Position numbers and translations under genes: made by a program
The notes under the pieces: model-generated
What the model was told of the DNA's origin: nothing
Databases searched by the model: none
Seen by the model: only the letters and a program-made list of their open reading frames with translations
Shown here: positions 1 through 64,000 of the stretch, piece after piece
Layout of the letters: every line of letters starts with the position of its first letter
Numbering within the stretch: position 1 is the stretch's first letter
Virus record (IMG/VR): IMGVR_UViG_3300021399_000107
Location: 93,173 to 157,172 of that record
Strand: one strand, 5' to 3'
From: a virus
Taxonomy: Duplodnaviria > Heunggongvirae > Uroviricota > Caudoviricetes
DNA length: 64,000 nucleotides

Positions 1-1986
1 TTTTACCAAGAGCATTAATTTCGCTAATGGCATAACGTGCATACCGTTCTGCACTATTAAAGAGAAGAATTTCATCTTCTTCCATACAGGCCGCCGCTAG
101 CATCAACTCTTCGCCGCTCTCTAACTTACAAATGTTTGTCCCACGTTTTCCACGATGCGTCACATACTCGTTAGTGGCGGTCTTTTTAATGTAGCCTTTG
201 GAAGAAACAGTAACTAGATAATGGTAGGCAAAGAAATCATAACTGGGCATGGTCAGCAGTGGTCGTTCACCATCATTAAGGGGTAGAATTTCCGCAAAAC
301 TATAATCTTGAGCGCGCGTAAGCGAACTGAGCGGGAACTGATACATGCGGCCCAAGTTGGTAACGACCTGAAAAGAGCTAAGATTCGTGGACGTAAACTC
401 TTGCGTAATGGTAATTCCACGTCCCAGTTTCTCATCTTTTTTCGTAGCCTTGTCATCTAGCAGCCGAATCTTACCGTTGCTAAGAAGAAGGACGCGTACC
501 GGTTTTTCCTCTACACGCTCTTGCTCTTCTTCTTCCACAAGGTCAATAACTTTGGTACGTCTTTCGTCGCCAAACTTATTAGCGACTTCTTGAAGAATTT
601 TCACAAGCTCATCGTCTATGGCGACACTATCATTAAGCATGTAACGATAGTGGTCAATTTGTACTTTAAGTTCCGCAAGTTCGTTATCAAGTTTGATACT
701 ATCAATTTTTGTAAGGGAAGAAAGACGCATAGCCAGGATGGCTTTTACTTGTTCTTCATTAAATCCAAAGCGCGCAATTAGTTTCACGGACGCTTCTTGT
801 GGATTCTGAGCAGAACGAATAATAGCAACAACCTCGTCAATGTTGGCAGCTGCAATAATAAGACCATCAACTACATTCTTGCGCGCCAAGGCTTTATCAA
901 GATCAAACTCGATTTCGCGCCGCTTACAGGAACGAATGTGGGCGATATACGCCAGTAGCGCATTTTTCCATGTATAAATTTTAGGAAAACGTCCATCCTC
1001 TAGCATGATAAGATTGATGGTATAATAGGATTCTAGTGATGTAACCTTATAGAGCAGCTTAATAACCTTTTTAACATTCGCGCCCTTTTCTAGATAAATG
1101 TGGATACGACCACCTTCATCATTAGTTGCATCAATATATTTAGTAATACCACAATTCTCTTCACCATTGATAAGTTCAGCAAGCTCGTGATCAATAGTGT
1201 CTGTATAAACAGAAAATGGAATTTGGGTAGCGATTAGCATATTCTTGTTAGGATCATAGTCAATTTTCGCGCGCATCTTTACCGCCTTGCCGCTACCAGC
1301 AAGCATACTTTCCTTTACTTCGGTGCCATTAATAATGGTTCCACCCATAGGAAAATCGGGCGCACAATAAACATCTTCATCTGATAGATTTGGATTTCTA
1401 ATTAGTCGAATAATTGTATCATTAACTTCGCGTAAATTTGTCGATGGATACGAAGTAGCCAGCCCCACGGCAATGCCACTAAAGCCATTCACTAGCGGAT
1501 AAATACCAATAGTAGGTAATACGCGTGGTAGCTGCATTGTATTTGCGTAGTTATCGTACCATTCCTCTATACTATTTTTTTCGATACCATCAAAAAGATA
1601 AGATGCAAGCTCGCTTTGACGCAACTCTAGATAACGCATATGTGCATGGTTATCAGGAGAAACCTGATTACCAACGTTACCTTGTAGTTCTTCAAAAACA
1701 TAAGGATAGGCATATTGCTTACCCATGTGAACAAGCGTTGCATAGGCACTAGCATCACCGTGTAGATAGCCGCACTTGAGAATCTGACCGACGGCGGCTG
1801 CACCCTTAATGAAGTTTTTTGTATGAATATTCTTATCTTTATATTGGATGTATAAGATTTTCCGCGCGCCGTCCTTGAGCGCGTCTCGAGCGTCAGGCAC
1901 ACTACGCTCTTGCATAACGTGTCCGGCATATTCGAGAAAATCATCTCTGATAATTGTATTAATATCTTCTTCGTAAAAAGGCATAT
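1..1986 (-). CDS. DNA topoisomerase II subunit A-like (GyrA/ParC/T4 gp52-like), partial: ORF runs off window start
   Basis: Own translation of the minus strand from the ATG at 1984-1986, which is preceded by GGAGGA. The frame stays open to position 1. The N-terminus MPFYEEDINTIIRDDFLEYAGHVMQERSVPDARDALKDGARKILY matches the GyrA/ParC N-terminal motif (RALPDVRDGLKPVHRRILY). It is absent from the ORF track only because it is truncated by the window edge. Confidence 0.8.
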
Positions 1987-2036
1987 AGCTTTCCTCCTAT
2001 TACTTATATTATATTATAAATTAGGACGAAAGTCAA

Positions 2037-3908
2037 TTATTCGCCTCGTAGCTTATGGAAATCAATATTATCAAAGATATATTGACGGCGTGCAGGAACA
2101 TCTTCGCCCATAAGTAATTCCAACAGTGAAGCGAAAGCGGGAAAATCTGTAACCTTATAAATCACGACTCGTCGTTCTTTCTCATTAAACATTGTATTTT
2201 TCATGTCTGTGCTGGAACATTCACCAATTCCCTTATAGTAAGTAGGTTCCCAATTTGGATACTTACCTTTTTCCTTCTCATATTCTTCACGGGAATAAAA
2301 ATATACATTTTGCTTACCTTTTCTCAGTCGATAAAGCGGTGGAATCACGCGTCCTAGTCGTCCTTCTCGAATGAAATCTGGACATAACACATAAATTAGC
2401 GTTACAATTAGATTAGAGATCGCCGCGCCATCTGGATCACGATCCGAAAAAATTAATAGTTTACCAAAATTTAACTTTTGTGAATTATATTTTTCAAAAA
2501 TGCCGCAGCCAAGAATTTGTAGAATATCACTAACTTCTTCGTTTTCCAAAACCTTTTCAATAGGATTCTTTAGAGCGCCAATAATTTTACCAAGAATATC
2601 ATAGACTGCTTCATTAGTGATATTGCGAGCATTTTGTACTGGTGTTTTTGCGCTTCGACCCTCCGTAATGTAGAGAATCGAATCTTGTCCGTGCTTTTCG
2701 CAATCCATAAGTTTGATTGGCGCAGAAAACTTCTTTTTCTTATTTTCTGCGGTTAGATGCTCATGTGCAAGAATAGCTTCGCGCGCACGATTAGCTGCTT
2801 CTTCGGCTTTATTAACCTTAGTAAGCAGATTCATAATTTTATCAAACTCGTCCTTATGAGAAGATGCGAATTGTTTTAGCGCTTCGGTAAATGCTTTGTC
2901 TGCTAGTGGACGAAGTGCGCCATTATTTACTCGCATTTTCGTTTGATCGCTAAAGCTTGCATGTGGTACTTTGGCATTAATAACATAGCATAAGTTATTA
3001 CGCACAAAATCACCAGTAAACTTATCACCTGCTAGATGATTCATTGTACGAGTAATAGCAGTTTTTGCGCCGGTAAGACTTGTACCACCATTTAAATTAT
3101 GTAGACCATTAGTAAAGACATAGGATTGTTCTGTTGGACTACCCCATAGAAAACCGATTTCCATCTTATTACCTTCGGCATCTTCAACATTATAAATAAA
3201 AGGCTCTTTTTGCACAGAAGGTGTTACTTTTGACTTAATAAAGTCGGCTACACCATTCTTTGAATAATAGGTAACAGTTTTGTTGGCAATAATATCAGTA
3301 AGAACAAAAGTTAGTCCCTTATTTAAATAGCTCCAATCTTCACACATTTGACAGATGTCTTGAAATGACATATGAATTTCTTCTAGCCTATAAACGTCCG
3401 GCGAGGGCGAAAATTCAATATAGGTGCCTTGCGGCTCATTCGACGGAGCAACAACGTATTGAATTTCTTTACCACGATTTAACTCTAATGTCGCACATTG
3501 CCCTCCACGATAACTGCGCGCGCAAAAATGTTCAGAAGAAAGCGCCACGCCTTTCATTCCGATACCATTGGTGCCGATTACCGCAGCTCCGTATTGTTTA
3601 TCCAAAAACTTTCCACCTGTATGTGGTTGGAGGAAAATAGCTTCCATCGCTTCTGTGCCGTCAGCACGTTTACCAAAAGGAATGGATCTGGCATAATCAC
3701 GACATGTAAAGATATTTTTATTAGTATCAACTGTTATTTCAATTTTATCGCCATAGCCAGCGGTAAATTCATCAATAGAATTACTGATGGTTTCTCGTAC
3801 ACATTGTAGCACGCCTTGATTGTCTGCGCTACCCATGTACATCTCAATTTTTGTACGTATAGCAGTTACAAAGTCTAGAGTTTGAATGGAATTAGCATCA
3901 TAAGCCAC
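2037..3908 (-). CDS. DNA topoisomerase II ATPase/TOPRIM subunit (GyrB/ParE/T4 gp39-like)
   Basis: 623 aa. GHKL ATPase N-terminus (EMYMGSADNQGVLQCVRETISNSIDEF). TOPRIM motif YITEGRSAKT. C-terminal FIREGRLGRVIPPLYRL resembles the GyrB PPLYK motif. Confidence 0.85.
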   Translation of the reverse strand: MAYDANSIQTLDFVTAIRTKIEMYMGSADNQGVLQCVRETISNSIDEFTAGYGDKIEITVDTNKNIFTCRDYARSIPFGKRADGTEAMEAIFLQPHTGGKFLDKQYGAAVIGTNGIGMKGVALSSEHFCARSYRGGQCATLELNRGKEIQYVVAPSNEPQGTYIEFSPSPDVYRLEEIHMSFQDICQMCEDWSYLNKGLTFVLTDIIANKTVTYYSKNGVADFIKSKVTPSVQKEPFIYNVEDAEGNKMEIGFLWGSPTEQSYVFTNGLHNLNGGTSLTGAKTAITRTMNHLAGDKFTGDFVRNNLCYVINAKVPHASFSDQTKMRVNNGALRPLADKAFTEALKQFASSHKDEFDKIMNLLTKVNKAEEAANRAREAILAHEHLTAENKKKKFSAPIKLMDCEKHGQDSILYITEGRSAKTPVQNARNITNEAVYDILGKIIGALKNPIEKVLENEEVSDILQILGCGIFEKYNSQKLNFGKLLIFSDRDPDGAAISNLIVTLIYVLCPDFIREGRLGRVIPPLYRLRKGKQNVYFYSREEYEKEKGKYPNWEPTYYKGIGECSSTDMKNTMFNEKERRVVIYKVTDFPAFASLLELLMGEDVPARRQYIFDNIDFHKLRGE

Positions 3909-3931
3909 TATCTCAATCCTCCTTTTTCATT

Positions 3932-3960
3932 ATTATATCATAAATTAAAAAGGAAGTCAA
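3932..3960 (-). promoter_or_regulatory. consensus sigma-A/sigma70 promoter (TTGACT-17-TATAAT) for topoisomerase operon
   Basis: The plus strand reads ATTATA-N17-AGTCAA, i.e. TTGACT N17 TATAAT on the minus strand. It sits about 25 nt upstream of the 3908 start. Confidence 0.6.
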
Positions 3961-4120
3961 CCGCTGGCGGCTGACTTATAACATTATGAAACATCTAATT
4001 CTTCAAAAATTAAATCTTTTGGTAAAAATTTACGACACAAATAAAAGCTACCAAACGATATATTACGATCCATATTAGTATGCGTTAAATCAGTATAATG
4101 TGATATTCGCTTATCAAAAA

Positions 4121-4498
4121 TTAGAACTTGGCAATCGCGCATAAAGGGAAAACGTTTTGTCCTTGTAAAGCCGGAATTGGCATTAACATCGCATATGGTT
4201 TGTTTAATTTCCATAGGCGCGCAAGAATTTTATCCTTACAGGAATAGGGCGGGTTCGATATGATAACATCATATGATTCGTTTGGTTCATATTCAAAAAA
4301 ATTTTGCCCAGCACTAATATTAGAATACAAAACATTGTATCCATTTTGCGCGAAAATTTTAACATATTCGCTTTCTGGCGTATCAAAAGGACACCAAATA
4401 GTATGATATGAGGTCATGGCTAAATATTTTAAGAGCGGGCGCACAGCGTAAGCTGGCGTATACCATTCATCCGAGTCTGAGGTGCGTTTAGCTGTCAT
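4121..4498 (-). CDS. short N6-adenine DNA methyltransferase-like protein (NPPY motif); possibly truncated
   Basis: The likely true start is MTAKRTSDSDEWYTP at 4498, preceded by GGAAAT. It has the EWYTP N-terminus and the NPPYS catalytic motif typical of N6/N4 methyltransferases. No SAM-binding motif I is visible, so it may be truncated or inactive. The 202-aa ORF-track start overlaps the upstream gene and is rejected. Confidence 0.45.
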   Translation of the reverse strand: MTAKRTSDSDEWYTPAYAVRPLLKYLAMTSYHTIWCPFDTPESEYVKIFAQNGYNVLYSNISAGQNFFEYEPNESYDVIISNPPYSCKDKILARLWKLNKPYAMLMPIPALQGQNVFPLCAIAKF

Positions 4499-4517
4499 AT
4501 TTCCAACGTTTAGCACT

Positions 4518-4739
4518 TTATTTTTCCTCCATCTTTTTTGCACGCATCCATTGATTAAATTCTTCACTGCACTCATCGCAAAGAAGAAACTCGTCAATAC
4601 GATTCCAACACGGCACATCGTGAAATAGTTTATAAAAGGGTTTACGTATATATATTTTTTTTCGCCAAGAGTTATTGTAACTACTAGCAATCTCTTTCCC
4701 ACATCTATCGCAAAAATCAGTTGACACAACTTTGTGCAT
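4518..4739 (-). CDS. small Cys-rich zinc-ribbon protein
   Basis: 73 aa with CDRCGK...CDECSEEF Cys pairs. Confidence 0.4.
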   Translation of the reverse strand: MHKVVSTDFCDRCGKEIASSYNNSWRKKIYIRKPFYKLFHDVPCWNRIDEFLLCDECSEEFNQWMRAKKMEEK

Positions 4740-4741
4740 AT

Positions 4742-5461
4742 TTATTTTACAACCTCCGTGTGTCCATCTGGAAATAATTCGATAATATTATCATAAAGAA
4801 GATTGTATTTGCCATCTGGTGTACTGCGATTAATATGATAATGCCCACAAAAAAATTTTTTGAAATCAGTCCAATCCATCACATGTTCAAGATAAACACT
4901 CATGTCGTCATGCTGATTTTCATAAGGAAAGAGAACATCAACGATACGATTTGGCGCGCAATGGGTAAGGATATAATCGACTTTCCAGTGATGAAGTTCA
5001 ATATTCTTTATACCATTATCCATTTCTTGATAAGACGCGATCTCTTGGGGCCACCATGAAATGCCTTCTTTTCGCCGCTCTCGGTCAGTTGAACGCGCTC
5101 CACCAAATACAAAAAAGGACGAACCGTTAAACTCAAAAATTTCTCCGCGCATTAGGTGATGAATATGCGGACGCAGTACATGGGTAAGGCCGCCGTGCCA
5201 TTCTTCGACTGGATAGTTATAAAGAAGCGGGAAGTTACTATGGTTGCCGTCACAAAAAGCAACGGAAAATGGCAGATCTTCAATCCATTCTAGCCAATAA
5301 TAATCTTCGCGCGCATATTTTCCTCCCCAAGGGAAGCCAAAATCGCCTGCTATAAGCACGCAATCATCTTTTGTAAGCGAGCGCCCAAGAGGAAAACGTT
5401 TGCGGCTCAGTTTCGTAATTTCTAGTGAACCATGTGTGTCTCCTGTAAGAAAAAGTCGCAT
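4742..5461 (-). CDS. calcineurin-like metallophosphoesterase
   Basis: Motifs LTGDTHG, GDFGFPWG and GNHSNF. Start chosen at MRLFLTGDTHG, which has an AGGAAGGAAG ribosome-binding site. Confidence 0.7.
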   Translation of the reverse strand: MRLFLTGDTHGSLEITKLSRKRFPLGRSLTKDDCVLIAGDFGFPWGGKYAREDYYWLEWIEDLPFSVAFCDGNHSNFPLLYNYPVEEWHGGLTHVLRPHIHHLMRGEIFEFNGSSFFVFGGARSTDRERRKEGISWWPQEIASYQEMDNGIKNIELHHWKVDYILTHCAPNRIVDVLFPYENQHDDMSVYLEHVMDWTDFKKFFCGHYHINRSTPDGKYNLLYDNIIELFPDGHTEVVK

Positions 5462-5495
5462 CGTTCTTCCTTCCTTTCTTTTTATACGATAATTA

Positions 5496-5696
5496 TTAAT
5501 TATTATCAATTACTCGACAGTTTGTAATAGCGCAAATACATCCATGTTCTTTGCTATATTGTTGTAATAGGTCTATTAAATTATCGCAACAATAAGAACT
5601 GTCGTTTAGGTAAAATTCTATGTCGCTATCATTCCACTCGGCTGGAAAAGTCATTGGTAATTGCATAGTGACTTCTACTGTCTTTTGTTGTCGCAT
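5496..5696 (-). CDS. hypothetical protein
   Basis: ORF with an AAAGGAGATGG ribosome-binding site before MRQQKTVEV. Confidence 0.35.
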   Translation of the reverse strand: MRQQKTVEVTMQLPMTFPAEWNDSDIEFYLNDSSYCCDNLIDLLQQYSKEHGCICAITNCRVIDNN

Positions 5697-5717
5697 CTTT
5701 CCATCTCCTTTTTCTTT

Positions 5718-5746
5718 ATTATACAACAAAATTAAAGGCAAGTCAA
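5718..5746 (-). promoter_or_regulatory. consensus promoter TTGACT-17-TATAAT
   Basis: ATTATA-N17-AGTCAA on the plus strand. Confidence 0.55.
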
Positions 5747-5762
5747 TTACTTGCCTTTCATC

Positions 5763-6140
5763 TTAATATTTAAGATAGCCATCGCAAACTCTTCGCAGAC
5801 ATTCATGAAAAATATAGCAACGAACAAGTGTATCCAGTAGTTGTGCGTTGATGTCGGGCTTTTGCGAAAAAAGATCGAGGTCGTGCATGGCTTCATTGAC
5901 AAGATCATAATTTCCTGCAAGCATGAGTCCGCACATAAACTCATTAGCGTAGTGTCGATCACCATTACCAGTCACGCTATCGGCTACCCATAGCTCGCTT
6001 TCCAGTACCTCAAATAGCGCGTCACTATCTTCAAAATCATTTAGATCAACATTGTGCTCAATATAATCACAAATATCGTCTTCCATTGCTTCATAATAGT
6101 TGTAAATTTCCTGCTCCATTATGCTACTAGCTCCTTCCAA
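5763..6140 (-). CDS. hypothetical acidic protein
   Basis: 125-aa ORF, no motif recognised. Confidence 0.4.
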   Translation of the reverse strand: MEGASSIMEQEIYNYYEAMEDDICDYIEHNVDLNDFEDSDALFEVLESELWVADSVTGNGDRHYANEFMCGLMLAGNYDLVNEAMHDLDLFSQKPDINAQLLDTLVRCYIFHECLRRVCDGYLKY

Positions 6141-6706
6141 GCATTAATAAGATTCTCAAGAGGTTGCGGAGTATAATTCATATAGGGCAGCATACAACCA
6201 ACATTAACGAGTTGACCGCGGTTTTCACCTGGTTGATGCTGCTTGCGCGCCAATTCACGAGTGAGTGATACCATTTGTTGATATTCTTTTGTAATATGTA
6301 CATGTCCATAAAGCATCCAACAATTATCATTGTAATCGGCCTTATAGAATGGCATAGGATAATGGGATAGAATTAGGTGCTTGCCGCGCACCTTTAGCTC
6401 CTTATAGTCAGAAATGGAGTCAAACATAGGTGCATATATTGTCGTCCATTTGTCTGGATCATGATTGCCCTTCACCAAATGCTTATGACCGCGCAATGAA
6501 CATACTAACTCTAGGTATTCTTGATCTTGCGCAGTTTTCCAACAAAAATCACCCAAAATGTAGACATGATCGGAAGCTGAAACTGCGGCGTTCCAATTCT
6601 CCACAAGCTTCTTGTTCATTTCCTCTACGGTTGAAAATGGGCGCGCATCGAATCGAATAACATTATCGTGAAAGAAATGCGTATCACTAATAAAATATTC
6701 CATCAA
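6119..6706 (-). CDS. metallophosphoesterase (second copy)
   Basis: Motifs FISDTHFFHDN, ILGDFCWK and VKGNHDP. Confidence 0.7.
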   Translation of the reverse strand: MMEYFISDTHFFHDNVIRFDARPFSTVEEMNKKLVENWNAAVSASDHVYILGDFCWKTAQDQEYLELVCSLRGHKHLVKGNHDPDKWTTIYAPMFDSISDYKELKVRGKHLILSHYPMPFYKADYNDNCWMLYGHVHITKEYQQMVSLTRELARKQHQPGENRGQLVNVGCMLPYMNYTPQPLENLINAWKELVA

Positions 6707-7230
6707 GTATCAATCCTTTTAAAAAAGGCCATGTAAATTTCTTGCCAACCGTTCTTGCAGGTGTAGGCACAAAAATCAGCCCATTGAATATCTTCCAAAC
6801 GTTCGCCTTCATCGGTAATTAGGAATTTTCCTTTATTATCACCAACAACCACCTTAACGCATTGATAGGCTTCGATTGCGGCATCAGTTTTAATGTACGC
6901 CATATCTCCTTCAACGCAATATTTAAGTGCGCCAAAAGCATGATTCCAATGATCGGCAATATAGCCACAACCGCCTTTAAATGACTTGCACCACGCGGCA
7001 CTGTCCCAATTATCAACTAATTGTTGGGCAACTTTGCCCGTAGCAGGTGAATCATAGACGCGAACGCTAATATTAACTGAAGGAATGTAGAGTCTACCCG
7101 CATCACCGAGAGGTTGATTATCGAGTAGAATTGAAGGAGGCGCGCAAGCCATACATACAAAGAGAATAGCGAGGTACAAACTTAAAACTCTAATACGCTC
7201 ACCTTCCATCATAAATCTTATACATTTCAC
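6703..7230 (-). CDS. hypothetical protein with N-terminal hydrophobic segment
   Basis: 175 aa. The N-terminal LSLYLAILFVCMACAPP looks like a signal peptide or lipoprotein signal. Confidence 0.4.
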   Translation of the reverse strand: MKCIRFMMEGERIRVLSLYLAILFVCMACAPPSILLDNQPLGDAGRLYIPSVNISVRVYDSPATGKVAQQLVDNWDSAAWCKSFKGGCGYIADHWNHAFGALKYCVEGDMAYIKTDAAIEAYQCVKVVVGDNKGKFLITDEGERLEDIQWADFCAYTCKNGWQEIYMAFFKRIDT

Positions 7231-7609
7231 ATATTAGGTTTCGTAGCGTTTCGCTTTCCATTAGGTCTACATATTTCTGTCTCACTTGCGGCTCTAGTCG
7301 TAAGGTAAGGAAGACAGCGAGATTAAAGGCGGCCGCATAATGAAAAGCAGTAGCTGCATCTATCCCTTGTTTCATTATGCCTTCTGCAACAGGATTGCGC
7401 GCTTGCTTACTAGTTGATGTTTCAATGCGCGCAATTTCCTGTTCATAGGCTTCAATCCAATCATCCGGCGTGGTGCCATTTATATACTTATTAATAATAT
7501 AGCGAATTAAACAATCGCCACTTGGCGTAATTGTATAGCGTCGCTTGAGATGGAAAAGACGCAAGAAAAAGCGTCCGATTTTTCTAATCAAGTTAACACA
7601 GTATTGCAT
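7199..7609 (-). CDS. hypothetical protein
   Basis: 136-aa ORF. Confidence 0.35.
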   Translation of the reverse strand: MQYCVNLIRKIGRFFLRLFHLKRRYTITPSGDCLIRYIINKYINGTTPDDWIEAYEQEIARIETSTSKQARNPVAEGIMKQGIDAATAFHYAAAFNLAVFLTLRLEPQVRQKYVDLMESETLRNLICEMYKIYDGR

Positions 7610-8058
7610 TTAGTCCTCATCCATTCGTTGGGATGTCTTACAATATCACGCATAATACAGTAGATTGGCGATTCAATATTTTCTGCGTTTGTATTAAAAA
7701 AATAGGAACAGCCGCAGAAAGTCATTAGGGAAGTAGATTGAGAATTATCAATTTGAATCACATAGATGCGCTTTTGGAGAGCGCGAGCGTACCCTTGCTC
7801 AAAATTCGTGCCTGCTGTACTATTGCGGCCCAGGCTAATAAGGATGAGCGCATCGGCTTCCAGAATGTGCGCAATATCGTTATCATAAACCTTTTGCGCC
7901 CAAATTTCTTGTGGATAATCCCATGCGTTCGGAACCTTGAACTCGAAAGGACAATAGAGGGAATCCTCTTCGCGCATAAGCTTTTCAATCGTATGTTTTA
8001 CTGTGTGCATTAAAGAACGATGTTCGCTGTCACAAGGGCCCGCAAGATAGTACTTCAT
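7588..8058 (-). CDS. nucleoside 2-deoxyribosyltransferase / dNMP N-glycosidase (NDT/DNPH1 family)-like
   Basis: N-terminal YLAGP and the GTNFEQGYA catalytic-Glu motif characteristic of the NDT/Rcl family. Confidence 0.6.
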   Translation of the reverse strand: MKYYLAGPCDSEHRSLMHTVKHTIEKLMREEDSLYCPFEFKVPNAWDYPQEIWAQKVYDNDIAHILEADALILISLGRNSTAGTNFEQGYARALQKRIYVIQIDNSQSTSLMTFCGCSYFFNTNAENIESPIYCIMRDIVRHPNEWMRTKCNTVLT

Positions 8059-8279
8059 ACGTTATCCTCCGAAATATCTTTTTTTATTTGCTGAATCGCC
8101 CATTCCATCTTTGACAGTTCATTAAGAAGTGAAGTCGGATTTGCATGATAATGCTTAAACAAAATTTCGTCGCATGTAGCTATTACAAGCATATCACCGG
8201 GTACGGTCGTAATCGGCTTTTTATAAAGCTCCACATGACCATCGCTACGAAATTGGATTCTATATTCTTTACTCATCAC
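8055..8279 (-). CDS. hypothetical protein
   Basis: 74-aa ORF in the operon. Confidence 0.3.
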   Translation of the reverse strand: MMSKEYRIQFRSDGHVELYKKPITTVPGDMLVIATCDEILFKHYHANPTSLLNELSKMEWAIQQIKKDISEDNV

Positions 8280-8556
8280 TTACAATATCATAGGGCGGCA
8301 TATAATGCGCGCGCCTAGTTACTCCTGCCGGTAGTTCAAGAGAGAATGAAATATCGAATCCCTCTTCGCCGTACTGACGAATATCCTGATAGAACTTACA
8401 ATTATAATCCTCTCTTTCAGGGTTTAGCGCTCGATGAAAATGGTGACGTACAGATGCTTCCGGACGTTGTGATTTGTTGCAGAAATACCAACCAGTTGCG
8501 CGATTTTTAATTAGATAATAGGTCATAATACGAAGTTTCTTTTTGGGATGTGGCAT
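8269..8556 (-). CDS. hypothetical protein
   Basis: 95-aa ORF. Confidence 0.35.
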   Translation of the reverse strand: MPHPKKKLRIMTYYLIKNRATGWYFCNKSQRPEASVRHHFHRALNPEREDYNCKFYQDIRQYGEEGFDISFSLELPAGVTRRAHYMPPYDIVSDE

Positions 8557-8588
8557 CTTTCAATACCCTCCTTTTCTTTTCTAAAATT

Positions 8589-8617
8589 ATTATAGCATGA
8601 AACTAAATAAAAGTCAA
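8589..8617 (-). promoter_or_regulatory. consensus promoter TTGACT-17-TATAAT
   Basis: ATTATA-N17-AGTCAA on the plus strand. Confidence 0.55.
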
Positions 8618-8689
8618 ACTTTTTTCAACTAGCCGTAAAGTGTAATGTCAACGGACGTTAAATTAACTTGCGTGCTTTGAAAAAAATTT

Positions 8690-8745
8690 TTCGCGTAGCG
8701 AACGCTTTTTATTTTTTATATTATTTTATATATTTTATATTTCTG
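8690..8745. other. AT-rich tract (candidate DNA unwinding element)
   Basis: ttttatttttatattattttatatattttatattt lies adjacent to the iterons. Confidence 0.4.
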
Positions 8746-8866
8746 GTATCAAATTGACACCACCCTAAGGGTCAAAATGAACCCACCTAGTGGTGTCAAA
8801 ATGAACCCACTCGTGGTGTCAAATTGACACAACTCGTTAACAGGTTAGGCCAAATTGAACCCACTC
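8745..8866. repeat. iteron array (5 copies of TCAAA[A/T]TGA[A/C]CCAC core, 23-24 bp spacing)
   Basis: Repeat copies start near 8749, 8772, 8796, 8819 and 8850. The array overlaps the 3' end of the adjacent rep-like gene. Confidence 0.6.
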
Positions 8867-9238
8867 AGGATGAGCATAAAAATGGTAAAGTGGTAGGCGC
8901 ATACCTTGAGAGTCCTCGGCTATTTCTTCATTATAGACCAGATAATGCTTATCTATTAATCCTTTAATCGCGCGCTTATAGGACGATTCGCTGATACCAG
9001 TTTCATTCATTATATTTACACGACTGAGGCCGCCAATATAGTTATCTTGATTAGAAATAAGGTATAAATAAATCTTCAATTCGCTTTCGTTTAACATACG
9101 ACAAGCAAGTAGTAAGTCATCTTTGTAAACTTCTGAAACTCTTATAGCGGAATCAGGTCGCTTTTTATGTATCTGAAAAGCGCGTTGATTTTCAACGCAT
9201 TTAAAGGTTTTAGAAGTCAGTTTCACAATTATTGCCAT
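8837..9238 (-). CDS. replication initiator / replisome organizer N-terminal-domain-like protein
   Basis: 133 aa. LKIYLYLIS...NIMNETGISESSYKRAIKGLIDKHYL resembles the winged-helix N-domain of Firmicutes phage/plasmid Rep organizers. Iterons lie at its 3' end. Confidence 0.45.
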   Translation of the reverse strand: MAIIVKLTSKTFKCVENQRAFQIHKKRPDSAIRVSEVYKDDLLLACRMLNESELKIYLYLISNQDNYIGGLSRVNIMNETGISESSYKRAIKGLIDKHYLVYNEEIAEDSQGMRLPLYHFYAHPEWVQFGLTC

Positions 9239-9270
9239 ATTGTTACCTCGTTTATATGTTTATCTGCTTA

Positions 9271-9441
9271 CTAATTTTTAGTAATTAAAGGACGAAGCGC
9301 ACGTCGGAACGCCACACCATCTTCAAAATAGTAAACCATATAACGTGGATTTTTTCTATTTTTATCCATTTTAATCACCGGGAAGCCGAGCGCTTCTAGC
9401 TGATTCGCCACTCGCATGTTAAAAATAGCGTATAGAGCCAT
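9271..9441 (-). CDS. small hypothetical protein (56 aa, below ORF-track cutoff)
   Basis: Own translation MALYAIFNMRVANQLEALGFPVIKMDKNRKNPRYMVYYFEDGVAFRRALRPLITKN. GGAGGA ribosome-binding site with a TAATG stop/start overlap against the upstream gene. Confidence 0.35.
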   Translation of the reverse strand: MALYAIFNMRVANQLEALGFPVIKMDKNRKNPRYMVYYFEDGVAFRRALRPLITKN

Positions 9442-9665
9442 TAATTTTTCCTCCCATTGGTTTCATTATACAAAAGCTCCATTTTTTCCAATAAAGCTAT
9501 TGAAGGAGAACGTGTTTTAGTAAAAATTTTAGAGATATATGAACGGCTGCATCCCAGTTGTTCCGCTATGCGCTTATGTGTCCACTTTTGTTTTTGACAA
9601 TAAAGTTTAAAATTTTGTAAAAATATTTGTTTTTCTTGTTCAAATTGCGCTGAATTAAATTGCAC
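9441..9665 (-). CDS. XRE-family HTH transcriptional regulator
   Basis: The sequence RIAEQLGCSRSYISKIF is a helix-turn-helix. Confidence 0.55.
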   Translation of the reverse strand: MQFNSAQFEQEKQIFLQNFKLYCQKQKWTHKRIAEQLGCSRSYISKIFTKTRSPSIALLEKMELLYNETNGRKN

Positions 9666-9703
9666 TTTTTGTCACCTTATTCACCATATTAACATCGCGC
9701 GTG

Positions 9704-10177
9704 TTAATATGAATTTGCAAAATATAGATTTAGTCCATTAGCTTGTAGCCGGTCATACATTTGATATAGCTGGCAAAGTCGCGGAAGACCGCTAAAGCCA
9801 TCAAAGTAATCTGAATGGAAAGCATAGAACTCAATCATAGCTTTTAGTGTCTCCTTCTTGAGACGTACTATGCCAGTATCATTATGAAACGTTTCTTGAA
9901 GCGCAGGAATGGCATCCACAAGATCATGAAACTTGCGCGCGTACCACGCATCAATAGGCTTGTCTGTGGGCAAATGAAATTGACCGTCTTCGTCATAAAA
10001 ATGCTGGTTATCTATGATTTCATCAAAATCATAATAGTCGTCATATGATTGGGCCGCAAGCATGTCATAAGATTTAGCAATATAGATATTTAAGTCCATT
10101 CCCATAATAGTTGCTCCTCTTTCTTTGATTATACGCATCAAAAATTCTACTGCGTTTGAGGCTTCCTCAAAAGTCAC
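9704..10177 (-). CDS. hypothetical protein (GTG start)
   Basis: 157 aa. The start context TCGTGACTTTTGAGGAAG is duplicated at the next gene. Confidence 0.4.
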   Translation of the reverse strand: MTFEEASNAVEFLMRIIKERGATIMGMDLNIYIAKSYDMLAAQSYDDYYDFDEIIDNQHFYDEDGQFHLPTDKPIDAWYARKFHDLVDAIPALQETFHNDTGIVRLKKETLKAMIEFYAFHSDYFDGFSGLPRLCQLYQMYDRLQANGLNLYFANSY

Positions 10178-10183
10178 GAATTT

Positions 10184-10660
10184 TTAACTCCTCATAAAAT
10201 AATTTTTAATTTCCTCATATGTGAAAAAGATTTTTCCGCGCCTAAATGCTTCTTCATTCCATACTTTAGCTGCCTGTTCTACTCTTGCAAGATAGTCATA
10301 ACCATTATCAATATTGTCAGGCTTTATAAGAATAATATCTTCTGTATTATTAACATCTATTTTTTCCCAGCCCCACTCATCAGTAAAAACAGCTGGGTAA
10401 AAATTGTTTGTATTTATGTCGTCATTTATATATCCACTAACTGGATAGTAGCTAAACGTCCAACATTCAAAATCATCGTGTGTTTCATTGTAATATATAA
10501 AAGGTAGAGTACCCGGACAACAGTTAAGCGGTGCATTGTCCCATTTTTCGATATTTTTTACATCATCATAGGAATGTGCAGTAAAACGTTCATCGCAATA
10601 AAAATTGCCAATATAGGTAGTGTGTGGAGGATATTTCTTTATTACTTCTTCAAAAGTCAC
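10184..10660 (-). CDS. hypothetical protein (GTG start)
   Basis: 158 aa with the same MTFEE start context. Confidence 0.4.
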   Translation of the reverse strand: MTFEEVIKKYPPHTTYIGNFYCDERFTAHSYDDVKNIEKWDNAPLNCCPGTLPFIYYNETHDDFECWTFSYYPVSGYINDDINTNNFYPAVFTDEWGWEKIDVNNTEDIILIKPDNIDNGYDYLARVEQAAKVWNEEAFRRGKIFFTYEEIKNYFMRS

Positions 10661-10844
10661 GACTTTCTAGTTCCTTCCAAATTTTATCAGCATAAACTTC
10701 AAAAATTTTGGATTCAGTATCATTTAAGCTAATGCCGTGGTATCGTTTGAAACTAAGCATCCAATTTTTATAAAGACGATTTAAATTTTTCTTTCTGTCT
10801 TTTTTCTTTTTAGCTGTAAAACATAGATTAAGTGGTGTTTTCAT
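10650..10844 (-). CDS. hypothetical small basic protein
   Basis: 64-aa ORF. Confidence 0.3.
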   Translation of the reverse strand: MKTPLNLCFTAKKKKDRKKNLNRLYKNWMLSFKRYHGISLNDTESKIFEVYADKIWKELESRDF

Positions 10845-10876
10845 TATGGCTTCGCTCCTTTTTCTTTTGTAGCTAC

Positions 10877-10905
10877 ATTATAGCTTATTTTAAGGAAAAA
10901 GTCAA
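10877..10905 (-). promoter_or_regulatory. consensus promoter TTGACT-17-TATAAT
   Basis: ATTATA-N17-AGTCAA on the plus strand. Confidence 0.55.
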
Positions 10906-10917
10906 GAAGAAGGCCGA

Positions 10918-12210
10918 TTAAACGGCCTTCTTTTCTTTGAGAACAAGATTTAAAAATAAGCCTACAATAATACTTAGGGCAACGCCACTAAAAGAAAAAG
11001 TTCCATAATTAATTGCTATTCCGCTGACACCACAACTTAGCATTGCGGCAAAAATTAAGCTATTTTTCATATTAGAAAAATCAACTTTATTATTCATAAT
11101 AGTACGCACGCCTGCGTTGGCAATTAATGAATAACACAGAATAGATATACCAGCAAATACACAATTAGGCATGGCCGCGACAGCGCGATTAAAAGGAGTA
11201 ATAAAGCCTAGAGCAATAAGTGTTAAAGAGGCAGTAAGGAAACACCATACACTTGCTACACCACTAACGGCGATCGTACCGGTTGCTTCACTAAAAGTTG
11301 TCGTACACTGTGAACCTGTTAAGGTGCCTACAAATGAGCTTAGGCCATCACCAAGAAGAGTACGAGGGAGTTGACTAAGCGTATCAGTTCCAGTTACAAC
11401 TCCAATAGTATTCATGTCCGCGATATGCTCTGCCAGCGCAGAACAGCTAACGACCCCGAACATTAGGATAATTTGTGGTAATGTATTCCAATGAAAAGTC
11501 GCAAAGTTGATATGTGTAAAAGTTAAATCAGGAACAGAGAATAAAGACATATTTTGGAATTGAGAGAAATCTACTAAATTAGCGACCCCGCAAACTGATA
11601 GAAGAATACATAATAGATAACCAGCGAGAGTTCCGCCTAAAAATGGTAGTGTCTGCCAGATGCCTTTTGCGTAATGCCCAATAAGACAAGTAACCAAGAC
11701 TACAAAAAAGGCGATTCCAATTCCTAATAAAGAATATTGTCCATTTACTTGCGCATAAACAGGAATAAAAGAGGTGAGTGAGATTCCTATGATAAGAACT
11801 GATGTGCCTGAGATCAACGGATTGAATAGTTTATTAATCCAATTTGTGCCATAATGTTTAACAAAAAGTGCGACAACAGCATAAATTATACACATTACTA
11901 ATCCGCCAATGACTACACCTAGAAAATTTTTATGAACGGCATCAGTAAGTGTAAGCGTAGAGACAATTGCGGCAACAGTTGCACCGCTATTACTAGTAAT
12001 CGCGCTTACTTTAAAACCAGTTACCAGTAAGAAAACAAAGGTTCCTAGTCCCGCAGAAATTAATCCTGCACTAATCGGTGTGCCGCATATTAGACTAATA
12101 AGCATTGTAGCTGGTAGTACTGACAGCACAAATTGGGCCGTATAGCCAATCCATTCCTTTAAAGTACGTGGCTTTTCGCGCACGCCATAAATTAAATTTG
12201 TATTATTCAT
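10918..12210 (-). CDS. nucleobase:cation symporter-2 (NCS2, UraA/xanthine-uracil permease family) membrane transporter
   Basis: 430 aa with about 12 predicted TM segments. AEHIADMNTIGVVTG...LPRTLLGDGLSSFVGTLTGSQCTTTFSEATGTIAVSGVASVW closely matches the UraA signature region (EHIG...GDG...G.P.TTY.ENIGV...T.V.S). Confidence 0.75.
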   Translation of the reverse strand: MNNTNLIYGVREKPRTLKEWIGYTAQFVLSVLPATMLISLICGTPISAGLISAGLGTFVFLLVTGFKVSAITSNSGATVAAIVSTLTLTDAVHKNFLGVVIGGLVMCIIYAVVALFVKHYGTNWINKLFNPLISGTSVLIIGISLTSFIPVYAQVNGQYSLLGIGIAFFVVLVTCLIGHYAKGIWQTLPFLGGTLAGYLLCILLSVCGVANLVDFSQFQNMSLFSVPDLTFTHINFATFHWNTLPQIILMFGVVSCSALAEHIADMNTIGVVTGTDTLSQLPRTLLGDGLSSFVGTLTGSQCTTTFSEATGTIAVSGVASVWCFLTASLTLIALGFITPFNRAVAAMPNCVFAGISILCYSLIANAGVRTIMNNKVDFSNMKNSLIFAAMLSCGVSGIAINYGTFSFSGVALSIIVGLFLNLVLKEKKAV

Positions 12211-12245
12211 TTATATTCTCCCTATTACAGATGGTATCGTTCTCC

Positions 12246-12497
12246 TCAAAAGAAATCACTAGTAGTAATATCGTTAGGATCAAGATGAACATCCAAATTT
12301 CTATTATTCTCAGTTACTTTTGCCGTAATAACGTCCCAACTAAATGTTGGCTGCTCGCTATTACAAACAGGACAGCCTACCAGTGTCGGACCCCATGAGC
12401 GCCCGCATTTGCTACAAACCCATCCATACTGGGTGAAATTGGACGGTTCCTTATAGATATTATCAACTGTATTGTAAATTGTATTATCAATCTTCAC
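12246..12497 (-). CDS. small zinc-ribbon protein
   Basis: 83 aa with CSKCGRSW...CPVCN. Confidence 0.35.
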   Translation of the reverse strand: MKIDNTIYNTVDNIYKEPSNFTQYGWVCSKCGRSWGPTLVGCPVCNSEQPTFSWDVITAKVTENNRNLDVHLDPNDITTSDFF

Positions 12498-12509
12498 GTG
12501 TTTTCCCCC

Positions 12510-12722
12510 TTACCACTGATGTGGTTGTTTAAGATCAATTGGATGAGTACTTGAAAATTTTATTGTGTTGCAAAAACGACAATAACATTTTCTTTTATCT
12601 TTTGTTAGATAAGAGTTCCATCTATTCATTTTGCGTTTGCAACATAAATAACTATCAACTTTAGTACGACCGCAAGGATATGGATTGTATAGAGAATAGA
12701 AAAAATGAATAATTTTATTCAT
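12510..12722 (-). CDS. small Cys-rich protein
   Basis: 70-aa ORF. Confidence 0.3.
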   Translation of the reverse strand: MNKIIHFFYSLYNPYPCGRTKVDSYLCCKRKMNRWNSYLTKDKRKCYCRFCNTIKFSSTHPIDLKQPHQW

Positions 12723-13368
12723 TCTTAAATTGCTCCTTTAAAAGAGGAATGATTTCATCAAAAGAATTGTGAAGCGTATGGTCTTCGGTCGCATATAGGC
12801 ACATTCCATAAAGCATTTGGTTGATGCTGAAACTACGTCGCCAATCCTTTTCATTTAGGTGATTAGTACGAATATCAAAATAGTGCGCATAATTTTTCTT
12901 GTTCTTTTGTCGCTCAAAAACTGCCCAAAAAATATCATACATTTCCGCCTTAAAAGGTTCAGGCTGTTGCTCTAGCGGCAGCATCCACCATGCGATACCG
13001 GCTTCGGGATGTCGCTTAAAGTATTCCTGCTTCATATTTTCCCAAAGATGTTCACAAAAATACTTCCAACCATATAGAACGCCCATTTCGCACATCGTAC
13101 CAATTGCGCTTTGTTCTGGACATATAACAGTATAATCGCTGTCCCAGAGCCTACCAATATCTGCTTCGCAGATTTTTTCAGCCAAATGATTATTCTCTTC
13201 TTCTGTCATACTGGCCTTATCATTAATAGACTTGTTCATTACCGGACTATACACTTCGCCGGGAATATTAGCAGCCTTAAACTTATCATATTCTTCTTGG
13301 CGCGCAAGGTTTTCTCCACGAGTCATGATTCCACCTGCAAGATAACCTAAAGGTCTTTTTTGCTCCAT
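12715..13368 (-). CDS. second NDT/DNPH1-family (nucleoside 2-deoxyribosyltransferase-like) protein
   Basis: GYLAGG N-terminal motif and AIGTMCEMGVLYG (GT..E.G catalytic motif), with a C-terminal extension. Start chosen at MEQKRPLGYLAGG, which has a GAGGAAAAATAGT ribosome-binding site. Confidence 0.55.
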   Translation of the reverse strand: MEQKRPLGYLAGGIMTRGENLARQEEYDKFKAANIPGEVYSPVMNKSINDKASMTEEENNHLAEKICEADIGRLWDSDYTVICPEQSAIGTMCEMGVLYGWKYFCEHLWENMKQEYFKRHPEAGIAWWMLPLEQQPEPFKAEMYDIFWAVFERQKNKKNYAHYFDIRTNHLNEKDWRRSFSINQMLYGMCLYATEDHTLHNSFDEIIPLLKEQFKNE

Positions 13369-13369
13369 A

Positions 13370-14086
13370 CTATTTTTCCTCATAATGTATAAGATTTTTT
13401 ATATAATTAATGTTTAATTGATTATATTCTTTATAAGAAATACGATATAGCGGAATATTATGTTTTTTACAATATTCATTTTTAATTTCATCTATTCCTT
13501 CTCTATACCAAGCATTGGTTTTATCGAAATGTTGTTCGCCGTCATACTCTAATAAACAAAATAATTTATGATTTTTTATAATGCCCCAATCAAATCTATA
13601 CGGGGATAATTTATCGGTAAGAAAATCTGGAAACTTATATTCTGAAATAAATTGAATGTTATTATCAGATAATATATTTGTTATTTTTCGCGCACCTTTT
13701 GACTTAATACAGCCACAGCTATTAGCTTTTCCGGCTCTTAAATCCCTTCCTGCGACAATGGTGGTATTACCGCATGAACATAAACAAAGCCAATATTTGT
13801 GATGGTCAGTGTTTTTATTTGGGTTAGGCGCTTCACTTATAACAGTTAGTTCTCCATATACATTACCGATTTCATTTATTATTCTGCCATCATTAGAATG
13901 TTTTCCACAACTGGTAGATAAGCCTTTATTATAATTTTTCTTGGAAGGACACCAATAATTTCCGCAATCACATTGACATAAATAATAATCTTTTGGATTA
14001 ACTTCTTTTTTACCACGCTTATATTGTAATATATCTTCTATTGTAGCCTCACGTATAATGATAGAATTATGTTGTTGTTTTATCAT
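13370..14086 (-). CDS. free-standing homing-endonuclease-like protein: tandem Cys4 Zn modules + C-terminal Vsr/DUF559-like PD-(D/E)XK nuclease
   Basis: Repeats of the pattern WLC.C.CGN...SCGC. C-terminal EYDGEQHF...HNIPLYRI is the E.DG..H Vsr/DUF559 motif. It is a paralog of the gene at 44715-45560. Confidence 0.5.
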   Translation of the reverse strand: MIKQQHNSIIIREATIEDILQYKRGKKEVNPKDYYLCQCDCGNYWCPSKKNYNKGLSTSCGKHSNDGRIINEIGNVYGELTVISEAPNPNKNTDHHKYWLCLCSCGNTTIVAGRDLRAGKANSCGCIKSKGARKITNILSDNNIQFISEYKFPDFLTDKLSPYRFDWGIIKNHKLFCLLEYDGEQHFDKTNAWYREGIDEIKNEYCKKHNIPLYRISYKEYNQLNINYIKNLIHYEEK

Positions 14087-14135
14087 AAGTTCTTGCCACC
14101 TAAGTACCCAAGAGGTCGTTTCGTTTCCATAATTC

Positions 14136-15011
14136 CTAATTCTCCTTTCTATAATTCGTTACAACAATTTCCTCTGTTGGAGGATCGCTTTGACTTACAG
14201 TATGCGTACAATGTGAATACCCCGCATTGTAGATATTATGTACAATAAAATTTGGGTTCTCATGAATCCATTCGTCCAAAAAGGTATTGGTTTTGCCGCG
14301 ATGATGTAGTACATTCGATAGCGCGAACTTGATACCTTTTTGATGCGCGTTTTCTAGGTAATTGAGAAGCACAATTTCATCGTCTTTTGTCCACTTTTGA
14401 TTTACCTGTTGTCGTATTCCATGATTATAAACATTATTGGTAATTAGATAAGGTGGGTCAGCATAGAGAAACATGGAGGTATCTGGTTGAAAATCAACAA
14501 AACTTTTATTGTTTATTTCAATATCGCGCAAGGCCGCATGGAATGGCCCGATAGTTTTACGCTGGCGAGAACTAAAATTGGAAAAACCGCGACCAAAGCC
14601 TGCGTTCATTTGTAGGTCAGCATTAAAGCGCATCGTGAAATGAAAGCTGTAACGGGATAGAGTAAAGAGATCAAGTGGCGTATGGTACTCGGGTTTAGTG
14701 TTGTATGCGTCTCGATACGCCAAATAGCCTAGTTCGTTTTCTTTCGTAAGATTAAATTCTGCAATACGGTGTTCCATAAAGGCAAGAATTTCAGAAAGCG
14801 GTAGTTTTTGAAATTCGTAAAAAATATCAGTTACATATGAATTAATTTCAATGCCTATCTTCTTGCGCGCTTGCACGTTAGTTATAACGTCGCCGCCGCC
14901 CATAAATAAGTCCACGAATGTGTCTATATTTTCAGGAAACAAAGGCATCAGTTGTGGTAAAATTTGATACTTATTGCCGATATAATTTAAGGGTGATTTA
15001 TTATACTCCAT
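14136..15011 (-). CDS. dam: Dam-family N6-adenine DNA methyltransferase
   Basis: SPLNYIGNKYQILPQL N-terminus and DPPY motif (FLYADPPYLITN). Start at MEYNKSPLNY with an AAAGGAGGG ribosome-binding site. Confidence 0.8.
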   Translation of the reverse strand: MEYNKSPLNYIGNKYQILPQLMPLFPENIDTFVDLFMGGGDVITNVQARKKIGIEINSYVTDIFYEFQKLPLSEILAFMEHRIAEFNLTKENELGYLAYRDAYNTKPEYHTPLDLFTLSRYSFHFTMRFNADLQMNAGFGRGFSNFSSRQRKTIGPFHAALRDIEINNKSFVDFQPDTSMFLYADPPYLITNNVYNHGIRQQVNQKWTKDDEIVLLNYLENAHQKGIKFALSNVLHHRGKTNTFLDEWIHENPNFIVHNIYNAGYSHCTHTVSQSDPPTEEIVVTNYRKEN

Positions 15012-15033
15012 AACTTCCCTCCTTTTTATTTTT

Positions 15034-15062
15034 ATTATAACACGTATTTTAGAAAAAGTCAA
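15034..15062 (-). promoter_or_regulatory. consensus promoter TTGACT-17-TATAAT
   Basis: ATTATA-N17-AGTCAA on the plus strand. Confidence 0.55.
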
Positions 15063-15107
15063 ATTATTAGGTAAAAAAATAATGGGCGCTTGCGCGCCCA
15101 TTTAACA

Positions 15108-15305
15108 TTATTCGCCGTCGTCTGCATCGAATTGGGCCTTAAATGCGCCCCAAGCGGTATTGTCAGCGACAGCATCAGTAGAAAGAGTAAGCTTGTCAAC
15201 GAACGCGCAAATGGCGTTCATTGCGGCCTTAGAAGCATTTGTGTTTTGTGCGAGAATATCGACTAGTTCAATACGGGTATCCTTTTCTGGATAATTACTA
15301 ATCAT
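15108..15305 (-). CDS. hypothetical protein
   Basis: 65-aa ORF. Confidence 0.3.
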   Translation of the reverse strand: MISNYPEKDTRIELVDILAQNTNASKAAMNAICAFVDKLTLSTDAVADNTAWGAFKAQFDADDGE

Positions 15306-15319
15306 AGTAGGTTCCTCCT

Positions 15320-16558
15320 TTATTTTGGTGGTATAAGTAAGTCACATAGACGCGGTACTGGGCCGCGCTCGGACTTAATAAGCTTTACAGTACCAAAAAG
15401 TTCATTACCGCTTAAATTTTTAAGCATAGATTTAATACCATTATGCGTTACAAATTGCGGCTTATCAATTTGTGCAACATCGCCGCAAAAGATAAGTTCG
15501 CTGTTTTCTTCAATGCGGCTCATCAGTAAGGTAACAAGTTTGTCATCCATATTTTCACATTCATCACATAATACAATCGAATCTTTTAAGCTGCGGCCGC
15601 GGATATGTGATAGAGGAATGGTTTCAATAATGTTATCTGCCATTAGCCTATCCAATTCTTCTGGCCCGCCCACATGGTCAGCAATACATTGCGAGAATAT
15701 GGATAGTTTTTCTTGGACAGTGCCGGGCAAAAAGCCTATATCATTTGTACCAGCAGCAATAATGTTATTGCGTACAAAAATTAGCTTGGCATAGTTACCT
15801 CTACTAATTTGTTCGAGGGCGTAATTCAATGATATAAGAGTTTTGCCGCCGCCCCATGCAGATGTTAGTAACTTTACCTTTATGTTCTGATTTTGTAATA
15901 GGTCAAAAGCCATCTTTTGTTCAAGATTGCGCGGTCGAATGGTTTCACCAAGAAATTTATTATAAATATCGTGATAGCAAAGATTGCGGTAGCGCGTACC
16001 ATCCCAACGCAGAATATCCTTCAATTCGCTACCCTCAAAAATTTCACAATATTCATTAATTTTTGCATCTAGAATATTGCGTTCTGGCATTGAATAGAGA
16101 ATAGCCATTTGCTCAGATGTAGGATAATATTTACCCCAGCCGCAATACAATTCTTGCGGCTCAGTCTCTTTTGTGTAGTAAATAGGATTAATTTTATGCG
16201 CGAAATAATCTGCATAAATCTTTTGCGCGCCATCGCTAGTAACAAAATGGACAGGCTCAATGTGGGAATAAGCTAATTCTAGCGCTTCCGCCAAGATATG
16301 ATGATCATTTATGTTGAGTAGAAAAGGATTCTGGAGATAAATCTTTTTAATGGCTTTTTCATTTATGTACGTAAAATTAATTTTATTTGAAAAAAGTATC
16401 TCGCGCACAGCTTCGCGCGCAAGATACTTCGTATGGTCGTCCCTCTGAGAAGTTTTGATATTTTCTAGTTCCTGCATTGAAAGCGGGCTGATATAAATTT
16501 TTTCGTACTCGTTAATCGCTCCGTTTAGTATTGCAGAAGTATCAAGAAAATAAATCAT
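15320..16558 (-). CDS. phoH: PhoH-like ATPase with N-terminal PIN domain
   Basis: PIN-like N-terminus (IYFLDTSAILNG) and Walker A AWGGGKT. Start chosen with a GAGAGGGTGAG ribosome-binding site. Confidence 0.75.
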   Translation of the reverse strand: MIYFLDTSAILNGAINEYEKIYISPLSMQELENIKTSQRDDHTKYLAREAVREILFSNKINFTYINEKAIKKIYLQNPFLLNINDHHILAEALELAYSHIEPVHFVTSDGAQKIYADYFAHKINPIYYTKETEPQELYCGWGKYYPTSEQMAILYSMPERNILDAKINEYCEIFEGSELKDILRWDGTRYRNLCYHDIYNKFLGETIRPRNLEQKMAFDLLQNQNIKVKLLTSAWGGGKTLISLNYALEQISRGNYAKLIFVRNNIIAAGTNDIGFLPGTVQEKLSIFSQCIADHVGGPEELDRLMADNIIETIPLSHIRGRSLKDSIVLCDECENMDDKLVTLLMSRIEENSELIFCGDVAQIDKPQFVTHNGIKSMLKNLSGNELFGTVKLIKSERGPVPRLCDLLIPPK

Positions 16559-16565
16559 ACTGTTC

Positions 16566-17162
16566 TCACCCTCTCTTAATTTCATGAATTAGTCCATACT
16601 TTAGCATATCATCAGCCAATAGATACCACTGTTTATGCTGATTACTATCATATTCGTCAGCGGTGATTTTGGTATTCGTAATAATATAATTTCTAATCAT
16701 ATCATCAATCTTTTGGTTGAATTGCATCGTATCCTTTACTGCGTTACTGTCGCCGCCAACGTAAGTTTGACCTGCGTGCAGGAGAGCAAAAGCAAAAGGA
16801 TATGCAATTTTATGGACATTCGGATTATTATTTCCTGAACATAGAATGATTGTGCCCATAGAACAAGAATAGGAAGGCACGATAATGTCCAGCGGAATAG
16901 AGTAATTATCAATAATGCTGCATACCGTTAGCGCGTCCATAATTGAGCCGCCAGGGGTATTGAGAACAAGAGTTACTTTTTCATTCGTGCCATCTTGCTC
17001 AAACTCTCGAAGCGGCATAATGACTGTTTCGAGTATATTCTCATCAATTTCTTCATTAAGAAGAATGGTTCGGCGCTTTAGTAGGTTATTAAAATATTGA
17101 TAAGTTACAGGATTAAGACTAGATAGTTGAATTGGTACTTCCAGAAAATCTGTTTGTTCCAT
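16566..17162 (-). CDS. clpP: ClpP-family serine peptidase
   Basis: LNTPGGSIMDALTV and the catalytic Ser context SYSCSMGTIILCSG. Start at MEQTD with an AAGGAG ribosome-binding site. Confidence 0.7.
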   Translation of the reverse strand: MEQTDFLEVPIQLSSLNPVTYQYFNNLLKRRTILLNEEIDENILETVIMPLREFEQDGTNEKVTLVLNTPGGSIMDALTVCSIIDNYSIPLDIIVPSYSCSMGTIILCSGNNNPNVHKIAYPFAFALLHAGQTYVGGDSNAVKDTMQFNQKIDDMIRNYIITNTKITADEYDSNQHKQWYLLADDMLKYGLIHEIKRG

Positions 17163-17189
17163 TAAAAACTCCTTGCGGCTAGGCCGCAA

Positions 17190-18317
17190 TTATATAATTT
17201 TATCAAGCGTACAGTCAGCAGGATTAAGATCATCCTTACGAATGGCTTTAATGTATGGATGGCGAATAGAAACATCCAGACGAGCGTCGCTCTTCTTTGT
17301 TTGACTCACCATCATGCCGCCAATCGTAATCGGACAAAGATACCATTCTTCCTTGAAATTATCACGCATAGATAGTTTCATTTCATCAGTTAGTCCTGCT
17401 ACTTTACAAAGCGGTACAAGTTCCCCATTCTTATCGTACACGCTAGTAAAAACTGCTCCGGGATAATTATAGAAATAATTTTTAGTAACGGGAATGTATG
17501 GCTCTCCACGCTGATAGTCGCTAAAATAATTACCCATAACAAATTCGCCCGTCTTCTTGTTCTGCCAATAGGGCCAATTTGCAAGCTCTTTACCTGTGTA
17601 GTCACGCACAGGCGGTTCAAGCGATGTGATTAGACAGTCAACGTCCGAGCTAATCTCTTGCTTTACCTTACAGGTATCCCACGCGCTAGTGCGCTTATCT
17701 GGCGTGTATGGTACGCCCTTTTTATAACAGACAGCTCCTTCTCCACCACGTTCAAAAATCTTTTGGATTTCATCAAAGAATGAGTCATCCATTTCGTGGT
17801 ATTCAATACCTTTTACAAGCGGGTTATTGATACGCGCGACTACCTCAGGGATGAAAAGAACGCGCTTTTCAATTGGTTCATTAATCATATCGTGTCCATC
17901 AAGCACTAGCACATCAAAAATGCGCCACTCAAGTTTTACGTCTTTTTGACGTTCACGGGCTTTTGGGGTGAGACAGCGTGCAATCGCACCTACATCCCGA
18001 TCAATACCGCCGGGCAAATATAGCTCTCCAAGAATGACAGTTGTCCCATTTTGAAAGGCATTAAGGACAGAATCCCAAAAAAATACCTTATCTTGTAGTT
18101 CCGAGTACGTACCAGTTCCTTTAGAAATACCGCGGGTTTGCAGAGCATTTCGTTCTGAGGTAATAACGGCGCGAGTGAAATTACCATCGAATTTTTCTGA
18201 CCAAAGATACTGACCATGCGCGGCCATTTGTTCAAGTTTTAGTCGCTTTGTGGCTGCACTCATAGTAGAAGTGGGGCTCCAATACTTTTGGACTCCCATA
18301 GTAAAATAATCTGTCAT
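17190..18317 (-). CDS. ATP-dependent DNA (or RNA) ligase, nucleotidyltransferase superfamily
   Basis: Motif I KFDGN, motif III VILGELYL, motif IV EGAVCYKKG and motif V CKVK, at T7-ligase-like spacing. Confidence 0.55.
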   Translation of the reverse strand: MTDYFTMGVQKYWSPTSTMSAATKRLKLEQMAAHGQYLWSEKFDGNFTRAVITSERNALQTRGISKGTGTYSELQDKVFFWDSVLNAFQNGTTVILGELYLPGGIDRDVGAIARCLTPKARERQKDVKLEWRIFDVLVLDGHDMINEPIEKRVLFIPEVVARINNPLVKGIEYHEMDDSFFDEIQKIFERGGEGAVCYKKGVPYTPDKRTSAWDTCKVKQEISSDVDCLITSLEPPVRDYTGKELANWPYWQNKKTGEFVMGNYFSDYQRGEPYIPVTKNYFYNYPGAVFTSVYDKNGELVPLCKVAGLTDEMKLSMRDNFKEEWYLCPITIGGMMVSQTKKSDARLDVSIRHPYIKAIRKDDLNPADCTLDKII

Positions 18318-18859
18318 ACGTACTCCTTTACGAACTTTGCCGCTGATTCAGCTAGTTGGTTTTCTGTTGAATGACCAATTATCCATTCAAAATTATAATT
18401 ATCTAGCGCGCACTCGCTAACGTGCGTCAGTTGGTTTATGCGCATAGCTGGATTATAATATGGCTTACCGTCTGTTGTAAAACGTTCTATACGAATTGTT
18501 ACAATGTTCTCAACGCCATTATATTCACATAAAGTTGCATATTCATCTTCAAAACGCCAATCAGGAACTAGTACGTAGTCCCATTGATCGGCAGTCGCGG
18601 CAATAAATTTTGCAATGATTTCGGCCCAATAGGTTGGAAACTTGGTTTTTACCCAATCGGTGCCAATAGATTGTAGCAACTTGCGGCCTTGCTCATCCTT
18701 TTCTCCATTCCACCCATATACTGAACGCGCGAAGTCCTTTACTGGGTCGCCAAAATGGAGAGTAAGAATTTTATCCGTTTCTAATTGATCCTTTAGAAAC
18801 TTTGCAAATGTATCTTTACCTGAGCCGCTTTTGCCGCTAATTAGAAAAATTTTCTTCAT
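18314..18859 (-). CDS. P-loop nucleotide kinase, dNMP-kinase-like
   Basis: Walker A ISGKSGSGKDT. Size and position resemble phage dNMP kinases. Confidence 0.5.
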   Translation of the reverse strand: MKKIFLISGKSGSGKDTFAKFLKDQLETDKILTLHFGDPVKDFARSVYGWNGEKDEQGRKLLQSIGTDWVKTKFPTYWAEIIAKFIAATADQWDYVLVPDWRFEDEYATLCEYNGVENIVTIRIERFTTDGKPYYNPAMRINQLTHVSECALDNYNFEWIIGHSTENQLAESAAKFVKEYV

Positions 18860-19091
18860 CTTTATATTTCTCCTCTAGTCGCAATTGGAAACACATATCA
18901 ACATAATCGCGTTCATGCTCAGTTAGGGTTTCTTCAAATTGCATTAGCATTTTTAATCCTTTTGGAACATTTTGTAGGAAAGCCATATCGAGCCAAAATT
19001 GAGTCTTTTGGCGTACTTCTTCTGATATATCAGGATACAGTTCCATCATGATGTTTCTGCCCCTCCTTATACATTTTACCGAGGGCATCAA
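18837..19091 (-). CDS. hypothetical protein
   Basis: 84-aa ORF. Confidence 0.3.
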   Translation of the reverse strand: MMPSVKCIRRGRNIMMELYPDISEEVRQKTQFWLDMAFLQNVPKGLKMLMQFEETLTEHERDYVDMCFQLRLEEKYKDEENFSN

Positions 19092-19359
19092 AAAATGCTT
19101 GAACCTCTTCTCGAGTATCTAAATGCAACCGTCTTACGGGAACAGGCGCAACTCGATCTTCATCCGGAGGAAAATTATAGATATAAACTTTATGCGTTTC
19201 GTTGTTTTGTTCGGCTAACGGTGTTCCAGTAATTTTGTGCCGAATAATTTTGCCTACTTCCGTAGGCTCAACTTTATACGTTCCTCTTTTAAGTGTACGT
19301 ATAAAATTGGTATAATCGCTAGCTGTTACTTCATAAAGTTCTTGTTGATTAAATTCCAT
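19030..19359 (-). CDS. hypothetical protein
   Basis: 109-aa ORF. Confidence 0.35.
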   Translation of the reverse strand: MEFNQQELYEVTASDYTNFIRTLKRGTYKVEPTEVGKIIRHKITGTPLAEQNNETHKVYIYNFPPDEDRVAPVPVRRLHLDTREEVQAFFDALGKMYKEGQKHHDGTVS

Positions 19360-19861
19360 GCTGCGTTCCTCGCCAATTTACTTTTCTTTTTTCTGCTTCA
19401 TTCTGAGCAAGTTCATCTGCTCTGATATTCCAGTAGCAGTCTTTATGCCCAGGCACCTTACTGAAAGTATACCAATAATTATCAAAGAAAGGAATAATTT
19501 TTTGCCACAGATCTACGTTAGCTACGTCTTTTCCTGAACTGGTATGCCAGCCATTTTCTAACCATTGTACATACCATTCTTGATCAAAACAGTTTATAGC
19601 GTAAGCAGAATCAGAATAGATACAAACACGTTCAACGTGTCGCCGCACCGATTGCGCGTACTCAAGAGCGTTAGCAATAGCAGTAAGTTCCATGCGCTGA
19701 TTTGTCGTCATGTCTTCTGCGCCAAAAGCTTGATACAAACATTCGCTATCGTGTACAACGACAAAAGCCCAACCACCAAAGGTAATGGTGCCCAATTTTT
19801 TGCAGGAGCCATCGGTGTAAATCTCTAGCTTCGGCACGCGCTCTTTACTATGACGTTCCAA
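19349..19861 (-). CDS. rnhA: ribonuclease H (RNase HI family)
   Basis: EIYTDGSC...MELTAI...IYSDSAYAIN...HKDCYWNIRADELA match the RNase HI catalytic D-E-D-D motifs. TTG start with a GGGAGGA ribosome-binding site. Confidence 0.8.
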   Translation of the reverse strand: MERHSKERVPKLEIYTDGSCKKLGTITFGGWAFVVVHDSECLYQAFGAEDMTTNQRMELTAIANALEYAQSVRRHVERVCIYSDSAYAINCFDQEWYVQWLENGWHTSSGKDVANVDLWQKIIPFFDNYWYTFSKVPGHKDCYWNIRADELAQNEAEKRKVNWRGTQHGI

Positions 19862-19890
19862 AATTATTCCTCCCTTTTCTCGTTTCTTCT

Positions 19891-19919
19891 ATTATAATAT
19901 GAAAAGCTAAAAAAGTCAA
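19891..19919 (-). promoter_or_regulatory. consensus promoter TTGACT-17-TATAAT
   Basis: ATTATA-N17-AGTCAA on the plus strand. Confidence 0.55.
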
Positions 19920-20293
19920 GTGTTATTGGAGTCGCCACGTAGAATTGAATAAAATTTACGTAGCGCATCATTAAGGTAGGTTGCGATGGAAGATATTAGT
20001 ACGCCCGCAATAGCGACAATACTTATGTCTTCAAATAGGTTATCTGGCGCACTAATACCGAATTGCTTGAGAATTTCTGGTAGCAATGATACCACAACGG
20101 TAATGAGAACGCCACCTACCAAAATGATACCGCCGCGCGCTAACCCATTTAGAAGCTTTTCCTTTGAAAACTCTTCTTTAATTTGCTTAACATTGTAATA
20201 GATTCCTAGAAGGGTATTGATTCCAAGAGAAATCAGATAGGCCGCAAGAAGGATAATGATAAGTTGTAAATTGTTGATAAGAATATTAAACAT
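19916..20293 (-). CDS. small integral membrane protein (3 TM, holin-like topology)
   Basis: 125 aa of hydrophobic segments with a charged C-terminus. Confidence 0.35.
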   Translation of the reverse strand: MFNILINNLQLIIILLAAYLISLGINTLLGIYYNVKQIKEEFSKEKLLNGLARGGIILVGGVLITVVVSLLPEILKQFGISAPDNLFEDISIVAIAGVLISSIATYLNDALRKFYSILRGDSNNT

Positions 20294-20738
20294 TCTTTTT
20301 TACCTCCATTTCCTCTGGACTTTCTGGGAGCGCCATAATTTCATCATAATAGTGCTGCCCTTGTCCATTGCCATTTAATTCTTCATGATAGACATGCCAA
20401 ATAGATTCCACTTCTTTTTTTTCCTGCATTGATGCCCATCCTCGATTAACAAGAATGACGCGCCAGTTATGCAGAGTATCAAAGAGTTCCATCTTTGTAC
20501 CGCGCTTAATAGTTTCTAGCTGGGCGGTTATTTGGTCAATGTCTGCATGTGTTTGATCAAGATTCGTATGTAAATCTTTGATAGAGGAAGAAAGCGTATT
20601 CATGGTCGCGCCAATGTTGGATAATTTAGTGGAATTTTCATTAGTTGTCAATAAAAATTTTTCTAAATCATCATTACGTTTTTTCCATTTATAATAGGTA
20701 TTAGGGATTTTTTTCAAAAAATCGGTCAACTTGCTCAT
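20286..20738 (-). CDS. coiled-coil protein
   Basis: 150-aa ORF. Confidence 0.35.
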   Translation of the reverse strand: MSKLTDFLKKIPNTYYKWKKRNDDLEKFLLTTNENSTKLSNIGATMNTLSSSIKDLHTNLDQTHADIDQITAQLETIKRGTKMELFDTLHNWRVILVNRGWASMQEKKEVESIWHVYHEELNGNGQGQHYYDEIMALPESPEEMEVKKNV

Positions 20739-20804
20739 CTTTACTCTCCCTCCCGCGCAAGTTTTTCCTCTAGGGATAAGTAATAGAAAAAGCCGCTCGC
20801 CAGT

Positions 20805-21131
20805 TTAAAATTGGCGAACGGCATAATCAATTCGACTATCCAATTCTCGCGCGAAAGTTTCTGCTTTCTTTTTATCTGTCCAAAACATAGTAATATGTTT
20901 ACGAATATATTTATGAGGTTGGAAGGATGCACCATAATGCGCGCCTACGTAGTGATAAAAATCGCGCGGAAGGAGTCCAAAAACACGAAACATGACGTTC
21001 CAATAACTATTATGACCTTTATAAAGAGGCATAAAGATGTCATAAAAAGCATTGGTATAGCGTAGTTCGTAATTGCCGTCAAAATTCTGTTCAATCTTAA
21101 TGTACTTCATCTGCCGAACTCCTTCCACCAT
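20805..21131 (-). CDS. hypothetical protein
   Basis: 108-aa ORF. Confidence 0.35.
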   Translation of the reverse strand: MVEGVRQMKYIKIEQNFDGNYELRYTNAFYDIFMPLYKGHNSYWNVMFRVFGLLPRDFYHYVGAHYGASFQPHKYIRKHITMFWTDKKKAETFARELDSRIDYAVRQF

Positions 21132-21388
21132 TCAACAAAACTTTCTTCTTCTTGCGGCGTAAGCTCTGAGAAGTTTTTGACAGCCAGAATGTCGATGAAA
21201 CGAATTGCTGGCGGCTCAATTACGTCAGTATAGCGTGGGGCCGCAACGATGGTATTTGCTTGCTTTACGTAGCGTGAAACAGTTGCGGCAGAAACGCTCA
21301 TTTGCTTGGCTACTGCTGAATATGTACCAAGTTGCTCATAAAGCTGAACCATTTGCTGAATTTGTTCTTGGGTAATTCTTGCGGCCAA
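21107..21388 (-). CDS. HTH DNA-binding protein (sigma region-4-like)
   Basis: TYSAVAKQMSVSAATVSRYVKQ is a helix-turn-helix. Confidence 0.4.
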   Translation of the reverse strand: MAARITQEQIQQMVQLYEQLGTYSAVAKQMSVSAATVSRYVKQANTIVAAPRYTDVIEPPAIRFIDILAVKNFSELTPQEEESFVEWWKEFGR

Positions 21389-21420
21389 ATTTTATCGCTT
21401 CCTTTCGCTTTTCTACATAT

Positions 21421-21449
21421 ATTATAAATGATTTTAGGAAAAAAGTCAA
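21421..21449 (-). promoter_or_regulatory. consensus promoter TTGACT-17-TATAAT
   Basis: ATTATA-N17-AGTCAA on the plus strand. Confidence 0.55.
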
Positions 21450-24346
21450 GAAAGAGGATTCTGCAATTTTGCTTCTAGGTTTCTAAATATGTCTAACATA
21501 TTACCTAAAAATACAAATTTCATCGTAACTTTTTGCTGTGCCAATTCAGAATAGTATTCCCACCGTTGCTGTTTTGTGAGTCCATCTCTTCCTATTCCTT
21601 GTTTTTGTTCTTTAGGATCATCAGACCAAGCAGCCCCTGAGCGATCATATTGGATGTCATTATGTACAATGATATTGTTTGTAGAAATCATATCATTAAA
21701 GGTATTTATTGTTTTTAAAAATGCGTTTTCTACAGATTGCAGAATTGTAGACAATATATATGATTGTGGAATAAATAGTTCATTCACAAAATAAAAATGA
21801 GCTACACTCGGTGCGATTTTTGTTCCTGATAAACTTGTGCCTTCAAATAGGGCTTCTTGAAAATTTTCAAAGACTAGTTGTGTATTGGCAAAACCCTCAT
21901 CAAACATTGTCATAGCTGCGGCTCCTAGCAAAAAAGTTTTTACTTTATTTATTAAATCTGGATACTTTCGTCCAGCAATCATAGCATCACCTGAGTTTAA
22001 TAAAACATCAATTAATAACTGTTGAAAATTTGCATTATGACCAGACATTAAATTCTCGCCGTGCGCATTAACAACAAAAGAATAATTGTGTTTGCCGCCT
22101 GCCGCAATATAGTTATTTAAAATATTTGGGACAGCTTCTATTACACGACCTTCACCACCAAGTGAGCCTCCTTCATATCCAATTTCATTATAGTAAACAT
22201 TGTATTCTTTAACGCTAGCTTCGACAGTAAGCAAATTATTAATATAGTCTAAAATTTCTTGTAATATTTTATTTTGTTCCGCTTGATCAGCTGTTGTTTT
22301 ATCAATTTCTTTAATTATTGTGTTGATAGCTGTTGCCGCATTAGATTGTTTGGTTATATAAGTGGTAAAATTTTCCCCAACGCTTCTCTGAGATGTGGAT
22401 GTTCTTGCTACGTCTTTAATAAAATCAAGCCATAAATTATCAATAGATTTAAGAGCGCTTATTATAAAAGCATCGCTAATGGGCGATTTTCCTTTTTGCG
22501 ATTTTGGTGGATACTTTTTGAAAAAAGCTTGCACTTGTTTTATAACATTTGCGCTATCATTGAAGGAATAAATAGCGTCTACTTTGGGATTTTTATCGCC
22601 CGGGTAAAACGCGTGCTCGAGAGCAGACATTTGTCCATTTTGTGATAAAATATCGCCAACTTTTTGCATACCTTGCAAAACCATAGTCTCTGCTACCTGA
22701 TTTGGTTTTTGTTCAACAGCAATTTTTATATTCGCATGAATATAATCAACTATGAGTTTATTAACAAAATCTGTTAAAGCTTGTTGTGAAATTTGAGGCA
22801 AGCGACCTGAGTAATATTGCAAGATGTCGCTTTCACTTTTATCCCACAGATCATTAAACTGGTTTTGCAAAGTCTGTTTTGTTTGTTGTAAATAACCCTC
22901 AATTAATACTTTTAAAGTGTTTGTTATAGTGGATTTATAACCAGACCGTTTCTTATTTTCGGTTGCTTTTTTATTGTATATATTTTCAGGAGCATTTAAA
23001 TAGTTAGCTAACGCTTGTCTTAATCTGCCTTCTAGCATATCGCGTGATTGAGCACTGGTATTTGCTGAAAATAAATTATCAAACAAATCGTTAATAAAAT
23101 CTTGTTGTGCACCTGCTTTAAATTGTTTCCTATTAAATTGCTCAAATTGCATTACATTTTGACTAACCGTTTCTAATAATAGGTCAGCTAAATTTCTCGC
23201 AATGCGTTTTGATTGATAACTTTGATCAAAAGCTTTTTTAAATTTTTCTTTATAAATTTGTCCAATATTTTCAAAGAGATTTATGGTATCAGTGCGTCTA
23301 TTTAATGGTAATGAAATGGTTACATTATGAGTAGTAGGGTCATAAACAATAGGAGCGTGATGCGGGTCATTCTGAATTTGTTGAATTAACAAATCCCATA
23401 ATAAAGCAGAATCATGTTCATCATCGCCGTTCATAGCATTTCCAAAATATGCGCGTACAGCTGGTATAATTTTGTCATTATTAAAAATTAATCTCAATTG
23501 TTCATTGATTAGTTGAGCAATTTTTTCAATGTTCTCTGAATAAATGCTTCCTAATACATCTTGACTTCCAACTTTTTGTAATGCTTCTTCTATGGAGTCA
23601 TACATTTGACTGCGCATAAAGGTATAGAGAGTCTCGAAGTCAGTTTTAATAACGTTTCCCTCAGCATCGGTACGAGTTAAACCTGCTGCGCTAGCAGTAT
23701 CAATAACTTTTTGCTGATGTTCCATTTTTTTTCTGACGTTATACAAATCTTTTTGATACTCATTTATATCTTGGGTATAATTATTTAAGCCTAAAATTAA
23801 ATCTTCATAATCACTTTGTGAATAACCGCGAGTAGCTGGATTTTGTAAATGTTGATTTAGATTGTCTAAAGCCACCTGTAAATGTTTTAACATAGGATCA
23901 TCATCTATCTTCACTTGTTTTATTTTAGTTAAATATTCTAAAAATTTTGCCGCCCATTTTTGTTCTGCTATTCTCTCATTTATAATAAGTTTTTGTAAAA
24001 TATTTGCGTATTCTTGAAACAATACTTTAATTTGAGATTCTTGTTTATCGAAATCAGTATCTAATAGGTGTGACTTATAGTGCGTGTCTACACCTTTAAC
24101 AATAATGCCTGCATAACGTCCTAATCGAGTGTTACGAAGGTTTTGATCTTGCAACAATTGTGTGAAAAATACATAATAACGATCAAATAAACGACCTCCC
24201 CACGGATCTTCATTTTCATAATCTATACTAGTTATTTTTTTAACCACATGTTCATCTAATTGTTTTTGTTTACGTGCTGCTTTTCGTTTACCTTGTTCTG
24301 GTCGTATCTTCTTCTTTTGTTTGACAGATAATGGTTCGCCTGGCAT
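21446..24346 (-). CDS. large hypothetical protein (966 aa) with highly basic N-terminus
   Basis: Long ORF. KKKIRPEQGKRKAARKQKQ at the N-terminus. No catalytic motif recognised. Confidence 0.5.
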   Translation of the reverse strand: MPGEPLSVKQKKKIRPEQGKRKAARKQKQLDEHVVKKITSIDYENEDPWGGRLFDRYYVFFTQLLQDQNLRNTRLGRYAGIIVKGVDTHYKSHLLDTDFDKQESQIKVLFQEYANILQKLIINERIAEQKWAAKFLEYLTKIKQVKIDDDPMLKHLQVALDNLNQHLQNPATRGYSQSDYEDLILGLNNYTQDINEYQKDLYNVRKKMEHQQKVIDTASAAGLTRTDAEGNVIKTDFETLYTFMRSQMYDSIEEALQKVGSQDVLGSIYSENIEKIAQLINEQLRLIFNNDKIIPAVRAYFGNAMNGDDEHDSALLWDLLIQQIQNDPHHAPIVYDPTTHNVTISLPLNRRTDTINLFENIGQIYKEKFKKAFDQSYQSKRIARNLADLLLETVSQNVMQFEQFNRKQFKAGAQQDFINDLFDNLFSANTSAQSRDMLEGRLRQALANYLNAPENIYNKKATENKKRSGYKSTITNTLKVLIEGYLQQTKQTLQNQFNDLWDKSESDILQYYSGRLPQISQQALTDFVNKLIVDYIHANIKIAVEQKPNQVAETMVLQGMQKVGDILSQNGQMSALEHAFYPGDKNPKVDAIYSFNDSANVIKQVQAFFKKYPPKSQKGKSPISDAFIISALKSIDNLWLDFIKDVARTSTSQRSVGENFTTYITKQSNAATAINTIIKEIDKTTADQAEQNKILQEILDYINNLLTVEASVKEYNVYYNEIGYEGGSLGGEGRVIEAVPNILNNYIAAGGKHNYSFVVNAHGENLMSGHNANFQQLLIDVLLNSGDAMIAGRKYPDLINKVKTFLLGAAAMTMFDEGFANTQLVFENFQEALFEGTSLSGTKIAPSVAHFYFVNELFIPQSYILSTILQSVENAFLKTINTFNDMISTNNIIVHNDIQYDRSGAAWSDDPKEQKQGIGRDGLTKQQRWEYYSELAQQKVTMKFVFLGNMLDIFRNLEAKLQNPLS

Positions 24347-24360
24347 ATTCCCACCTCCCT

Positions 24361-24392
24361 AATAAAAAAATAAACCTGCCATATAGCAGGTT
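24361..24392 (-). terminator. rho-independent terminator
   Basis: Minus-strand hairpin AACCTGC-N6-GCAGGTT followed by TATTTTTTTATT. Confidence 0.55.
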
Positions 24393-24396
24393 AGTT

Positions 24397-24642
24397 TTAA
24401 ATTCGATATTCATCAATGCCGCTTGGGTAACGCCCATCTACGGTCTTGTTCACTAGAAAAGTATCTTCATGATGTTCAGAAATAAAGTATAGTACGCCAA
24501 GTAGTGAGCGTGCATCAACACAATATTCACGATTGGTACTTTCAAGAATATACTTATCTGTTGAGCCATCTGTGTTTAGATGCTGTACAAAATTAATCGC
24601 ATCAGAGTTGGTATCTAGCCGAATATGTGCGCGAGTATACAT
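24397..24642 (-). CDS. hypothetical protein
   Basis: 81-aa ORF. Confidence 0.35.
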   Translation of the reverse strand: MYTRAHIRLDTNSDAINFVQHLNTDGSTDKYILESTNREYCVDARSLLGVLYFISEHHEDTFLVNKTVDGRYPSGIDEYRI

Positions 24643-24657
24643 ATAATTTTGGCCTCC

Positions 24658-25119
24658 TTAAATTTCAAATTCACCAGTTTCAACCCCATGAGAACTAAGC
24701 CATTGTTGAAGAATAACGCGTTCACTACAAGGATTAGAAGGTGCTTCGTGAACTAATAGTAATAGTTGCGGCGATTCGGTAAAACCCAAATCAGTTTGGA
24801 CTTGAGCCGCAATTTGATTCATGCGAGTAATAATCTTAGGAAAGTCGAGGGATTCGAGCTGTTTACGATAAGCAATTAGAAAACTGCACTCGCCCTTGCG
24901 CGCCAAGTCAGTATTCTTTTCGCACCCTATGCAATCTTCGCATTTGGGTGCAAGAGGAGGAATACGTAACCCATTCAATACTCCTCGCTTATCTACGAAT
25001 TGATGTTGCTGTCCACAAAAATCGTGAAACCATTGTGGATCCCAAACAGCAGTAGAAAAGGCGATATGGTAGGGCCGCAAGAAGCGTACCTTGTAAAAAT
25101 AAGATGTTAAAATTTTCAT
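24658..25119 (-). CDS. hypothetical protein
   Basis: 153-aa ORF. Confidence 0.4.
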   Translation of the reverse strand: MKILTSYFYKVRFLRPYHIAFSTAVWDPQWFHDFCGQQHQFVDKRGVLNGLRIPPLAPKCEDCIGCEKNTDLARKGECSFLIAYRKQLESLDFPKIITRMNQIAAQVQTDLGFTESPQLLLLVHEAPSNPCSERVILQQWLSSHGVETGEFEI

Positions 25120-25127
25120 AAAATAAA

Positions 25128-25148
25128 AGATTCCTTACTAAATAAATG
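25128..25148. repeat. left copy of 21-bp perfect inverted repeat
   Basis: agattccttactaaataaatg is the reverse complement of 25687-25707. Confidence 0.7.
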
Positions 25149-25686
25149 TGCGCGACCTTCGTCGTACTTAATATATCCTCTAGTATTTTCAGCCAACGAG
25201 TAGTCTAGGGCTGTGCATGGGTAGCTATTCCATACATCCTAAACCAGCTTTCGCAAATCTCGTGCAAGATTGATGACTTGCAAGTTTCAGACAAATCATT
25301 CAGCAATAATAATAACAACTTATTAATTGTAAGAATCAAAGCTGCGTCTTTTGTCCTACTCCAACCGCGCACCTCACTTATATGCGATTTCTCGCTTTCA
25401 ACGACGCTAGCATCTTGTGGCTATTCCACTGTACCATTAGTTGCCACACCAATGTCTTTAGTGGATTCGGCAAGTCTCTTCAACTTGCTTTCAATTGTGA
25501 TGCCGTGAGGAACCGTGCTTTTACTTAGGGAATATACCAAGCGCCAACTCTTGACATTGGAAGTTTCTTCCTATCGCTAATACTTACGTATTTCGCGTCC
25601 GCGATTTAATAGTATCCCGTTAAATCGTATGGATGTCGTTCAAGCTGCCCAAGCAGAGTGATTAGCTCTTCTTCACTTGGCTCACC

Positions 25687-25707
25687 CATTTATTTAGTAA
25701 GGAATCT
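25687..25707. repeat. right copy of 21-bp perfect inverted repeat
   Basis: catttatttagtaaggaatct. The pair encloses a 538-bp ORF-free segment. Confidence 0.7.
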
Positions 25708-25728
25708 CTCATCCTTTCTTATGTAATA

Positions 25729-25757
25729 ATTATAACAGAATTTTTAGAAAAAGTCAA
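25729..25757 (-). promoter_or_regulatory. consensus promoter TTGACT-17-TATAAT
   Basis: ATTATA-N17-AGTCAA on the plus strand. It transcribes into the inverted-repeat-bounded ORF-free region. Confidence 0.55.
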
Positions 25758-25911
25758 ATATTGGAAGATATAGGGTTAATATTGCGTTTCATTATTTAAG
25801 CTTGACTAACTATCATGCCGTGCAACTGGGCACGATACTAAAATCCAAGCCCCTATTCTCGACATCTTCCTGCCGCCGCTAGACTTCCGTCATAGGGATA
25901 AGCAGTACCCT

Positions 25912-26062
25912 TGGTGCGCGCAGAGGAACTCGAATCCTCGACTCCATGATTAATGGTGGAGCGCCTAGGTACTACCCCTAGTTAAGATAAGCCTTGCTTC
26001 TTATCTGTGTTTTTTACACTAACGCCCCAAGTCATGTGCTCTTCCAACTGAGCTATGCGCGC
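25912..26062 (-). tRNA. tRNA-Pro(UGG)-like gene interrupted by ~75-nt insertion in anticodon loop (or disrupted pseudo-tRNA)
   Basis: On the minus strand: GCGCGCA-TA-GCTC-AGTTGGAA-GAGC-A-CATGA-CTTGGGG[75-nt insert]A-TCATG-GAGTC-GAGGA-TTCGAGT-TCCTC-TGCGCGC-A-CCA. All four arms are canonical. Only the anticodon loop is expanded. Confidence 0.4.
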
Positions 26063-26113
26063 ATATTGGTAATTTTTTACTAAGTTATTGTCATATCGGT
26101 GGTAATAAAGAAT

Positions 26114-26305
26114 TTATTTATTATTTTCTATCATACGCGAAATCTGTTTTTTAATCTCTATAATATCATCTCTCCGGACACGATCATTTGCTTCTAACGT
26201 GTCAACTCGTCTAAACAGATCATGTAGATTACTCGCTAAACTGGTAATACCTAAAGCAATAGCTAGTCCTCCAACATATGCCAGTATAGTAACTATTATC
26301 TCCAT
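26114..26305 (-). CDS. small membrane protein
   Basis: 63 aa with one TM segment. Confidence 0.3.
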   Translation of the reverse strand: MEIIVTILAYVGGLAIALGITSLASNLHDLFRRVDTLEANDRVRRDDIIEIKKQISRMIENNK

Positions 26306-26307
26306 TA

Positions 26308-26640
26308 TTAATCATCCTCGTCCATCTTAGCGCCGCAATGAGGGCAATGTTCCAGTCCGTCGTATCTCTTTCCGCTCACGTAGACATATGGCATGAATAC
26401 AATCTCGTCTTTATATCTCGCACCGCATACACTGCACATAATATTGGTTCTATCGTCAATCCACCGCCCATGTACCACTGGGGCTACATCGACAGCGGGA
26501 GCGTTTTCAATGCGGTTGTATCCAGCTAATGCCCCTATTGTATTATCTACAAATGTTTCCACGGCAGGTTTAGTGAGCTCCTTTATGAGAGCCAACTCAT
26601 TTTCTATTGGCCCATGCCAAATCTGATCGTCATTCTCCAC
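26308..26640 (-). CDS. zinc-ribbon protein
   Basis: CSVCGARY...HCPHCGAKM. Confidence 0.4.
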   Translation of the reverse strand: MENDDQIWHGPIENELALIKELTKPAVETFVDNTIGALAGYNRIENAPAVDVAPVVHGRWIDDRTNIMCSVCGARYKDEIVFMPYVYVSGKRYDGLEHCPHCGAKMDEDD

Positions 26641-26833
26641 GTCTTTCAGCCTCCTTCGGCGGCTCTGGTAACGGCATCCAATAGGTGATATTTACTCGTG
26701 TAGTTGGAGCAATCCACACCCCATCATGAAAGATTGCCGTCCCAACCACACCATAATTGATAACCAAATATTCGCATGGAATGTTGTCCGGCAATCTGTC
26801 TCTAACACTGATCCAGTCAGCCATCATCGTCAT
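26630..26833 (-). CDS. hypothetical protein
   Basis: 67-aa ORF. Confidence 0.3.
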   Translation of the reverse strand: MTMMADWISVRDRLPDNIPCEYLVINYGVVGTAIFHDGVWIAPTTRVNITYWMPLPEPPKEAERRGE

Positions 26834-27096
26834 CCTTTCCCTGGCTGAACGTCTGCCCGCATCCGCTCGTACTCTAAATAGTCAATCGCACGACATTGTT
26901 CCGTTTTACTCTCTGCACTTAAAGCATCGCGCTCGAAAAAATATCCATTACACTTAGAACAAGAATAGTCCCATGGATAGTTCATTGCTCCGTAAACACG
27001 AAACAATTTTCCGCCACACTGTGGACATTTCTTGATCAATTCCACTCTGTGACTTCTCCCTGCTCGTCTGTCGGTCTTGATGTTAAGCAGCGCCAT
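26830..27096 (-). CDS. zinc-ribbon protein
   Basis: KCPQCGGKLF...CSKCNGYF. Confidence 0.4.
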   Translation of the reverse strand: MALLNIKTDRRAGRSHRVELIKKCPQCGGKLFRVYGAMNYPWDYSCSKCNGYFFERDALSAESKTEQCRAIDYLEYERMRADVQPGKG

Positions 27097-27446
27097 GTCT
27101 TGCCGTATTGGTCTACTCGCTTCGGGAAAACGTATGTCTCTCCTTTGAAATATACATATTCATCAATTGTCGCAATATAGAACACATCTTGACATTTCGC
27201 TATTGCATTACGATCCTCATAGTAAATTGCTCGTCCACGTCCGCGCAACTCATCCAGTTCATTCAGCGTCATCACACGAGGCTCCTGGGCTTTCACCATT
27301 TCATAAGTCTCATTTATGAGATTCAATAAGCACATATGTGTTTCATCGTCGCCCTTGATATCGAACGGGCAATAGCCGCAAGTGCCCGGGTGCGTGCAGC
27401 ACTCCAGCCCTTTGATAACCTTCTCGTGATCAAATTCGCCATTCAT
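27036..27446 (-). CDS. Cys-rich hypothetical protein
   Basis: CCTHPGTCGYCPF. 136 aa. Confidence 0.4.
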   Translation of the reverse strand: MNGEFDHEKVIKGLECCTHPGTCGYCPFDIKGDDETHMCLLNLINETYEMVKAQEPRVMTLNELDELRGRGRAIYYEDRNAIAKCQDVFYIATIDEYVYFKGETYVFPKRVDQYGKTWRCLTSRPTDEQGEVTEWN

Positions 27447-28156
27447 TTCAATTGCTTTCCTGCCTGTCTTAAAAAGTCTAGAAGTTACTTTGCTTCTTTA
27501 TATACCGTTTTCCACTCAGCCACATATCATGACTGATCGACCCACTTGTCAATTACCAAGTGTTTTTAAATGCGCGGCCGGTTTCATGCCGGTGGTAGTG
27601 TACTTCTAGCAAAACTAATGTTAACGGTTCCATAACCGCACGCTTAAATGTTTTTTACTTTTAAACTACCTGTCCCTTTGCGGGCAGTGAGAGAGTTTAC
27701 TCCCATCTTTTAAGCGTCGGATAAGTCTTCTAGTGGTGCGCTTTAACTCGAGAGGCGTAGTAAGAAGAACTTTTGTTGTATTTTGCATTACCTAGCATCA
27801 CCACGTAGAGGTATACAACTTGATGCCAAGCATTTGATAACCCAGTGCCTTCTGGGGAGACAGGATAACTTTCAATACCGTACTAGTACTACATTTTGGT
27901 TCAGTGCCACATCTACTGAACCACGGTAGCTTTTCCAGTCCAACGGATTGGCGAGAACTAGGTTATCCTCCCTGTGGCACAAAACTCCCGTCATATATCC
28001 CATAAATGCCTTTCTCATTTCTTCCGCAGAAGAAGAGCTTTCACGACTTTCGTCAATCATGGCAGACGCATCCGCCGGTGTTTTACCGATCCGAAGATCG
28101 CAGTGGGCCAGTCATTTTATCATTGTTAATGGCTCGCGTCTCAACCTTACATAAAT

Positions 28157-28185
28157 ATTATATTAGGATTTCAACTAAAAGTCAA
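28157..28185 (-). promoter_or_regulatory. consensus promoter TTGACT-17-TATAAT heading an ORF-free RNA region
   Basis: ATTATA-N17-AGTCAA on the plus strand. Confidence 0.5.
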
Positions 28186-28654
28186 ATATTGCGCCAATGG
28201 ACTTTCACCATTGGGAGCAAGATTCTGATACTCGGCGCCTGAGACATCAGAAAGATTCTACATTTATCCATCCTTTTCTTGCTTTTTCATACATAATACT
28301 TTTAAGAAAATACGTAATACCACAGCAGACTCGAACTGCACCTCAGGCTGCGCGCCAGCGTGCTACCTTTTACACCATGTGCGCAATTCTGCCACTCCAT
28401 ATTTTAAGTTGTACAGGCTCATCAATATGGATTGTACACGTGGCATATTATGTATGGCTTTGTACTCACTACGCAATTTATATGTTATACCATAAAAATC
28501 AAGCTGGTGCCTTCAGCGAGATGTGCGCTCGCGATGTGATCATTAATCTGTAGTGGTTTTTGAGACCACCCCGTCTCAACTAGCTGCGGCATGAAGGCAT
28601 ATAATCACTTCTATGTCATTTTTAGCGTCGGATGAAGTAATAACAGTAGACGCA

Positions 28655-28744
28655 TGGTGGCCTATCGGAGGCTCGAACTCCGAATCCCTTATGGGCAGCA
28701 GATTTTAAGTCTGCTATGTATTCCAAAAATTCCATCAATAGGCC
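28655..28744 (-). tRNA. tRNA-Leu(UAA), class II with long variable arm
   Basis: Minus-strand fold: acceptor GGCCTAT/ATAGGCC, 3-bp D-stem with GG in the loop, anticodon stem GCAGA/TCTGC, loop CTTAAAA, variable hairpin CCC-ATAA-GGG, T-arm CGGAG-TTCGAGC-CTCCG, encoded CCA. Confidence 0.75.
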
Positions 28745-28833
28745 GAGAAATAATGGCTGATGCTATCTTGCCCGCACGGGATAGCTTTACTATATTTCTA
28801 AAAGCGGGAATATATTGGTCGTCAGCCCCGACC

Positions 28834-28862
28834 TTATGTAAATATTATAACTTAAATTCAAC
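28834..28862 (-). promoter_or_regulatory. consensus promoter driving tRNA-Leu
   Basis: ATTATA-N17-AGTCAA on the plus strand, about 90 nt upstream of the tRNA. Confidence 0.55.
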
Positions 28863-28875
28863 CAAAAGTCAAATC

Positions 28876-29688
28876 TTAGTCATAAACAATTACCGTAGTA
28901 CCAGTTTGCGCTTTTCGCGCAAGTTGCTCAACAGTAGTAAAAGCAACATTTACGCATCCGTGAGAACCATTGGCGGCATAGCCAGCCCCTCCGAAAGAAG
29001 AACGCCATGAGGCATCGTGAATGGCAATGCCATTGTTGAAATACAACGCTATTTGAACGTTCTGCTCACCCATAGTCTCATTGCGCCCAACGCGATAAAT
29101 TTTGTACACGCCAGAAGGAGTCGGCGTAGCGTCAGCCCCAGTAACACATTTCGCATCACAAACCAGCTCACCATTGGCGTATTGCTTCACTGTCTGCGCC
29201 TGCTTGGACACAAAAATCGCATCCTTATTTTGTTCCAAACAATAAGCTTCAATGTCATCTGTGACGCAACTTTTATGGATGTAGAAGCCACTTTTGGTTT
29301 TATACCATTCGCCAGTTTCACCGATAATTTTTAGGCGAGTACCAAACGAAAGTGTTTCATGCACAGCAGAATGTGTTGATGGTTCGGTGCGAATGTTAGC
29401 CTTGAATACGCAAATGGTACGATAGGTATTTAAAGCTTTTACCACCATATTATCTTGTTTTGCTACATTCTGCGCATAAACATAATGTCCATTACTAAGT
29501 TTGGCCCAACCGTCTACAATTTCCTTCACAGAAAGAGAGTCACCGACATTGTGCATGGTCACGATTTCGTAGGAGGTGCTTGGGCCAGTACGCTCATAAA
29601 CATTATGGGTTACGGTATATGTAGCTCCGCGTGCGGCCGCAGGAGCAAACAATAGAATGGCAGTAAGCGCAATAATTGTTTTTCTCAT
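28876..29688 (-). CDS. secreted L,D-transpeptidase (YkuD domain) with signal peptide
   Basis: N-terminal MRKTIIALTAILLFAPAAARG signal peptide. C-terminal GSHGCVNV is the L,D-transpeptidase catalytic H-G-C motif. Confidence 0.65.
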   Translation of the reverse strand: MRKTIIALTAILLFAPAAARGATYTVTHNVYERTGPSTSYEIVTMHNVGDSLSVKEIVDGWAKLSNGHYVYAQNVAKQDNMVVKALNTYRTICVFKANIRTEPSTHSAVHETLSFGTRLKIIGETGEWYKTKSGFYIHKSCVTDDIEAYCLEQNKDAIFVSKQAQTVKQYANGELVCDAKCVTGADATPTPSGVYKIYRVGRNETMGEQNVQIALYFNNGIAIHDASWRSSFGGAGYAANGSHGCVNVAFTTVEQLARKAQTGTTVIVYD

Positions 29689-29926
29689 ATAATACCCACC
29701 TTTTTTCTACGGTAACGAGAACTCCTTGTACCATTGTACATGAGATACTCGGTGGCGGACTCAGTTTACCGAAATTTCCCTTGTAGTCCCGTAGGTGGAA
29801 CCGCCGCCCAAAACTGCCAGTCAACATCAAGCTCTTCCGCTTGCTTGACGCGACTCCAAGAAGAAGAAAACACCAGACGACCGTGAGCGCGCATAAACAT
29901 CATCCTTTCGTTCTTTCTGCTTCTAT

Positions 29927-30093
29927 TATACTAAAATTCATACTTTTTGTCAATTGTTGAACTGGTGAAAATTGCCTCATAAAATGCTGCCGCAAACGCC
30001 TTGAGCGTTTCATAAGAAACATCATCAGTGTCCTCGAAACGATATTCGTGATCAATATGGATGCCTTCATCAGTATCCCAACGAAACTCCAAA
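29927..30093 (-). CDS. small acidic hypothetical protein (56 aa)
   Basis: Own translation MGKYLEFRWDTDEGIHIDHEYRFEDTDDV... TAAATG stop/start overlap with the upstream gene. Confidence 0.3.
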
Positions 30094-30096
30094 TAC

Positions 30097-30696
30097 TTAC
30101 CCATTTAACTGACCTGCGTCACACGTTATAGATTGATTTGGTAGATAGAGAGTATAGGTTAGTTGATTGCGCCTTGTGGTACAATAATAAACATTCGGAA
30201 TGTCATTAAAGATTTCATGCGCAAGAATCTGATACAGAGTTGAACAAAAGCCATTATAGTCGCTTAGATTGTCATTCCAATACTGAACAACCTCGTTCTT
30301 AAACATAATGTAAACTAGCTCGGCATCACAAATTCCTCGAATTACATTGATGGTGTCAACAATGGGATTACCTGCAAAAGCATTACGGAAAAGCTGCTCA
30401 AGATTCGCCACGTCATTCTTTACGTAGCTAACACGTGTTACATTACATGGCACAACACGTACATGCACAGTAATATTTCCAAATTCCTTGGTGTCGCGCA
30501 GTAGAATCGAAAGTGCGTCCGCCTTCGCTGCATTTTCTACATAAAGCGTAATGATACGGTCAGTAGGATTCTCGTCATCGTAAATAATACGAATATCTTT
30601 ATCGTCCTTAAAAAACACCTCAAGTCGGCTTTTATACTCTTCCCAAGGTGGCGATACATGTAGTCTAGGCATATTATTATTCTCCTTTATATACAT
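30097..30696 (-). CDS. hypothetical protein
   Basis: 199-aa ORF. Confidence 0.4.
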   Translation of the reverse strand: MYIKENNNMPRLHVSPPWEEYKSRLEVFFKDDKDIRIIYDDENPTDRIITLYVENAAKADALSILLRDTKEFGNITVHVRVVPCNVTRVSYVKNDVANLEQLFRNAFAGNPIVDTINVIRGICDAELVYIMFKNEVVQYWNDNLSDYNGFCSTLYQILAHEIFNDIPNVYYCTTRRNQLTYTLYLPNQSITCDAGQLNG

Positions 30697-30934
30697 TTAA
30701 TTGAGAGAGAAGGTCTCCAAAATTATTATGAAACATTGCTTGGCTATAAATTTGGCTATTTGGATTAAAATACTGGTCTACTATTCTGAAATAGGTACGA
30801 AACTGCTGGAGTTGCCGTTCGTATTTTTGACTAACTTCGTCTTCAATTTTTTGTCTTACAAAAGATGATTTACAAGCGGCTTCCCAGCCTGCAACCCATC
30901 CTTCGCCATAGGCTTGACATTCTGATTTTACCAT
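30677..30934 (-). CDS. hypothetical protein
   Basis: 85-aa ORF. Confidence 0.3.
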   Translation of the reverse strand: MVKSECQAYGEGWVAGWEAACKSSFVRQKIEDEVSQKYERQLQQFRTYFRIVDQYFNPNSQIYSQAMFHNNFGDLLSQLNVYKGE

Positions 30935-31191
30935 AAATCCTCACTATATAACTCAGGTACTTGTTCACAAATTTGGCCACAATGTCGCGCTTCTAGCGCG
31001 GCTTCGGTTCTATTATAAAACCTATCCTTTTCGTCAAGAAAACCTTGCTCTACTTCAATATAATCAGTACCTTTTGTATAGCCAAATTCCTTTAGAATTT
31101 GAAAGGCATCACAATGGCGATGACATGGTATACAAATTGTTTTACAATTTTGCCGCAAGTCAATGATTTTTACAGCTGCTGTGACAATCAT
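30928..31191 (-). CDS. hypothetical Cys-containing protein
   Basis: 87-aa ORF. Confidence 0.3.
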   Translation of the reverse strand: MIVTAAVKIIDLRQNCKTICIPCHRHCDAFQILKEFGYTKGTDYIEVEQGFLDEKDRFYNRTEAALEARHCGQICEQVPELYSEDLW

Positions 31192-31408
31192 TTAGTGACT
31201 CCTTAAATATTTTTACTGCTTTACCAAGCCGAATCAGCTCATTATTTTTTTGTTGTTCTTCTAATATATGATTTAATCTCCATTCTAAATATTTTACTTG
31301 TTCTTTATAATACTCTTTATCTTCTTCAACTTCAATTAATAAATTTTCATAATACCTTTTACAATCTTGATAACCATCATAATACCCGTATTCATAAGGC
31401 TTTTTCAT
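31160..31408 (-). CDS. hypothetical protein
   Basis: 82-aa ORF. Confidence 0.3.
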   Translation of the reverse strand: MKKPYEYGYYDGYQDCKRYYENLLIEVEEDKEYYKEQVKYLEWRLNHILEEQQKNNELIRLGKAVKIFKESLNDCHSSCKNH

Positions 31409-31459
31409 ATAATAATAAAGTCTCCTTGGTTATGCACTATTCACCCTTTCTTTATTACT

Positions 31460-31488
31460 ATTATACCTCAATTTTCAAAAAAAGTCAA
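31460..31488 (-). promoter_or_regulatory. consensus promoter TTGACT-17-TATAAT
   Basis: ATTATA-N17-AGTCAA on the plus strand. Confidence 0.55.
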
Positions 31489-31502
31489 AAGAAAAGGTTG
31501 CC

Positions 31503-32486
31503 TTAATCGGCAACCTCACCCATATCCATAATTGTCATAGCATTATCGGTAGAAACTGTAGGAAGTTTTCCATTCCATTGCTTAATCCAGTAGTATCTAA
31601 TAAGTTCAGGAGTTAGTGCTTCTGAAATTCTCTTATTCATTTCGGCTTCCTTCTCGCCAGCATATAGCGCGGCTTCAGCCTGAATTTTAACAACTTCAAG
31701 ATCTGCCTGCGCAGCAATCTTAGCTTTTTCAGCTTCGGCGTTAGCTACAATTACAGCACGGTTAGCTGCGGCTTCTTCTTCCATTGTCATACGTTCCTGC
31801 TCAGTTTGAGCGCGCTGTTTTTCTTGCGTAGCGACCTGCTTAGCTTCGACCGCGGCTTCAAATGCGTCAGTAAAATCAACGTTTTCAAGGGCGAGCGAAA
31901 TAACATTAATGCCTTTTTCTGTTAGTTCTTCCTTAATAAGTTCATAAATAGTATCCGATGCGGCCTGTCTATTACTTATAAGGTCTTCCGCAGTATATCT
32001 AGCAATAACAATCTTTACATCTTCTTGAATACGCGGAGTTACAAAAATATTAACATAATCAATACCTACTTCACGATACAGGTTCATCGCAGTAGCTTTA
32101 TTAATGTTAATATTAATAGAACCTTGAATATCTACTTGTTGGATGTCCTTTGAGAAAGCTTGTAGTGTAAAAGGTACGCGCTGTTCCCTATTGTCCATAT
32201 TGACAACATTAATCCAAGGTGCGTGCCACACAAGTCCAGCATCAAGTGTACCATCATTTACGCGACCGAAAGTAGTTTGGATACCGGTATGACCAGTTGG
32301 TACAACGCTCATACAACTAAATAAAATTAGGCCGCACCCAAAAATTACGCCGAGAATCCTAGTGACGTTACGATACTTACTTTTATCAATTCTCTTGCCG
32401 TTAGCTCTTGTTTCGTCTGGAAAAATAATCATACCTGCAACAAGTCCAAAAATTAAAATAATAATACCAAGAATAAAAGTGCCCAT
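31503..32486 (-). CDS. SPFH/band-7 (stomatin/prohibitin/HflC-like) membrane protein
   Basis: N-terminal TM segment, an SPFH core and an Ala/Glu-rich coiled-coil C-terminus. Confidence 0.7.
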   Translation of the reverse strand: MGTFILGIIILIFGLVAGMIIFPDETRANGKRIDKSKYRNVTRILGVIFGCGLILFSCMSVVPTGHTGIQTTFGRVNDGTLDAGLVWHAPWINVVNMDNREQRVPFTLQAFSKDIQQVDIQGSINININKATAMNLYREVGIDYVNIFVTPRIQEDVKIVIARYTAEDLISNRQAASDTIYELIKEELTEKGINVISLALENVDFTDAFEAAVEAKQVATQEKQRAQTEQERMTMEEEAAANRAVIVANAEAEKAKIAAQADLEVVKIQAEAALYAGEKEAEMNKRISEALTPELIRYYWIKQWNGKLPTVSTDNAMTIMDMGEVAD

Positions 32487-32713
32487 ACATCCTCCTTAAT
32501 TATAGTATATCATGTAAGTCCACAATTTTATTTCAAGCTTCATCAGAAATGCCGCTGCAAATCTATTTTTCAAAAAATTAAAAAACATTATTATTAGTAT
32601 TGTCTACGGCTTGAGAAATAATTATATTACAAAATAAACAAGTTCTGCCTAAGTCATAAATGGTTACTTCCTTTCTTCTGGCGCTTCGGCAACAAATGAA
32701 ATATCACAACCAT

Positions 32714-32944
32714 CTAATATAAATTTAATTTTTTTAACTTATTTTGCTCCTTACAACTTTCATATTCAAACATACGTTTTTCAATCTCCGCTTCGTAATC
32801 TTGATAATTCTGAATAAGCATGGATTCCAATTCTTCGCTAATAAAGCCATGATATTCTTGCTTTTTATATTTCCAATAATCTAACCGCGCTTCAAAATAT
32901 TCATCCAAAAGTTCGTGAAACGAAAGCTTAGAATAATAGCCCAT
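32714..32944 (-). CDS. hypothetical protein
   Basis: 76-aa ORF. Confidence 0.3.
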   Translation of the reverse strand: MGYYSKLSFHELLDEYFEARLDYWKYKKQEYHGFISEELESMLIQNYQDYEAEIEKRMFEYESCKEQNKLKKLNLY

Positions 32945-33014
32945 AATGACATAAATCCTTCCTTAAAATTCGCATTCATCTCATATAAATATTAAGACTA
33001 TTTTCTAGACCATA

Positions 33015-33245
33015 TTAATAATAATAACGCAGTGCACAAGTCGGTATATTAATTTGTGAATATAAAGAATATTGCATTATTGGATATGCTAATAGTGATG
33101 CTTGATTGATTTGATTTTGTAATTCTTGTAGACTTTTTTCATACTTTTCTTTGTCTTGTAGTTGAAATTTTTCTTTAAGATAATCAGAGTTAAGTGCGGC
33201 ATTAAAGCCATCTACAAAACCTTGACCGTAGTCTTCATGAGCCAT
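33015..33245 (-). CDS. hypothetical protein
   Basis: 76-aa ORF. Confidence 0.3.
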   Translation of the reverse strand: MAHEDYGQGFVDGFNAALNSDYLKEKFQLQDKEKYEKSLQELQNQINQASLLAYPIMQYSLYSQINIPTCALRYYY

Positions 33246-33614
33246 TTAATAAATCTCCTTATATCCGTAATGTGTAAGCAGATGCCGCATATTATTTGCT
33301 CCAATTGGATTCATAGAATGAATATGAAAACCAACAAGTGAAATCTGATTTTCAACAATCCACTTACAAATTCCATATCCGTTTGGCTCAAGTTCATTCT
33401 CATTACCTTCACCTAAATCGTGGTCAAGATCGAGAATGAATTGGGCAGTTTCACCACTATAACAAATAGCCGTGATAAGATCAATAGTTCCTTGAGCTGT
33501 TCGACAAATATGAGACCGCCAATCAGAAGTCAAATGAGAATTATACCAATCCGCATTTTCACGAATATCATCAACATAAATATAATGTTTTATATTTCTC
33601 ATCCTTCCTCGCAA
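33246..33614 (-). CDS. hypothetical protein
   Basis: 122-aa ORF. Confidence 0.4.
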   Translation of the reverse strand: MRGRMRNIKHYIYVDDIRENADWYNSHLTSDWRSHICRTAQGTIDLITAICYSGETAQFILDLDHDLGEGNENELEPNGYGICKWIVENQISLVGFHIHSMNPIGANNMRHLLTHYGYKEIY

Positions 33615-33679
33615 CTTAAAACGTTAATTTAGAATAATAGCCCATAAAAACAAAAAACCTCCTTCCTTATTACGATAAT

Positions 33680-33708
33680 ATTATATCATAAATTTGAAAG
33701 AAGGTCAA
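33680..33708 (-). promoter_or_regulatory. promoter TTGACC-17-TATAAT
   Basis: ATTATA-N17-GGTCAA on the plus strand. Confidence 0.5.
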
Positions 33709-33787
33709 CTATTTGATTAGAAGAATTTTAGAAAGTGAAGGAGGAAAGAAGCATAAATTTGTATTCTTCTAATCCGCGAGATATGAA

Positions 33788-33862
33788 TGGTCGGCGTGGG
33801 CGGAGTTGGACCACCGTTCGACGCTTATAAGACGCCAGCACTAACCGTTATACTACACGCCG
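33788..33862 (-). tRNA. tRNA with anticodon UAU (Ile/AUA-decoding type), atypical T-loop
   Basis: Minus-strand fold: CGGCGTG-TA-GTAT-AACGGTTA-GTGC-T-GGCGT-CTTATAA-GCGTC-GAAC-GGTGG-TCCAACT-CCGCC-CACGCCG-A-CCA. 75 nt, perfect acceptor stem. The T-loop has C55 instead of U. Confidence 0.5.
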
Positions 33863-34560
33863 TCAAAAAAATCCTATGATGTGCTATTACGCCAAATTAT
33901 CCACCAAGATATGTCTCCGGCAAGTAAGTGATAGATATACCTCTCTCATAACACTTACCTTAATTCTCGTCAGAATCCGTCGCCTACGATATTTTCATAT
34001 CACATTATCTATTCGTCAATAGCGTGAGATACGGGCATTGCCCATCAAATATCGTAATTGTAAACCTAGTAGGATTCCTCTACCATTAGCTTACAACGCT
34101 GACAGCGATAAACTCTTTAGAAGATGGCTGTTTCTAAGCCAACTTTTCATAGGATAAAAAGAGAAACAGAACTAAGTTTCGTACTGCCGTCCTAGACCTC
34201 ATCCTGTTTCTCTTGCGGCCAAAGTTCGCGTTACCTTGGCGCGCACGCGGTTTAACTTGGGACGCAGCCCGAGCTGGACTGACGTGCCAGCCTACGGTTT
34301 GCTATTATGGTACTAACTTCACCAAATAGATTAGAACTAGAATCTATTAAACTAGGACATAATAAATCTACATCAGTACTCAATGCTTACGATCAGATAA
34401 GACCGGCGATTTCTTCTAAATCTTACAATAGCTATGTCATTTCTATTGCATAGATGCTAAAACTAGTACATATTTACTGGTAGCAGACCGAATGTACAGA
34501 ACGGATTAATTTCAGGCATTAATTGCCGCCAACCACACTCTACCTTATGCGTTTGGCATA

Positions 34561-34634
34561 TGGAGCACGATACCAGACTCGAACTGGCAACGCAACCTTG
34601 GAAGGGTCGAATGTTACCATTACACTAATCGTGC
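34561..34634 (-). tRNA. tRNA-Gly(UCC)
   Basis: Minus-strand fold: GCACGAT-TA-GTGT-AATGGTA-ACAT-T-CGACC-CTTCCAA-GGTTG-CGTT-GCCAG-TTCGAGT-CTGGT-ATCGTGC-T-CCA. Confidence 0.7.
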
Positions 34635-34674
34635 ATAAGCGGGGCGATTTTAAAGTCCACGCCCCTCAATGGAC

Positions 34675-35007
34675 TTACAGCAGGTCAAAGATGTCGAAAA
34701 GAGTTGGCACAACGCTATCATTCTGCTTTAGCGTCTGATGATAATAACCATACTTCTTACAGAAATCTGAAAGCTTCTGCGAGTATTCGGAACGTGCCTT
34801 CTGGAGGGTCTTGAAGGCGGCATCAACCTCAGCAGCGGCCTGCTTGCGCTCCGCGGCTTGCTGTTCCTTGATTGCCCGTTCCTTTGCCTGCGCGGCTTCG
34901 CGTTCCTTACGTGCCTGTGCCTGCTTAGCTTCGTATTCAGCCTCAGCTGTTAGGCAATCCTTTTCGGTGTTATAAGTTCGACCTAGAATTTCACTGTAAT
35001 ACTTCAT
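34675..35007 (-). CDS. Ala/Glu/Lys-rich coiled-coil protein
   Basis: 110-aa ORF. Confidence 0.4.
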   Translation of the reverse strand: MKYYSEILGRTYNTEKDCLTAEAEYEAKQAQARKEREAAQAKERAIKEQQAAERKQAAAEVDAAFKTLQKARSEYSQKLSDFCKKYGYYHQTLKQNDSVVPTLFDIFDLL

Positions 35008-35084
35008 AATATAAGTTCCTCTCCTTATAATGATTTATGTTGGAAGAAGCAAGTTCCTCTCCTTTCTCCCTCTCAACATAAATA

Positions 35085-35113
35085 ATTATAGCACAAATTT
35101 AAGCGAGAGTCAA
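35085..35113 (-). promoter_or_regulatory. consensus promoter TTGACT-17-TATAAT
   Basis: ATTATA-N17-AGTCAA on the plus strand. Confidence 0.55.
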
Positions 35114-35237
35114 ACCTTCGTTGGATGAGTTTTGTAGTATTCATCCAGTAGAGTTTCTACTGCTAAACGTAAATGCTGAGGAACATCATTAATTGTTTTT
35201 CGGCCATTAATAATTAGGTTGAAATAAATCTTTGCCA

Positions 35238-35525
35238 TTATTCCATTCCTCCAAGCATTTCGTAAACATCACAAAGCGCACTTTGAGTATCTAAAAGTTC
35301 AGTTTGAAGATTAGCATTATCTTCATCCATTTTATGGATATACTCATCTTTTGTATAACCATAATAATCAAACTCATACCCTTTCATTGTATGATCTTCA
35401 TCAATGACTTTGGTATAAGGTTGGATATTTTCTGCTACAAATACCATTGTTTGCTGTACATCTACTTTAGGAGGTTCAATGTCAGAATAGGTATGACCGT
35501 AGTTAATCATTATTATCCCTCCCAT
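35238..35525 (-). CDS. hypothetical acidic protein
   Basis: 95-aa ORF. Confidence 0.35.
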   Translation of the reverse strand: MGGIIMINYGHTYSDIEPPKVDVQQTMVFVAENIQPYTKVIDEDHTMKGYEFDYYGYTKDEYIHKMDEDNANLQTELLDTQSALCDVYEMLGGME

Positions 35526-37441
35526 TTAGTTTTCCAAAGGTTGTAGTTTGCGTCATGAATGGCACCTGGGGTTGGCACATGGATTAGGCGCGCAGAGTAA
35601 CGATTACTGTATTGATTGGTACTGTAATCACTAGCAATATAGAATGGGCCATTATTATCGCCAGAAGAATAGTTACCACCAAAGGCGACAATATGAGTGT
35701 CATTAAGATTGCTGGTTAGGAAATCATAGTCGCCTACCGGTACTGCCGCATTACCAGTAACTGAGCCGCCAGTAGGAATGAAAGCCCAATCATAGTCAGG
35801 GTCATAGCCAAATTGCCCAATCCAAGAAGAGAGGTTCGGAAGAGTGAAAGACATGGCTTCAAAGGTATCGGTATCATAATTAAAAGTTGAGCAAACTATT
35901 GGCGCGCCGCCTTTAAGCGAGCCATCGCCATAAACACGCGCGTTGCCAATCATACGCCATGTATTGCCCCAAGGATTTTCAAAACCACGATAGGAAATGG
36001 CGCGCTTACCATTAACTGTGTAGGTTTCTACGGTGCCGCCATGCTCGTTAATTGTTGAATCGGCGTGTCCAGTAGCGTTGCCCAAAGACGAAGTGGAACC
36101 AGTTAGCGAAGCGCCATTAATGTTGTTGTATGCGGGCAAATCACTAATGCCGCGTTCAATCGCTTCTTGGCCATTGAACGTGTTAAATTCGAGTGTACAA
36201 AGCATTTGGTTGATGCTTTCCATTTCGAGTGTCATAATATGCCAGCCGATGCCCCTGTTTTTTGCCATACGCTCTGCCGCATCTGCTGTGAAGCTTTTAG
36301 AAGCGCCTGTAATTGGCTTGACATTAGCAACAGAAGAGAGATAGGCGGTATTAAAATTAGTGGTACTGGCGTCTGCTGTATCGTATGTTGCGGTGGTTGG
36401 ATCATAGGCACAACCTTCATAAGCGCCCAAGAGGACATATTCTAATTCTTTGCCGTCATCAGTTAGGAAAGCTGGGTGAATCTTTAGTCCTTTTTGTGGG
36501 ACCGATGAGACCGCAAATACCTCCTTGATAACATTTCCGCTGGTATCATAATCCAATGGCATCCTTACATAATAGAACTTGGGTTGATAAACCATTGTTT
36601 GGTATCCAGAAGCCATAGTATCATTATAGTTAGCATCGCCATAGAAAGCTACAATGCGTCCCGTATTGTCTACAAGACAGCGTTTGCGACCACCGAACGG
36701 TACACTAGCGTCATAATCGACTTGCCCAATAGAGTTATATTTGCGCGCAAAAGTTTTATTCTTATAGTCTACTTCGATACCGAAAGCGTTTACTGGTACA
36801 AAAGTACCTGCCGCTATTTCTGCCTCAATAATAGATTCTTCGGTGATTTGACCAGGGGTAATTGCGCCTTCATCTCCAACTACAACAATTTTTCCCTCAT
36901 CCTCAGGGTCAAAAGATGGAGTTGTACCGCCGCCACCGCCACCTGACTCTTCAATCTCCTTTTCTAGCTGTACCTTGAGATCATTAAGAGCCTTGGTAAT
37001 GGCGTCTTGCGTCATACCACCTGTCTTGCTTGTGCCTGTGACCGCATAAAGAGTAAGATAGTTTGTAGCATTACTAAGAACTTCTTGCGCATACCGAAGG
37101 GTCATAGAGAAATTGGTTGCACTTGCGGCGACAGCTGGGTCTGAAGAAATAGCCAATTTACGAATTTCTGTCGTAATTGCGTCTTTATCTACCTCTTCAA
37201 TTTGTTCTAGCGCTTCTTCCACCTCTGTTAATGCCTGTTGCACTTGAGTCAGTGTCGCTTGTGTTTGTGTAACATTATCTTGGGCAGCTTCATTTATTTC
37301 ATTTACGGTTGTGACTGCTTCCTGCGCGGCTGCTACTGCTGTGTTTGCGTTAGTTACGGCGGCGCGCGCCTTCGCTGCGTAGGTTTCAATTTGTCCTTGT
37401 GGAGTTAATGATTTTGCAAGAATGACATCAATTATATCCAT
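35513..37441 (-). CDS. tail fibre / receptor-binding protein (coiled-coil N-terminus, Gly linker, globular C-terminus)
   Basis: 642 aa. N-terminal Ala/Gln-rich coiled coil, a GGGGGG linker, and a Gly/Asn/Tyr-rich C-terminus. Confidence 0.5.
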   Translation of the reverse strand: MDIIDVILAKSLTPQGQIETYAAKARAAVTNANTAVAAAQEAVTTVNEINEAAQDNVTQTQATLTQVQQALTEVEEALEQIEEVDKDAITTEIRKLAISSDPAVAASATNFSMTLRYAQEVLSNATNYLTLYAVTGTSKTGGMTQDAITKALNDLKVQLEKEIEESGGGGGGTTPSFDPEDEGKIVVVGDEGAITPGQITEESIIEAEIAAGTFVPVNAFGIEVDYKNKTFARKYNSIGQVDYDASVPFGGRKRCLVDNTGRIVAFYGDANYNDTMASGYQTMVYQPKFYYVRMPLDYDTSGNVIKEVFAVSSVPQKGLKIHPAFLTDDGKELEYVLLGAYEGCAYDPTTATYDTADASTTNFNTAYLSSVANVKPITGASKSFTADAAERMAKNRGIGWHIMTLEMESINQMLCTLEFNTFNGQEAIERGISDLPAYNNINGASLTGSTSSLGNATGHADSTINEHGGTVETYTVNGKRAISYRGFENPWGNTWRMIGNARVYGDGSLKGGAPIVCSTFNYDTDTFEAMSFTLPNLSSWIGQFGYDPDYDWAFIPTGGSVTGNAAVPVGDYDFLTSNLNDTHIVAFGGNYSSGDNNGPFYIASDYSTNQYSNRYSARLIHVPTPGAIHDANYNLWKTKWEG

Positions 37442-37453
37442 AAAGTTGCCTCC

Positions 37454-37648
37454 TTATCCAATAAGATGCCACTGTTTATCACTGGAAGCCATGTAAACAG
37501 TGAGTTTACCATCGTCATCTAAAACAATGGCTACCGACCCCAAGTTGATTAGCTTGGGGTCGATAGTTTCTAGATCAGCGATGGTATCACATATGTGTTC
37601 ATAAGTAGCCACATTATCCATTTGGCCACGTTTTGTTGTTTGTACCAT
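37454..37648 (-). CDS. small protein paralogous to N-terminal domain of the 1278-aa fibre
   Basis: MVQTTKRGQMDNVATYEHICDTIADL...GSVAIVLDDDGKLTVYM aligns with the fibre N-terminus MTKRGNHDNIVTYEHICDRHADL...GSVAIVLKDEGGVLGVYM. It has its own GGAGG ribosome-binding site. Confidence 0.5.
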   Translation of the reverse strand: MVQTTKRGQMDNVATYEHICDTIADLETIDPKLINLGSVAIVLDDDGKLTVYMASSDKQWHLIG

Positions 37649-37659
37649 CTTTATCACCT

Positions 37660-40600
37660 TTATGAAAGTTGTGCAAGAAGAGCTTGCAACTGAGCTTCGG
37701 TAATTGTAGTGGAACCAATTGTGAGGGAGCCACCTGCGGCTGTCATGGAGCCAGCAATCCATTCATTACCGTTCCAGTCTAGACGACGAGCATCAGAACG
37801 CACAATATTGGAGAAAGTCATGTCCGCAGAGACGCCATTTCCGGTGCGCGTATAAGTACCATTACCAATGACTTCTGCGTAACCAGAAGAGGTGCTATTT
37901 GCGCGCCCGCCAACGTGCATACCCTCACTGTTAGTATCAATTTGACAACAAACGCCTTCAAGATGGGCGCCTGTGACGTTAACCGCAGTGACCGTATTAT
38001 TAATGCCTTCAATATGGCTACCTATACCTGCAATACGGATGTTATTGTAACCTTCAATGTGTAGTGCCATAGAGTAGTATTGCACTTGATCGAAAGTATT
38101 TACAATAGTATTGTAATGACCTTCAATATGCGAAGTAAGAGTGTAAGCGTCAGTTGTACTATGGTCGCCTTCTGCGTGGACAGCATGACCATAAGCTTCA
38201 GTTTCTACACCTTCGGCGTGATTGCCCTTTCCATCGACGGTAGAGTTACCCGTGCCGCCACCGGCGCGGGTCTTTATGCCTTCTGCGTGGCTAACAAAAT
38301 TGGCTATTGTTAAATAACCTTCTGCGTGACTGCCGAGATGCGTAAGTTCCGGTGTGTCATCAAGTCCTGCTTTTGTGAACGCACCTTCTGCATGACCGCG
38401 TGTTCCCGCTTGCGTGCCATAACCTTCGGCATGGCTTGCATCTCCAATAGCTAAACTATTATATCCTTCTGCGTGACCACCAATGGCTCTTCGCACAATG
38501 GTATTAACGCCTTCTGCGTGGCCGCCTACGGATGCCCATTCTCTATATGGACTATCAGATTCGGGGCCATTACCAAATACAATAGTATTCTTTCCTTCTG
38601 TATGGGAAGCGCTAGCCAAAGCAAGAGTAAGGTATCCTTCTGAATGAGCACCTGGCGCATCATCTCGATATTCTACTTGACTAGTACTAGAATCCCAACT
38701 AGCTTCGTCACCATAAGCGCCGGTTGCGTAACCTTCGCTGTGCGTGGCCCCGCTATTAGCTCCACCAGCATAGACAGTGCCATCTCCTGTATATTCTGGC
38801 AAAGTTATTGTGCCGGTTGTATCAAAAGAAATATAACCTATGTTTTTAATTTTATAGGTAGTCATTTCATTTTCAGGAGCTGGTTTAGCAGAATTATCTA
38901 CTTGTTCAACGGCAAGAGCCGCGCCAAACCCTTCTGCATGGCTAAAGATACCTATGGCCGCAGTTCTTTGTCCTTCACTATGCGCTCCATTGCCGCCTTT
39001 GGATAACGTGGCATCTCCTTCGGCGTGTCCACCATTACTACCAATAGCAACAGTATACGCGCCTTCTGTGTGAGAAGCATTGCCACCACTGTAAGTTTGG
39101 TAGCCCTCTGCGTGTTGGCCTGGCATACCTTGCCCGCTGGCAATATTTTGATAGCCTTCAACGTGATTAGCTGCGCCGCCTGCGGTATTCAAGTAACCTT
39201 CAACGTGCGAAAAACTGCCGGCCTTTAGCCAGTTTTGATCGCCTTCAACGTGCCCAAAGCTGTGATTTTGAGCGTAATTTCCTGCGCCTTCTACGTGATT
39301 CGTTGTCCCACCATTAATTCTATTGACGTCTCCTTCGACGTGAGCAAAATTGCTATTTTCTATTAAATGCTCTTTACCTTCTATATGATGCGCAGAACCG
39401 CCAGTAACAGTTGGCGTTGTAATATAGAATGTAGTATTACCATTGATAATAGTGTCAAGATAGGTTCTTGTACCTGATTCTACAAGTCCTTCTACATGAG
39501 ATACATCGCCATTATTATAGGATGGATTAATACCATTCTCGACAATCGAATTGGTGCCAACGCCTTCTTTAATAGGCAGATTAATTAAATCTTGTACTTC
39601 TTGAGGTAAATATTTTATATCAAGAGTTTGAATCTGCTCCGTCATGCTTTCTACTAATAAATTATTAGTATCAGAAATATTAAATGATTCTAGGTCATCA
39701 GTATTTATTATTGCTATACGAAAGCTACCTGGCGCCTCTACGCTACCAGTAATCGTGGTTTGAAGAATACCTAAAATTATACCGCTACTAAAGTTAGCAA
39801 CTTGGTTGTAGGTATCATTTATAGTACCAGTATAGTTTGAACTTAGGATAAGAATAGGAGTGTTATCAACTATCCGTGGTGCGTTTACGGTGAGATAGCA
39901 TTTACAGTTTTTTTGAGATCCATCTGGATACGTAATACGATATTGAGAGCCAGGTATAAGTGCTGGCACTACTTCTGGCTGTCCAAAATTGTGATAATAT
40001 GATGCGCCCCAGTTATCATCTTCATAGAAAGTTGGTGTAAAAGTAAAATTTTGTGCATTAAGTATTGTACCAATTTCATATCCAGTGATTCCGTGCGTTT
40101 TATTTTTTATATATGCGGCAGATGTTGCATCTAATTCATTCCAATCTCCTTGACCTTCAGTTAAATACTTAGCATCAATGGCTTTTATGTCGCTTTTTAA
40201 TAACTTAATGGTATGACTTTGACCATCTAATAAAGATACGTAAGGATTAGCAGCGGGGAAAGTCGATGAAATCTCCAGTTCTGCTAGATCGTTACTACTG
40301 AAAAAACCAATAGACACATATACAGTAGTTGGATCATCTGGGTTTAAAATAATAGATTTATCATCATTAAAATCAATACCCCTGATTGGACCTATAAAGA
40401 CTTTACTATTATTAAACACAATATCGTCAACAATTAATATATAAGAGTCAGTTTCCGATAATGTATCATATGTAAATTTTTCTGAAAATGGTAAGGTTGG
40501 ATAATAGGGGCTATCCAATGTACCAAAATTAACACTCACCCCGTCATAAATAGTATCACTTACATCATAACAAATTCTATTTTTAATATAGGCGCCGCTA

Positions 40601-41496
40601 GTAGTATCATTTTCATTCCAGTCAGCTTGCTCATAAAATTTGGGGTCGAGTTTGTGGATACTAGATTCGTTGTAGCTTAACTTTAAATCAATATCTTGAT
40701 TGTCTCCTTGAACCAATGAAGAACTGAAAAAATAGTCAACACCGTTATAAAAAACTAACCATTGGTTATTAGCACTGTCCCATTCACCAGTAGATGAATA
40801 GTATGGGTAGATATCACCATAATCATCATCATAATATTGATGTGGCTCCACATTAACAGCATTAATGCCTAATGCTGAGGTGGTAATGTTAATATTTTTT
40901 GTAAAATCAATAGTAACGCCATCGGTCCAATATTGAGTAGGCAAGCTTGCGTTACCAATCGCTGAAACCTTAATGGTTTCACTACCGGTATCAAAAAAGA
41001 TAGCGCCGCCATTTTCTTCCCAGTGCGTCCTATTCTTCACATAATCAGGCGCGCTGGCGGTATTCTGACTCCAATCCGCTTGCGCTCCACCTGAGCCGCC
41101 ACCACTTCCAAACTTTTCCCAAGCTTCATTTACCCAAATATATTCATCGTACATGTTACCGGAAACTTGATCACCTGGTACAAGATAAAAAGTATTGGAT
41201 TGCGGGTTTTCAATACTTGGTAAACCGGTGGTAGCGTCAATTTCATCATTTGTGCAGATATGAATTTCCGCGCCAGAGCCGCCGCCGCCACCGCTCATAT
41301 CTCCGACTAAGCTCCATTCTTGCTCGCTATTGCACATATAGACACCAAGCACGCCGCCTTCATCCTTGAGTACAATAGCGACTGACCCAAGCGTTGCTTG
41401 GGCCGCAGGAATATTAGCCAAATCGGCGTGCCTATCGCAGATATGTTCATAAGTGACAATATTGTCATGATTGCCACGTTTGGTCATAATATTCAT
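37660..41496 (-). CDS. giant tail fibre/spike protein with dozens of ~15-aa HxEG repeats
   Basis: 1278 aa. The C-terminal half repeats the pattern [SGN]H[AVI]EG[YD]xTx[AS]xGxxS more than 25 times, likely a beta-helix. Gly linkers (GGGGGSG, GSGGGSGG) are present. Confidence 0.6.
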   Translation of the reverse strand: MNIMTKRGNHDNIVTYEHICDRHADLANIPAAQATLGSVAIVLKDEGGVLGVYMCNSEQEWSLVGDMSGGGGGSGAEIHICTNDEIDATTGLPSIENPQSNTFYLVPGDQVSGNMYDEYIWVNEAWEKFGSGGGSGGAQADWSQNTASAPDYVKNRTHWEENGGAIFFDTGSETIKVSAIGNASLPTQYWTDGVTIDFTKNINITTSALGINAVNVEPHQYYDDDYGDIYPYYSSTGEWDSANNQWLVFYNGVDYFFSSSLVQGDNQDIDLKLSYNESSIHKLDPKFYEQADWNENDTTSGAYIKNRICYDVSDTIYDGVSVNFGTLDSPYYPTLPFSEKFTYDTLSETDSYILIVDDIVFNNSKVFIGPIRGIDFNDDKSIILNPDDPTTVYVSIGFFSSNDLAELEISSTFPAANPYVSLLDGQSHTIKLLKSDIKAIDAKYLTEGQGDWNELDATSAAYIKNKTHGITGYEIGTILNAQNFTFTPTFYEDDNWGASYYHNFGQPEVVPALIPGSQYRITYPDGSQKNCKCYLTVNAPRIVDNTPILILSSNYTGTINDTYNQVANFSSGIILGILQTTITGSVEAPGSFRIAIINTDDLESFNISDTNNLLVESMTEQIQTLDIKYLPQEVQDLINLPIKEGVGTNSIVENGINPSYNNGDVSHVEGLVESGTRTYLDTIINGNTTFYITTPTVTGGSAHHIEGKEHLIENSNFAHVEGDVNRINGGTTNHVEGAGNYAQNHSFGHVEGDQNWLKAGSFSHVEGYLNTAGGAANHVEGYQNIASGQGMPGQHAEGYQTYSGGNASHTEGAYTVAIGSNGGHAEGDATLSKGGNGAHSEGQRTAAIGIFSHAEGFGAALAVEQVDNSAKPAPENEMTTYKIKNIGYISFDTTGTITLPEYTGDGTVYAGGANSGATHSEGYATGAYGDEASWDSSTSQVEYRDDAPGAHSEGYLTLALASASHTEGKNTIVFGNGPESDSPYREWASVGGHAEGVNTIVRRAIGGHAEGYNSLAIGDASHAEGYGTQAGTRGHAEGAFTKAGLDDTPELTHLGSHAEGYLTIANFVSHAEGIKTRAGGGTGNSTVDGKGNHAEGVETEAYGHAVHAEGDHSTTDAYTLTSHIEGHYNTIVNTFDQVQYYSMALHIEGYNNIRIAGIGSHIEGINNTVTAVNVTGAHLEGVCCQIDTNSEGMHVGGRANSTSSGYAEVIGNGTYTRTGNGVSADMTFSNIVRSDARRLDWNGNEWIAGSMTAAGGSLTIGSTTITEAQLQALLAQLS

Positions 41497-41509
41497 TTCA
41501 TTACCTCCT

Positions 41510-43699
41510 TTATGCTAATTCCCAACTATAAACTGGAACGCCATCCGTTACTACCACTTTTAGATTATAGGTGCCATCACTAGAGGGCGCAGTTGGAATA
41601 GCTGGGCGCGCCATTTCCATTGTGCCAGTATATTGCACAATATGCTCACCATTATGATACCAGACCGGATGAGTAATAGAAAGGCCGCAATGGGTTGCAT
41701 CAGCTGCTTGTCCTAAGTAAATATATAAAAAACCATCATATTGTGTAGGTAATGCTTGCACGAGCGGATCAGCGCTAGCGAGTGTACAATATCCATCATT
41801 AGCAAGAATTACCTTTAAATATACAGGAAGATTTGCTGTGAGTGGCAAATGAGAAGTAGTTATATTAAAGGAATAGTCTATGGGCATATTATATTGTATA
41901 TATAAATATGCTCTGTTAAAAGCAGCACTTTTATTTACTGTTGATGTATAATAATAATAATAAAAATTGCCGAGTGGATTAAACTTTAAATCAGTATCTA
42001 AAGTTTTAGTTGCAGTTGTAACATTATTACTGCCATCTAATGGAGATAAGCTATCTTCATCTGTTTGTACCAATAATTTATATCTATAACATGTGTAATA
42101 CTGGTCATTAATAAAGCTACCGGGTGCTTTATATAAAGCGTAAGTAACAGTAGTATCTTTATCTCCGGTTATCGTATAACCACGCGTCTGACAAGATATA
42201 TTAATTCTATCAGCGGCATCATAGATAGTAGTGTTCAACTGATCTTGTCGAACGACGTCTTCTAAAAATTCAATTTCGCAATTTTCATGCTCTAAAATTT
42301 CTAATTTTACAAAACGAGGATAAACATTTGGGCCATACGCACTTTGTAATGAAAAGCCAAACAAAAACGGACTCTGCGCACTAGTGTCCTTTGGCGGCAA
42401 TACCATCGTATAATAAATTGGACGGTAGGATGTAGATTGAAAAACACTGTAAATAGAACTTATTAAATCAGTACCGCCTGATCTACTAAAAACACCTTCA
42501 TAGATACCTGTTTTATATGTAACTGTATTAAGAATGTGTACTGTAAGACGATACTTAATTGTCCAAGGGAGTATCGTAGCTGATAGTGCATTAATTTTTA
42601 AAAGATAAAAACTTTGAACATCAATCGACGCAGTGCTTGGAGCAATAATGTTGTTATATTCGCGCACATAACGACCATTTGGTTTAGCACTATTTAATCG
42701 TTGCGTCTGTTCCCCTAACTGTTTCCCTATTGGTGTTTGCCAAGACAACTGATAGTTAGTAATAGAGCCATGGCTGCAAAATAAGAAATTAGAATCTGTT
42801 TGTATCTGAAAAAAAGCGCGTGGTATATCGTATTGTTTATCATTATTTATAAACAGCCCTTGCATCGGTTTAATTATGCCGCCGGTGCAATTTGGAACCT
42901 GTAATCCTAGTTCGTACTTATAGGTTTGGCCGCAATAAGGTGCATATTCAGTTGCAGTAGAGCCTAATTCTATCATTGGATAAAAAATAATTTCATATTC
43001 TGTATTAGCCCTATATACAACAGAATTAGTAATAATATCCAAAACTTGCGCATTTTGTGTTAGCGTAAAGCTACTCCCGTTTGTTACTGTTTGAATGGTT
43101 CCATCTGCCAATTCTAATTCGCAACTTAAAGTTGAGAAAAAATTTGCAGGAGAAGTGGAACATGAAAAAGTGTAGGTGTGTCCAGCAGGCAACCACTGTT
43201 TAATATAAATGCGCCCAACAGTATTATTCATTCCTATACCAATTGTAGACGCTACACGTCCAGTTACCGCACCCTTTGCTTGATAATTTTTATCTACAGG
43301 ATCATATGAATATACTAAGCCATGATCCGTAAAGGAAATAAGTTGGCTTAAATCAAGTAGATTTTTTCCGCAACATTGGACATATACGTCTTTATAAGTT
43401 CCTGTTGTTAATGTAGGTAAAGATATTACCAAATCCCTAATATATTCCCCGTGTCCAGTAATTTCTATCAATGCCTCATTCGTAGTTTGCGCTTCTTGCA
43501 AAATAGGCTCTACAAGCCAGTCTAAGTCATTCACTTTTGTATTTCCATCGCCGACCTTCGCGCGACTAGCGCTATATTCGGTATCACTATCATAGATAAT
43601 CATTTCGCCATTTTTTGGCGTAAAGTTAGTGGCTAATTTCCAATGTTCTTCAGTATCATTTTTCAACTGAATACGAGTTTTTATGGTATTTTCTCCCAT
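41510..43699 (-). CDS. tail fibre protein sharing N-terminal TRIQLK-DTE-W anchor domain
   Basis: 729 aa. The N-terminus MGENTIKTRIQLKNDTEEHWK is conserved with the fibres starting at 47577 and 47926. Confidence 0.55.
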   Translation of the reverse strand: MGENTIKTRIQLKNDTEEHWKLATNFTPKNGEMIIYDSDTEYSASRAKVGDGNTKVNDLDWLVEPILQEAQTTNEALIEITGHGEYIRDLVISLPTLTTGTYKDVYVQCCGKNLLDLSQLISFTDHGLVYSYDPVDKNYQAKGAVTGRVASTIGIGMNNTVGRIYIKQWLPAGHTYTFSCSTSPANFFSTLSCELELADGTIQTVTNGSSFTLTQNAQVLDIITNSVVYRANTEYEIIFYPMIELGSTATEYAPYCGQTYKYELGLQVPNCTGGIIKPMQGLFINNDKQYDIPRAFFQIQTDSNFLFCSHGSITNYQLSWQTPIGKQLGEQTQRLNSAKPNGRYVREYNNIIAPSTASIDVQSFYLLKINALSATILPWTIKYRLTVHILNTVTYKTGIYEGVFSRSGGTDLISSIYSVFQSTSYRPIYYTMVLPPKDTSAQSPFLFGFSLQSAYGPNVYPRFVKLEILEHENCEIEFLEDVVRQDQLNTTIYDAADRINISCQTRGYTITGDKDTTVTYALYKAPGSFINDQYYTCYRYKLLVQTDEDSLSPLDGSNNVTTATKTLDTDLKFNPLGNFYYYYYTSTVNKSAAFNRAYLYIQYNMPIDYSFNITTSHLPLTANLPVYLKVILANDGYCTLASADPLVQALPTQYDGFLYIYLGQAADATHCGLSITHPVWYHNGEHIVQYTGTMEMARPAIPTAPSSDGTYNLKVVVTDGVPVYSWELA

Positions 43700-43724
43700 A
43701 AAATTCCTCCTTTGGTATCAATTT

Positions 43725-44684
43725 TCAACCAATTTTTACATATTTATCTGAAACCCAACCAATTTGATTTCCGCAATATACGGCATACCATCCATTTTCC
43801 GATACTAGCGGCTCACCGATCTTATCTTGCACTACATTTAGTTCCGTATTGCGGCCAAAGGTAGTAATGATGCTATACTTCGTGGAGTCGCCTTGACGCG
43901 CATTGACGCTAGCCGTAGTCACATATTTTGTACCATTATCAATACTCACTTGCGGCTCCTCGGTTACATCAGGCGCACAGTCAGCCAATGCCGACATGAG
44001 CGCAGTATGGGTTTGCGCGCCATAAACGCCATCAGCCGTCAGGTTATGGGTCTTTTGAAATTTAAGAACAGCTGCTTCGGTTTTAGCGCCAAAATCGCCA
44101 TCTGCTTCCAAATCGCAATGTAGAATTTCATTTAAGTCTTTTTGTAGTTCGCGCACATCTTCACCTGTCATGCCCTTACGTAGAGTGCGGTTGCCCAATA
44201 CTGGCATTTCCGGTGTAACCTCTTGCGCGCCAGTCAGATATTTAATGCCAGGAATTTTATACCAATTCAGCCAATTCCTATTCTTTAGCTTCGTTAGAAC
44301 GCATCCATAATTGAAACCGCGTTCCTCTACAACTTCGCCATTACCAACATATACACCCACATGTCCATCATAACGAACGGCAATACCGGGAATATCGGGA
44401 ATGGTATCTATTGTTCCCCAATCCATGCCTTTAGACTTAGCGTATTCAAACATACCGTTTGCGCTACGATCTGGCATACCATTGGAAGCATAAGAATTTT
44501 TAAATAATGGGGTCGGAAGACCAATGGATTCGATTACGTTTTCACCACCGTTGGTCCAAAAATAGCCTTTCAGTAGCCCGACACAATCACTGCAAATTAA
44601 ATGCTTCTCAATCGCTTCCTTATACTTTGGCATACGAGTCTCGGCATAATGAGCGGGATATTGCTTTGATTTAGAATTTAGCAA
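43725..44684 (-). CDS. cell-wall hydrolase: NlpC/P60 endopeptidase + PG_binding_1 + SH3-like domain (tail lysin or endolysin)
   Basis: Catalytic Cys context CSDCVGLL and His GHVGVYVGNG. The repeat GMTGEDVRELQKDLN...DGDFGAKTEAAVLKFQ is a peptidoglycan-binding domain. C-terminal GWYAVYCGNQIGWV. Confidence 0.65.
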   Translation of the reverse strand: MLNSKSKQYPAHYAETRMPKYKEAIEKHLICSDCVGLLKGYFWTNGGENVIESIGLPTPLFKNSYASNGMPDRSANGMFEYAKSKGMDWGTIDTIPDIPGIAVRYDGHVGVYVGNGEVVEERGFNYGCVLTKLKNRNWLNWYKIPGIKYLTGAQEVTPEMPVLGNRTLRKGMTGEDVRELQKDLNEILHCDLEADGDFGAKTEAAVLKFQKTHNLTADGVYGAQTHTALMSALADCAPDVTEEPQVSIDNGTKYVTTASVNARQGDSTKYSIITTFGRNTELNVVQDKIGEPLVSENGWYAVYCGNQIGWVSDKYVKIG

Positions 44685-44714
44685 AGCATTAGTACAGGCA
44701 TATACACACGTGCC

Positions 44715-45560
44715 CTATTTTGTGATTAAAAAATCATTACCCATTAACATGTTCCATGACAAGTTTTTTAATTGTTCGTATGGTATTCGTACCAATGGAA
44801 TGTTATGTGCTAGAGCATATTCATTTTTAATACGGTCTTTTAATTGACGCTCCTGAAACTCTTCTTTAGTATTATAAAAATTACTTTTTGCACTATAATG
44901 TTGCCGGCCATCAAATTCGATAATTCGATAGGGTTTATCATTATTATCTAATAATACAAAATCATATCTAGCTGGAAAACCACTTGGTAATATTAAATCC
45001 TCAAAAAATGCTAAATCATATACATAATTGACATCATGCTCTTGTAAAATATGCTCAATGATTACTTCTCCTTTAGATTTCCGCGTACCTAAACATCCGC
45101 AAGACACAATTCTATTTTGTAAAATTTCACCAGAATTAGCTGTAAAAATTTTACCACAATGACATTTACAATCCCAATAAGCATTTTTTGACCGAATATG
45201 ATGGTTAATTTTATACTGTTGGTTTAATTGAAGAAATTCAATTCCATTAACAGTTTTCCCAGTTAGTTCTCTAAGATTAGAGCCTCCTATTTTTCTAGCA
45301 AATTCTTTTTGAAGACAACCACAACTTTTAACGGTGACTTTGTTTGCGTCATTTATTTTACTAGAACAAACTGCAATAATATTACCACATTCACATTGAC
45401 ATAACCAAAAAACTTGTTTACCATAATCATGATTTAGGATTTTTACTCGCCATAAAGCAGTTAAGCGACCGTTTTTTTGACCGGTATAATCTTTTGCTTT
45501 ACCTAAATCTATTTTCTGGTATTCTTTACCTTTACAGTCGATTCCATGTTCGGCAATCAT
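44715..45560 (-). CDS. second Zn-finger + Vsr/DUF559-like endonuclease (homing-endonuclease-like)
   Basis: WLCQCECGN...SCGCL and WDCKCHCGK...SCGCL modules, plus EFDGRQHY...HNIPLVRI. It is a paralog of 13370-14086. Confidence 0.5.
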   Translation of the reverse strand: MIAEHGIDCKGKEYQKIDLGKAKDYTGQKNGRLTALWRVKILNHDYGKQVFWLCQCECGNIIAVCSSKINDANKVTVKSCGCLQKEFARKIGGSNLRELTGKTVNGIEFLQLNQQYKINHHIRSKNAYWDCKCHCGKIFTANSGEILQNRIVSCGCLGTRKSKGEVIIEHILQEHDVNYVYDLAFFEDLILPSGFPARYDFVLLDNNDKPYRIIEFDGRQHYSAKSNFYNTKEEFQERQLKDRIKNEYALAHNIPLVRIPYEQLKNLSWNMLMGNDFLITK

Positions 45561-46050
45561 TTTTAATCCTCCTTTCTTTATGTTTCCATAAAGTATAGAT
45601 CATATCATCATCCTAATTTTAGGATGTACTCCACTTCGGTTTTACCCTACTTCCATTTTGGAATGATCGTTGAACTTTCTTCTATTTGAAGCTTAGCTGC
45701 TGATTATCCATTACGCAAAACTTAGGATTTAACCTTATTTCATTTATATTTTTCTTTCTACTTTCGTCGCTATCACAAATAGCTTTATTTCATGCTTTTG
45801 TTGTAGCAAATATAACTTTAGGATTTCCCAGCAATTCGGAGTAAATTTTTCACGCAAATTACTTTACGCGGGTACTAAACTTGTGTGTATAATACCAATA
45901 TGGCATCCCAACAAATTTTCGTAGAAACTCTACAAAATGTACATTACTAAATTTTTCCGCCATAAAAAAGTCCTCCTTGGGCTTGAATAGCCCGCTACCA
46001 GCAAAGTAGGCAATATCAGTAAAAAAAATTCTAGTATACGCTGTCTGGGT

Positions 46051-46086
46051 AAAAAAATAAAGTACCGAGTAGGCACTCGGTACTTT
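46051..46086 (-). terminator. rho-independent terminator
   Basis: Hairpin AGTACCGAGT-N4-ACTCGGTACT followed by a T-run on the minus strand. Confidence 0.55.
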
Positions 46087-46089
46087 ATA

Positions 46090-47577
46090 TTAAATCACAG
46101 TTGTGGCTGAGCCGCAATCGAATACCAAAATAGTATTATCTGTCTGCTTCAAATTTTTGACTTCGCCGTCAAAGGCAATCGCGTCGAGAGAAGAGGATAA
46201 GGCAAAATCACCAACCAGAGGCTCCCATGCGGGCGCTCCTGTAAGTACATAAGCGCGTCCAGTAGTTGTAACGTAATAAACGCTACCAATATCAGCAGAT
46301 TGAGGCAAATTGCCAACTGTACTAACTGTACCAGCATAGAACATCTTTTCTGCTAACGCATTATTTAAACCAGTCAACGCATCATAGACTGCTAAAGCAG
46401 ACGGCACATAATCATTACTATAATAGTTGCGACTTTCAGTTATATCAATCGTTGTCTTTACGGTTGTGTCTGCGGCATTACCTAAGGTTTTTACGGCAGT
46501 GCCAACTACGTGTCCAAAGGCGTCTGTGGTAATGGATTTAAGGATGGATAGTGAGGTTTCGCCACCCTTTTGCCCACTTGCGGCACCACTTGGTACTGCG
46601 TGAGCAATGGTGCGGTTAGCTGCAAGAGTGCCGCCGCCAGTAAGGCCATCTCCAGCCGATATTAAAGTACTTTTAATAACGTAAGAGCCTTCGTCACCAA
46701 ATAGTTCCCATGAGTTACCGTCCCAAATATATTCTTGTTGCTCATAAAGAACAACATCGCCATTCGCTTTTGTGGTGTAAATTGTGCCGCCAATAGTGGG
46801 GTCTTCTGTTCCACCATCAGTAATCGGTGTAGTAGACTTACCGATAAATTTCATTGCGCCAGATAAGCCTTCAAGAGCGGTATATAGCGCACCACTAGTA
46901 ATAAGGTGGTTACTGTTTTGCGTAGCAACAGTATCAATGCCTAACGTTTGAATTGCCGCTGTACCATTTCCAACCAATACTTCATTTGCGGCAAAACTTG
47001 ATGCGCCTGTGCCGCCATTAGTTACCCCAAGTACACCAGATGAAATTTTCGCCGCACTAATATTAGGAATGTCAGCAGCCGTGAGAGCGCGACTAGATAT
47101 TACAAAGCCATTGGTCGAATCAAAACCAACGCTAGAAATGACTTGATTTGCGGCTGCACTTTGCGTTCCAAAAGCAGACTTAGTTAGAGCAAAGAGATCT
47201 AAATCAGTCACGGACGTCCAATTATCAGAGGAAAGATAAGGTTTGGATTGTAATGATACCACCCATCCTGTCGGTCGGCCGCTAATGGCCGGCATAATGC
47301 TGCGAAGCTGATAGTCATGACCAATGCCTTCGGGCGTCTCGGCTTTAGCCCAATCGTAGACGTCTCCAGCGATAGCCTGCAACCAATTTAGTTCACTAAA
47401 GGTATGCAAACCATCGCCAACTTTTATACCAACGTTATTAAAACCTTCGGCTGATGTGCCAGTCGCAACTTGCGCGACAGCCACTTCGCCCGCCTTTAGT
47501 TGTATTGTGCTATTATTCCAGTTGCTTTCCGTATCAAATTTTAATTGAATACGTGTTTTTAAAATGTTTTCACTCAT
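46090..47577 (-). CDS. tail fibre protein with shared N-terminal anchor domain
   Basis: Start chosen at MSENILKTRIQLKFDTESNW, which has a GGAGGT ribosome-binding site. The rest is Gly/Ser/Thr/Ala-rich. Confidence 0.55.
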   Translation of the reverse strand: MSENILKTRIQLKFDTESNWNNSTIQLKAGEVAVAQVATGTSAEGFNNVGIKVGDGLHTFSELNWLQAIAGDVYDWAKAETPEGIGHDYQLRSIMPAISGRPTGWVVSLQSKPYLSSDNWTSVTDLDLFALTKSAFGTQSAAANQVISSVGFDSTNGFVISSRALTAADIPNISAAKISSGVLGVTNGGTGASSFAANEVLVGNGTAAIQTLGIDTVATQNSNHLITSGALYTALEGLSGAMKFIGKSTTPITDGGTEDPTIGGTIYTTKANGDVVLYEQQEYIWDGNSWELFGDEGSYVIKSTLISAGDGLTGGGTLAANRTIAHAVPSGAASGQKGGETSLSILKSITTDAFGHVVGTAVKTLGNAADTTVKTTIDITESRNYYSNDYVPSALAVYDALTGLNNALAEKMFYAGTVSTVGNLPQSADIGSVYYVTTTGRAYVLTGAPAWEPLVGDFALSSSLDAIAFDGEVKNLKQTDNTILVFDCGSATTVI

Positions 47578-47926
47578 TGTTACTTGTACCTCCATTTAAA
47601 ACTAAGTTATCGTCTAAAGGCACGAATAACTTGGAGGTTGAGACATAGTTTATTTCCATCAGGCCGCTTGGTAGCACCTTCACCCTATTATCGTCATCAG
47701 AAGAACGCACACCACCAATAGTAGTAGATGTAGCCGTAGCAATGGATGCGGCTACACCTTGAAGCTCAAGCCATTCTGTAACACCATCACCAATTTTTAG
47801 AACTTTAGATGTCAAGTCATAGCCTGCTTCGCCTTTTAACAAAATTGGATTTTCAGTGGCCCATTTTTCTTGCGTTGCATTACGTAAAGTAAGGCGAGCC
47901 GCAACTTTTGTAGGGTTAGATAACAT
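47570..47926 (-). CDS. short fibre-anchor-domain protein
   Basis: LTLRNATQEKWATENPILLKGEAGYDLTSKVLKIGDGVTEW matches the conserved N-domain of phage tail fibres/hyaluronidases. GAAGGAGG ribosome-binding site. Confidence 0.5.
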   Translation of the reverse strand: MLSNPTKVAARLTLRNATQEKWATENPILLKGEAGYDLTSKVLKIGDGVTEWLELQGVAASIATATSTTIGGVRSSDDDNRVKVLPSGLMEINYVSTSKLFVPLDDNLVLNGGTSNNE

Positions 47927-48381
47927 TAGGCATCGCCTCCTTCAATAAGCGTATTTTCGATAAGCAGTGCGCGAATTGGAATGTATGCGGCGGTATCTGT
48001 AACCATAATACCGCCATTCGCCGCCACAGCATCAGGATCAATTTGTGCGCCATAGTCTTTAAAAAAGAAAACGGTGCCGCTAGGCGAATCCACATACAGA
48101 TTCTTTTCGTCACCATTTTCAGGAAAATCATCAACAACTACCGTACCGCTATTGAATAAAGAAATGAATTTCGTGTAGAAATCATCTTCATCTCCAATAA
48201 AACCGCGTTCTTGTACCACTTTATAGATTTCATCCGTGAGAACAGAGATTGGAATGTTTTCCCAAGGATAAATCATAGCTAAACCTGCGGCTCTTGGGCG
48301 TGGTGGCACGATAGTATAATCATATTCAAGCAATCGGTCTCTAGTACGCTTGCGCTCACGATTCCAATCAAGTCTCATCAT
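47926..48381 (-). CDS. hypothetical structural protein
   Basis: 151-aa ORF. Confidence 0.4.
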   Translation of the reverse strand: MMRLDWNRERKRTRDRLLEYDYTIVPPRPRAAGLAMIYPWENIPISVLTDEIYKVVQERGFIGDEDDFYTKFISLFNSGTVVVDDFPENGDEKNLYVDSPSGTVFFFKDYGAQIDPDAVAANGGIMVTDTAAYIPIRALLIENTLIEGGDA

Positions 48382-48622
48382 CGCTTATCACTTCATGGGT
48401 ATAACAATGGGACATTATTGCGCGCCCATCAGCTGTAATAAGAGATGCAGAATGGGATAGCAACGTTGATATAGCTGCGGCCGCAAGTACGCTATGATAG
48501 GTGCTTTCAGCCTGCAAACGAGCAACTGTCGCATCTTCATTAAAAACAGGATGCACAATATGAGCATAGGTATTAGGAGCAGATTGCTGGATTTCTAGGA
48601 TATAATATTGATTCATAATCAT
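48368..48622 (-). CDS. hypothetical protein
   Basis: 84-aa ORF. Confidence 0.3.
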   Translation of the reverse strand: MIMNQYYILEIQQSAPNTYAHIVHPVFNEDATVARLQAESTYHSVLAAAAISTLLSHSASLITADGRAIMSHCYTHEVISDDET

Positions 48623-48630
48623 CTCTCCTT

Positions 48631-49272
48631 TTATTGCGGGCCAGGTGTAAAAGTATCGTCATTTTTCGATGCAAAGAATCGTTTACTTACTTTATCATAC
48701 ATACCCGCAACTCCATTATATAGACAAGGGATAAAATCTCGGACAAGCCGCGATCCTAACCAAAATTTTGCATAATATATGTTAAAAACACCATTACCGC
48801 CACCTAATGATGGAACTGAATTTGTGTAAGCGGCAAAGAGAGCCATTGTTTGTTCAGGATAGGCAATAAAACTGTTCCCAGAATAGTTCTGATTTGTGAT
48901 AATATCTGTGGTAAAATTTGTAACGGTAAAAATCCTATCTTTAAATGTTAGAAGCATTTCACCAGTTTTACCATTTACAAGTTTTGAGTCTCCTCTCCCA
49001 TTACCATAATCTAAACGAAGTTTATCTTGATCTGCTAAAAAATTAATATTATTATATGGAGCGGCACCTACATTCTTTCTTGCCCCATACACAAACACTT
49101 CTTTTTTTGTGTTATAACAACGTATTTCAAATTCTAACTCAGCTGTTAACGCGATTCCCATATCAATGTAAGGATGCGTTCCACTAATTGTACCGATGTA
49201 TTGTAATGGAATATAGGAAATAGAGGGCGTGGAGTCTAGTAAGATACGCCTGCGTAGTTCTAGCGCGCCCAT
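48631..49272 (-). CDS. hypothetical structural protein
   Basis: 213-aa ORF. Confidence 0.4.
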   Translation of the reverse strand: MGALELRRRILLDSTPSISYIPLQYIGTISGTHPYIDMGIALTAELEFEIRCYNTKKEVFVYGARKNVGAAPYNNINFLADQDKLRLDYGNGRGDSKLVNGKTGEMLLTFKDRIFTVTNFTTDIITNQNYSGNSFIAYPEQTMALFAAYTNSVPSLGGGNGVFNIYYAKFWLGSRLVRDFIPCLYNGVAGMYDKVSKRFFASKNDDTFTPGPQ

Positions 49273-50369
49273 ATGCCAACAACTCCTCGCCCATTTAACA
49301 CATTAATTTCATATATCATGTTTGCTTGTATATTTGATGGATCAAATGTGTTGGGCCATAGGATACTTGTAGAGGTGAAGACAGGAATAGTATCACCGGT
49401 AGAAAAAACGACAGAAAAGATTCCAGTAGCAGGAGGAGTGATAGAAATGGAATATATTTCACCGCACAAATAGCTGGTGTTATTTTCTGCTACAATAACG
49501 GGGTCTGTACCAGAAACTTCAATTACAGCCGGGCGCGCAAGTGTATCAACATAGGTCTTAATACCACCGCTAGTGACTGGATTGGTGCTATTTTGAGTAG
49601 GAGTTGTATCAAATGTTAGAATATCCTGCTTCCCACTTATATCCTGATGTTGGGTAAGATAACCAGCATCATTGTCCAACTCAGACACTTTTGTTGGCAC
49701 CGTAGCAGTAGGCAATACAAGATTTAGAACCGGATCTTCTGCTGTTCCAGTAATTGTAGCTGCCGCTTGCGGCCCTTCTTCAACTGTGCCAATGTGCAAT
49801 TGCGAAACACTACCGCTTGCCTTCACACTTGTATTAACATATTGTGATGTTTCTGCATCCCAAGCATACCAATAACCGTCATCACCAATAGTAGGATAAT
49901 GGTCAACATTTGATTGTGTTTGCTGTATGGCTTGATCTAGAGCTATAAGAGCGTTAGAAATAATATCTAAATCTTGCGGCGAAATTTTAGCGCTTGCGCC
50001 ATCAGGCGAAACTAAATAGTTATCAGCCGTTTCTCGAATTTCGCAAATCGGGAGAGCAAAACCCGCATAATAGGAATCCACTTCATCCCCATTAACAAGT
50101 TCATCTTCAACAAATTCTGGATTTGTATAATATTTAATATCCCAAAAGTATTTACCTGGCTTTAAATTAACGGTATCATTGTGAGAGAAGGCGATACTAA
50201 GTGTATCGCCTTCGCTTGGAACAATTTTTTGAAATAACTTTGTGCGCGTTAAGTTATCAAAAATTGTAAAAACGGCAATGTTACCGGTGACATTATTTAA
50301 AGCTGGTAAAGAAAAAGAGCCAGTGTCTCCACGCGGTATAATTAATCGCCGTCCAATCATTCTAATCAT
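49260..50369 (-). CDS. hypothetical structural protein (baseplate/fibre-associated)
   Basis: 369-aa ORF. Confidence 0.4.
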   Translation of the reverse strand: MIRMIGRRLIIPRGDTGSFSLPALNNVTGNIAVFTIFDNLTRTKLFQKIVPSEGDTLSIAFSHNDTVNLKPGKYFWDIKYYTNPEFVEDELVNGDEVDSYYAGFALPICEIRETADNYLVSPDGASAKISPQDLDIISNALIALDQAIQQTQSNVDHYPTIGDDGYWYAWDAETSQYVNTSVKASGSVSQLHIGTVEEGPQAAATITGTAEDPVLNLVLPTATVPTKVSELDNDAGYLTQHQDISGKQDILTFDTTPTQNSTNPVTSGGIKTYVDTLARPAVIEVSGTDPVIVAENNTSYLCGEIYSISITPPATGIFSVVFSTGDTIPVFTSTSILWPNTFDPSNIQANMIYEINVLNGRGVVGIWAR

Positions 50370-51148
50370 TAGTCATTATACCGCCTATCATAACGTGGCA
50401 TACGTCTATATGAGTACCACTCATCGTCATCATGCTCAGGCATATCATAATTTGTATAATTGCCTTCGCCCCTGCGGCGATACTGATAATTTTCCATATT
50501 TAGACGACGAATTTTTTCTGCGTATTTTTCCTTTAGTGGCTCTTGTTGGGATAGGATATAATTCATGTCATAACCGTCGCTCTCAAGAGAAATAAGTTTC
50601 TCTTCGGCGTGTTGGAGTTCTTTATCTACGTGGTCAATTAGGTAATCCATCTTGCGGGCAGCTTCGCGCTCATTCAGTTGATTGAGCTTGTCGGTCATAT
50701 TGATCAGAAATTGCTTAGTTTCTTTCTCATAGTCAATCCACTTCTTGAAACCATCTTTTACACCATTACGTTTAGTGCTGCCGTCAACATCATAGCGTGT
50801 ATATTTATACCAATTTTGAGGAATGACGTTATTAGCATAATTGGTTGAACCCATAGAATTACCATTGTTGTTATTATTATTTCCCATATTACCTAAATTA
50901 TACATATAGGTGGGCTGCACAAGCTGGTTATATTCTTTCATATACATATCTTTTGCTTTACGATAGGTTAGAAGCTCGCAAAGCATCTGATATTCATGAC
51001 ATTTCTGATAACCGGGTAGATTGAGAAAAGAATAGTAATCGGCTAGTTGCTCGTGCATTTCAACGCCCTGCTTCATTCGATTTAGTAATTCAGAATAAAG
51101 TTGCTGGGCTTCTTGATTTTGAGACATCATATTACCCCTCCTTAGCAA
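50369..51148 (-). CDS. Asn/Tyr-rich hypothetical protein
   Basis: 259 aa with NMGNNNNNNGNSMG. Confidence 0.4.
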   Translation of the reverse strand: MLRRGNMMSQNQEAQQLYSELLNRMKQGVEMHEQLADYYSFLNLPGYQKCHEYQMLCELLTYRKAKDMYMKEYNQLVQPTYMYNLGNMGNNNNNNGNSMGSTNYANNVIPQNWYKYTRYDVDGSTKRNGVKDGFKKWIDYEKETKQFLINMTDKLNQLNEREAARKMDYLIDHVDKELQHAEEKLISLESDGYDMNYILSQQEPLKEKYAEKIRRLNMENYQYRRRGEGNYTNYDMPEHDDDEWYSYRRMPRYDRRYND

Positions 51149-51555
51149 AGCTGCGTAACAATTACATTATAGTGCGCGTCAGCCGACGCAACATCGCTAG
51201 GATTGATTATTTGAACTGCGGTTGGCGCAGAAGTACAGTTACAAGGACAATTGGTTTGCGCGACAGTCACAAGGCAACAGGTTGAGGCACTAGCAAGGTC
51301 TCCAACAGCAACAGTAGCCATGTTGATTGCGTCAAGCCTTGGCGCGCCATTAACGGCAACTTGCACGCCAAAGTCGCCAGCGGCTTCAACACTTCCATAA
51401 GCATCGACCTTAATGAGGTATACACCACGTTTTTCAAGGAGGATAGTAGCAGGCGCGCTGTGTGATGCAGAGTTGCCTTTTGCATAAGTAACATTATTTA
51501 GTGGGACGGCTGCGCCAGCAGCAACAGTCAGCCCATCGCTATATAGTTGAAGCAT
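51142..51555 (-). CDS. hypothetical structural protein
   Basis: 137-aa ORF. Confidence 0.4.
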   Translation of the reverse strand: MLQLYSDGLTVAAGAAVPLNNVTYAKGNSASHSAPATILLEKRGVYLIKVDAYGSVEAAGDFGVQVAVNGAPRLDAINMATVAVGDLASASTCCLVTVAQTNCPCNCTSAPTAVQIINPSDVASADAHYNVIVTQLC

Positions 51556-51580
51556 TTTAAATTACCTCCATATGTATACA

Positions 51581-51613
51581 AAAAATAGGGCGCACATAAG
51601 TGCGCCCTATTTT
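51581..51613 (-). terminator. rho-independent terminator
   Basis: Hairpin AATAGGGCGCAC-N4-GTGCGCCCTATT followed by TTTTGTAT on the minus strand. Confidence 0.55.
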
Positions 51614-51647
51614 AAACTAGACACACTAAATGTGTTCGATGTTTAAA

Positions 51648-51947
51648 TTACATATTCACTCCATTGCAGCAAGTGTTGCCGCAAGTGTTGCCGCCGCAGA
51701 AGGGATTGGTTCCAGCATTATAGGTCCAACCATTGGGATAACGCATTACACCTTGTAACTGATTAGCTAGCTGTAGCTGACCAACCTGGTCACGAAGGTC
51801 TTGAATGGTGTTGCCGGTCATCATATCAATGATACGCTGGGTCTGTGCAGTAGTATTGGCATTAATAGAAGAAGTGTTCATCGCGTTCTCATAGCGCGCC
51901 TGTGCAATTTGAGCAGCTAGGTTGTTACCAACCTCATTGATGAGCAT
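51648..51947 (-). CDS. probable 3' exon of intron-interrupted structural gene (99-aa ORF)
   Basis: Gln/Asn/Ala-rich composition like the upstream 142-aa ORF. Its ribosome-binding site is poor. It lies immediately 3' of the intron's P9 hairpin. Confidence 0.4.
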   Translation of the reverse strand: MLINEVGNNLAAQIAQARYENAMNTSSINANTTAQTQRIIDMMTGNTIQDLRDQVGQLQLANQLQGVMRYPNGWTYNAGTNPFCGGNTCGNTCCNGVNM

Positions 51948-51949
51948 CC

Positions 51950-52965
51950 TCGTATCACAACCATGGTGTTATCATAAAAGCTCTTTATCTTTTATTTCTT
52001 ATGGTTTCCCATAAGTTCGGACTATATCTTCACCCATAAGTGGGGTCGGGCACTCGTGGAGAGATTATTGGTAAATCTTCCTCACTCTCTAAGTCTCTGA
52101 GCCTTCCAAGATACCAGATTGATTATTCTCTTGGCTTGGCTGCTGGTTGGCATATTTACAAATATGGTTTTTATATTTAATTTGCCCATTATTATCTTTT
52201 AATTTTTTGGAAAAGCTAACATAGGAAAAATTATAATATTTTGCTGCGGCTTTAATGCTCGGAAATAAAATATCATCTACATATATTGATAAACTTTTTG
52301 ATGTATTTGGATTAATAAATACAGGAAAATTTTTATTTAATTCATCTTCATATCTACAAATATTTCCATAAGCATCATATCCTTTTTTACACCAACGAAT
52401 TACCGTATCTTCACAAACATGCAGTTGCCGTGCTGCTTCTAAAACTCCAATATAGCGCTGTCCGTTTATTACAACAGGACGACGCTTTTGTCCATTTACT
52501 TTTTCTGCAATTTCTGGATCTTGCATTGGATTATTTTTAGACATTCGTTCTCGTTGTTGTGATCGTTTCATTGGATTGTATTCTGATTGATATGCACGCA
52601 TAGCATCTGTCCAAACAAAGTGACAACCACCTTTTCCACCATTATCTAAACTGGCTTTTGCTTGTCCTATTTTATGATAGTATTTAATTAATGCCGCTTC
52701 TTTAGCGAAAGCGTCTTGCTCTTTGTCAAAATATTCAATAATTTCTACTTCACAATTATAGTTATTGTAGTATTTTTTAAAAATTTCATTACGACCAGCA
52801 ATTTGATGGCATCTATTCCCTGTTCCTTTTCCAATATAAAATACTTCATTTATATCTATAGCTATCCATCTATACACATAAAAAATTTTTTCTTCCATTG
52901 TAATTCTCCATATTTTATAATTTGGCTGTTCCAGCAATTCACCCGATTGCCATAGCAACTTACGC
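51950..52965 (-). mobile_element. group I intron (approximate bounds) carrying GIY-YIG homing endonuclease ORF
   Basis: On the minus strand: an R-like element GGCTCAGAGACTTAGA at 52091-52106 and an exact S element AAGATATAGTCC at about 52038-52049. These are followed by a P9-like hairpin TTATGG-GAAA-CCATAA. A P-like element GAATTGCTGGAA lies 5' of the ORF. The HEG stop codon sits inside R. Confidence 0.6.
52089..52898 (-). CDS. GIY-YIG homing endonuclease (intron-encoded)
   Basis: Start at MEEKIFYVYRW, which has a TGGAGA ribosome-binding site. GIY-YIG block YVYRW...FYIGKGTGNR and conserved SLDNGGKG. The C-terminal region is a DNA-binding repeat. Confidence 0.7.
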   Translation of the reverse strand: MEEKIFYVYRWIAIDINEVFYIGKGTGNRCHQIAGRNEIFKKYYNNYNCEVEIIEYFDKEQDAFAKEAALIKYYHKIGQAKASLDNGGKGGCHFVWTDAMRAYQSEYNPMKRSQQRERMSKNNPMQDPEIAEKVNGQKRRPVVINGQRYIGVLEAARQLHVCEDTVIRWCKKGYDAYGNICRYEDELNKNFPVFINPNTSKSLSIYVDDILFPSIKAAAKYYNFSYVSFSKKLKDNNGQIKYKNHICKYANQQPSQENNQSGILEGSET

Positions 52966-53388
52966 TGCTAAAGTGTCATTGTAGATATAACACTGATTCT
53001 GATTTGCAAGTAGCGTCATCTGATTGGTACGAACATCATTAATCTGAGAGCCGATAACCGCTTGAATATCCTTCATCACATTAATGTTATCGTACTTAGC
53101 CTGAGAAGTAGCCGCAACAGCCTGCGCAGTACCATTTGTAATGGCGGTCATGATATCACGATTCTGATCTTGTAGATCAGAGAAGTTCATGCCAGCCTGT
53201 ACAAAATCCTGCGTTGCGTATTGAGGACGATAGCCGCCGCCACCGCCAAAATTGCCAAAGCCGCCGCCAAAGAGTGCGAGGATAGCAAATAGCCAAATCA
53301 TACCGCCCCAGCCGCTACCACCAAAACTGTCATTATTGTTTCCACTGAGTAGAGCGACATCAGCAGCAGAAAGTCCATTTTCGCTCAT
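52960..53388 (-). CDS. probable 5' exon region of interrupted gene (142-aa ORF; Gly-rich membrane/structural protein)
   Basis: GGGFGNFGGGGG and a hydrophobic segment. The C-terminal residues may be read-through into the intron. Confidence 0.4.
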   Translation of the reverse strand: MSENGLSAADVALLSGNNNDSFGGSGWGGMIWLFAILALFGGGFGNFGGGGGYRPQYATQDFVQAGMNFSDLQDQNRDIMTAITNGTAQAVAATSQAKYDNINVMKDIQAVIGSQINDVRTNQMTLLANQNQCYIYNDTLAA

Positions 53389-53418
53389 AATTATTCCTCC
53401 TTAGAAAAGAAAAATTAT

Positions 53419-53455
53419 ATATATAAAAAACGTTCGTGTTTAAAACACGAACGTT
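53419..53455 (-). terminator. rho-independent terminator
   Basis: Hairpin AACGTTCGTGTTT-AAA-ACACGAACGTT followed by TTTTTTATATAT on the minus strand. Confidence 0.55.
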
Positions 53456-53781
53456 CATTGCAGAGCACGCAACACATCTTCGGGATTTACGCCCGCTTGT
53501 TGCGCTAAATAATAGAACAATTGTTGCATATTAATGCCATTAGAAGAAGCCATTTTAATTAGATTCGCTAGTGTCGGATTCTGATTTATCGCTTCTGTAA
53601 TAACTTGTTGCGGATTAGCACTCATTTTTACCGCACTCATCAGATTCCTAATTTGTTGAATCTGTGGATTCATCTGCGGCTGTTGCTGCGTTCCTTTGCT
53701 TCTTATTTGATTTTGAAACTCCAGAATTGGATTGCTTGGCATATAATTCCTCCAAGTGGCGTAGTCGACTATCAAGATCAT
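53455..53781 (-). CDS. Gln/Asn-rich hypothetical protein
   Basis: 108-aa ORF. Confidence 0.35.
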   Translation of the reverse strand: MILIVDYATWRNYMPSNPILEFQNQIRSKGTQQQPQMNPQIQQIRNLMSAVKMSANPQQVITEAINQNPTLANLIKMASSNGINMQQLFYYLAQQAGVNPEDVLRALQ

Positions 53782-54055
53782 TTAGATCAATAGGCGGCTG
53801 AGTTTGGTGCGGCTTCACGTCAAATGGCGCAACCGTTAGATAACCGGCTCCATCTGTTTGCGCAAGCCAGACAATAGCGCCCGATTCATCTAGCAGTAAG
53901 ATACTGCTATTCGCATCCATTTGAATACTGCGCGCGCCTGCTTCACCTTTAACCTTAATGATTTCATAGTGCGGCAAAATTTGATATGGTGAGCGCATAG
54001 ACATGCGTCCCATATTCATATTCATATTATTATTAATTCTATTTCCTAAGTCCAT
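53648..54055 (-). CDS. hypothetical protein (overlaps downstream ORF in another frame; one of the two may be mis-started)
   Basis: 135-aa ORF. Confidence 0.3.
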   Translation of the reverse strand: MDLGNRINNNMNMNMGRMSMRSPYQILPHYEIIKVKGEAGARSIQMDANSSILLLDESGAIVWLAQTDGAGYLTVAPFDVKPHQTQPPIDLNDLDSRLRHLEELYAKQSNSGVSKSNKKQRNAATAADESTDSTN

Positions 54056-54057
54056 AT

Positions 54058-54273
54058 TTATGCCTCATTCTTATATTTGCGACCACAATATGGACACCAC
54101 ACGCATGGCCGCATGTTGTTCGCATTATCTAGAAAAAAGAGCGGGATTTCGCGCTTCTTTTTCTGATTGTAACAGAAGCCGCATCCGATTGTTTGTGGCT
54201 CTTTCCATGAAGCATCTTTAGTAGCTTCTTCGTAGTTTTCGTATTCTTCGTATTCGTACCTAAATCGTGCCAT
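54058..54273 (-). CDS. zinc-ribbon protein
   Basis: CGFCYN...CVWCPYCG. Confidence 0.4.
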   Translation of the reverse strand: MARFRYEYEEYENYEEATKDASWKEPQTIGCGFCYNQKKKREIPLFFLDNANNMRPCVWCPYCGRKYKNEA

Positions 54274-54282
54274 AATGCTCCT

Positions 54283-54927
54283 TTATGTACCTGCGTAGTC
54301 AATAATGACTATTTTATTATTTATATAGCCGACATTCCCAAAGTGAATGTCGTCAATTTTATTTGTAGCAAGAAAATTAGATAAGCGTTCATATGCTTCA
54401 CGTCCATAATCTTCATAAAAATTATTGGCTATATCAACATAAGTGTTTAGACAAGAAGGAACGGAACGTAAATAAGAACGTCTACCTGAACGTATGTAGT
54501 GATGATGTATAGAGGAAGTACGCGCACGCGGATACGCATACAAAGGAAGCCGTATATTCTTTGCTGTATATGTTCCTAGTTGATATGGTTGCGCGAAAAA
54601 TTGTGAACAAGAAGCCTTTTCAGCCAATTTATAATTTTCGCACTCATGAAGACAATGAAAAACACTAGGCTGTAAATCAAATTTTACAACATATTCGCAC
54701 GTATCATCAATTAGACAACCTCGAAACGCGCCGCAGGCGATGTGAAGGTGAGGATTAAACAAGTCCTCACCTTCATCTTCTTCTTCAAAACTAAGTTCAT
54801 AAGGTGAAGAAAAATACTTATTCCAAAAAGATGAATTATGAATAAGCGTAGTGAGTGCGCTAGAATAGCGGTCGTAAACTTCGTTGAAATTCATCTTTAC
54901 ACTTCCTTTCATGTTTCTATTATACAC
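54283..54927 (-). CDS. hypothetical protein
   Basis: 214-aa ORF. Confidence 0.4.
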   Translation of the reverse strand: MYNRNMKGSVKMNFNEVYDRYSSALTTLIHNSSFWNKYFSSPYELSFEEEDEGEDLFNPHLHIACGAFRGCLIDDTCEYVVKFDLQPSVFHCLHECENYKLAEKASCSQFFAQPYQLGTYTAKNIRLPLYAYPRARTSSIHHHYIRSGRRSYLRSVPSCLNTYVDIANNFYEDYGREAYERLSNFLATNKIDDIHFGNVGYINNKIVIIDYAGT

Positions 54928-54947
54928 GAAAGTGCGTAAAAAGTCAA
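54919..54947 (-). promoter_or_regulatory. consensus promoter TTGACT-17-TATAAT
   Basis: ATTATA-N17-AGTCAA on the plus strand. Confidence 0.55.
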
Positions 54948-55013
54948 GTATTAAAATTACTGTTCTGTAAGATAGGTAGAAAAAATTGGTTGAAAAATGT
55001 ATATTATGCGCGC

Positions 55014-57659
55014 TTACCTTTCAACCCAACCACGATTCAAATATTGCCATCCTTTTGTATGTCCTGTTGTGTCTACCATTTGCGCGCCAAATGGAACATT
55101 AGTATCGGTAGGATATTCGGTTCCATAGGCTACACCAGAATTAAGGTATGGTGATTGTAGTGTCCATGCGCCTTCGTTGAAGCCACCTAGACGAATAGAG
55201 ATATGACTAAAAGATGGGGCATTGGTATCGGCTAATTCAAGTGGAAACTCATTAAAAGGATAGAGACAGGGATAGAACTTGATTACCATTGTGTGGTAAG
55301 TTTCGTTTCCATTCTCATCCGGTAAGTCAGGAAAGCGTTTTATCATTAGTGCGTTATGTCCCATTGGTTTTCCATAATAGTTACCTACTGTCAAAGTGCC
55401 TTCATCATTAGTGATGGGCGCGCCAATGGTACGATCATAGCCATACAAATCTTCGCGCCTAATAGTAGGTGCATCGCATAAGTAAACGATTGCGCCATCA
55501 TCTGGCCTCGTTGCACGATAGAATTTTGCTGAGCCACTATCCAATTCTCGTACTCCTTGAGAATTGTAAAGAAGACAATTCCACATGATACCCTCAACAT
55601 CGGCGTCAATTTCGACAACATAAGATGTGTTTAAGGTAAGGGTAAGAGTAGCGAAACAATACTGGTCTTGAAAAAGATCGGCTGGCATCATGCGCAGATG
55701 GGTTAGATCATCTTGATACACTCTTGGATTATAATGCTGTTTTTTGGGATTCAAAATTTCTACTCGCGGGTGGCCGCCAGTAGCTACCAAGTTGGTTGGT
55801 AATGTGAATTTCTCTTGCGGCGTAATTAGATTAAAAATTGGAACAAACTTCCAATACTTTTTGTTTCTAAATGCGCGCACATTTGATTTCTTATCTATGG
55901 TATCCCATTTCTTTGTTACCATCAGCATAGAGTCATAGGTCTCGTCGTGCGTGCGCTCGACAATATTACTTGCGGAATCGTAGTAGGCGGTTGGAATCCA
56001 ATAGCCATAGGGAAGTCCAGAATACTCAAAAGCGGATTGAGTATTAAGAATTTCGCCGCCATCCTTGTAAATAATAGCATCAAGAACGTAGTAGTATTCA
56101 ACATCATTTTCTGTGCTATATATATAACCATAAGTAATAAGTTTTTGAATCCAATCGGGCAATATGTAAGCCTTATGAGTGCCTTCTTTCCAAGTGTTAT
56201 TATTTATATCTGTTGGATCGCTGCCAGGATCACAAGTATACACACCATTTGGCACTTGCTGTACCAAACCTTCGTTATCATCGGGGTCCTCGGCTTGCAC
56301 TTTTGCCGCAATAGAATAAAAAGGATACTCGGTATTTGTTTCATTATTAGGTAAACGTTGCCTGTTCATAAGATAAGTAGTGTCACTGTCACTTGTTGGA
56401 TTAATGAAGCTAACTGTTGGCGCGCTTGTGCCTGACTTATTAATTACATATTTCCTATACTTAATTTGATCTATTAGTTCAAAATAAATGGTATCGTAAA
56501 GGAAATAATTGGGATTCAAATTTTCACCACGACAAATAAACATATTATTGCGACCATTATTAATATTAAGTGATGAAGTACTTGATTCCAATGAAACATT
56601 ATAGAAATAATTGTTATTGCTCTTGTAGTCTTTTATTTTAGACCCATACAAGAAAATATGCGACACTTGCATATCATAAAATTTGTTATCATTGGTATAA
56701 CCATAGGTGCCACCATTTATTTTTACAGAATCATAGAAAGTATGAGTTACGTCAGGCCATAGTTCTTCATCTGCTCCATTTAAAGAATGATATTTCAAAT
56801 CTTCGGGTTGTGCTTGATAATTTTCAATAGCCATTAGCTTTAATGTATTTACATAATGACCATGAATTGTATTATAAGTACATGAGCAGTCGCGCAAAAC
56901 GCTACGATCATCGCCAATAAAGTTGAGAGTGTCGATGCGGTCGAAGGTAATATCACAATGACCCATGTTAATAAAGGAAATAAATGTAGCGCGATAGATG
57001 AAAATATTGAGATATAGATATTGGCGCGCTGGGCGATCACCAATAACAACAGGAACGGCGTTTGTGTCGTCTTCAGGATCGAGTTTAGTTGTCTTTGCTC
57101 GCCATGCGCTTGAGGTCGCGTCATCTAAATCGTATTTAAACACAAGCCCAAGATTTTCAAACGTACTATTTAAATTTATACTTTTAGGAAAATTTTCAGC
57201 AGGCGTTGGAACTAATAGATCACCAACATAAGTTGATGTTAAATTTGTAGAACGTAGTGTAATTAAATATGGTGCATTTGTGCCGCTATATGTAAAAACA
57301 TCACTATTACTTGTCCAGTTTAATTTATGCTGACAACAATAGCGAAAACTATTTTGTACAATAGATTCAAATTTTTGCGCGCCTGCGTCTTCTGTAAGAA
57401 CAGAAGGCAGTCCACCAAAGGATTCAATACTTATGTCGGTAGATGGAACAATTTCTACGGAATATGAACCTACGTTAGATTGCCCATTAGCACTAAAGTA
57501 ATTTATGGGTAGCTCTTCTTGCGGCTCCTCGATAATACGATAACGAGCTTGCCCGCCATCATTAACCTCCCTAAATCCTAGGGTTGAAAAAATGGTTCCA
57601 ATCGGTAGCGTTGGTTCGTTTACAATACCCAGTAGTGTATCAAAAAGTTGTTCTTGCAT
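55014..57659 (-). CDS. large structural protein (tail spike/baseplate-like, 882 aa)
   Basis: Start at MQEQLFDTLL with an AGGTGAGAAT ribosome-binding site. Tyr/Asn/Thr-rich, beta-rich composition. Confidence 0.45.
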   Translation of the reverse strand: MQEQLFDTLLGIVNEPTLPIGTIFSTLGFREVNDGGQARYRIIEEPQEELPINYFSANGQSNVGSYSVEIVPSTDISIESFGGLPSVLTEDAGAQKFESIVQNSFRYCCQHKLNWTSNSDVFTYSGTNAPYLITLRSTNLTSTYVGDLLVPTPAENFPKSINLNSTFENLGLVFKYDLDDATSSAWRAKTTKLDPEDDTNAVPVVIGDRPARQYLYLNIFIYRATFISFINMGHCDITFDRIDTLNFIGDDRSVLRDCSCTYNTIHGHYVNTLKLMAIENYQAQPEDLKYHSLNGADEELWPDVTHTFYDSVKINGGTYGYTNDNKFYDMQVSHIFLYGSKIKDYKSNNNYFYNVSLESSTSSLNINNGRNNMFICRGENLNPNYFLYDTIYFELIDQIKYRKYVINKSGTSAPTVSFINPTSDSDTTYLMNRQRLPNNETNTEYPFYSIAAKVQAEDPDDNEGLVQQVPNGVYTCDPGSDPTDINNNTWKEGTHKAYILPDWIQKLITYGYIYSTENDVEYYYVLDAIIYKDGGEILNTQSAFEYSGLPYGYWIPTAYYDSASNIVERTHDETYDSMLMVTKKWDTIDKKSNVRAFRNKKYWKFVPIFNLITPQEKFTLPTNLVATGGHPRVEILNPKKQHYNPRVYQDDLTHLRMMPADLFQDQYCFATLTLTLNTSYVVEIDADVEGIMWNCLLYNSQGVRELDSGSAKFYRATRPDDGAIVYLCDAPTIRREDLYGYDRTIGAPITNDEGTLTVGNYYGKPMGHNALMIKRFPDLPDENGNETYHTMVIKFYPCLYPFNEFPLELADTNAPSFSHISIRLGGFNEGAWTLQSPYLNSGVAYGTEYPTDTNVPFGAQMVDTTGHTKGWQYLNRGWVER

Positions 57660-57663
57660 ATTC

Positions 57664-58749
57664 TCACCTCGCCTGTACAATAGCATTAACTACTTTCGAT
57701 AAAATATTTGTCTTATATCTACAATAAATATGACTAGCTTCGGTCAGATATAAAGCATAATTATATTTGTTAATACCAAAATTGTTATACAAATCAACTA
57801 CTGGCACATGATATTTTTTACCAATTTCCTTAATTAATTCTACATATTCTGGTAATAATGTATCAGCAATGATTTTATCTTCTGCTCCACCTGGATTGGT
57901 AGCAAAATTCCAATACGCATAGGAAGGAGTTAGTAATTTTAAAGTAAAATCAGAATTTCGTTTAGAATACAAAATTGAATCGACAGTTGATTCATAATCA
58001 GTTTTAAATTGAGAACCGAGGTTCACCGACCCATTAAAATCATACAATCCATAACCAAACCATAGTTCATCTACTTGCGGCCAAACGCTATTATTAACTC
58101 CTAGATTTAAATAATTAACAACATAATTCTGAAAAGTAGAAGTCATCGCATTGTAACTTGCAACTTGCGTAGAAAAATCTCCAGAAATTAATGCTGTAAT
58201 TAATTTGGTGCCAGTAAAATCATTCATATGATTAGTGCTACGCGATTCAATATCGCTACACGAACCATAAGTGATGGTGCCATTGATAATATTGGCATGA
58301 GCCGCTAGTCGCGCTTGTTGTATAAAAGACGCAGCACCAAATAATTCTGATCCTAAAATTAAGATATTTGGTGTGGTTGCTTGAATCGCAGCTAAGGAAT
58401 TAAGTGTACCATTACTTATTGGCGCTATATTATCGTTAATAATTAGCGTATCATTAATATTAATTGGCTTAATAGCTTGATAGAAAACATTTTTCCAAAT
58501 GCCATATTCGCCTATATTTAATGCGATTTGCGCGCTATTAGAATCACTAGTAGCTAACAGGGGCGCAAATTGTGTTATATCAGGAACAGAACGCGCCGTT
58601 GGCACCGTCCCTAATTCATTACTTTCGGTAAATGTATCAAGGATTACGTTTAATCTTTCCAAAATATCATAAACAAGACCTTGTTTAATTGGCTTACTAG
58701 CAACTAAATTTGCTTTCATATAGTCAATCCAAGATTGTTCATTCGGCAT
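57664..58749 (-). CDS. hypothetical protein, possible SGNH/GDSL-like hydrolase
   Basis: 361 aa. The functional assignment is weak. Confidence 0.3.
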   Translation of the reverse strand: MPNEQSWIDYMKANLVASKPIKQGLVYDILERLNVILDTFTESNELGTVPTARSVPDITQFAPLLATSDSNSAQIALNIGEYGIWKNVFYQAIKPININDTLIINDNIAPISNGTLNSLAAIQATTPNILILGSELFGAASFIQQARLAAHANIINGTITYGSCSDIESRSTNHMNDFTGTKLITALISGDFSTQVASYNAMTSTFQNYVVNYLNLGVNNSVWPQVDELWFGYGLYDFNGSVNLGSQFKTDYESTVDSILYSKRNSDFTLKLLTPSYAYWNFATNPGGAEDKIIADTLLPEYVELIKEIGKKYHVPVVDLYNNFGINKYNYALYLTEASHIYCRYKTNILSKVVNAIVQAR

Positions 58750-58825
58750 TTTATCATCTCCTTGTGCGCATATAGCGCTCTAACAGGTAAGTGGCTACCT
58801 TTCATTAAATTACTTATGCTTTTTG

Positions 58826-58858
58826 CATAAAAGAAAGGAACCTTATTCAGGTTCCTTC
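58826..58858 (-). terminator. rho-independent terminator
   Basis: Hairpin AAGGAACC-N7-GGTTCCTT followed by TCTTTTATG on the minus strand. Confidence 0.5.
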
Positions 58859-59361
58859 CCAATCTTATTTTCAATATTTCTTTGTAGCGACTCTTCTTCA
58901 TTGGCAATTCTATTACAGGCGCTGTCAGCAATATCAGCAACCTGATTCAGCCAATTAAATTCGCTTTCAAAAAACACATTAAGAGCGCGCACCCAAGCCT
59001 TGTCCATCTTGCGCTTCATGCGGGCAAATGCGATTTGCGCACCAATCTTTTCATCCCATTGGTCGTGAATAGAACATCTTGCAATACCCTTAAAATAATC
59101 AGGCATATAACATCCAGTAACGCCGCGATAGAGATCATAACGTCCAGATGTGTCATGCCTCTCATTATAATGATTAAGAAAATCTTGCGCCATATATTTC
59201 GTTCCTTCACAAATACACACTACCGTGCGCGTTTGCTCATTCACAAAAAAGTTACAATCATTCATCTTAATTTGCGTTGGCTTCATACAGCTTTTGTTCA
59301 TTCTTGCCGTTCTCCTTCCAAAAATTACGAATTTTATGTAAAAATAAACCACAAGGGTCAA
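58843..59361 (-). CDS. hypothetical protein
   Basis: 172-aa ORF. Confidence 0.4.
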   Translation of the reverse strand: MTLVVYFYIKFVIFGRRTARMNKSCMKPTQIKMNDCNFFVNEQTRTVVCICEGTKYMAQDFLNHYNERHDTSGRYDLYRGVTGCYMPDYFKGIARCSIHDQWDEKIGAQIAFARMKRKMDKAWVRALNVFFESEFNWLNQVADIADSACNRIANEEESLQRNIENKIGKEPE

Positions 59362-59650
59362 ACCTTAAACTATCATCATTTTCTGCCATTAGAGCGCTTC
59401 GCAATTCGGGATGCTGACGAAACTTTTCAAACATAATATCATAAAGTATGTCGTTTTTAATAGTATCCCAATCTGGTCTAACTCTTATTTGAGAACCTAA
59501 GATGCGCGCTTGGGCCGCAGTAAGGTCACAAAAAACATCTCGACATGAGGCATCGGCAATACGCATTGAAAAGTAGGCGCTAGTGACACAACTAAAAGTT
59601 AAACCTAAGTATTTAATTTCACAGGGGAAATCATTATCAAATATAGTCAT
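59267..59650 (-). CDS. possible NADAR-domain (YbiA-like ADP-ribose processing) protein
   Basis: 127 aa. FDNDFPCEIKYLGLTFSCVTSAYFSMRI loosely fits the NADAR N-terminal pattern (F..P..........F.S.E..F...KF). Weak call. Confidence 0.3.
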   Translation of the reverse strand: MTIFDNDFPCEIKYLGLTFSCVTSAYFSMRIADASCRDVFCDLTAAQARILGSQIRVRPDWDTIKNDILYDIMFEKFRQHPELRSALMAENDDSLRFDPCGLFLHKIRNFWKENGKNEQKLYEANAN

Positions 59651-60173
59651 AATGTTCCTCCCAACGAACTTGATTTGCTGTTAGAATAGCTCGAGCGGCC
59701 GCGTAGCTCTCAGGCTTAGAATCGGCTGTCGCGTCTCCAACTACCACGATGCGACTTTCAGGACAATAGGTTTTAAGAAGAAGCGCATTGGTGACGACGC
59801 AAATAGAAGTCACAAGACCACAAATGACAATTTCCTCATCACTAAGCAAGTCATAATGCCGTTCCCACTGATCGTAGCCAAAACCCCATTTTTCTACGAT
59901 GCGCACATTATCTCCTTGCGGCACAATTAGGTCAGGATGGAGATGCCATCCTGATGTCCCACGAAGTCCGTGTATAATAGGAAGACGCTTACCCTCTTGC
60001 GTGTCGTAGTACCACGGATAGTGGGTATCTTGTGTGAAGATAATGGCGTCATTATGCTCTACGGCACAATTAATTAGTCTGTTGCACTCCGGTATAATGG
60101 TTTTTGCAGAAGGAAAACCTAAAGCTCCCTCTATAAAGTCCTTCTGCATGTCGATAACTACTAATGTTTTCAT
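59637..60173 (-). CDS. isochorismatase-family hydrolase, nicotinamidase (PncA)-like
   Basis: VIDMQKDF N-terminus and the catalytic Cys context IVICGLVTSICV. Confidence 0.65.
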   Translation of the reverse strand: MKTLVVIDMQKDFIEGALGFPSAKTIIPECNRLINCAVEHNDAIIFTQDTHYPWYYDTQEGKRLPIIHGLRGTSGWHLHPDLIVPQGDNVRIVEKWGFGYDQWERHYDLLSDEEIVICGLVTSICVVTNALLLKTYCPESRIVVVGDATADSKPESYAAARAILTANQVRWEEHYDYI

Positions 60174-60191
60174 ATAGTCCTCCGATATGAA

Positions 60192-60440
60192 TTACCAAGA
60201 AATCCAATACCCGGTTTCGGTCTTGTCTATATCATATCCTAAAGAACGTAAGAAATCAAATACGGAGCTATCTACTATTGTTGCAACAAAAAACCATCGT
60301 GTTATACCTAGGGCGTTCAGATTTTGGCAAACATTAAGAATATAAAATAATTGAATGTCGGGCGGCGGATTTTGCATTACAGTTTTATCATGCAAATTAT
60401 CTGCCCGAAAGCATGGTGAGAAATAGTATTGTGGAAACAT
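60192..60440 (-). CDS. hypothetical protein
   Basis: 82-aa ORF. Confidence 0.3.
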   Translation of the reverse strand: MFPQYYFSPCFRADNLHDKTVMQNPPPDIQLFYILNVCQNLNALGITRWFFVATIVDSSVFDFLRSLGYDIDKTETGYWISW

Positions 60441-60462
60441 TGTTTTGTCCTTTCATAATTCT

Positions 60463-60491
60463 ATTATAGCAGAAAAGAGAGGAAAAGTCAA
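60463..60491 (-). promoter_or_regulatory. consensus promoter TTGACT-17-TATAAT
   Basis: ATTATA-N17-AGTCAA on the plus strand. Confidence 0.55.
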
Positions 60492-60709
60492 GAGTTGGGC
60501 GCAAACGGAAGTTCCATCCAAAAGCTAGGCGCTTCATCCATTCTACACTCATATCCCGCATCTGCCACCGCGCGCCATTCTTCGTGTTCTTGATATATGA
60601 CTCGATGCGCGACGAGCATATCCTCAGTAACAGGACAATAACATAGAACGTAGCGCTCCATTGGCGGCAACTGTTCAGTTACTTTCATCCAATCTCCCAT
60701 TACCACCAT
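60488..60709 (-). CDS. hypothetical protein
   Basis: 73-aa ORF. Confidence 0.3.
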   Translation of the reverse strand: MVVMGDWMKVTEQLPPMERYVLCYCPVTEDMLVAHRVIYQEHEEWRAVADAGYECRMDEAPSFWMELPFAPNS

Positions 60710-61068
60710 TCCTCCGTATCTTCCGTAACGAGACTTTCTGCTCCATCATATTCTTCAATGCGCCACTTTACATTAATTGGCACCCATTCAATATGACAGT
60801 CACCTAAGCCACCTGTATATATATTAGTGTATCCTAGCTGCGCAAGAAAAGCGATGGCAGCAGCCTGATCAGAATTGGCATGAAATGCGCTTACGTTGGC
60901 GCGCCAACCGGCATCTTGTTCATTGGAAAGAAACCATTCAATAATGCGCTTATCATAAGCAACTTCAGGAGAATACCACGTACTCCAGCCAGCGCCAAAA
61001 CCTGAAGAAACCAGAACAGCAAATTTGGTATTATCTTCGTTATAGTATAGCGGAATATTCTTATTCAT
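60700..61068 (-). CDS. hypothetical protein
   Basis: 122-aa ORF. Confidence 0.35.
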   Translation of the reverse strand: MNKNIPLYYNEDNTKFAVLVSSGFGAGWSTWYSPEVAYDKRIIEWFLSNEQDAGWRANVSAFHANSDQAAAIAFLAQLGYTNIYTGGLGDCHIEWVPINVKWRIEEYDGAESLVTEDTEEWW

Positions 61069-61073
61069 AAACT

Positions 61074-61325
61074 TTAACCCCTTTCATAAGTCTCTTCAAA
61101 TATGTCGCGACGACATGGATAGAACTCGCCACGCACTCCATGAATAATATAGTCACCGATATGCGCGGTCATGACGCCTTCAAGAGTAGGAACGAATACA
61201 ACGCATGGGTCGTCGTCATCGAAGGCAACAGTATCGTTAGTAAAAATTTTTAGTTCTGTTTGATTTATGCCTGTCCACTGTACGGCAGTAACGGCAACCG
61301 GCTTTTTAATATACTTGGCAATCAT
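61074..61325 (-). CDS. hypothetical protein
   Basis: 83-aa ORF. Confidence 0.3.
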   Translation of the reverse strand: MIAKYIKKPVAVTAVQWTGINQTELKIFTNDTVAFDDDDPCVVFVPTLEGVMTAHIGDYIIHGVRGEFYPCRRDIFEETYERG

Positions 61326-61966
61326 AGATTTTCCCTCACAATATCTTTCGTAATGCTAGAAAGAGACCAAAACAAACCGACGTCGGTCTGTTCCGGCATA
61401 GGAATAGTGTTAATTAAGTCAGCGTCAAAATCCATTCTTCCTTCTAGTCGCATCTTGCGCGGCTCGCCCCAAATGAAAGGTGAATGGAAGAGGTCGCGTG
61501 TAAGACAATAGTCGTTTTCTTGGATAGCGGCAGCGAAATTATAGAACCAATAGGCGCGAGCCGTACCTTTAGGATCATTTTTACGCAAGCAATCTTTGAT
61601 CATACCTTTAATTGCAGCAATAAAATCAGGCCACACTTGTTGTAGATGCCCTTGTGCGAGACTTGCTTCCGCAGCCATACAGAATTGCGTAAATTTTGTA
61701 TCACCGTAGGAGCCAGAATGAGTAGAATACAATAGCTCTACCGCATTTGGATTACCTCTTCTTAGTTGATACTCCCAATCACGAATATCCATAGTAACAT
61801 AATGTTCGCTTGCGGGAAAACCAGGCGCATGTTTCTTTCTAAGGTTTTCATTATAATAAAGTTCATCGAAAGAAGGTGTTACAATTACCTTATAATCATA
61901 GTCACTAGTAGGTAAATCAAGATGATAGTTTTGTGATCCATAAAGAAAATATCCAAGTACTTTCAT
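61322..61966 (-). CDS. Pol-beta-fold nucleotidyltransferase-like protein
   Basis: YGSQNYHLDLPTSDYDYKV matches the GS-x(9-13)-DxD nucleotidyltransferase signature. Confidence 0.45.
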   Translation of the reverse strand: MKVLGYFLYGSQNYHLDLPTSDYDYKVIVTPSFDELYYNENLRKKHAPGFPASEHYVTMDIRDWEYQLRRGNPNAVELLYSTHSGSYGDTKFTQFCMAAEASLAQGHLQQVWPDFIAAIKGMIKDCLRKNDPKGTARAYWFYNFAAAIQENDYCLTRDLFHSPFIWGEPRKMRLEGRMDFDADLINTIPMPEQTDVGLFWSLSSITKDIVRENL

Positions 61967-62029
61967 TTTATTAACTCCTTAATATCAATTTACTGATTTC
62001 TTCTATTACTTTTTCCTTTTTCTATATCT

Positions 62030-62058
62030 ATTATACTTCAAATTTAAAAAGAAGTCAA
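62030..62058 (-). promoter_or_regulatory. consensus promoter TTGACT-17-TATAAT
   Basis: ATTATA-N17-AGTCAA on the plus strand. It sits immediately after the upstream terminator. Confidence 0.55.
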
Positions 62059-62088
62059 GAAAAAAAGAAGTAGATTTTCATCTACTTC
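62058..62088 (-). terminator. rho-independent terminator
   Basis: Hairpin GAAGTAGA-N6-TCTACTTC followed by TTTTTTTCT on the minus strand. Confidence 0.5.
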
Positions 62089-63155
62089 AAAATCTCCATA
62101 TAATCCTTTTTAGTAGAAACATACATATTCGTTAAGAAGTGCGGCTTAACCACTTGGAGTCGTCCTTCGGTTGTTTCCAATTCACTATTAGTATAGTTGA
62201 AGTGTGTAAAAACCATATTAATGGTTTTGTCGCAATTATATTGCGCGGCATCGCCATTTACGCGTCTATACAGTTTCTCCATATCAATGCGGCCAAATCG
62301 TAGTGCGCCTTGCCAATCATTGGGCTGATTAGTTGTATCTGTAATAGAGAAGTTAATATCCGATTTGTCACATTCCGCATCCATTGGACCTTTTCCGTGT
62401 CGTGTAATATACGAGCGCGATACATAATAGAGGTCTGCGCGCACTTGAAGGCTCTCAATATCACTATGAATATTATATGCGCCAGTAGAAGAGGGTGTAA
62501 GATGCGGGAAATCGCCCTTATTGGCTTGGTCTAATAGTAGACCCTGACCACCCTCATAAATAATAGTATCATATTTATTTTCTCTAACTAATTCTTCAAA
62601 AGTTATAATACGACAATTCGCCCTTACCCATTTAAGAGCAATAAGAAAATTAGATAAATTGTGGATGGCATTAGGAATATATTTATAATAGCTATCGGCC
62701 TTTTGAAAAACAGGATAGAGCGTCTTATCAGGTAATTCAAAATCCGTAACCTGAACAAGATAATCTAATTCTTTACTGCGTTTAACGGCGGCAAAAAGAC
62801 CAAAACCGCAAGAGCCGTGCTGTAACTGCTTTTCGCGCGATTGCCCATAAAGAACATCACAAGGCATAATAACCCGGCATCGTGGATCAATAATTGGCGT
62901 TTCACCAGAAAGCCAAAGCATAATCGGGTCAACTACAAATTGCTGATGGTAGAAAGTGTCAGAACCATAAGGTGTGCCTGCACCAGTTAGACGACGAGCT
63001 ACACCCTCAAAAGTATGACTACGCTGACTTGTGCCGTTATAGAATACAGTTAATGTCCTATTGCCACGATTCGCGGCTTCTCGCGCAAGGCATCCAGACA
63101 CCAAACCCTTGCCTTCATCACCATAATTGGCACCGATTACAACTTTGACTTCCAT
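62082..63155 (-). CDS. adenylosuccinate synthetase homologue, short form (PurA/PurZ-like)
   Basis: N-terminus VVIGANYGDEGKG (PurA P-loop GDEGKGK), then FYNGTSQRSHT (compare QGGHNAGHT) and HGSCGFGLFAAV (compare GTTGRGIGPAY). At 357 aa it is shorter than bacterial PurA (about 430 aa). Confidence 0.55.
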   Translation of the reverse strand: MEVKVVIGANYGDEGKGLVSGCLAREAANRGNRTLTVFYNGTSQRSHTFEGVARRLTGAGTPYGSDTFYHQQFVVDPIMLWLSGETPIIDPRCRVIMPCDVLYGQSREKQLQHGSCGFGLFAAVKRSKELDYLVQVTDFELPDKTLYPVFQKADSYYKYIPNAIHNLSNFLIALKWVRANCRIITFEELVRENKYDTIIYEGGQGLLLDQANKGDFPHLTPSSTGAYNIHSDIESLQVRADLYYVSRSYITRHGKGPMDAECDKSDINFSITDTTNQPNDWQGALRFGRIDMEKLYRRVNGDAAQYNCDKTINMVFTHFNYTNSELETTEGRLQVVKPHFLTNMYVSTKKDYMEILK

Positions 63156-63170
63156 ATAAATCTCCTTTAT

Positions 63171-63983
63171 TTACCAAGAGATACCATCATTGCTTGTAGT
63201 TACAGAAGACTCAGCCATTGTCCTGTGACTACTATTTACAATTGCGGCAATAAGCTGTGGTAGATCGGTACTTTCCGCAATAATTAGATGGTCGCCAAGT
63301 AGAGGACGCCAAGTATCTTCAATAAGATTCTTATTCCATTTATAAGAACTCTGGTCTGTAATAGCGATATGATAAATGTCAAACTTTTCAGATGCGGCAG
63401 CATACAGCTGCTTCGTATCAATGTCTCCGTCTACTTGACCACCAATAACATCCTTAATTCGCTTACCGGGGAGCATTGGATTGAGAGCTTCATCACCAAT
63501 AGTAATTATAATGCCACGCTCACCGCGATCCCAGCAATCAAAGATGCAGTTATGGAGACCGAAATACCACGCAGCAGTATAGGATTCCCAATTATTGCCG
63601 CCACCGCCACCCTCAAAGTATAGTTTGAGTGTCTGTTCTAGAATACGAATGTCGGATTCAAACTGTGTAACTTGTAGAGGTGCGCTGTCGTAAATAAAGT
63701 CGCCAATGCCCATTACGCAAAACTCTACGTCGTGGTTGTTTTTGTAAAGTTCAGTCATTGTTTCATCAAGCTTCGCGGCACAGGTAGTTGCAGCGTGACC
63801 CATAGAGCCGGTAACATCCAGCCCTAGAATTACAGGCAGGCTATGTGGGTGGTCATCACTATCGCGACATTCCCGTACTACATTATAGGGATTAAGCATA
63901 GAACTAAGATGATGAGACCTATATACTGTTTGCGCACTAGCATTACTCATTGCGTCAGTAGAGGCAAAGCCGCGAGCGCTCAT
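63171..63983 (-). CDS. von Willebrand factor A (vWA) domain protein; N-terminal extent uncertain (frame open to window end)
   Basis: The MIDAS-like motif LGLDVTGSMG. The reading frame is still open upstream of the annotated Met. Confidence 0.45.
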   Translation of the reverse strand: MSARGFASTDAMSNASAQTVYRSHHLSSMLNPYNVVRECRDSDDHPHSLPVILGLDVTGSMGHAATTCAAKLDETMTELYKNNHDVEFCVMGIGDFIYDSAPLQVTQFESDIRILEQTLKLYFEGGGGGNNWESYTAAWYFGLHNCIFDCWDRGERGIIITIGDEALNPMLPGKRIKDVIGGQVDGDIDTKQLYAAASEKFDIYHIAITDQSSYKWNKNLIEDTWRPLLGDHLIIAESTDLPQLIAAIVNSSHRTMAESSVTTSNDGISW

Positions 63984-64000
63984 TACCGTCGTTGCCGCTC

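What the first reader, a model, noticed from the sequence alone, without database searches (positions are those of the whole stretch)
7588..13383. Phage-encoded nucleobase permease flanked by two NDT/DNPH1-family enzymes: candidate base-salvage or DNA-modification module
A 430-aa NCS2 (UraA-like) transporter (10918-12210) has a strong signature match. Two different nucleoside 2-deoxyribosyltransferase/dNMP-N-glycosidase family proteins lie nearby (7588-8058 with GTNFEQGYA; 12715-13368 with GTMCEMG). A P-loop dNMP kinase is at 18314-18859, and Dam and a second methyltransferase are also in the region.
The module could import a base, ligate it to deoxyribose and phosphorylate it, either for dNTP supply or for a non-canonical base. 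Alternatively the NDT-like enzymes could act as dNMP N-glycosidases that remove a canonical nucleotide. Membrane transporters are rare in phage genomes.
Basis: partly seen in the sequence, partly recalled or inferred. Interest (0 to 1): 0.75.

Follow-up and report, generated by a model that had tools for sequence, protein, structure and literature searches.

The report
Phage nucleobase permease–deoxyribosyltransferase salvage cassette
A large gut or rumen phage carries a membrane importer for free nucleobases in what looks like one operon with an enzyme that swaps bases on deoxyribose; the same gene pair recurs in several unrelated phage lineages, which suggests phages feed DNA building blocks from scavenged bases.

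Summary
The window encodes a full-length NCS2/UraA-like permease (10918-12210), two NDT-superfamily proteins (7588-8058 and 12715-13383), a dNMP kinase and two N6-adenine methyltransferases. All sit in a phage of a roughly 180-188 kb clade distantly related to Clostridium phage c-st and SPbeta.

The core unit is NDT2 plus the permease. They lie in one predicted transcription unit. An NDT-like gene sits directly upstream of the permease in 5 of 6 distinct phage contexts. One relative kept the position but replaced NDT2 with a different NDT type. Cultured phage c-st has permease–NDT–thymidine kinase beside its topoisomerase II genes. The nearest bacterial permease homologues (~33% identity) have no NDT neighbour.

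The best reading is a base-salvage cassette built like upp-uraA: import a base, most likely a pyrimidine, trap it on deoxyribose or deoxyribose-5-phosphate, then phosphorylate it.

Both window NDTs lack the Asp that binds the 5'-OH in all solved nucleoside transferases. NDT1 instead carries the Thr/Ser pattern of DNPH1 and DmtZ, so dNMP-level chemistry is plausible but unproven.

The modified-DNA reading finds no support. The PurA-like gene at 62 kb keeps Asp13 and is not PurZ. No base-modifying enzyme was found in the window or its flanks.

The parts
15034..15062 (-). Promoter-like site TTGACT-N17-TATAAT with a TG extension. Predicted start of the transcription unit that holds Dam, a homing endonuclease, NDT2, two small ORFs and the permease.
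   Evidence: Scores 11/12 in the scan. It is one of 19 matches (16 exact, 3 with one mismatch) to this motif, all on the coding strand, against 1.08 expected.
14136..15101 (-). D12-class (Dam-like) N6-adenine DNA methyltransferase. The true start is probably the internal ATG near 15011, downstream of the promoter.
   Evidence: Pfam MethyltransfD12 2.8e-24; PHROG 56.
13370..14086 (-). HNH or homing-endonuclease-like gene inserted between Dam and NDT2. It has a paralogue at 44715-45560.
   Evidence: PHROG 559/374/9084; paralogy seen.
12715..13383 (-). NDT2: a PHROG 1817-type NDT-superfamily enzyme. Likely start is 13368, giving 217 aa. Putative catalytic Tyr14, Asp75 and Glu99, with Ala93 at the position of the 5'-OH-binding Asp. 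It has a variable helical insert (~108-160) and an invariant C-terminal DIRTNHLNEKDWRRSFSINQ block.
12510..12722 (-). Cys-rich 70-aa ORF whose start overlaps the NDT2 stop. Conserved in relative L002 (57% identity). Function unknown.
12246..12497 (-). 83-aa ORF with a CxxC...CxxC zinc-ribbon-like motif. Function unknown.
10918..12210 (-). NCS2/NAT-family nucleobase permease, UraA-like. Both substrate-binding glutamates are kept: E261 matches UraA E241 and E308 matches E290. The pocket differs from uracil permeases at UraA F73 (Gly here) and N291 (Ala here).
10907..10932 (-). Strongest terminator-like hairpin of the region (10-bp stem, 6 GC pairs). The permease stop codon sits in its loop. The next TTGACT/TATAAT promoter (10877-10905) follows directly.
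8589..8617 (-). Promoter-like site heading the separate unit that contains NDT1.
7588..8058 (-). NDT1: an NDT-fold enzyme with Tyr4, Asp61 and Glu87. Thr81 and Ser110 occupy the positions of LlNDT Asp92 and Asn123, which are Ser87 and Ser117 in Rcl. It has a DmtZ-like 'GPCDS' loop and an invariant C-terminal C-x-T-x-L-T.
6119..6706 (-). Calcineurin-like metallophosphoesterase in the NDT1 transcription unit. Possibly a nucleotidase; this is inference only. A Metallophos gene also directly precedes the NDT1 homologue in L021.
4742..5509 (-). Second metallophosphoesterase (PHROG 1649).
18314..18859 (-). P-loop deoxynucleoside monophosphate kinase. Syntenic in relatives L002-L004.

Best explanation
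This is a phage-encoded nucleobase-salvage cassette.

Proposed mechanism:
1. The NCS2 permease inserts into the host membrane and imports a free base by proton symport. The base is most likely a pyrimidine such as uracil or thymine, because the binding site is of the 'Glu-type' UraA/PyrP kind. The pocket is remodelled, so the exact substrate is open.
2. The co-transcribed NDT-superfamily enzyme NDT2 traps the imported base. It exchanges the base onto a 2'-deoxyribosyl, or 2'-deoxyribosyl-5-phosphate, donor derived from host DNA breakdown.
3. The phage dNMP kinase and host NDP kinase carry the product to dNTP.

The operon logic matches cellular pairs of a permease plus a base-trapping transferase, such as E. 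coli upp-uraA and B. subtilis xpt-pbuX. Here a deoxyribosyl transferase replaces the phosphoribosyltransferase. Scavenged bases therefore enter DNA precursors directly, and the dNMP pool from host DNA can be re-balanced to the phage's 39% GC composition without ribonucleotide reduction. NDT1, in a neighbouring unit with phosphoesterases, is a second and more loosely associated base-exchange or dNMP-hydrolase activity.

What is shown: family and fold membership, conservation of catalytic residues, gene linkage and the predicted transcription unit.

What is inferred: direction of transport, the identity of the base, nucleoside versus nucleotide donor, and the physiological purpose.
For: 1. Families:
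- The permease is a full-length UraA homologue. Both substrate-binding glutamates are invariant across 113 phage homologues.
- NDT1 has the NDT fold with high confidence.
- The catalytic Tyr is present in all of them. Per PMC12884076, which cites the MilB work, this Tyr excludes ribo substrates.

2. Linkage:
- An NDT-like gene lies directly upstream of the permease in the window and in L002 and L003 (same clade, permease ~50% identical).
- The same holds in L010/L011 (PolIII-alpha/NrdD backbone, TAG-recoded; NDT2 orthologue 55% identical and overlapping the permease start).
- It also holds in L006, L007-9 and L015/16, which carry a different 173-aa NDT type that scores above the Pfam cut-off.
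- In L004, a member of the window's own clade, a remnant of NDT2 sits next to an intact 182-aa NDT of the other type, still upstream of the permease. That is replacement with the function retained.
- Only L005 lacks an NDT. It has a P-loop kinase and a phosphoesterase there instead.

3. Cultured Clostridium phage c-st (185.7 kb) has uracil permease, a hypothetical gene, NDT, a hypothetical gene and thymidine kinase. These sit just upstream of topoisomerase II B and A, the same genomic position as in the window. A YorS-type deoxyribonucleotidase lies just beyond.

4. Bacterial homologues at ~33% identity are chromosomal and have no NDT neighbour.

5. Transcription. A TTGACT-N17-TATAAT promoter at 15034-15062 and the best terminator hairpin at 10907-10932 bracket Dam, the HNH gene, NDT2, orf70, orf83 and the permease. 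Gaps are tiny or overlapping.

6. Neighbours in other lineages are classical dNTP-supply genes: NrdD, NrdG, guanylate kinase, dUTPase and a second AzgA-type purine permease.
Against: - No activity has been measured for any member.
- Base exchange does not increase total deoxyribose, so the benefit (pool re-balancing or trapping) is conjecture.
- The host and its GC content are unknown.
- NCS2 specificity cannot be read from sequence. The phage clade has lost the otherwise conserved Asn of the NAT motif and Phe73 of UraA.
- The PHROG 1817 family, including members with Ala at the -6 position, occurs in many phages without a permease. NDT2's function therefore does not require imported bases.
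- NDT1 is not permease-linked elsewhere.
- No thymidine kinase was found in the window. A nucleoside-level route would need a kinase from the host or from an unseen part of the genome.
- Roughly 100 kb of the genome could not be inspected.
Confidence: 0.5

Rival explanations
1. Nucleotide-pool sanitising for modified DNA. The NDT-like enzymes are dNMP N-glycosidases of the DNPH1/DmtZ type. They destroy one canonical dNMP so that a non-canonical base replaces it. The permease imports the replacement base or disposes of the released one.
For: - NDT1 has Thr81 and Ser110 where Rcl has Ser87 and Ser117 and DmtZ has Thr and Ser. It also has a DmtZ-like P-x-D loop.
- NDT2 and the 173-aa type also lack the 5'-OH-binding Asp.
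- DmtZ shows that phages do use NDT-fold dAMP hydrolases and dR5P transferases (PMC12884076).
- NDT domains are enriched in dZ contigs (bioRxiv 10.1101/2025.10.22.683976).
- A PurA homologue and a MazG-like ORF lie at 61-63 kb.
Against: - The PurA homologue keeps Asp13 (GDEGKG), whereas 100% of phage PurZ have Ser. It scores 26.8 bits against a cut-off of 300 on the NCBIfam PurZ model. It has no significant BLAST similarity to phiVC8 PurZ and only a marginal 40-residue match to Ghobes PurZ0 (E=0.003 in a four-sequence database).
- Two N6-adenine methyltransferases imply adenine in the DNA.
- No hydroxymethylase, glycosyltransferase, DpdA/Que, DatZ or DutZ gene was found in the window or flanks.
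- c-st pairs the cassette with thymidine kinase, which is a salvage enzyme.
- NDT1 keeps the Pro that the DmtZ paper reports as conserved in all known transferases, plus a conserved C-terminal tail.
Confidence: 0.12
2. Two independent auxiliary genes. The permease simply raises host uptake of bases, which host phosphoribosyltransferases and RNR then process. The NDT-like genes do something unrelated, and the adjacency reflects shared regulation or co-transfer only.
For: - PHROG 1817 NDTs are common in phages with no permease.
- L005 has the permease without an NDT.
- An NDT1 homologue sits without a permease in L021.
Against: - The adjacency is kept across at least four backbones, with different NDT types.
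- It survives an in-situ replacement in L004.
- It survives a homing-endonuclease insertion and a change of genetic code.
- The genes overlap or nearly abut: a 14-nt overlap in L010 and a 10-bp gap in L003.
- Bacterial homologues lack the pairing.
Confidence: 0.2
3. A counter-defence role. The cassette restores dNTP supply when host defences deplete nucleotides, for example dCTP deaminase or dGTPase systems, rather than serving routine replication.
For: This is compatible with every point of the salvage model. NADAR and isochorismatase-like genes elsewhere in the window hint at anti-defence cargo.
Against: Nothing specific supports it. No PADLOC family matched any of the proteins. The neighbours are replication and nucleotide-metabolism genes.
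Confidence: 0.1

Closest known systems
Cellular operons pairing a permease with a base-trapping transferase: E. coli upp-uraA, B. subtilis xpt-pbuX and pyrR-pyrP (from established knowledge)
   Same: An NCS2 nucleobase permease is co-transcribed with the enzyme that converts the imported base into a nucleoside or nucleotide.
   Different: The partner is an NDT-superfamily deoxyribosyl-type enzyme rather than a phosphoribosyltransferase. The cassette is phage-borne and sits among replication genes.
Clostridium botulinum phage c-st, genes CST091-CST095: uracil permease, hypothetical, NDT, hypothetical, thymidine kinase
   Same: - Same permease family, sharing the TTFSEA and E-x-x-x-D motifs.
- Same NDT architecture: about 221 aa with a helical insert and a DIR motif.
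- Same position beside topoisomerase II B and A.
- Same genome size class.
   Different: - The c-st NDT keeps Asp at the -6 position and has an adjacent thymidine kinase, which suggests a nucleoside-level route.
- The window's NDT2 has Ala there, and no TK is visible.
- Gene order is inverted.
- Identity is only about 23-27%.
- No paper in the searched library discusses the c-st genes as a module.
[quoted passage not shown]
   Same: A phage NDT-fold enzyme. It has Thr at the -6 position, Ser at the Asn123 position, a P-x-D loop after the catalytic Tyr and a Pro in the loop after beta-2. NDT1 shares all of these.
   Different: - There is no significant pairwise similarity (the window's NDT1 against DmtZ gives E=0.8).
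- No PurZ0 or DutZ partner is present.
- DmtZ has Asn where the window enzymes have the catalytic Asp.
- The window's genome shows no sign of the Z base.
DNPH1/Rcl 2'-deoxynucleoside 5'-phosphate N-hydrolase
   Same: The fold (TM about 0.65) and small hydroxyl residues at both phosphate-contact positions, for NDT1.
   Different: NDT1 ranks closer to true transferases by fold. It has a transferase-like conserved C-terminal tail.
Lactobacillus NDT and PTD (class II and class I nucleoside 2'-deoxyribosyltransferases)
   Same: The best structural matches for NDT1, with the Tyr/Asp/Glu triad.
   Different: The Asp92 and Asn123 5'-OH ligands are absent. The designed enzyme 4HX9 is itself among the fold hits.
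E. coli UraA and Firmicute PyrP uracil permeases
   Same: Full-length homology, both glutamates, and Glu as the first residue of the NAT motif.
   Different: - About 28% identity.
- Below the NCBIfam equivalog cut-offs.
- Gly in place of Phe73.
- The NAT-motif Asn is lost across the phage clade.

Membership tests
NCS2/NAT nucleobase:cation symporter | Pfam Xan_ur_permease domain above the gathering score, covering the whole protein | tested here: met
   149.1 bits against 27; residues 24-399 match profile positions 7-385 of 389.
NCS2/NAT nucleobase:cation symporter | End-to-end alignment to a solved 14-TM member (UraA), with a hydrophobic profile throughout | tested here: met
   Residues 7-425 align to UraA 5-407, E=1.4e-33. 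Hydrophobic segments span the whole length.
NCS2/NAT nucleobase:cation symporter | The two substrate-binding glutamates (UraA E241 and E290) | tested here: met
   E261 is conserved in 112 of 113 phage homologues and E308 in all 113.
NCS2/NAT nucleobase:cation symporter | Canonical NAT signature [Q/E/P]-N-x-G-x-x-x-x-T-[R/K/G] | tested here: not met
   The window has E-A-T-G-T-I-A-V-S-G. The Asn is replaced by Y, A, S or G across the clade, and the Thr by Ser. The motif definition is from memory.
Uracil permease equivalog (NCBIfam NF007995) | Score above the curated equivalog cut-off | tested here: not met
   181 bits against 477. RutG scores 155 against 759. pbuX scores 116 against 414.
NCS2/NAT nucleobase:cation symporter | Transport of a nucleobase | not testable with these tools
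   Needs an uptake assay.
Nucleoside 2'-deoxyribosyltransferase (NDT/PTD) | NDT (flavodoxin-like) fold | tested here: met
   - NDT1: pLDDT 91.7; the top 34 Foldseek hits are NDT, PTD, the designed phosphodeoxyribosyltransferase 4HX9, or 7M5H, an E. faecalis entry deposited as 'conserved protein' (its molecule name is NDT).
Nucleoside 2'-deoxyribosyltransferase (NDT/PTD) | Catalytic Tyr / Asp / Glu triad | tested here: met
   NDT1 has Y4, D61 and E87; NDT2 has Y14, D75 and E99. All are invariant in 34-sequence family alignments. They align in register with LlNDT Y7/D72/E98 and Rcl Y13/D69/E93.
Nucleoside 2'-deoxyribosyltransferase (NDT/PTD) | An Asp six residues before the catalytic Glu (LlNDT D92), plus Asn123, which bind the 5'-OH of the nucleoside | tested here: not met
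   - NDT1: Thr81 and Ser110.
- NDT2: Ala93.
- The 173-aa type: Pro.
- Each solved NDT whose alignment was printed has Asp at this position (6EVS, 7O62, 8QC0, 7M5H, 1F8X).
- The c-st NDT does keep the Asp.
DNPH1 / DmtZ-type dNMP N-hydrolase or dR5P transferase | Small uncharged or hydroxyl residues at both 5'-phosphate contact positions (Rcl S87 and S117) | tested here: met
   NDT1 has T81 and S110, with invariant R78 and S80 nearby. DmtZ has Thr and Ser at the same columns. For NDT2 only the first position could be placed (Ala), so it is inconclusive.
DNPH1 / DmtZ-type dNMP N-hydrolase or dR5P transferase | Significant sequence relationship to DmtZ, and genomic association with PurZ0 and DutZ | tested here: not met
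   BLAST of the window's NDT1 against DmtZ gives E=0.8, and NDT2 gives E=3. There is no PurZ0 or DutZ in the window.
DNPH1 / DmtZ-type dNMP N-hydrolase or dR5P transferase | Hydrolysis of, or transfer from, dNMP | not testable with these tools
   Needs an enzyme assay.
PurZ / Z-genome (2-aminoadenine) system | Replacement of catalytic Asp13 by Ser (phiVC8 S14) | tested here: not met
   The window protein (62082-63155) has GANYGDEGKG. Asp aligns with PurA D13, whereas phiVC8 PurZ and Ghobes PurZ0 have Ser. The criterion comes from PMC12884076 and bioRxiv 10.1101/2025.10.22.683976.
PurZ / Z-genome (2-aminoadenine) system | Match to the NCBIfam PurZ model, and similarity to known PurZ | tested here: not met
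   26.8 bits against a cut-off of 300, covering the P-loop only. BLAST to phiVC8 PurZ is not significant, and to Ghobes PurZ0 gives only E=0.003 over 40 residues.
dNMP kinase | Pfam DNMK above cut-off and a P-loop | tested here: met
   42.2 bits against 27.1. PHROG 139 scores 4.5e-31. The GKSGSGKDT motif is present.

The most novel reading that the evidence does not exclude
The permease-linked phage NDT families (PHROG 1817-type NDT2, the 173-aa type, and NDT1) may be natural 2'-deoxyribose-5-phosphate transferases operating in phages with canonical DNA. On this reading they take dNMPs released from host DNA and swap in bases imported by a dedicated phage permease. That would be an RNR-independent 'base-swap' route: it re-tunes the dNMP pool to the phage's base composition and traps scavenged bases directly as DNA precursors. 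It would extend DmtZ-type chemistry well beyond Z-genome phages and define a new, widespread viral salvage pathway.
Probability: 0.25. Interest if true: 0.8.

Novelty: new variant of a known kind. Interest (0 to 1): 0.6.

Why it matters
If correct, large gut and rumen phages do more than rewire intracellular nucleotide metabolism. They would also install their own uptake system for environmental nucleobases and couple it to a deoxyribosyl-transfer enzyme.

This is a concrete, testable case of a virus changing what its host imports.

It also flags three uncharacterised NDT families that lack the nucleoside 5'-OH ligand. These are candidates for natural dNMP-level transferases, which are of practical interest for making nucleotide analogues.

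Phage c-st carries the cassette and is cultured, so it offers an experimental entry point.

Tried and rejected
1. Z-genome (2-aminoadenine) reading. It was prompted by the PHROG 1211 label on 62082-63155. It was rejected because Asp13 is retained, the PurZ model fails, there is at most a marginal 40-residue BLAST match to PurZ0 and none to PurZ, and N6-adenine methyltransferases are present.

2. Close DNA relatives among sequenced phages: none found by megablast. NDT1 has only two weak tblastn hits in INPHARED.

3. Defence or anti-defence membership: no meaningful PADLOC hits.

5. NDT1 as an obligate part of the cassette: not supported, because the L021 homologue has no permease within 10 kb.

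6. Recent capture of a host permease: rejected. The nearest bacterial homologues are about 33% identical, and the phage clade has its own binding-site changes.

7. Walking along the source contigs to inventory RNR, ThyA, TK and the polymerase was not possible. Look-ups are restricted to window proteins and listed homologues, so only about 10 kb beyond each window end was seen.

8. Literature searches for a phage permease-NDT module found nothing.

Caveats on sequences used:
The Asp13 equivalence is shown independently by the alignment to PDB 3HID.
- The UraA sequence was transcribed from the alignment printed.

Full report
**What is in the window**

83 of 88 ORFs of 60 aa or more lie on the minus strand. 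PHROG and Pfam scans identify the following:
- Both topoisomerase II subunits. The A subunit runs off the left end of the window.
- Two N6-adenine methyltransferases.
- A PhoH-PIN protein, a ClpP-like protease, an ATP-dependent DNA ligase, a dNMP kinase and RNase H.
- Holin- and endolysin-like genes, and tail and tail-fibre proteins.

Megablast finds no sequenced phage relative. The proteins of interest occur on metagenome contigs of 130-188 kb and on IMG/VR viral contigs. The element is therefore a member of an abundant, uncultured clade of roughly 180-188 kb phages. A YorF-family gene in the left flank and synteny with Clostridium phage c-st place it loosely among SPbeta/c-st-like phages of Firmicutes.

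**Checking the observation**

- The 430-aa protein scores 149 bits on Xan_ur_permease. It aligns over its whole length with the E. coli UraA crystal structures.
- NDT1 (7588-8058) passes the Pfam threshold for Nuc_deoxyrib_tr. It gives a confident AlphaFold2 model (pLDDT 91.7). Its best structural neighbours are purine and nucleoside 2'-deoxyribosyltransferases, followed by DNPH1.
- NDT2 (12715-13383, probable start 13368) is just below the Pfam threshold at 27.3 bits against 28.8. It matches PHROG 1817 'nucleoside 2-deoxyribosyltransferase' at 3e-32 over its full length.
- A profile-profile comparison with the NDT1 family puts Tyr, Asp and Glu in register (E=0.003, reported probability 9.9%).
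- The characterised enzyme DmtZ scores even lower on the same Pfam model, at 18.3 bits.
- The dNMP kinase and both methyltransferases are confirmed.

**The unit is NDT2 plus the permease**

The window contains 19 matches to TTGACT-N17-TATAAT (16 exact, 3 with one mismatch), all on the coding strand, against 1.08 expected. One sits at 15034-15062. The next sits at 10877-10905, immediately after the strongest terminator-like hairpin of the region. That hairpin (10907-10932) has the permease stop codon in its loop.

Between them lie, with overlaps or gaps of at most about 50 bp: Dam, a homing-endonuclease-like gene, NDT2, two small Cys-rich ORFs and the permease. NDT1 lies behind a separate promoter (8589-8617), in a unit that also holds a metallophosphoesterase.

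**Conservation of the pairing**

- Same clade, permease about 50% identical, NDT2 about 67% identical. L002 and L003 have NDT2 directly upstream of the permease.
- L004 belongs to the same clade. It keeps a 72-aa remnant of NDT2's insert region. Beside it sits an intact 182-aa NDT of a different type, then a GIY-YIG endonuclease, then the permease.
- A different backbone (DNA polymerase III alpha, NrdD/NrdG, guanylate kinase). L006, L007-9 and L015/16 carry a 118-aa SLOG-like ORF, that 173-aa NDT type, a 67-aa ORF and the permease. L015 is a 212 kb contig.
- A third backbone, L010/11. An NDT2 orthologue (55% identity) overlaps the start of the permease (44% identity). A second, AzgA-type purine permease and a dUTPase follow.
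- These last two lineages read in-frame TAG codons that align with Gln.
- Only L005 lacks an NDT next to the permease.
- Bacterial homologues appear at about 33% identity. They are chromosomal and have no NDT neighbour.
- The cultured phage c-st has uracil permease, a hypothetical gene, NDT, a hypothetical gene and thymidine kinase. These lie just upstream of its topoisomerase II genes, with a YorS-type deoxyribonucleotidase just beyond.

The pairing survives changes of backbone, of genetic code and of NDT type. That is hard to explain without a functional link.

**What the permease may carry**

Across 113 phage homologues, the equivalents of UraA E241 and E290 are conserved in 112 and in all 113 sequences respectively. 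The first residue of the NAT motif is Glu, as in uracil permeases. NCBIfam ranks uracil permease and RutG above xanthine permease, but all are far below the equivalog cut-offs.

Relative to UraA and to the nearest bacterial homologues, the phage clade, including c-st, has Gly in place of Phe73 and has lost the NAT-motif Asn. A pyrimidine is the best guess. The pocket is remodelled, so the substrate must be measured.

**What the NDT-like enzymes may do**

The reference sequences for rat Rcl and L. leichmannii NDT were verified as exact matches to PDB entries 2KHZ and 1F8X. All three permease-associated NDT types keep the catalytic Tyr, Asp and Glu. According to PMC12884076, the Tyr excludes ribo substrates.

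None keeps the Asp six residues before the Glu. That Asp binds the 5'-OH in every solved nucleoside transferase whose alignment was printed. NDT1 has Thr, NDT2 Ala and the 173-aa type Pro.

NDT1 also has Ser at the Asn123 position. This reproduces the Ser87/Ser117 pattern of Rcl and the Thr/Ser pattern of DmtZ. It further shares DmtZ's P-x-D loop. As I recall the work (it was not checked here), Kaminski and Labesse mutated these same two positions to make NDT accept dNMPs; PMC12884076 cites that study.

DmtZ, published in 2026, is a phage NDT-fold enzyme that hydrolyses dAMP. It also transfers deoxyribose-5-phosphate to a base. dNMP-level chemistry is therefore plausible, above all for NDT1, but it is inferred from a handful of residues.

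Two further points cut in different directions. The c-st NDT keeps the Asp and sits beside thymidine kinase, which fits a nucleoside-level route there. Ala at -6 is general to PHROG 1817 members, including phages without a permease.

**Mechanism proposed**

Cellular operons pair a nucleobase permease with the transferase that traps the base: upp-uraA and xpt-pbuX, from established knowledge. By analogy, the phage cassette would do three things:
1. Import a base.
2. Exchange it onto a deoxyribosyl or deoxyribosyl-5-phosphate donor derived from host DNA.
3. Pass the product to the phage dNMP kinase.

This would trap scavenged bases directly as DNA precursors. It would also let the phage re-balance host-derived dNMPs. 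Confidence is about 0.5.

**The modified-DNA alternative**

The window has a PurA homologue (62082-63155) that PHROG labels like PurZ. It keeps Asp13 and scores 26.8 bits against a cut-off of 300 on the PurZ model. It has no significant similarity to phiVC8 PurZ and only a marginal 40-residue match to Ghobes PurZ0 (E=0.003). By the published criterion of Asp to Ser in 100% of phage PurZ (PMC12884076), it is not PurZ.

Two adenine methyltransferases also argue for ordinary adenine. No base-modifying enzyme was seen in the window or in about 10 kb beyond each end. About 100 kb of the genome could not be inspected, so this rival is lowered, not excluded.

**Novelty and score**

The individual families are known. 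The genes have been annotated in the c-st record. No paper in the searched library treats permease plus NDT as a module.

The new elements are:
- The recurrent cassette across phage lineages.
- A phage-specific NCS2 clade with an altered binding pocket.
- NDT partners that lack the nucleoside 5'-OH ligand.

I rate this a new variant of a known kind (viral nucleotide-salvage genes), with interest 0.6. The most novel reading not excluded is natural dNMP base-swapping fed by a viral permease. It has a probability of about 0.25 and would deserve an interest of about 0.8 if true.

Noticed in passing
window, 19 sites, e.g. 2008-2036, 3932-3960, 5718-5746, 8589-8617, 10877-10905, 15034-15062, 19891-19919, 21421-21449, 62030-62058: A conserved promoter-like motif, TTGACT(TTT)-N17-TATAAT, occurs 19 times (16 exact). 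All copies are on the coding strand and mostly intergenic, against 1.08 expected. This suggests host sigma-70-type early or middle promoters, and a host outside the Bacteroidota.
   Followed up: partly
window 62082-63155 (-), with neighbours 61322-61966, 61074-61325 and 60700-61068: A short (357 aa), very divergent PurA homologue. It keeps Asp13 and His41, but the GTP-specificity motif TKLD reads THFN. It is neither PurZ nor an ordinary PurA. Next to it lie a PHROG 388 nucleotidyltransferase-like ORF and an 83-aa MazG-like ORF (PHROG 419/4159). Homologues occur in Vibrio, Rhizobium and cluster C mycobacteriophage genomes.
   Followed up: partly
window 59637-60173 (-) and 59267-59650 (-): An isochorismatase or nicotinamidase-like hydrolase is followed by a NADAR-domain ORF. 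The NADAR match is 33 bits, just below the Pfam cut-off. This may be NAD/ADP-ribose-related anti-defence cargo.
   Followed up: no
L005, L007-L009, L010-L011, L015-L016 (e.g. L007 10001-11257; L010 9349-10014): Relatives carrying the cassette have in-frame TAG codons that align with Gln in homologues. Their genes end in TAA or TGA. This indicates TAG-to-Gln recoding in those phage lineages. The window itself uses the standard code.
   Followed up: partly
L004 7941-8710: A 72-aa remnant of NDT2's variable insert lies directly before an intact 182-aa NDT of the other type. A GIY-YIG homing endonuclease sits between that NDT and the permease. Together these record an in-situ gene replacement.
   Followed up: yes
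L010 11275-12678 and 12952-15220: One lineage adds a second, AzgA-type purine permease. It also adds a 307-aa dUTPase with a roughly 140-aa N-terminal extension, a radical-SAM protein and a family-2 glycosyltransferase, all directly after the cassette. The extension and the last two genes were not analysed.
   Followed up: no
window 13370-14086, 44715-45560 and 52089-52958: There are three homing-endonuclease-like genes: two HNH/DUF2726-type paralogues and one GIY-YIG type. One splits Dam from NDT2. One follows the endolysin.
   Followed up: no
window 33788-33862 and 34561-34634 (-): Two phage tRNA genes: tRNA-Ile (anticodon UAU) and tRNA-Gly (anticodon UCC).
   Followed up: no
window 6119-6706 and 4742-5509; L021 9232-9942; L005 7556-8128: Calcineurin-like metallophosphoesterases recur next to NDT1 (in the window and L021) or next to the permease (in L005). 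They may be nucleotidases that supply deoxynucleoside donors.
   Followed up: no
window 1-1984 (-): The apparently ORF-poor left end is the N-terminal 661 codons of the topoisomerase II A-subunit gene, which runs off the window. The gene is complete (727 aa) in L013 at 11925-14108.
   Followed up: yes
L014 1180-1605, 4533-5660 and 5681-6574 (just beyond the window's right end): A dCMP deaminase, a T4 Rnl1-type RNA ligase and a polynucleotide-kinase-like P-loop protein lie just outside the window.
   Followed up: no

Follow-up and report, generated by a model that had tools for sequence, protein, structure and literature searches.

A tRNA-like element nested within the anticodon loop of a phage tRNA-Lys gene, and a model for its release

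Introns in phage tRNA genes have been called 'enigmatic' since 2019 (PMC6784885), examples being described from large gut phages. The closest described examples are those of the Lak megaphages, whose 'enigmatic' tRNA introns 'may encode a tRNA' (Devoto et al. 2019, PMC6784885), and the same remark, that the introns perhaps encode tRNA, has been made for jumbo phages (PMC13037316). A second group of related molecules comprises tmRNAs that consist of little more than their tRNA-like domain (TLD), namely the TLD-only, tag-less tmRNA of mycobacteriophage DS6A and the CDS-less tmRNAs of ~65 nt in some organelles; a molecule similar to the TLD-only tmRNA inhibits tmRNA, perhaps via titration of SmpB (PMC4131195, PMC11915505).

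Phage tRNA introns have so far been without defined boundaries, family or mechanism. The window analysed here is a stretch of 64,000 nt from a virus of the Caudoviricetes (IMG/VR record IMGVR_UViG_3300021399_000107, positions 93,173 to 157,172), and it contains a tRNA gene with an insert of this kind. Together with its relatives, the locus gives exact boundaries, at 34/35 and, in a suppressor tRNA, at 35/36, and defines a nested element by an acceptor of predicted alanine identity, a 3' ACCA and a tmRNA-type T-arm, with a candidate ligase encoded in the same genome.

An interrupted tRNA-Lys gene

The first-pass annotation of this DNA had placed a tRNA gene with an insertion in its anticodon loop at 25912-26062. 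The gene is present, on the minus strand: an Rfam search of the whole window matches the tRNA cloverleaf RF00005 there at 52.6 bits (E 1.9e-8), above the gathering score of 29 bits, with an alignment that tolerates a 78-nt local insert. All of the arms listed at that time are found, namely the acceptor stem GCGCGCA/TGCGCGC-A-CCA, the D-arm, the T-arm GAGGA-TTCGAGT-TCCTC and the anticodon stem CATGA/TCATG, and the 75 nt given for the insert agree with a gene of 151 nt against the norm of 76 nt. A default ARAGORN run does not call the composite gene. The 151-nt RNA folds at -56.9 kcal/mol (z = -4.9; none of 200 shuffles is equally good), and a double cloverleaf lies within 3 kcal/mol of the minimum free energy (MFE). 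The insert occurs only once in the window, which rules out a MITE or repeat as its nature. The gene and its exons are as follows.

25912 to 26062, minus strand: composite gene, 151 nt with encoded CCA, assigned to tRNA-Lys(UUU) with a nested 75-nt element
26029 to 26062, minus strand: 5' exon, tRNA-Lys positions 1-34 (acceptor 5' strand, D-arm, anticodon stem 5' strand and loop bases C32 U33 U34), placed by identity with the L001 gene and by compensatory changes in the outer helices
25912 to 25953, minus strand: 3' exon, tRNA-Lys positions 35-76 (U35 U36 A37 A38, anticodon stem 3' strand, variable loop, T-arm, acceptor 3' strand, A73 and CCA)

The cloverleaf alone is insufficient to place a 75-nt deletion, as is apparent from ARAGORN -i, which chooses the boundary 35/36 and calls a tRNA-Thr; this solution was dropped in favour of a boundary based on homologues. 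An uninterrupted homologue, the tRNA-Lys gene of locus L001 (11757-11830), reads CATGACTT directly followed by TTAATCATGG, and its 27-nt 5' half is identical to that of the window gene. Because this intact gene and the homologues that carry an insert both fix the junction at 34/35, the insert is placed, by sequence comparison, uniquely between U34 and U35 (CUU-75 nt-UUAA), and with the junction there the loop becomes CUU/UUAA with the anticodon UUU. The gene is accordingly read as a tRNA-Lys(UUU) that is canonical once the insert has been removed; excision of 26028..25954 leads ARAGORN to call a 76-nt tRNA-Lys(ttt). The best 40 full-length phage matches of the spliced gene are all annotated as tRNA-Lys. 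Queries with a Pro or a Thr loop in place of the Lys loop still have annotated tRNA-Lys genes as their best full-length matches in phages, and tRNA-Pro is absent among the matches listed for the query with the Pro loop. The loop CUUUUAA and the Lys-like body are therefore those of a tRNA-Lys(UUU) and not of a tRNA-Pro(UGG).

The isotype and junction proposed in the first-pass annotation have to be given up. It had read the loop as CTTGGGG followed by the insert and A38, that is, as a tRNA-Pro with the anticodon UGG and an insert at 37/38, the position of archaeal and eukaryotic tRNA introns. A Pro loop is indeed one possible reading of CUUGGG, and such a gene would carry an archaeal/eukaryotic-type intron to be removed by a splicing endonuclease. 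We give this reading hardly any credence, since the body is that of a tRNA-Lys whether the loop is set to Lys, Pro or Thr, and the homologues put the insert at 34/35. With the insert at 34/35 instead of 37/38, the analogy with archaeal and eukaryotic introns fails as well. No bulge-helix-bulge (BHB) motif can be drawn at the junctions, of which the 5' one (U34/G) abuts a helix of 7-8 bp and the 3' one (A/U35) lies within an 8-nt single strand, ACCA/UUAA, and no EndA-like or RtcB-like gene was found among the ~50 scanned window ORFs or in the annotated flanks.

The accompanying judgement that its size excludes a group I intron holds: the insert measures 75 nt, whereas such an intron has a catalytic core (P3-P9) of over 200 nt and a P1 helix with U·G at the 5' splice site, and none of the intron and ribozyme families of Rfam gives a match to the insert even at E<=10. 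Depending on the method, the composite gene is not called at all, is called Thr, or is taken for Pro by eye, the correct isotype being Lys; in practice, standard tRNA finders overlook such genes or give them the wrong isotype.

The nested element and its relatives

The earlier reading of a structured insert in the anticodon loop of an otherwise canonical phage tRNA gene is correct. Folded alone, the insert has a perfect cloverleaf as its MFE structure (-26.9 kcal/mol). This tRNA-like cloverleaf, with its ACCA end, alanine identity and tmRNA-type T-arm, had been overlooked in the first reading of the sequence. Its parts are listed here.

25954 to 26028, minus strand: nested cloverleaf, 75 nt, supported by the MFE fold, model R1, covariation and an Rfam alpha_tmRNA match
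25965 to 25981, minus strand: inner T-like arm with a 5-bp stem and the 7-nt loop GGUAGUA, which is tmRNA-type and not the tRNA-type UUCRANY
25954 to 25964, minus strand: inner acceptor 3' strand GCGCUCC, discriminator A and CCA, read from the sequence

The element begins with GGGGCGU (acceptor 5' strand), UA and a GUGU-AAAAA-ACAC hairpin, continues with a middle arm, AGAUAAG-AAGCAAGG-CUUAUCU, that forms a closed 7-bp hairpin followed by UAA, and ends with the T-like arm CUAGG-GGUAGUA-CCUAG, GCGCUCC (acceptor 3' strand), A73 and CCA. Model R1 scores it at 93.4 bits and finds no other copy in the window. Pairing of the 3' strand with GGGGCGU at 26022-26028 gives G1-C72, G2-C71, G3·U70 and G4-C69 beneath A73, and this inner acceptor stem, with its 7 bp, G3·U70 and A73-CCA, is on its letters the alanine identity set.

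In its T-arm and 3' end the element resembles genuine tmRNAs and not tRNAs. ARAGORN calls no tRNA in the nested element alone, and Rfam assigns it to positions 92-125 of alpha_tmRNA (T-arm, acceptor 3' strand and ACCA) and not to tRNA, in an output that keeps only the best match among overlapping families of the tRNA clan. The 25-nt 3' motif GGGGTAGTACC-N6-CTCCACCA also makes up the 3' terminus of 16 full-length standard tmRNAs from metagenome loci (RF00023 matches, 53-111 bits), and model R1 gives tmRNA 3' ends 15-29 bits, as against 8-11 bits for the ordinary tRNAs of the window. The features shared with tmRNA are an acceptor with G3·U70, A73 and CCA, for which charging is predicted, and a tmRNA-type T-arm adjoining it. 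No mRNA-like region, resume codon, tag ORF or pseudoknot is found in the 75 nt, and ARAGORN -m detects no tmRNA; lacking an mRNA-like or tag region, the element is therefore not a tmRNA proper. It also lacks the elbow motifs UCGAC...GGAC of the tmRNAs examined, in whose place the GUGU-AAAAA-ACAC hairpin stands, and its binding by SmpB is therefore uncertain. The best explanation of these features is that the element is derived from, or is converging on, the TLD of tmRNA.

Related elements occupy the equivalent anticodon-loop position in tRNAs of other phage or metagenome contigs. In eight composite genes, excision of exactly GGGG...CCA yields an ARAGORN-valid tRNA with a 7-nt loop; the isotypes are Lys (the window, L131 and L249), Thr(UGU) (L146, L148 and L152) and a CUA suppressor (L126 and L155). 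The junction lies at 34/35, and in the CUA suppressor at 35/36, and the loop halves (CUU/UUAA, CUU/GUAA and CUCU/AAA) keep U33 and a purine at 37. Across the alignment of composite genes 85% of the cells pair, compared with 71% in shuffles (0 of 500 reach 85%), and in 21 pairs both partners are altered. Pairing in the inner acceptor helix amounts to 97.6%, and G1-C72, G2-C71, G3·U70 and G4-C69 are invariant in 6/6 homologues; only ~5 independent lineages support the nested-element family. Compensatory pairs occur in the inner acceptor, middle and T helices as well as in the outer helices, and such changes lend support to the outer fold and to the inner one. The base before the inner G1 is U in all cases, all inner elements end in ACCA, and the middle hairpin varies freely. 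A free-standing relative of the nested element is found in L002 (31.6 bits with model R1).

Other searches were less productive. No close relative of the phage came up when window 25000-27000 was compared with INPHARED by megablast, and distant blastn with the composite gene returned generic tRNA 5' halves only. No IMG/VR loci related through the neighbouring 153-aa or 966-aa proteins were found, and the 966-aa protein has no homologue except itself among 5.8 billion proteins. An over-specific gapped pattern for the element gave no match, and a D-hairpin pattern scan of genome contigs gave 13 chance matches and no true element. The 14-mer CTCCACCATTAATC is present in at least 120 viral contigs; among the matches listed, a true nested element occurs only in L249.

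The distribution of the element brings to mind a selfish mobile insertion, in which a tRNA-like module would spread between phage tRNA anticodon loops by an RNA-level reverse reaction or by recombination, possibly aided by homing endonucleases of the tRNA clusters, the recipient tRNA gene being inactivated or tolerant. Presence/absence polymorphism is consistent with this, the L001 tRNA-Lys being intact with the same 5' half and the Lak phages showing intron-plus and intron-minus alleles, as are the closely similar modules in three isotypes and the GIY-YIG and PD-(D/E)XK-NUMOD1 endonuclease genes in the tRNA clusters of these loci. We nevertheless consider it improbable: the outer helices are kept by compensatory changes between the window and L131, which argues against a decaying pseudogene, and the inner helices covary around an invariant alanine identity set, which points to selection on the function of the RNA. 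Mobility and function of such a module are not mutually exclusive.

The pattern of conservation also bears on whether the insert could be a new small self-cleaving or self-splicing ribozyme that removes itself from the anticodon loop without proteins. The insert is highly structured, with a four-way junction, and ribozymes are known in phage tRNA regions. What is conserved, however, is the acceptor-T minihelix of a tRNA or tmRNA (G3·U70, ACCA and T-arm) and not a catalytic core; this, the freely varying middle hairpin and the failure of ribozyme and intron families to match leave a ribozyme highly improbable.

Genome context and a proposed route of maturation

Locus L172 matches window 52082-64000 with 100% identity and extends the same genome past the window. 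About 2.5 kb beyond the window's end it encodes a 375-aa RNA ligase of the Rnl1 family (L172 4533-5660; PF09511, 52.9 bits, cutoff 28.3), whose best PDB matches are the T4 Rnl1 structures 2c5u, 5tt6 and 9do4. Adjoining it is a polynucleotide kinase (L172 5681-6574; AAA_33, 83.7 bits; best PDB matches the CthPnkp kinase domain, Pnkp1 and T4 Pnk), with a 3'-phosphatase module that is doubtful (a weak HD match only, E 0.0095). An Rnl1-family ligase and a 5'-kinase are thus encoded together in the same genome, as in a T4-type repair cassette. Such Pnk/Rnl1 cassettes are common in large phages without split tRNAs, and the presence of one here is therefore supportive only. An ATP-dependent ligase at window 17190-18317 was also considered as the splicing ligase and proved to be a DNA ligase instead (PF01068, phrog_114).

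Directly downstream of the gene, 207 nt past the tRNA, lies a further structured RNA, which we treat as context only. A promoter-like site of its own precedes it (TTGACT-17-TG-TATAAT at 25757..25729).

25134 to 25704, minus strand: ROOL RNA, RF03087, 303.6 bits, full length 1-574

We propose, giving it an even chance of being correct, that one gene may specify two nested RNAs: RNase P and a 3' cut would free an alanine-chargeable, tag-less mini-tmRNA, and Pnk/Rnl1 would reseal the tRNA-Lys. Whereas the anatomy of the gene is shown, all four processing steps are ones that we infer. The 151-nt transcript would adopt the double cloverleaf. Host RNase P would then read the inner acceptor/T-arm minihelix, with its 12 stacked bp, U at -1 and 3' ACCA, as a pre-tRNA and cut 5' of the inner G1, leaving U34 with a 3'-OH. 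An endonuclease would subsequently cleave directly after the inner CCA, freeing the 75-nt RNA. The tRNA-Lys halves would be held by the acceptor and anticodon stems while the phage polynucleotide kinase heals the nick, if needed, and the T4 Rnl1-type ligase seals it. The natural substrate of Rnl1 is a broken tRNA-Lys anticodon loop. The released RNA is a predicted substrate of AlaRS and could then act as a tag-less mini-tmRNA or as a mimic of tRNA-Ala; one possibility is that it titrates SmpB, dampening host trans-translation, as reported for TLD-only tmRNA. The 'processed insert' offered in the first-pass annotation is still a live reading.

Further points count against this model. In Firmicutes-type hosts, exonucleases normally trim those precursors that contain CCA, a sequence avoided by RNase Z, and this speaks against the 3' cut. 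Additionally, U34 can pair with the inner A73 to give an 8-bp stem, and this pairing could shift RNase P cleavage.

An alternative without splicing is that the outer tRNA-Lys never decodes and serves only as a scaffold that presents the tmRNA-like module for processing by tRNA enzymes, the product being a 151-nt chimera or, after a single RNase P cut, a base-paired two-piece RNA comparable to two-piece tmRNA. Such a scaffold would fit with the inner element being the most conserved part and occurring free-standing in L002, and it would dispense with a 3' cut for which there is no known enzyme. Two-piece tmRNAs produced by tRNA-processing enzymes are common in phage contigs, and engineered tRNA scaffolds with anticodon-arm inserts are stable in bacteria. 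It is nonetheless unlikely in our estimation, if the most serious of the alternatives, as three isotypes in five lineages keep loop halves that together make a canonical 7-nt loop, for which a pure scaffold has no need. Furthermore, the inner CCA would never be freed, so that there would be no aminoacylation and the invariant alanine identity set would be pointless, and the genome carries a gene for an anticodon-loop ligase.

Returning to the model of two nested RNAs, its fullest form would be a protein-dependent splicing of phage tRNA, in which a tRNA-shaped 'intron' is cut out of the anticodon loop by RNase P together with a 3' endonuclease, Pnk/Rnl1 seals the exons and both RNAs are functional. 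We regard this as possible but doubtful. Were it true, the first product would be a tRNA-Lys of the sort with which phages replace host tRNA-Lys destroyed by anticodon nucleases, the second an alanine-charged, tag-less mini-tmRNA interfering with host ribosome rescue, and the T4-type Pnk/Rnl1 cassette would have a role in maturation besides repair. If the model is correct, tRNA splicing would have a third route in addition to self-splicing and to the pathway of BHB endonuclease plus ligase, and phage tRNA supply, RNA repair and trans-translation would become linked. The pathway is now directly testable through RNase P cleavage, Rnl1 sealing, AlaRS charging and inhibition of tmRNA tagging.

Comparison with known systems

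Bacterial group I introns and archaeal/eukaryal BHB introns also interrupt the anticodon loop of tRNA, but the window insert differs from them in its 75 nt, its position at 34/35 and its lack of a group I core or BHB motif. A closer parallel is found in the Lak and jumbo phages, whose tRNA genes can, like the window gene, carry a tRNA-like element in the anticodon loop: their inserts are likewise tRNA-like (~80-115 nt), occur as alleles with and without the insert, have a tool-predicted splice point that is off by at least one base, and are unexplained as to mechanism. However, the Lak introns (Table S6) consist of a 5' hairpin, a AAAUUAAA spacer and a nested tRNA-like element whose T-loop is the canonical GGTTCGAATCC, and are predicted at 37/38, whereas the window element abuts both exons directly at 34/35 and has alanine identity, an encoded ACCA and a tmRNA-type T-arm. 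The Lak introns of Table S6 contain no match for GTGTAAAAAACA or TCCACCA, and homology in sequence was rejected, none being found and the architecture differing too.

The TLD-only tmRNA of DS6A is similarly phage-borne and barely more than a TLD; its acceptor has G3·U70 and CCA, and a tag frame is absent. It is not described as nested in a tRNA gene, and the likeness is drawn here as a functional analogy; in the window element there is a true D-like hairpin of 4 bp, and the UCGAC/GGAC elbow motifs of the tmRNAs examined are missing. A simple acceptor-stem search did not locate the DS6A TLD in its record. Permuted (two-piece) tmRNA genes, which are abundant on viral contigs, also have acceptor and T-arm pieces of tmRNA type that are freed from a longer precursor by tRNA-processing enzymes, but they differ in having pseudoknots and a tag reading frame and in standing outside tRNA genes.

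A further comparison can be made with the tRNA-Lys break-and-repair pathway of T4 (PrrC, Pnkp and Rnl1), in which tRNA-Lys(UUU) is broken in the anticodon loop beside the wobble base; the phage of the window has its genes for an Rnl1-family ligase and a polynucleotide kinase side by side. In T4, the break is made at 33/34 in a host tRNA by a host defence nuclease, whereas the break proposed for the window gene would lie at 34/35, be built into the phage's own gene and be made by tRNA-processing enzymes.

The interrupted tRNA gene

Part of the first-pass annotation, a canonical tRNA carrying 75 extra bases in its anticodon loop, proves to be real. The gene keeps a complete tRNA frame on either side of the insert:

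26062..25912, minus strand: outer tRNA gene, 151 nt, canonical tRNA frame read 5'→3'
Outer acceptor stem: GCGCGCA/UGCGCGC, then U8 and A9
Outer D-arm: GCUC-AGUUGGAA-GAGC
Outer anticodon stem: CAUGA/UCAUG; variable loop GAGUC
Outer T-arm: GAGGA-UUCGAGU-UCCUC; A73 and an encoded CCA at the 3' end

It scores 52.6 bits against the Rfam tRNA model (gathering score 29, E 1.9e-8 over the window), in an alignment where the anticodon loop takes up 78 nt as a local insertion, and is not called by default ARAGORN. The 151-nt RNA folds at -56.9 kcal/mol (z = -4.9 against dinucleotide shuffles) and the insert is single-copy within the window. Frame, score, fold and uniqueness together argue for a genuine split tRNA rather than a chance pattern, and we hold its nested anatomy with high confidence.

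From the cloverleaf alone, the deletion point within CUUGGGG...CCAUUAA is ambiguous, the anticodon reading UUU, UGU or UGG by the cut chosen. The decisive comparison is with an uninterrupted tRNA-Lys(UUU) on an IMG/VR contig (L001), whose 5' half is identical to the split gene over 27 nt and which runs on across the junction as ...CATGACTT and then TTAATCATGG...; the insert has G as its first base and A as its last, which leaves a single possible position for the gap, after U34. When precisely 26028..25954 is cut out, 76 nt remain, and ARAGORN identifies them as tRNA-Lys(ttt). A 35/36 junction in a tRNA-Thr, proposed by ARAGORN with introns allowed, is overruled by these comparative data. As an isotype control, the spliced sequence was blasted with a Lys, Pro or Thr loop against ~50,000 phage genomes. 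The Lys-loop query matched 320 records, and the best 40 full-length matches were all annotated tRNA-Lys; tRNA-Lys still gave the best full-length matches with the Pro loop, tRNA-Pro being absent among the matches listed, and the best matches with the Thr loop. Judged by sequence comparison, the gene is a tRNA-Lys(UUU) split between U34 and U35. The earlier reading, a tRNA-Pro interrupted at 37/38 in the manner of archaeal and eukaryotic introns, is not borne out, since the body matches tRNA-Lys even with a Pro loop, the uninterrupted gene fixes the junction at 34/35 and no bulge-helix-bulge can be drawn at either junction of the insert. On these grounds a tRNA-Pro with a bulge-helix-bulge intron is scarcely credible.

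The inner element and its relatives

In isolation the insert folds into a perfect cloverleaf (-26.9 kcal/mol), which ARAGORN does not call as a tRNA:

26028..25954, minus strand: insert, 75 nt
Insert acceptor 5' strand: GGGGCGU (7-bp stem), then UA
Insert 4-bp arm: GUGU-AAAAA-ACAC
Insert middle 7-bp arm: AGAUAAG-AAGCAAGG-CUUAUCU, then UAA
Insert T-like arm: CUAGG-GGUAGUA-CCUAG (5 bp, 7-nt loop)
Insert acceptor 3' strand: GCGCUCC, then A and CCA

The acceptor stem combines G1-C72, G2-C71, G3·U70 and G4-C69 with A73, the textbook alanine identity set common to tRNA-Ala and tmRNA. Searched alone against Rfam, where only the best match is reported for overlapping related families, the insert has a sole match (11.7 bits, E 0.027 for a search of this small size), which covers the T-arm, the 3' strand of the acceptor stem and the ACCA of alpha_tmRNA. 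The match is weak by itself, but three further results support it. The 3' motif GGGGTAGTACC-N6-YTCCACCA occurs at 33 loci in a metagenome scan, and 16 of the 20 scanned with Rfam contain full-length standard tmRNAs (RF00023, 53-111 bits) ending exactly at the motif. A looser pattern is found on at least 120 viral contigs (L003-L121, IMG/VR), and for 72 of 119 ARAGORN predicts permuted tmRNAs whose tags read ...ALAA. R1, a covariance model built on the insert, gives tmRNA 3' ends 15-29 bits against 8-11 bits for the window's two ordinary tRNAs, a comparison that is partly circular because the tmRNA loci were gathered by their T-loop motif. On the at least 120 contigs, acceptor pieces of alpha-type permuted (two-piece) tmRNAs lie downstream of TTGACA...TATAAATA promoters.

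A tag reading frame, pseudoknots and the UCGAC...GGAC elbow seen in the tmRNAs examined are all missing from the insert, which is therefore not a tmRNA; it is instead a relative or mimic of one, the size of the tRNA-like domain (TLD). That it is a new self-cleaving ribozyme is very improbable, as it has no family match and its conserved features are tRNA-like, not catalytic.

Homologous elements are nested in tRNAs of other viral and metagenome loci:

L131: outer tRNA-Lys, junction between CUU and UUAA, inner element 73 nt
L146, L148, L152: outer tRNA-Thr(UGU), junction between CUU and GUAA, inner element 75 nt
L126, L155 (the latter on a 239-kb viral contig): outer CUA suppressor tRNA, junction between CUCU and AAA, inner element 75 nt
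L249 (169-kb viral contig): outer tRNA-Lys, junction between CUU and UUAA, divergent 70-nt inner element keeping the GGGG...CUCC-A-CCA ends

In every case, cutting out exactly GGGG...CCA leaves an ARAGORN-accepted tRNA with a 7-nt loop; U always precedes the inner G1 and ACCA closes every inner element. It is doubtful that the outer tRNA is a scaffold that never becomes a decoder, since three isotypes keep loop halves summing to canonical 7-nt loops, and an invariant alanine identity would be pointless if the inner CCA were never released. A free-standing 72-nt relative, outside any tRNA, lies on a 50-kb viral contig (L002 7553-7624, 31.6 bits with R1) and reads GGGGAAU...ACGG-GGUAGUA-CCGU-U-AUUCUCC-A-CCA, with G3·U70 present.

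In an alignment of six composite genes, 85% of cells are paired against 71% when shuffled (0/500 shuffles as high), 21 pairs vary on both sides, and slid controls pair at 37-49%. Pairing in the inner acceptor helix reaches 97.6%; three of its pairs are compensatory, and all 6/6 sequences have G3·U70. The inner middle hairpin adds five compensatory pairs and the inner T-arm two, and covariation extends to the acceptor, anticodon and T helices of the outer tRNA. In this small sample of ~5 independent lineages, the outer tRNA and the inner element both look to be under selection as folded RNAs. The covariation of both folds weighs against a purely selfish insertion or a pseudogene, which we consider quite unlikely, although a selfish insertion would fit both the occurrence of alleles with and without the insert and the homing endonucleases that lie in such tRNA clusters.

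Several of these loci have features of their own. The amber suppressor (L126 1823-1970, L155 ~1954-2100) has itself a tmRNA-like T-loop, CAGGG-GGCGGUA-CCCUG, without an encoded CCA, and on a 239-kb contig suggests a stop-codon-recoded jumbo phage. The tRNA cluster holding a split tRNA-Thr encodes a Thg1-like protein (L146 4539-5378; PF04446, E 1e-26), of the tRNA-His guanylyltransferase / 3'-5' polymerase family, which places another tRNA-end repair activity beside a nested element. GIY-YIG and PD-(D/E)XK-NUMOD1 homing-endonuclease-like genes lie among the tRNA genes of L249 (5072-5800 and 6405-7079). The contig with the uninterrupted tRNA-Lys carries tandem over-long tRNAs of 135 and 125 nt (L001 9598-9732 and 9737-9861; Rfam tRNA 46 and 42 bits), whose ~55-60 nt inserts in the anticodon region bear no relation to the tmRNA-like element and have no GGGG...CCA frame; ARAGORN calls them Stop-UUA and Ser-GGA, with unreliable boundaries and isotypes.

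Genomic setting and RNA repair genes

The window sequence comes from gut-type metagenome scaffolds of 107 kb and 58 kb. Its genes all lie on the minus strand and include GyrB, PhoH, ClpP, RNase H, DNA ligase, Dam-type methylases, a tail protein and cell-wall hydrolases, and ordinary tRNAs Ile-UAU and Gly-UCC stand 8 kb upstream of the split tRNA. A contig 100% identical to window 52082-64000 (L172) adds 8.1 kb of genome, on which an RNA ligase and a kinase gene adjoin ~2.5-3.6 kb beyond the window edge. These two genes and the ROOL RNA next to the split tRNA are placed as follows:

25134-25704, minus strand: ROOL RNA, full length, 303.6 bits, 207 nt downstream of the split tRNA
25729-25757, minus strand: ROOL promoter-like site, TTGACT-17-TG-TATAAT, near-consensus extended -10
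L172 4533-5660 (window ~66457-67584), minus strand: Rnl1-family RNA ligase, 375 aa, PF09511, 52.9 bits (cutoff 28.3)
L172 5681-6574 (window ~65543-66436), minus strand: polynucleotide kinase, 297 aa, AAA_33, 83.7 bits

The closest solved structures are T4 RNA ligase 1 (2c5u, 5tt6, 9do4) for the ligase and the C. thermocellum Pnkp kinase domain, Pnkp1 and T4 Pnk for the kinase, whose C-terminal half has a weak HD match only, which makes a phosphatase module doubtful. No SmpB, RtcB or EndA-like genes were seen in the genomic context covered. The ROOL RNA beside the split tRNA fits the known location of phage ROOL RNAs near tRNAs (PMC5737381); ROOL is absent at the other nested-tRNA loci, so its nearness to the split tRNA probably plays no role in the mechanism.

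A GIY-YIG/HTH homing-endonuclease-like gene (L172 3636-4208) adjoins the ligase/kinase pair. Small ORFs of 63-136 aa directly upstream of the split tRNA (26114-27446, minus strand), several rich in CxxC pairs, have no family match beyond unknown-function PHROGs. A 357-aa adenylosuccinate synthetase homologue (62082-63155, minus strand; PF00709, E 3e-15), from a family to which PurZ of the 2-aminoadenine (Z-base) phages also belongs, has a dCMP deaminase (L172 1180-1605), an isochorismatase and a NADAR domain nearby. Two nucleoside 2-deoxyribosyltransferase homologues (7588-8058 and 12715-13383) and a xanthine/uracil-family permease (10918-12210; PF00860, E 2e-43), all on the minus strand, form a nucleobase-salvage set unusual for a virus.

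A putative excise-and-reseal route and known systems

The sequence itself shows the nested anatomy with its exact boundaries, the alanine-type and tmRNA-type ends, the conservation of both folds, and Rnl1 and Pnk genes in one genome with the split tRNA. Beyond this we tentatively infer the following route, to which as a whole we give slightly less than even chances. Bacterial RNase P recognises minihelices of the kind that the inner acceptor stem and T-arm form (7 + 5 bp, U at -1, 3' ACCA); it would therefore cut between U34 and G1, and the 5' exon would end in a 3'-OH. Another cut, just behind the inner CCA, would release a 75-nt RNA whose end could be charged and leave tRNA-Lys nicked at 34/35, its halves held by the acceptor and anticodon stems. 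Rnl1 would seal this nick, and Pnk could heal ends of other chemistry. In T4, Rnl1 naturally acts on a 3'-OH/5'-P nick in the tRNA-Lys anticodon loop (PrrC/Pnkp/Rnl1 biology). The freed RNA would be alanylated and, if it acts like the TLD-only tmRNA that phage DS6A encodes, could damp host trans-translation. Phage tRNA-Lys genes are known to counter defences that cleave tRNA-Lys, such as PrrC and PARIS, so a single gene combining tRNA-Lys supply with anti-rescue would, speculatively, make sense. The weak points of this route are that U34 is able to pair with the inner A73, that SmpB-contact motifs are not conserved, and that Rnl1/Pnk cassettes occur also in phages without split tRNAs.

For a DS6A-type TLD-only molecule, tmRNA inhibition has been reported (PMC4131195, PMC11915505). 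Nested inserts as a kind are already known, from the interrupted tRNAs of Lak megaphages, called enigmatic, whose inserts "may encode a tRNA" (PMC6784885), and again from a 2026 jumbo-phage survey (PMC13037316). In the literature searched we found no paper defining a tmRNA-like nested element of alanine identity, a 34/35 boundary or a link to Rnl1/Pnk. The Lak introns begin with a hairpin at the 5' side, followed by a spacer and a nested tRNA-like element whose T-loop is canonical, and are predicted at 37/38, whereas the present insert differs in build, lies at 34/35 and has no motif in common with them. We therefore rate the split tRNA-Lys as different in form from these known but unexplained phage inserts; its anatomy suggests a putative splicing pathway, concrete and testable, and a second function for the insert.

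Follow-up and report, generated by a model that had tools for sequence, protein, structure and literature searches.

Between two small open reading frames (ORFs) on the minus strand of a viral genome fragment lies a gene for a GIY-YIG endonuclease, and the locus raises the question of whether three genes are present here or a single gene split by an intron. We analysed the whole 64,000-nt stretch (hereafter the window) and conclude, with a probability of about 93%, that a phage gene for a 237-aa protein is split by a mobile group I intron, probably of the phage IA type, at positions 52988..51962 of the minus strand (Table 1). The first-pass annotation had likewise proposed that an endonuclease-bearing group I intron splits one gene, a reading upheld by a match to the Rfam group I model, by the restored reading frame, and by homologues in which the host gene is continuous. 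The element belongs to a known class of selfish elements; what is new here is its host gene and the gut-phage group in which it resides.

The core elements listed in that annotation (P-like, R and S sequences and a P9 hairpin with a GAAA tetraloop) are all present on the minus strand where they had been placed, and the Infernal search that it had proposed gave a match to RF00028 of 46.3 bits (E 4e-10 in a 2-kb stretch, 1.3e-08 in the whole window). The intron was found by an E-value scan, as its score lies under the Rfam gathering threshold of 50 bits. It is not reported by a default gathering scan of the window, both on account of this score and because the 5′ half of the model is forced into the endonuclease coding sequence (CDS). 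The alignment is good over P6, R, P3′, P8, S, and P9, while the ORF inserted in P5 pushes its 5′ half out of place, the real 5′ half of the ribozyme core being located upstream of the endonuclease ORF. In locus L242, where this gene has an ORF-less intron at the identical site, the model scores 87.2 bits against the threshold of 50 (E 1e-22). According to the RF00028 E-values, the combination of motifs is far above chance. Taken singly, the motifs are not beyond chance: the S element with at most one mismatch is expected 1.5 times in the shuffled window, and the P element has two matches in the window against 0.33 expected, the second of which falls inside the window's other intron. An intein and a group II intron were also considered, and were ruled out by the group I core and the splice junction. 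Megablast of positions 49000-56000 against GenBank phages returned no match.

Alignment of the flanking ORFs to intron-less homologues defined the exon boundary at the codons of a Cys-Cys-Cys (CCC) motif that is invariant across the aligned homologue set. Only one splice of the form U/...G/ (slashes mark splice sites) puts this motif back in frame, as is also the case in seven other loci, and the predicted junction of the ligated exons reads ...AAUCAGUGUU/GUUGUGAUACG.... The resulting junction peptide, ...NQNQCCCDTR..., matches uninterrupted homologues and is identical in two of them (P0002 and P0004). Searches with the spliced host protein found 4,603 homologues, the best 120 of which are uninterrupted, with lengths of 222-243 aa (two at 200 and 202 aa) and 68-85% identity; the 142-aa and 99-aa ORFs, whose independence would have spoken against an intron, are thus one continuous protein in these best 120 of 4,603.

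The first-pass annotation had called the host gene a late structural gene. A position in the late region is plausible by genomic context only, with weak tail-like matches and an endolysin in the neighbourhood, and a structural role is putative: the host protein has no family match in Pfam, NCBIfam, or PDB profile searches. The sole PHROG match is annotated as of unknown function. An AlphaFold2 model, built on the 85% identical homologue P0002, is of low confidence (pLDDT 50) and consists of a short hydrophobic helix followed by a single helix over residues 69-201. The endolysin gene, 6 kb away, is also split, by the second intron of the window; the listing of possible U/...G/ splices was ambiguous for this intron, and its junction was fixed by an intron-less endolysin. 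A tRNA-Lys-like gene carries a 76-nt insert without a match to any Rfam family, which was rejected as a third intron, being too short for group I.

We evaluated the proposed secondary structure by covariation among eight distinct introns at this site. Of the cells in the 77 proposed pairs, 95.7% are paired, compared with 33-43% when partners are slid, a control that favours the proposed structure because the pair set was drawn by hand from the same eight sequences. Both sides change in 34 of the 77 pairs, and 0 of 500 shuffles reach the observed values, a count that is not a probability since the eight sequences are related. Covariation supports every helix of the P3-P9 core, with its P3/P7 pseudoknot, and of the P4-P6 domain, and in the window sequence every helix still pairs, apart from P5 columns shifted by the alignment. 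The structure was worked out from P1 to P10, another of the checks proposed at the outset, and now includes P1, P10, and the splice sites, which the first-pass annotation had not placed. When the intron without its ORF was folded for minimum energy and without constraints, P1, P2, P3, P4, P5/P5a, P6, P7.1, P8, P9, and P9.1 were recovered.

At the 5′ splice site, P1 is fully paired in all eight sequences, and its L1 loop contains the P10 strand. Alignment columns 9/62 of P1 are C-G in five sequences and U-A in three, tracking a synonymous switch between TGT and TGC in the exon. P10 covaries as ACAGU/GCUGU in L011 and as GCAGU/GCUGC in L013 and L118; these pairings were read by hand, as one additional base between the guide strands of P10 and P1 shifts the register between two sequence groups. 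The guide bases of both helices co-vary with synonymous exon changes, and the terminal intron base is G in all eight aligned loci. Within the core, P4 is paired in all sequences except for its outermost pair in one, and 100% of P7 cells pair, the outer pair being A-U in seven sequences and G-C in the window. Four of the five P7.1 pairs change on both sides, in agreement with the unconstrained fold, and a single well-supported hairpin occupies this region, with no separate P7.2 identified there. An extra helix between P7 5′ and P3 3′ is typical of subgroup IA.

Table 1 Features of the split gene, its intron and the predicted ribozyme (window positions; RNA elements listed from 5′ to 3′ of the transcript; slashes mark splice sites).
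Feature	Position	Strand	Sequence	Remarks
Exon 1	52989..53388	-	...CAG UGU U/	ATG at 53388 to U 52989; residues 1-133 and first base of Cys134
142-aa ORF	52960-53388	-		Flanks endonuclease ORF
P1	52972..52994	-	AGUGUU (exon, 52989-52994), GACACU (guide, 52972-52977)	U.G wobble at 5′ splice site, U52989 opposite G
Group I intron	51962..52988	-	5′ end AUAUCUAC...; 3′ end ...ACACCAUG	1,027 nt; RF00028 match, splice boundaries, covariation over 8 homologous introns; last base omega-G at 51962
P10 guide	52978..52982	-	ACAAU	Pairs with first five bases of exon 2, GUUGU (51957-51961)
P2 hairpin	52953..52970	-	UAGCAGC-GUAA-GUUGCUA	GNRA loop; 6/7 pairs change both sides, 98% of cells pair
P3 5′ strand	52940..52946	-	UCGGGUG	Pairs with 52046-52052; followed by J3/4 (AAU)
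P-like element	52929-52940	-	GAATTGCTGGAA	Spans last base of P3 5′, J3/4 (AAU) and P4 5′ strand
P4 5′ strand	52931..52937	-	UUGCUGG	Classical P element; pairs with 52140-52146
P5 + P5a 5′ strand	52908..52926	-	GC ... UUAUAAAAUAUGG	3 pairs change both sides; unconstrained fold agrees
Homing endonuclease gene	52089..52898	-		810 nt, 269 aa from ATG; PHROG 314
P5a + P5 3′ strand	52150..52167	-	CCAUAUUUGUAA ... GC	Inside 3′ end of endonuclease CDS
P4 3′ strand	52140..52146	-	CCAGCAG	Q element; within last 60 nt of endonuclease CDS
P6 + P6a	52102..52139	-	CC...GG; CCAAGA/UCUUGG (paired strands)	6/6 P6a pairs change both sides, 100% of cells pair
R element	52088-52103	-	GGCTCAGAGACTTAGA	Endonuclease stop codon TAG (52089-52091) inside
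P7 5′ strand	52090..52097	-	G(A)GACU(U)A	Part of R; overlaps stop UAG 52089-52091; second bulged U in window only
P7.1 hairpin	52059..52089	-	GAGAG ... CUCUC	Inner 2-bp stem; between P7 5′ and P3 3′
P3 3′ strand	52046..52052	-	UGCCCGA	P3: 3 pairs change both sides, 94.6% of cells pair; unconstrained fold agrees
P8 hairpin	52033..52044	-	CCCA-CUUA-UGGG	Closing pair U-A in 5 sequences, C-G in 3
S element	52019-52030	-	AAGATATAGTCC
P7 3′ strand	52019..52024	-	UAGUCC	Part of S
P9 hairpin	51998..52015	-	CUUAUGG-GAAA-CCAUAAG	100% paired, 2 pairs change both sides
P9.1 hairpin	51974..51995	-	AUAAAAG-AUAAAGAG-CUUUUAU	100% paired, 5/7 pairs change both sides
Exon 2	51648..51961	-	/GU UGU GAU ACG AGG AUG...	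Stop codon 51648-51650
99-aa ORF	51648-51947	-		Flanks endonuclease ORF

The protein encoded within the intron matches PHROG 314 'homing endonuclease' (E 5e-14) and has its GIY-YIG nuclease domain at the N terminus, with an I-TevI-like region (NUMOD1, helix-turn-helix) for DNA binding. The nuclease domain has the GIY-YIG alpha/beta fold and the motif series FYVY(7-9)...FYIGKG(20-25)...R29...E67, in which the GIY and YIG elements show the expected spacing of 10-11 residues; Y7, Y9, Y21, G23, R29, and E67 are invariant in 31 homologues. The DNA-binding region forms a separate C-terminal module of the NUMOD or helix-turn-helix kind. The window protein itself has no PF01541 match at E <= 0.1 and reaches no Pfam GIY-YIG threshold (a weak LEM-3_GIY-YIG match stands at 0.032), and seven of the 31 relatives match PF01541, with a best E of 2.6e-4. 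A search of viral contigs with the endonuclease protein alone found one distant relative at 26% identity; further relatives came from exact-protein look-ups and DNA patterns. The identical endonuclease sequence is present on three contigs from independent sources, indicating that the window variant circulates. Its ORF occupies the terminal loop of P5a, and its last ~80 nt cross P5a′, P5′, P4′, and P6 into P7 5′; the tip of the P5a 5′ strand takes in the initial GG of GGAG (52906-52909), the Shine-Dalgarno sequence of the endonuclease. In the ORF-less L242 intron, the P5/P5a helix closes as a plain hairpin.

All endonuclease homologues with examined context, down to 38% identity, lie at the CCC site of the same gene family. 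Intron-plus alleles occur on at least 11 distinct contigs, one allele (L242) is ORF-less, and intron-less alleles are found at L001, L002, and L003-L005 as well as in the best 120 homologues; the three kinds of allele coexist at one site. The distribution of the intron conflicts with the host-gene tree, and the window exons are 82% and 87% identical to those of intron-less L003, whereas exon 1 is just 69% identical to that of intron-bearing L007. Coexisting alleles and mosaic exon identities together point to a mobile intron. A single short sequence, encoding the invariant CCC motif, appears to be the target of the endonuclease family, and this would mark the motif as critical for function in a protein widespread among phages (4,603 homologous clusters).

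Gene fission, with a free-standing homing endonuclease gene between two small genes and no RNA splicing, would agree with the three separate ORFs given by gene callers, and phages commonly carry GIY-YIG genes of the free-standing kind. We nevertheless give this reading almost no credence and rejected it on the group I core and the junction: a full core backed by covariation surrounds the ORF, both small ORFs form one protein in the best homologues, and the site is occupied in L242 by an intron that lacks the ORF. The limits of the small ORFs argue in the same direction, as the 142-aa ORF, in the exon-1 frame, stops at a UAA within the P2 loop, and the 99-aa ORF starts at what is, in exon 2, a conserved internal Met codon, with the sole purine-rich stretch (GAGG) directly abutting this AUG.

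Somewhat less remote, and still very improbable, is a decaying relic that splices poorly or needs a protein helper, with a host gene that is inactive or yields the 142-aa N-terminal fragment only. Two features set the window copy apart from 7/7 relatives: an extra bulged U (a 1-nt insertion) in the 5′ strand of P7, and the loss of an upstream stop codon in L6, which extends the ORF by nine codons to an end inside P7. Either could weaken catalysis, and the Rfam score is under threshold. Against decay, the helices of the window copy still pair (shifted P5 columns aside), and this copy retains the U.G pair, the terminal G, and P10. Both exons are open, and their product keeps all invariant residues and shares 85% identity with intact homologues; the endonuclease ORF is likewise intact, with every invariant residue and an identical sequence on three independent contigs.

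Given this anatomy, the transcript is predicted to fold into a P1-P10 ribozyme, in which an external guanosine would attack after U52989, in the P1 U.G pair. The freed exon 1 would then attack after the terminal G 51962, with exon 2 aligned by P10, to yield the mRNA ...CAG UGU U/GU UGU GAU.... By analogy with I-TevI-type enzymes, the endonuclease would be expected to cut intron-less alleles in co-infecting relatives near the CCC codons, and recombinational repair would copy the intron into the cut allele. Because the ribosome-binding site of the endonuclease is partly buried in P5a and the ORF continues at its 3′ end across P5′, P4′, and P6 into P7, endonuclease translation and ribozyme folding are probably mutually exclusive on one RNA molecule; ribosomes would have to unfold the ribozyme, since the ORF crosses P5′, P4′, P6 and, in the window, the guanosine-binding P7. 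It is a speculative and unlikely extension that the intron serves as a translation-gated switch timing or dosing an essential late protein, or that the P7-bulged copy splices with the help of its own endonuclease. To our knowledge, a splicing-helper role has not been described for GIY-YIG enzymes.

For annotation, the consequence is that gene callers render the host gene as two 'hypothetical proteins' and an unnamed ORF, and treat the endolysin gene likewise, so that pangenomes of this gut-phage group will mis-cluster both genes. Intron-less, intron-plus, and ORF-less alleles, together with the co-evolution of guide and exon, offer a natural series in which to follow a homing element of uncultivated phages through its life cycle. 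The known mechanisms of group I introns and GIY-YIG enzymes are unaffected by these findings.

Among known systems, T4 td with I-TevI likewise combines a group I intron (IA2) and a GIY-YIG enzyme. The td host gene belongs to nucleotide metabolism, whereas the gene split here is not a nucleotide-metabolism gene. In the td intron the ORF lies in P6a, in contrast to the P5a loop used here, where the ORF extends at its 3′ end over the core up to P7; HMMER detects no similarity of the window endonuclease to I-TevI. The group IA introns of Bacillus nrdE/nrdF (PMC2248736) and those of the Bastillevirinae (PMC11878797) are of the same intron and endonuclease class and differ in target genes and hosts. 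Splicing was shown experimentally for most of them (PMC11878797, PMC2248736), whereas for the window intron it is predicted. Long ORF-bearing loops that split the core are reported to cause partial or sub-threshold RF00028 matches (PMC11878797), the same problem as in the window. Most split phage genes function in DNA or nucleotide metabolism, with orf142 of Staphylococcus phage Twort, a tail tube protein gene with self-splicing group I introns, as an exception (PMC11878797); the first-pass description of introns in structural genes as uncommon is thus fair, although they are not unprecedented. The present locus differs from Twort orf142 in its uncultivated gut-phage hosts (contigs of 95-187 kb), its one intron in the gene, and its unrelated host protein, and resembles it, and other introns of phage late genes, in that a group I intron, here with predicted splicing, interrupts a late or virion gene, here a putative one, and not one of DNA metabolism.

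The two small Gln/Asn-rich ORFs on either side of the endonuclease ORF belong to one gene, as the first-pass annotation had proposed. A trial fusion of the 142-aa and 99-aa ORFs, used as a query against GenBank phages, matched two gut-phage contigs that carry an unbroken copy of the gene; in MT837517, one of the two, a single piece of alignment spans both exons. Both intron-less contigs encode an E-C-C-C motif where the two ORFs break in the window, and one splice alone follows U, ends in G and restores the CCC motif in frame, giving a predicted product of 237 aa with a junction reading ...LLANQNQCCCDTRMLINEV... (see table). The spliced protein matched 4,603 clusters of homologues; the 120 best are uninterrupted, 68–85% identical and almost all 222–243 aa long; residues C133–C135 are invariant among the aligned homologues. 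Because the protein is uninterrupted in these best homologues, several of which carry a junction peptide identical to that of the spliced product, the two small ORFs are halves of one gene rather than independent genes.

Features of the two introns and their host genes (window coordinates)
Feature	Position	Strand	Basis
Small upstream ORF, 142 aa	52960-53388	minus	ORF listing
Endonuclease ORF, 269 aa from its ATG	52089-52898	minus	ORF listing
Small downstream ORF, 99 aa	51648-51947	minus	ORF listing
Exon 1 end	U52989	minus	splice restoring CCC
Intron, 1,027 nt	52988..51962	minus	splice restoring CCC
Exon 2 start	51961	minus	splice restoring CCC
P-like element GAATTGCTGGAA	52929-52940	minus	
R element GGCTCAGAGACTTAGA, with the endonuclease ORF's TAG inside	52088-52103	minus	
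S element AAGATATAGTCC	52019-52030	minus	
P9 hairpin, GAAA-capped	51998-52015	minus	
Second group I intron	44715-45891	minus	RF00028, 55 bits (above threshold; missed by default filters)
Split endolysin gene	43725-45963 (exon 1 45892-45963, exon 2 43725-44714)	minus	

Searches of Pfam, NCBIfam and PDB gave no match for the host protein, which falls in PHROG family 16490, a family with no assigned function; a low-confidence model shows a short hydrophobic helix, then a single very long one, and a Cys-rich tail. In every locus examined (the window and the related loci L001–L013), an ORF of 132–138 aa follows the split gene at the same position (51142-51555, minus strand, in the window), with weak BclA_C matches in the window (Pfam, 2e-7) and two relatives and an NCBIfam match to a Gly-Xaa-Xaa repeat C-terminal domain. 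This gene pair seems to be conserved. The wider neighbourhood encodes large proteins with weak tail-like matches, plus an endolysin, from which a placement in the late region, claimed in the first-pass annotation, is plausible; a structural role, proposed there too, is putative.

Once the splice sites are placed, the ribozyme core's 5′ half becomes readable upstream of the ORF: P1 (AGUGUU with GACACU, U.G at the splice site), P10 (ACAAU with GUUGU), a GUAA-capped P2, P3 (UCGGGUG with UGCCCGA), J3/4 (AAU) and P4 (UUGCUGG with CCAGCAG), followed by P5/P5a, a long-range helix whose strands flank the ORF on both sides. Folding the window intron without constraints, its ORF deleted, recovered every nested helix. 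The P, R, S and P9 motifs read earlier from the sequence are all present, although any single one of these short motifs could occur by chance. A complete group I core is present in the RNA, and excising the intron recreates the conserved ORF. The exon-1 frame reads on past the 5′ splice site and ends at the UAA within the L2 GUAA tetraloop (52962-52964), as it does in seven relatives, and L1 carries an extra 3 nt in L013 and an extra 39 nt in L118, both of which keep this frame to the UAA.

A default Rfam scan of the whole window reported no intron, and a permissive scan of 51500-53500 gave an RF00028 match at 51998-52247 (46.3 bits, E 4e-10), just below the curated score of 50 bits. The alignment fits well in P6, R, P3′, P8, S and P9 and pushes the model's 5′ half into the 269-aa coding region, an expected artefact of a long ORF splitting the core; this problem with RF00028 has been described before (PMC11878797). 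An ORF-less relative at the CCC site of the same gene (locus L242, 10857-11190) scores 87.2 bits (E 1e-22), which removes the doubt left by the sub-threshold score. Its P5a is a plain hairpin where relatives have the endonuclease gene, direct evidence that the ORF has been inserted into the P5a loop.

Endonuclease homologues at 83%, 62%, 54% and 49% identity were located by exact look-up, and all lie between exon-1-like and exon-2-like ORFs of the host gene. Further intron loci were collected by scanning IMG/VR with a core DNA pattern, and in each a unique splice after U and ending in G restores CCC. We aligned eight distinct introns, ORF interiors removed, and counted a hand-drawn structure of 77 pairs in 13 helices, drawn from the same eight sequences on which it was scored. 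Standard pairing occurs in 95.7% of cells, compared with 33–43% when partners are slid by 1–3 columns, and both partners change in 34 of the 77 pairs. Covariation scores 0.38 vs. 0.18 in shuffles, and 0/500 shuffles reach the observed values, a count that is not a probability since the eight sequences are related. In P2, P6a, P7.1 and P9.1 nearly every pair is compensatory. The guide covaries with synonymous changes in the exons as well: TGT/TGC in exon 1 tracks A/G in the guide, and exon-2 GUUGU, GCUGU and GCUGC pair with guides ACAAU, ACAGU and GCAGU, respectively. Two more distant versions of the host gene (L045 and L099) have different guides, GGCAGC and GUUUCA, matching a shifted site (TGC TGC T/GT GAA, slash at the splice), so that insertion there seems to lie one codon (3 nt) downstream within the TGY-TGY-TGY repeat. 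The core strings AAGATATAGTCYRAACTTAT and GAATTGCTGGAA...CAGCARCC...AAGATATAGTC each occur on at least 119 IMG/VR viral contigs; this core type recurs very widely among uncultivated phages, and its consensus is generic.

The 269-aa protein matches PHROG 314 'homing endonuclease' (E 5e-14), with weak Pfam matches to NUMOD1, HTH_17 and LEM-3_GIY-YIG, and lies below the Pfam GIY-YIG threshold. Individual scans of 31 homologues found NUMOD1 in 17, HTH_17 in 11, I-TevI_DNA-bd in 8 and the GIY-YIG model in 7, and the signature residues Y7, Y9, Y21, G23, K24, G25, R29 and E67 are invariant across the alignment of 31. By motif and fold, the GIY-YIG assignment of the first-pass annotation holds, and the P5a ORF encodes an intact enzyme. 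Homologues fall in 243 clusters, ~5% of the number for the host protein (243 vs. 4,603, counts that are only roughly comparable). Two related ORFs contain in-frame stops, a TAG where relatives have a Gln codon (L009, 1501-2268) and TGA at Trp positions of relatives (L127, about 8530-9530), a pattern that suggests stop-codon reassignment in these phages.

Intron-less, intron-bearing and ORF-less alleles coexist at the same site. Intron presence is out of step with the host-gene tree, and the window exons are 82% and 87% identical to those of an intron-less allele, vs. just 69% for exon 1 against the intron-bearing L007, both consistent with mobility. By analogy with established group I introns, splicing would be guanosine-initiated and RNA-catalysed; if the enzyme acts as I-TevI-type enzymes do, it would, in mixed infections, cut alleles that lack the intron close to the CCC codons, and the intron would be copied in as the cut allele is repaired. 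The first two G of the endonuclease's Shine-Dalgarno GGAG sit in the P5a tip, and the last ~80 nt of the ORF pass through P5a′, P5′, P4′ and P6; the window ORF also enters P7, having lost the stop codon of L007 and L009. From this layout, ribosomes on the ORF should disrupt the ribozyme. Four related loci (L013, L127, L118 and L044) carry a TTGACx-17-TATAAT-like promoter box in L5, ahead of the ORF; no such box occurs in the window intron, whose leader before the ORF is just 30 nt.

An extra U in the 5′ strand of P7, unique to the window copy, may weaken guanosine binding and could mark a splicing-impaired relic, but the exons and the endonuclease ORF are intact and three contigs of separate origin encode the identical endonuclease, leaving this reading improbable. 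A free-standing nuclease lying between two genes is more improbable still, the flanking ORFs being one gene. A real, mobile group I intron is the well-supported reading.

The window holds a second group I intron, which splits the endolysin gene. Its junction (...GMPYWY/GTCVY..., slash at the splice) is confirmed by an intron-less Christensenellales-phage endolysin reading FLGMPYWYGTCVYKCT. Its endonuclease ORF differs from that of the first intron: it is 281 aa long, lies downstream of P9 (44715-45560), matches PHROG 'HNH endonuclease'/homing endonuclease (6e-28) and supplies the intron's terminal G through its UAG stop codon. Elsewhere in the window, a full-length ROOL RNA (RF03087, 303.6 bits) lies at 25134-25704 (minus strand), and about 210 nt upstream of it is a tRNA-Lys(UUU)-like gene (25915-26062, minus strand) with a ~76-nt structured insert within the anticodon, CATGACTT[insert]TTAATCATGG, whose uninterrupted counterpart is found in L134. 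ARAGORN made no call for the interrupted gene. The insert (fold z-score −5.1) matched no Rfam family and is too short for a group I intron.

The CCC-site intron belongs to a known kind of element, represented by T4 td/I-TevI, by the GIY-YIG-encoding introns of Bacillus nrdE/nrdF (PMC2248736) and by introns of Herelleviridae (PMC11878797). Since most split phage genes function in DNA or nucleotide metabolism (PMC11878797), a late-region target is less usual, with a precedent in Twort orf142. What is new is the host gene, encoding a widespread phage protein without assigned function and cut at its invariant CCC; the phage group, which comprises uncultivated phages of the human gut with 95–187 kb contigs and an endolysin closest to that of a Christensenellales phage; and the position of the ORF, which lies in P5a and overlaps the core deeply.
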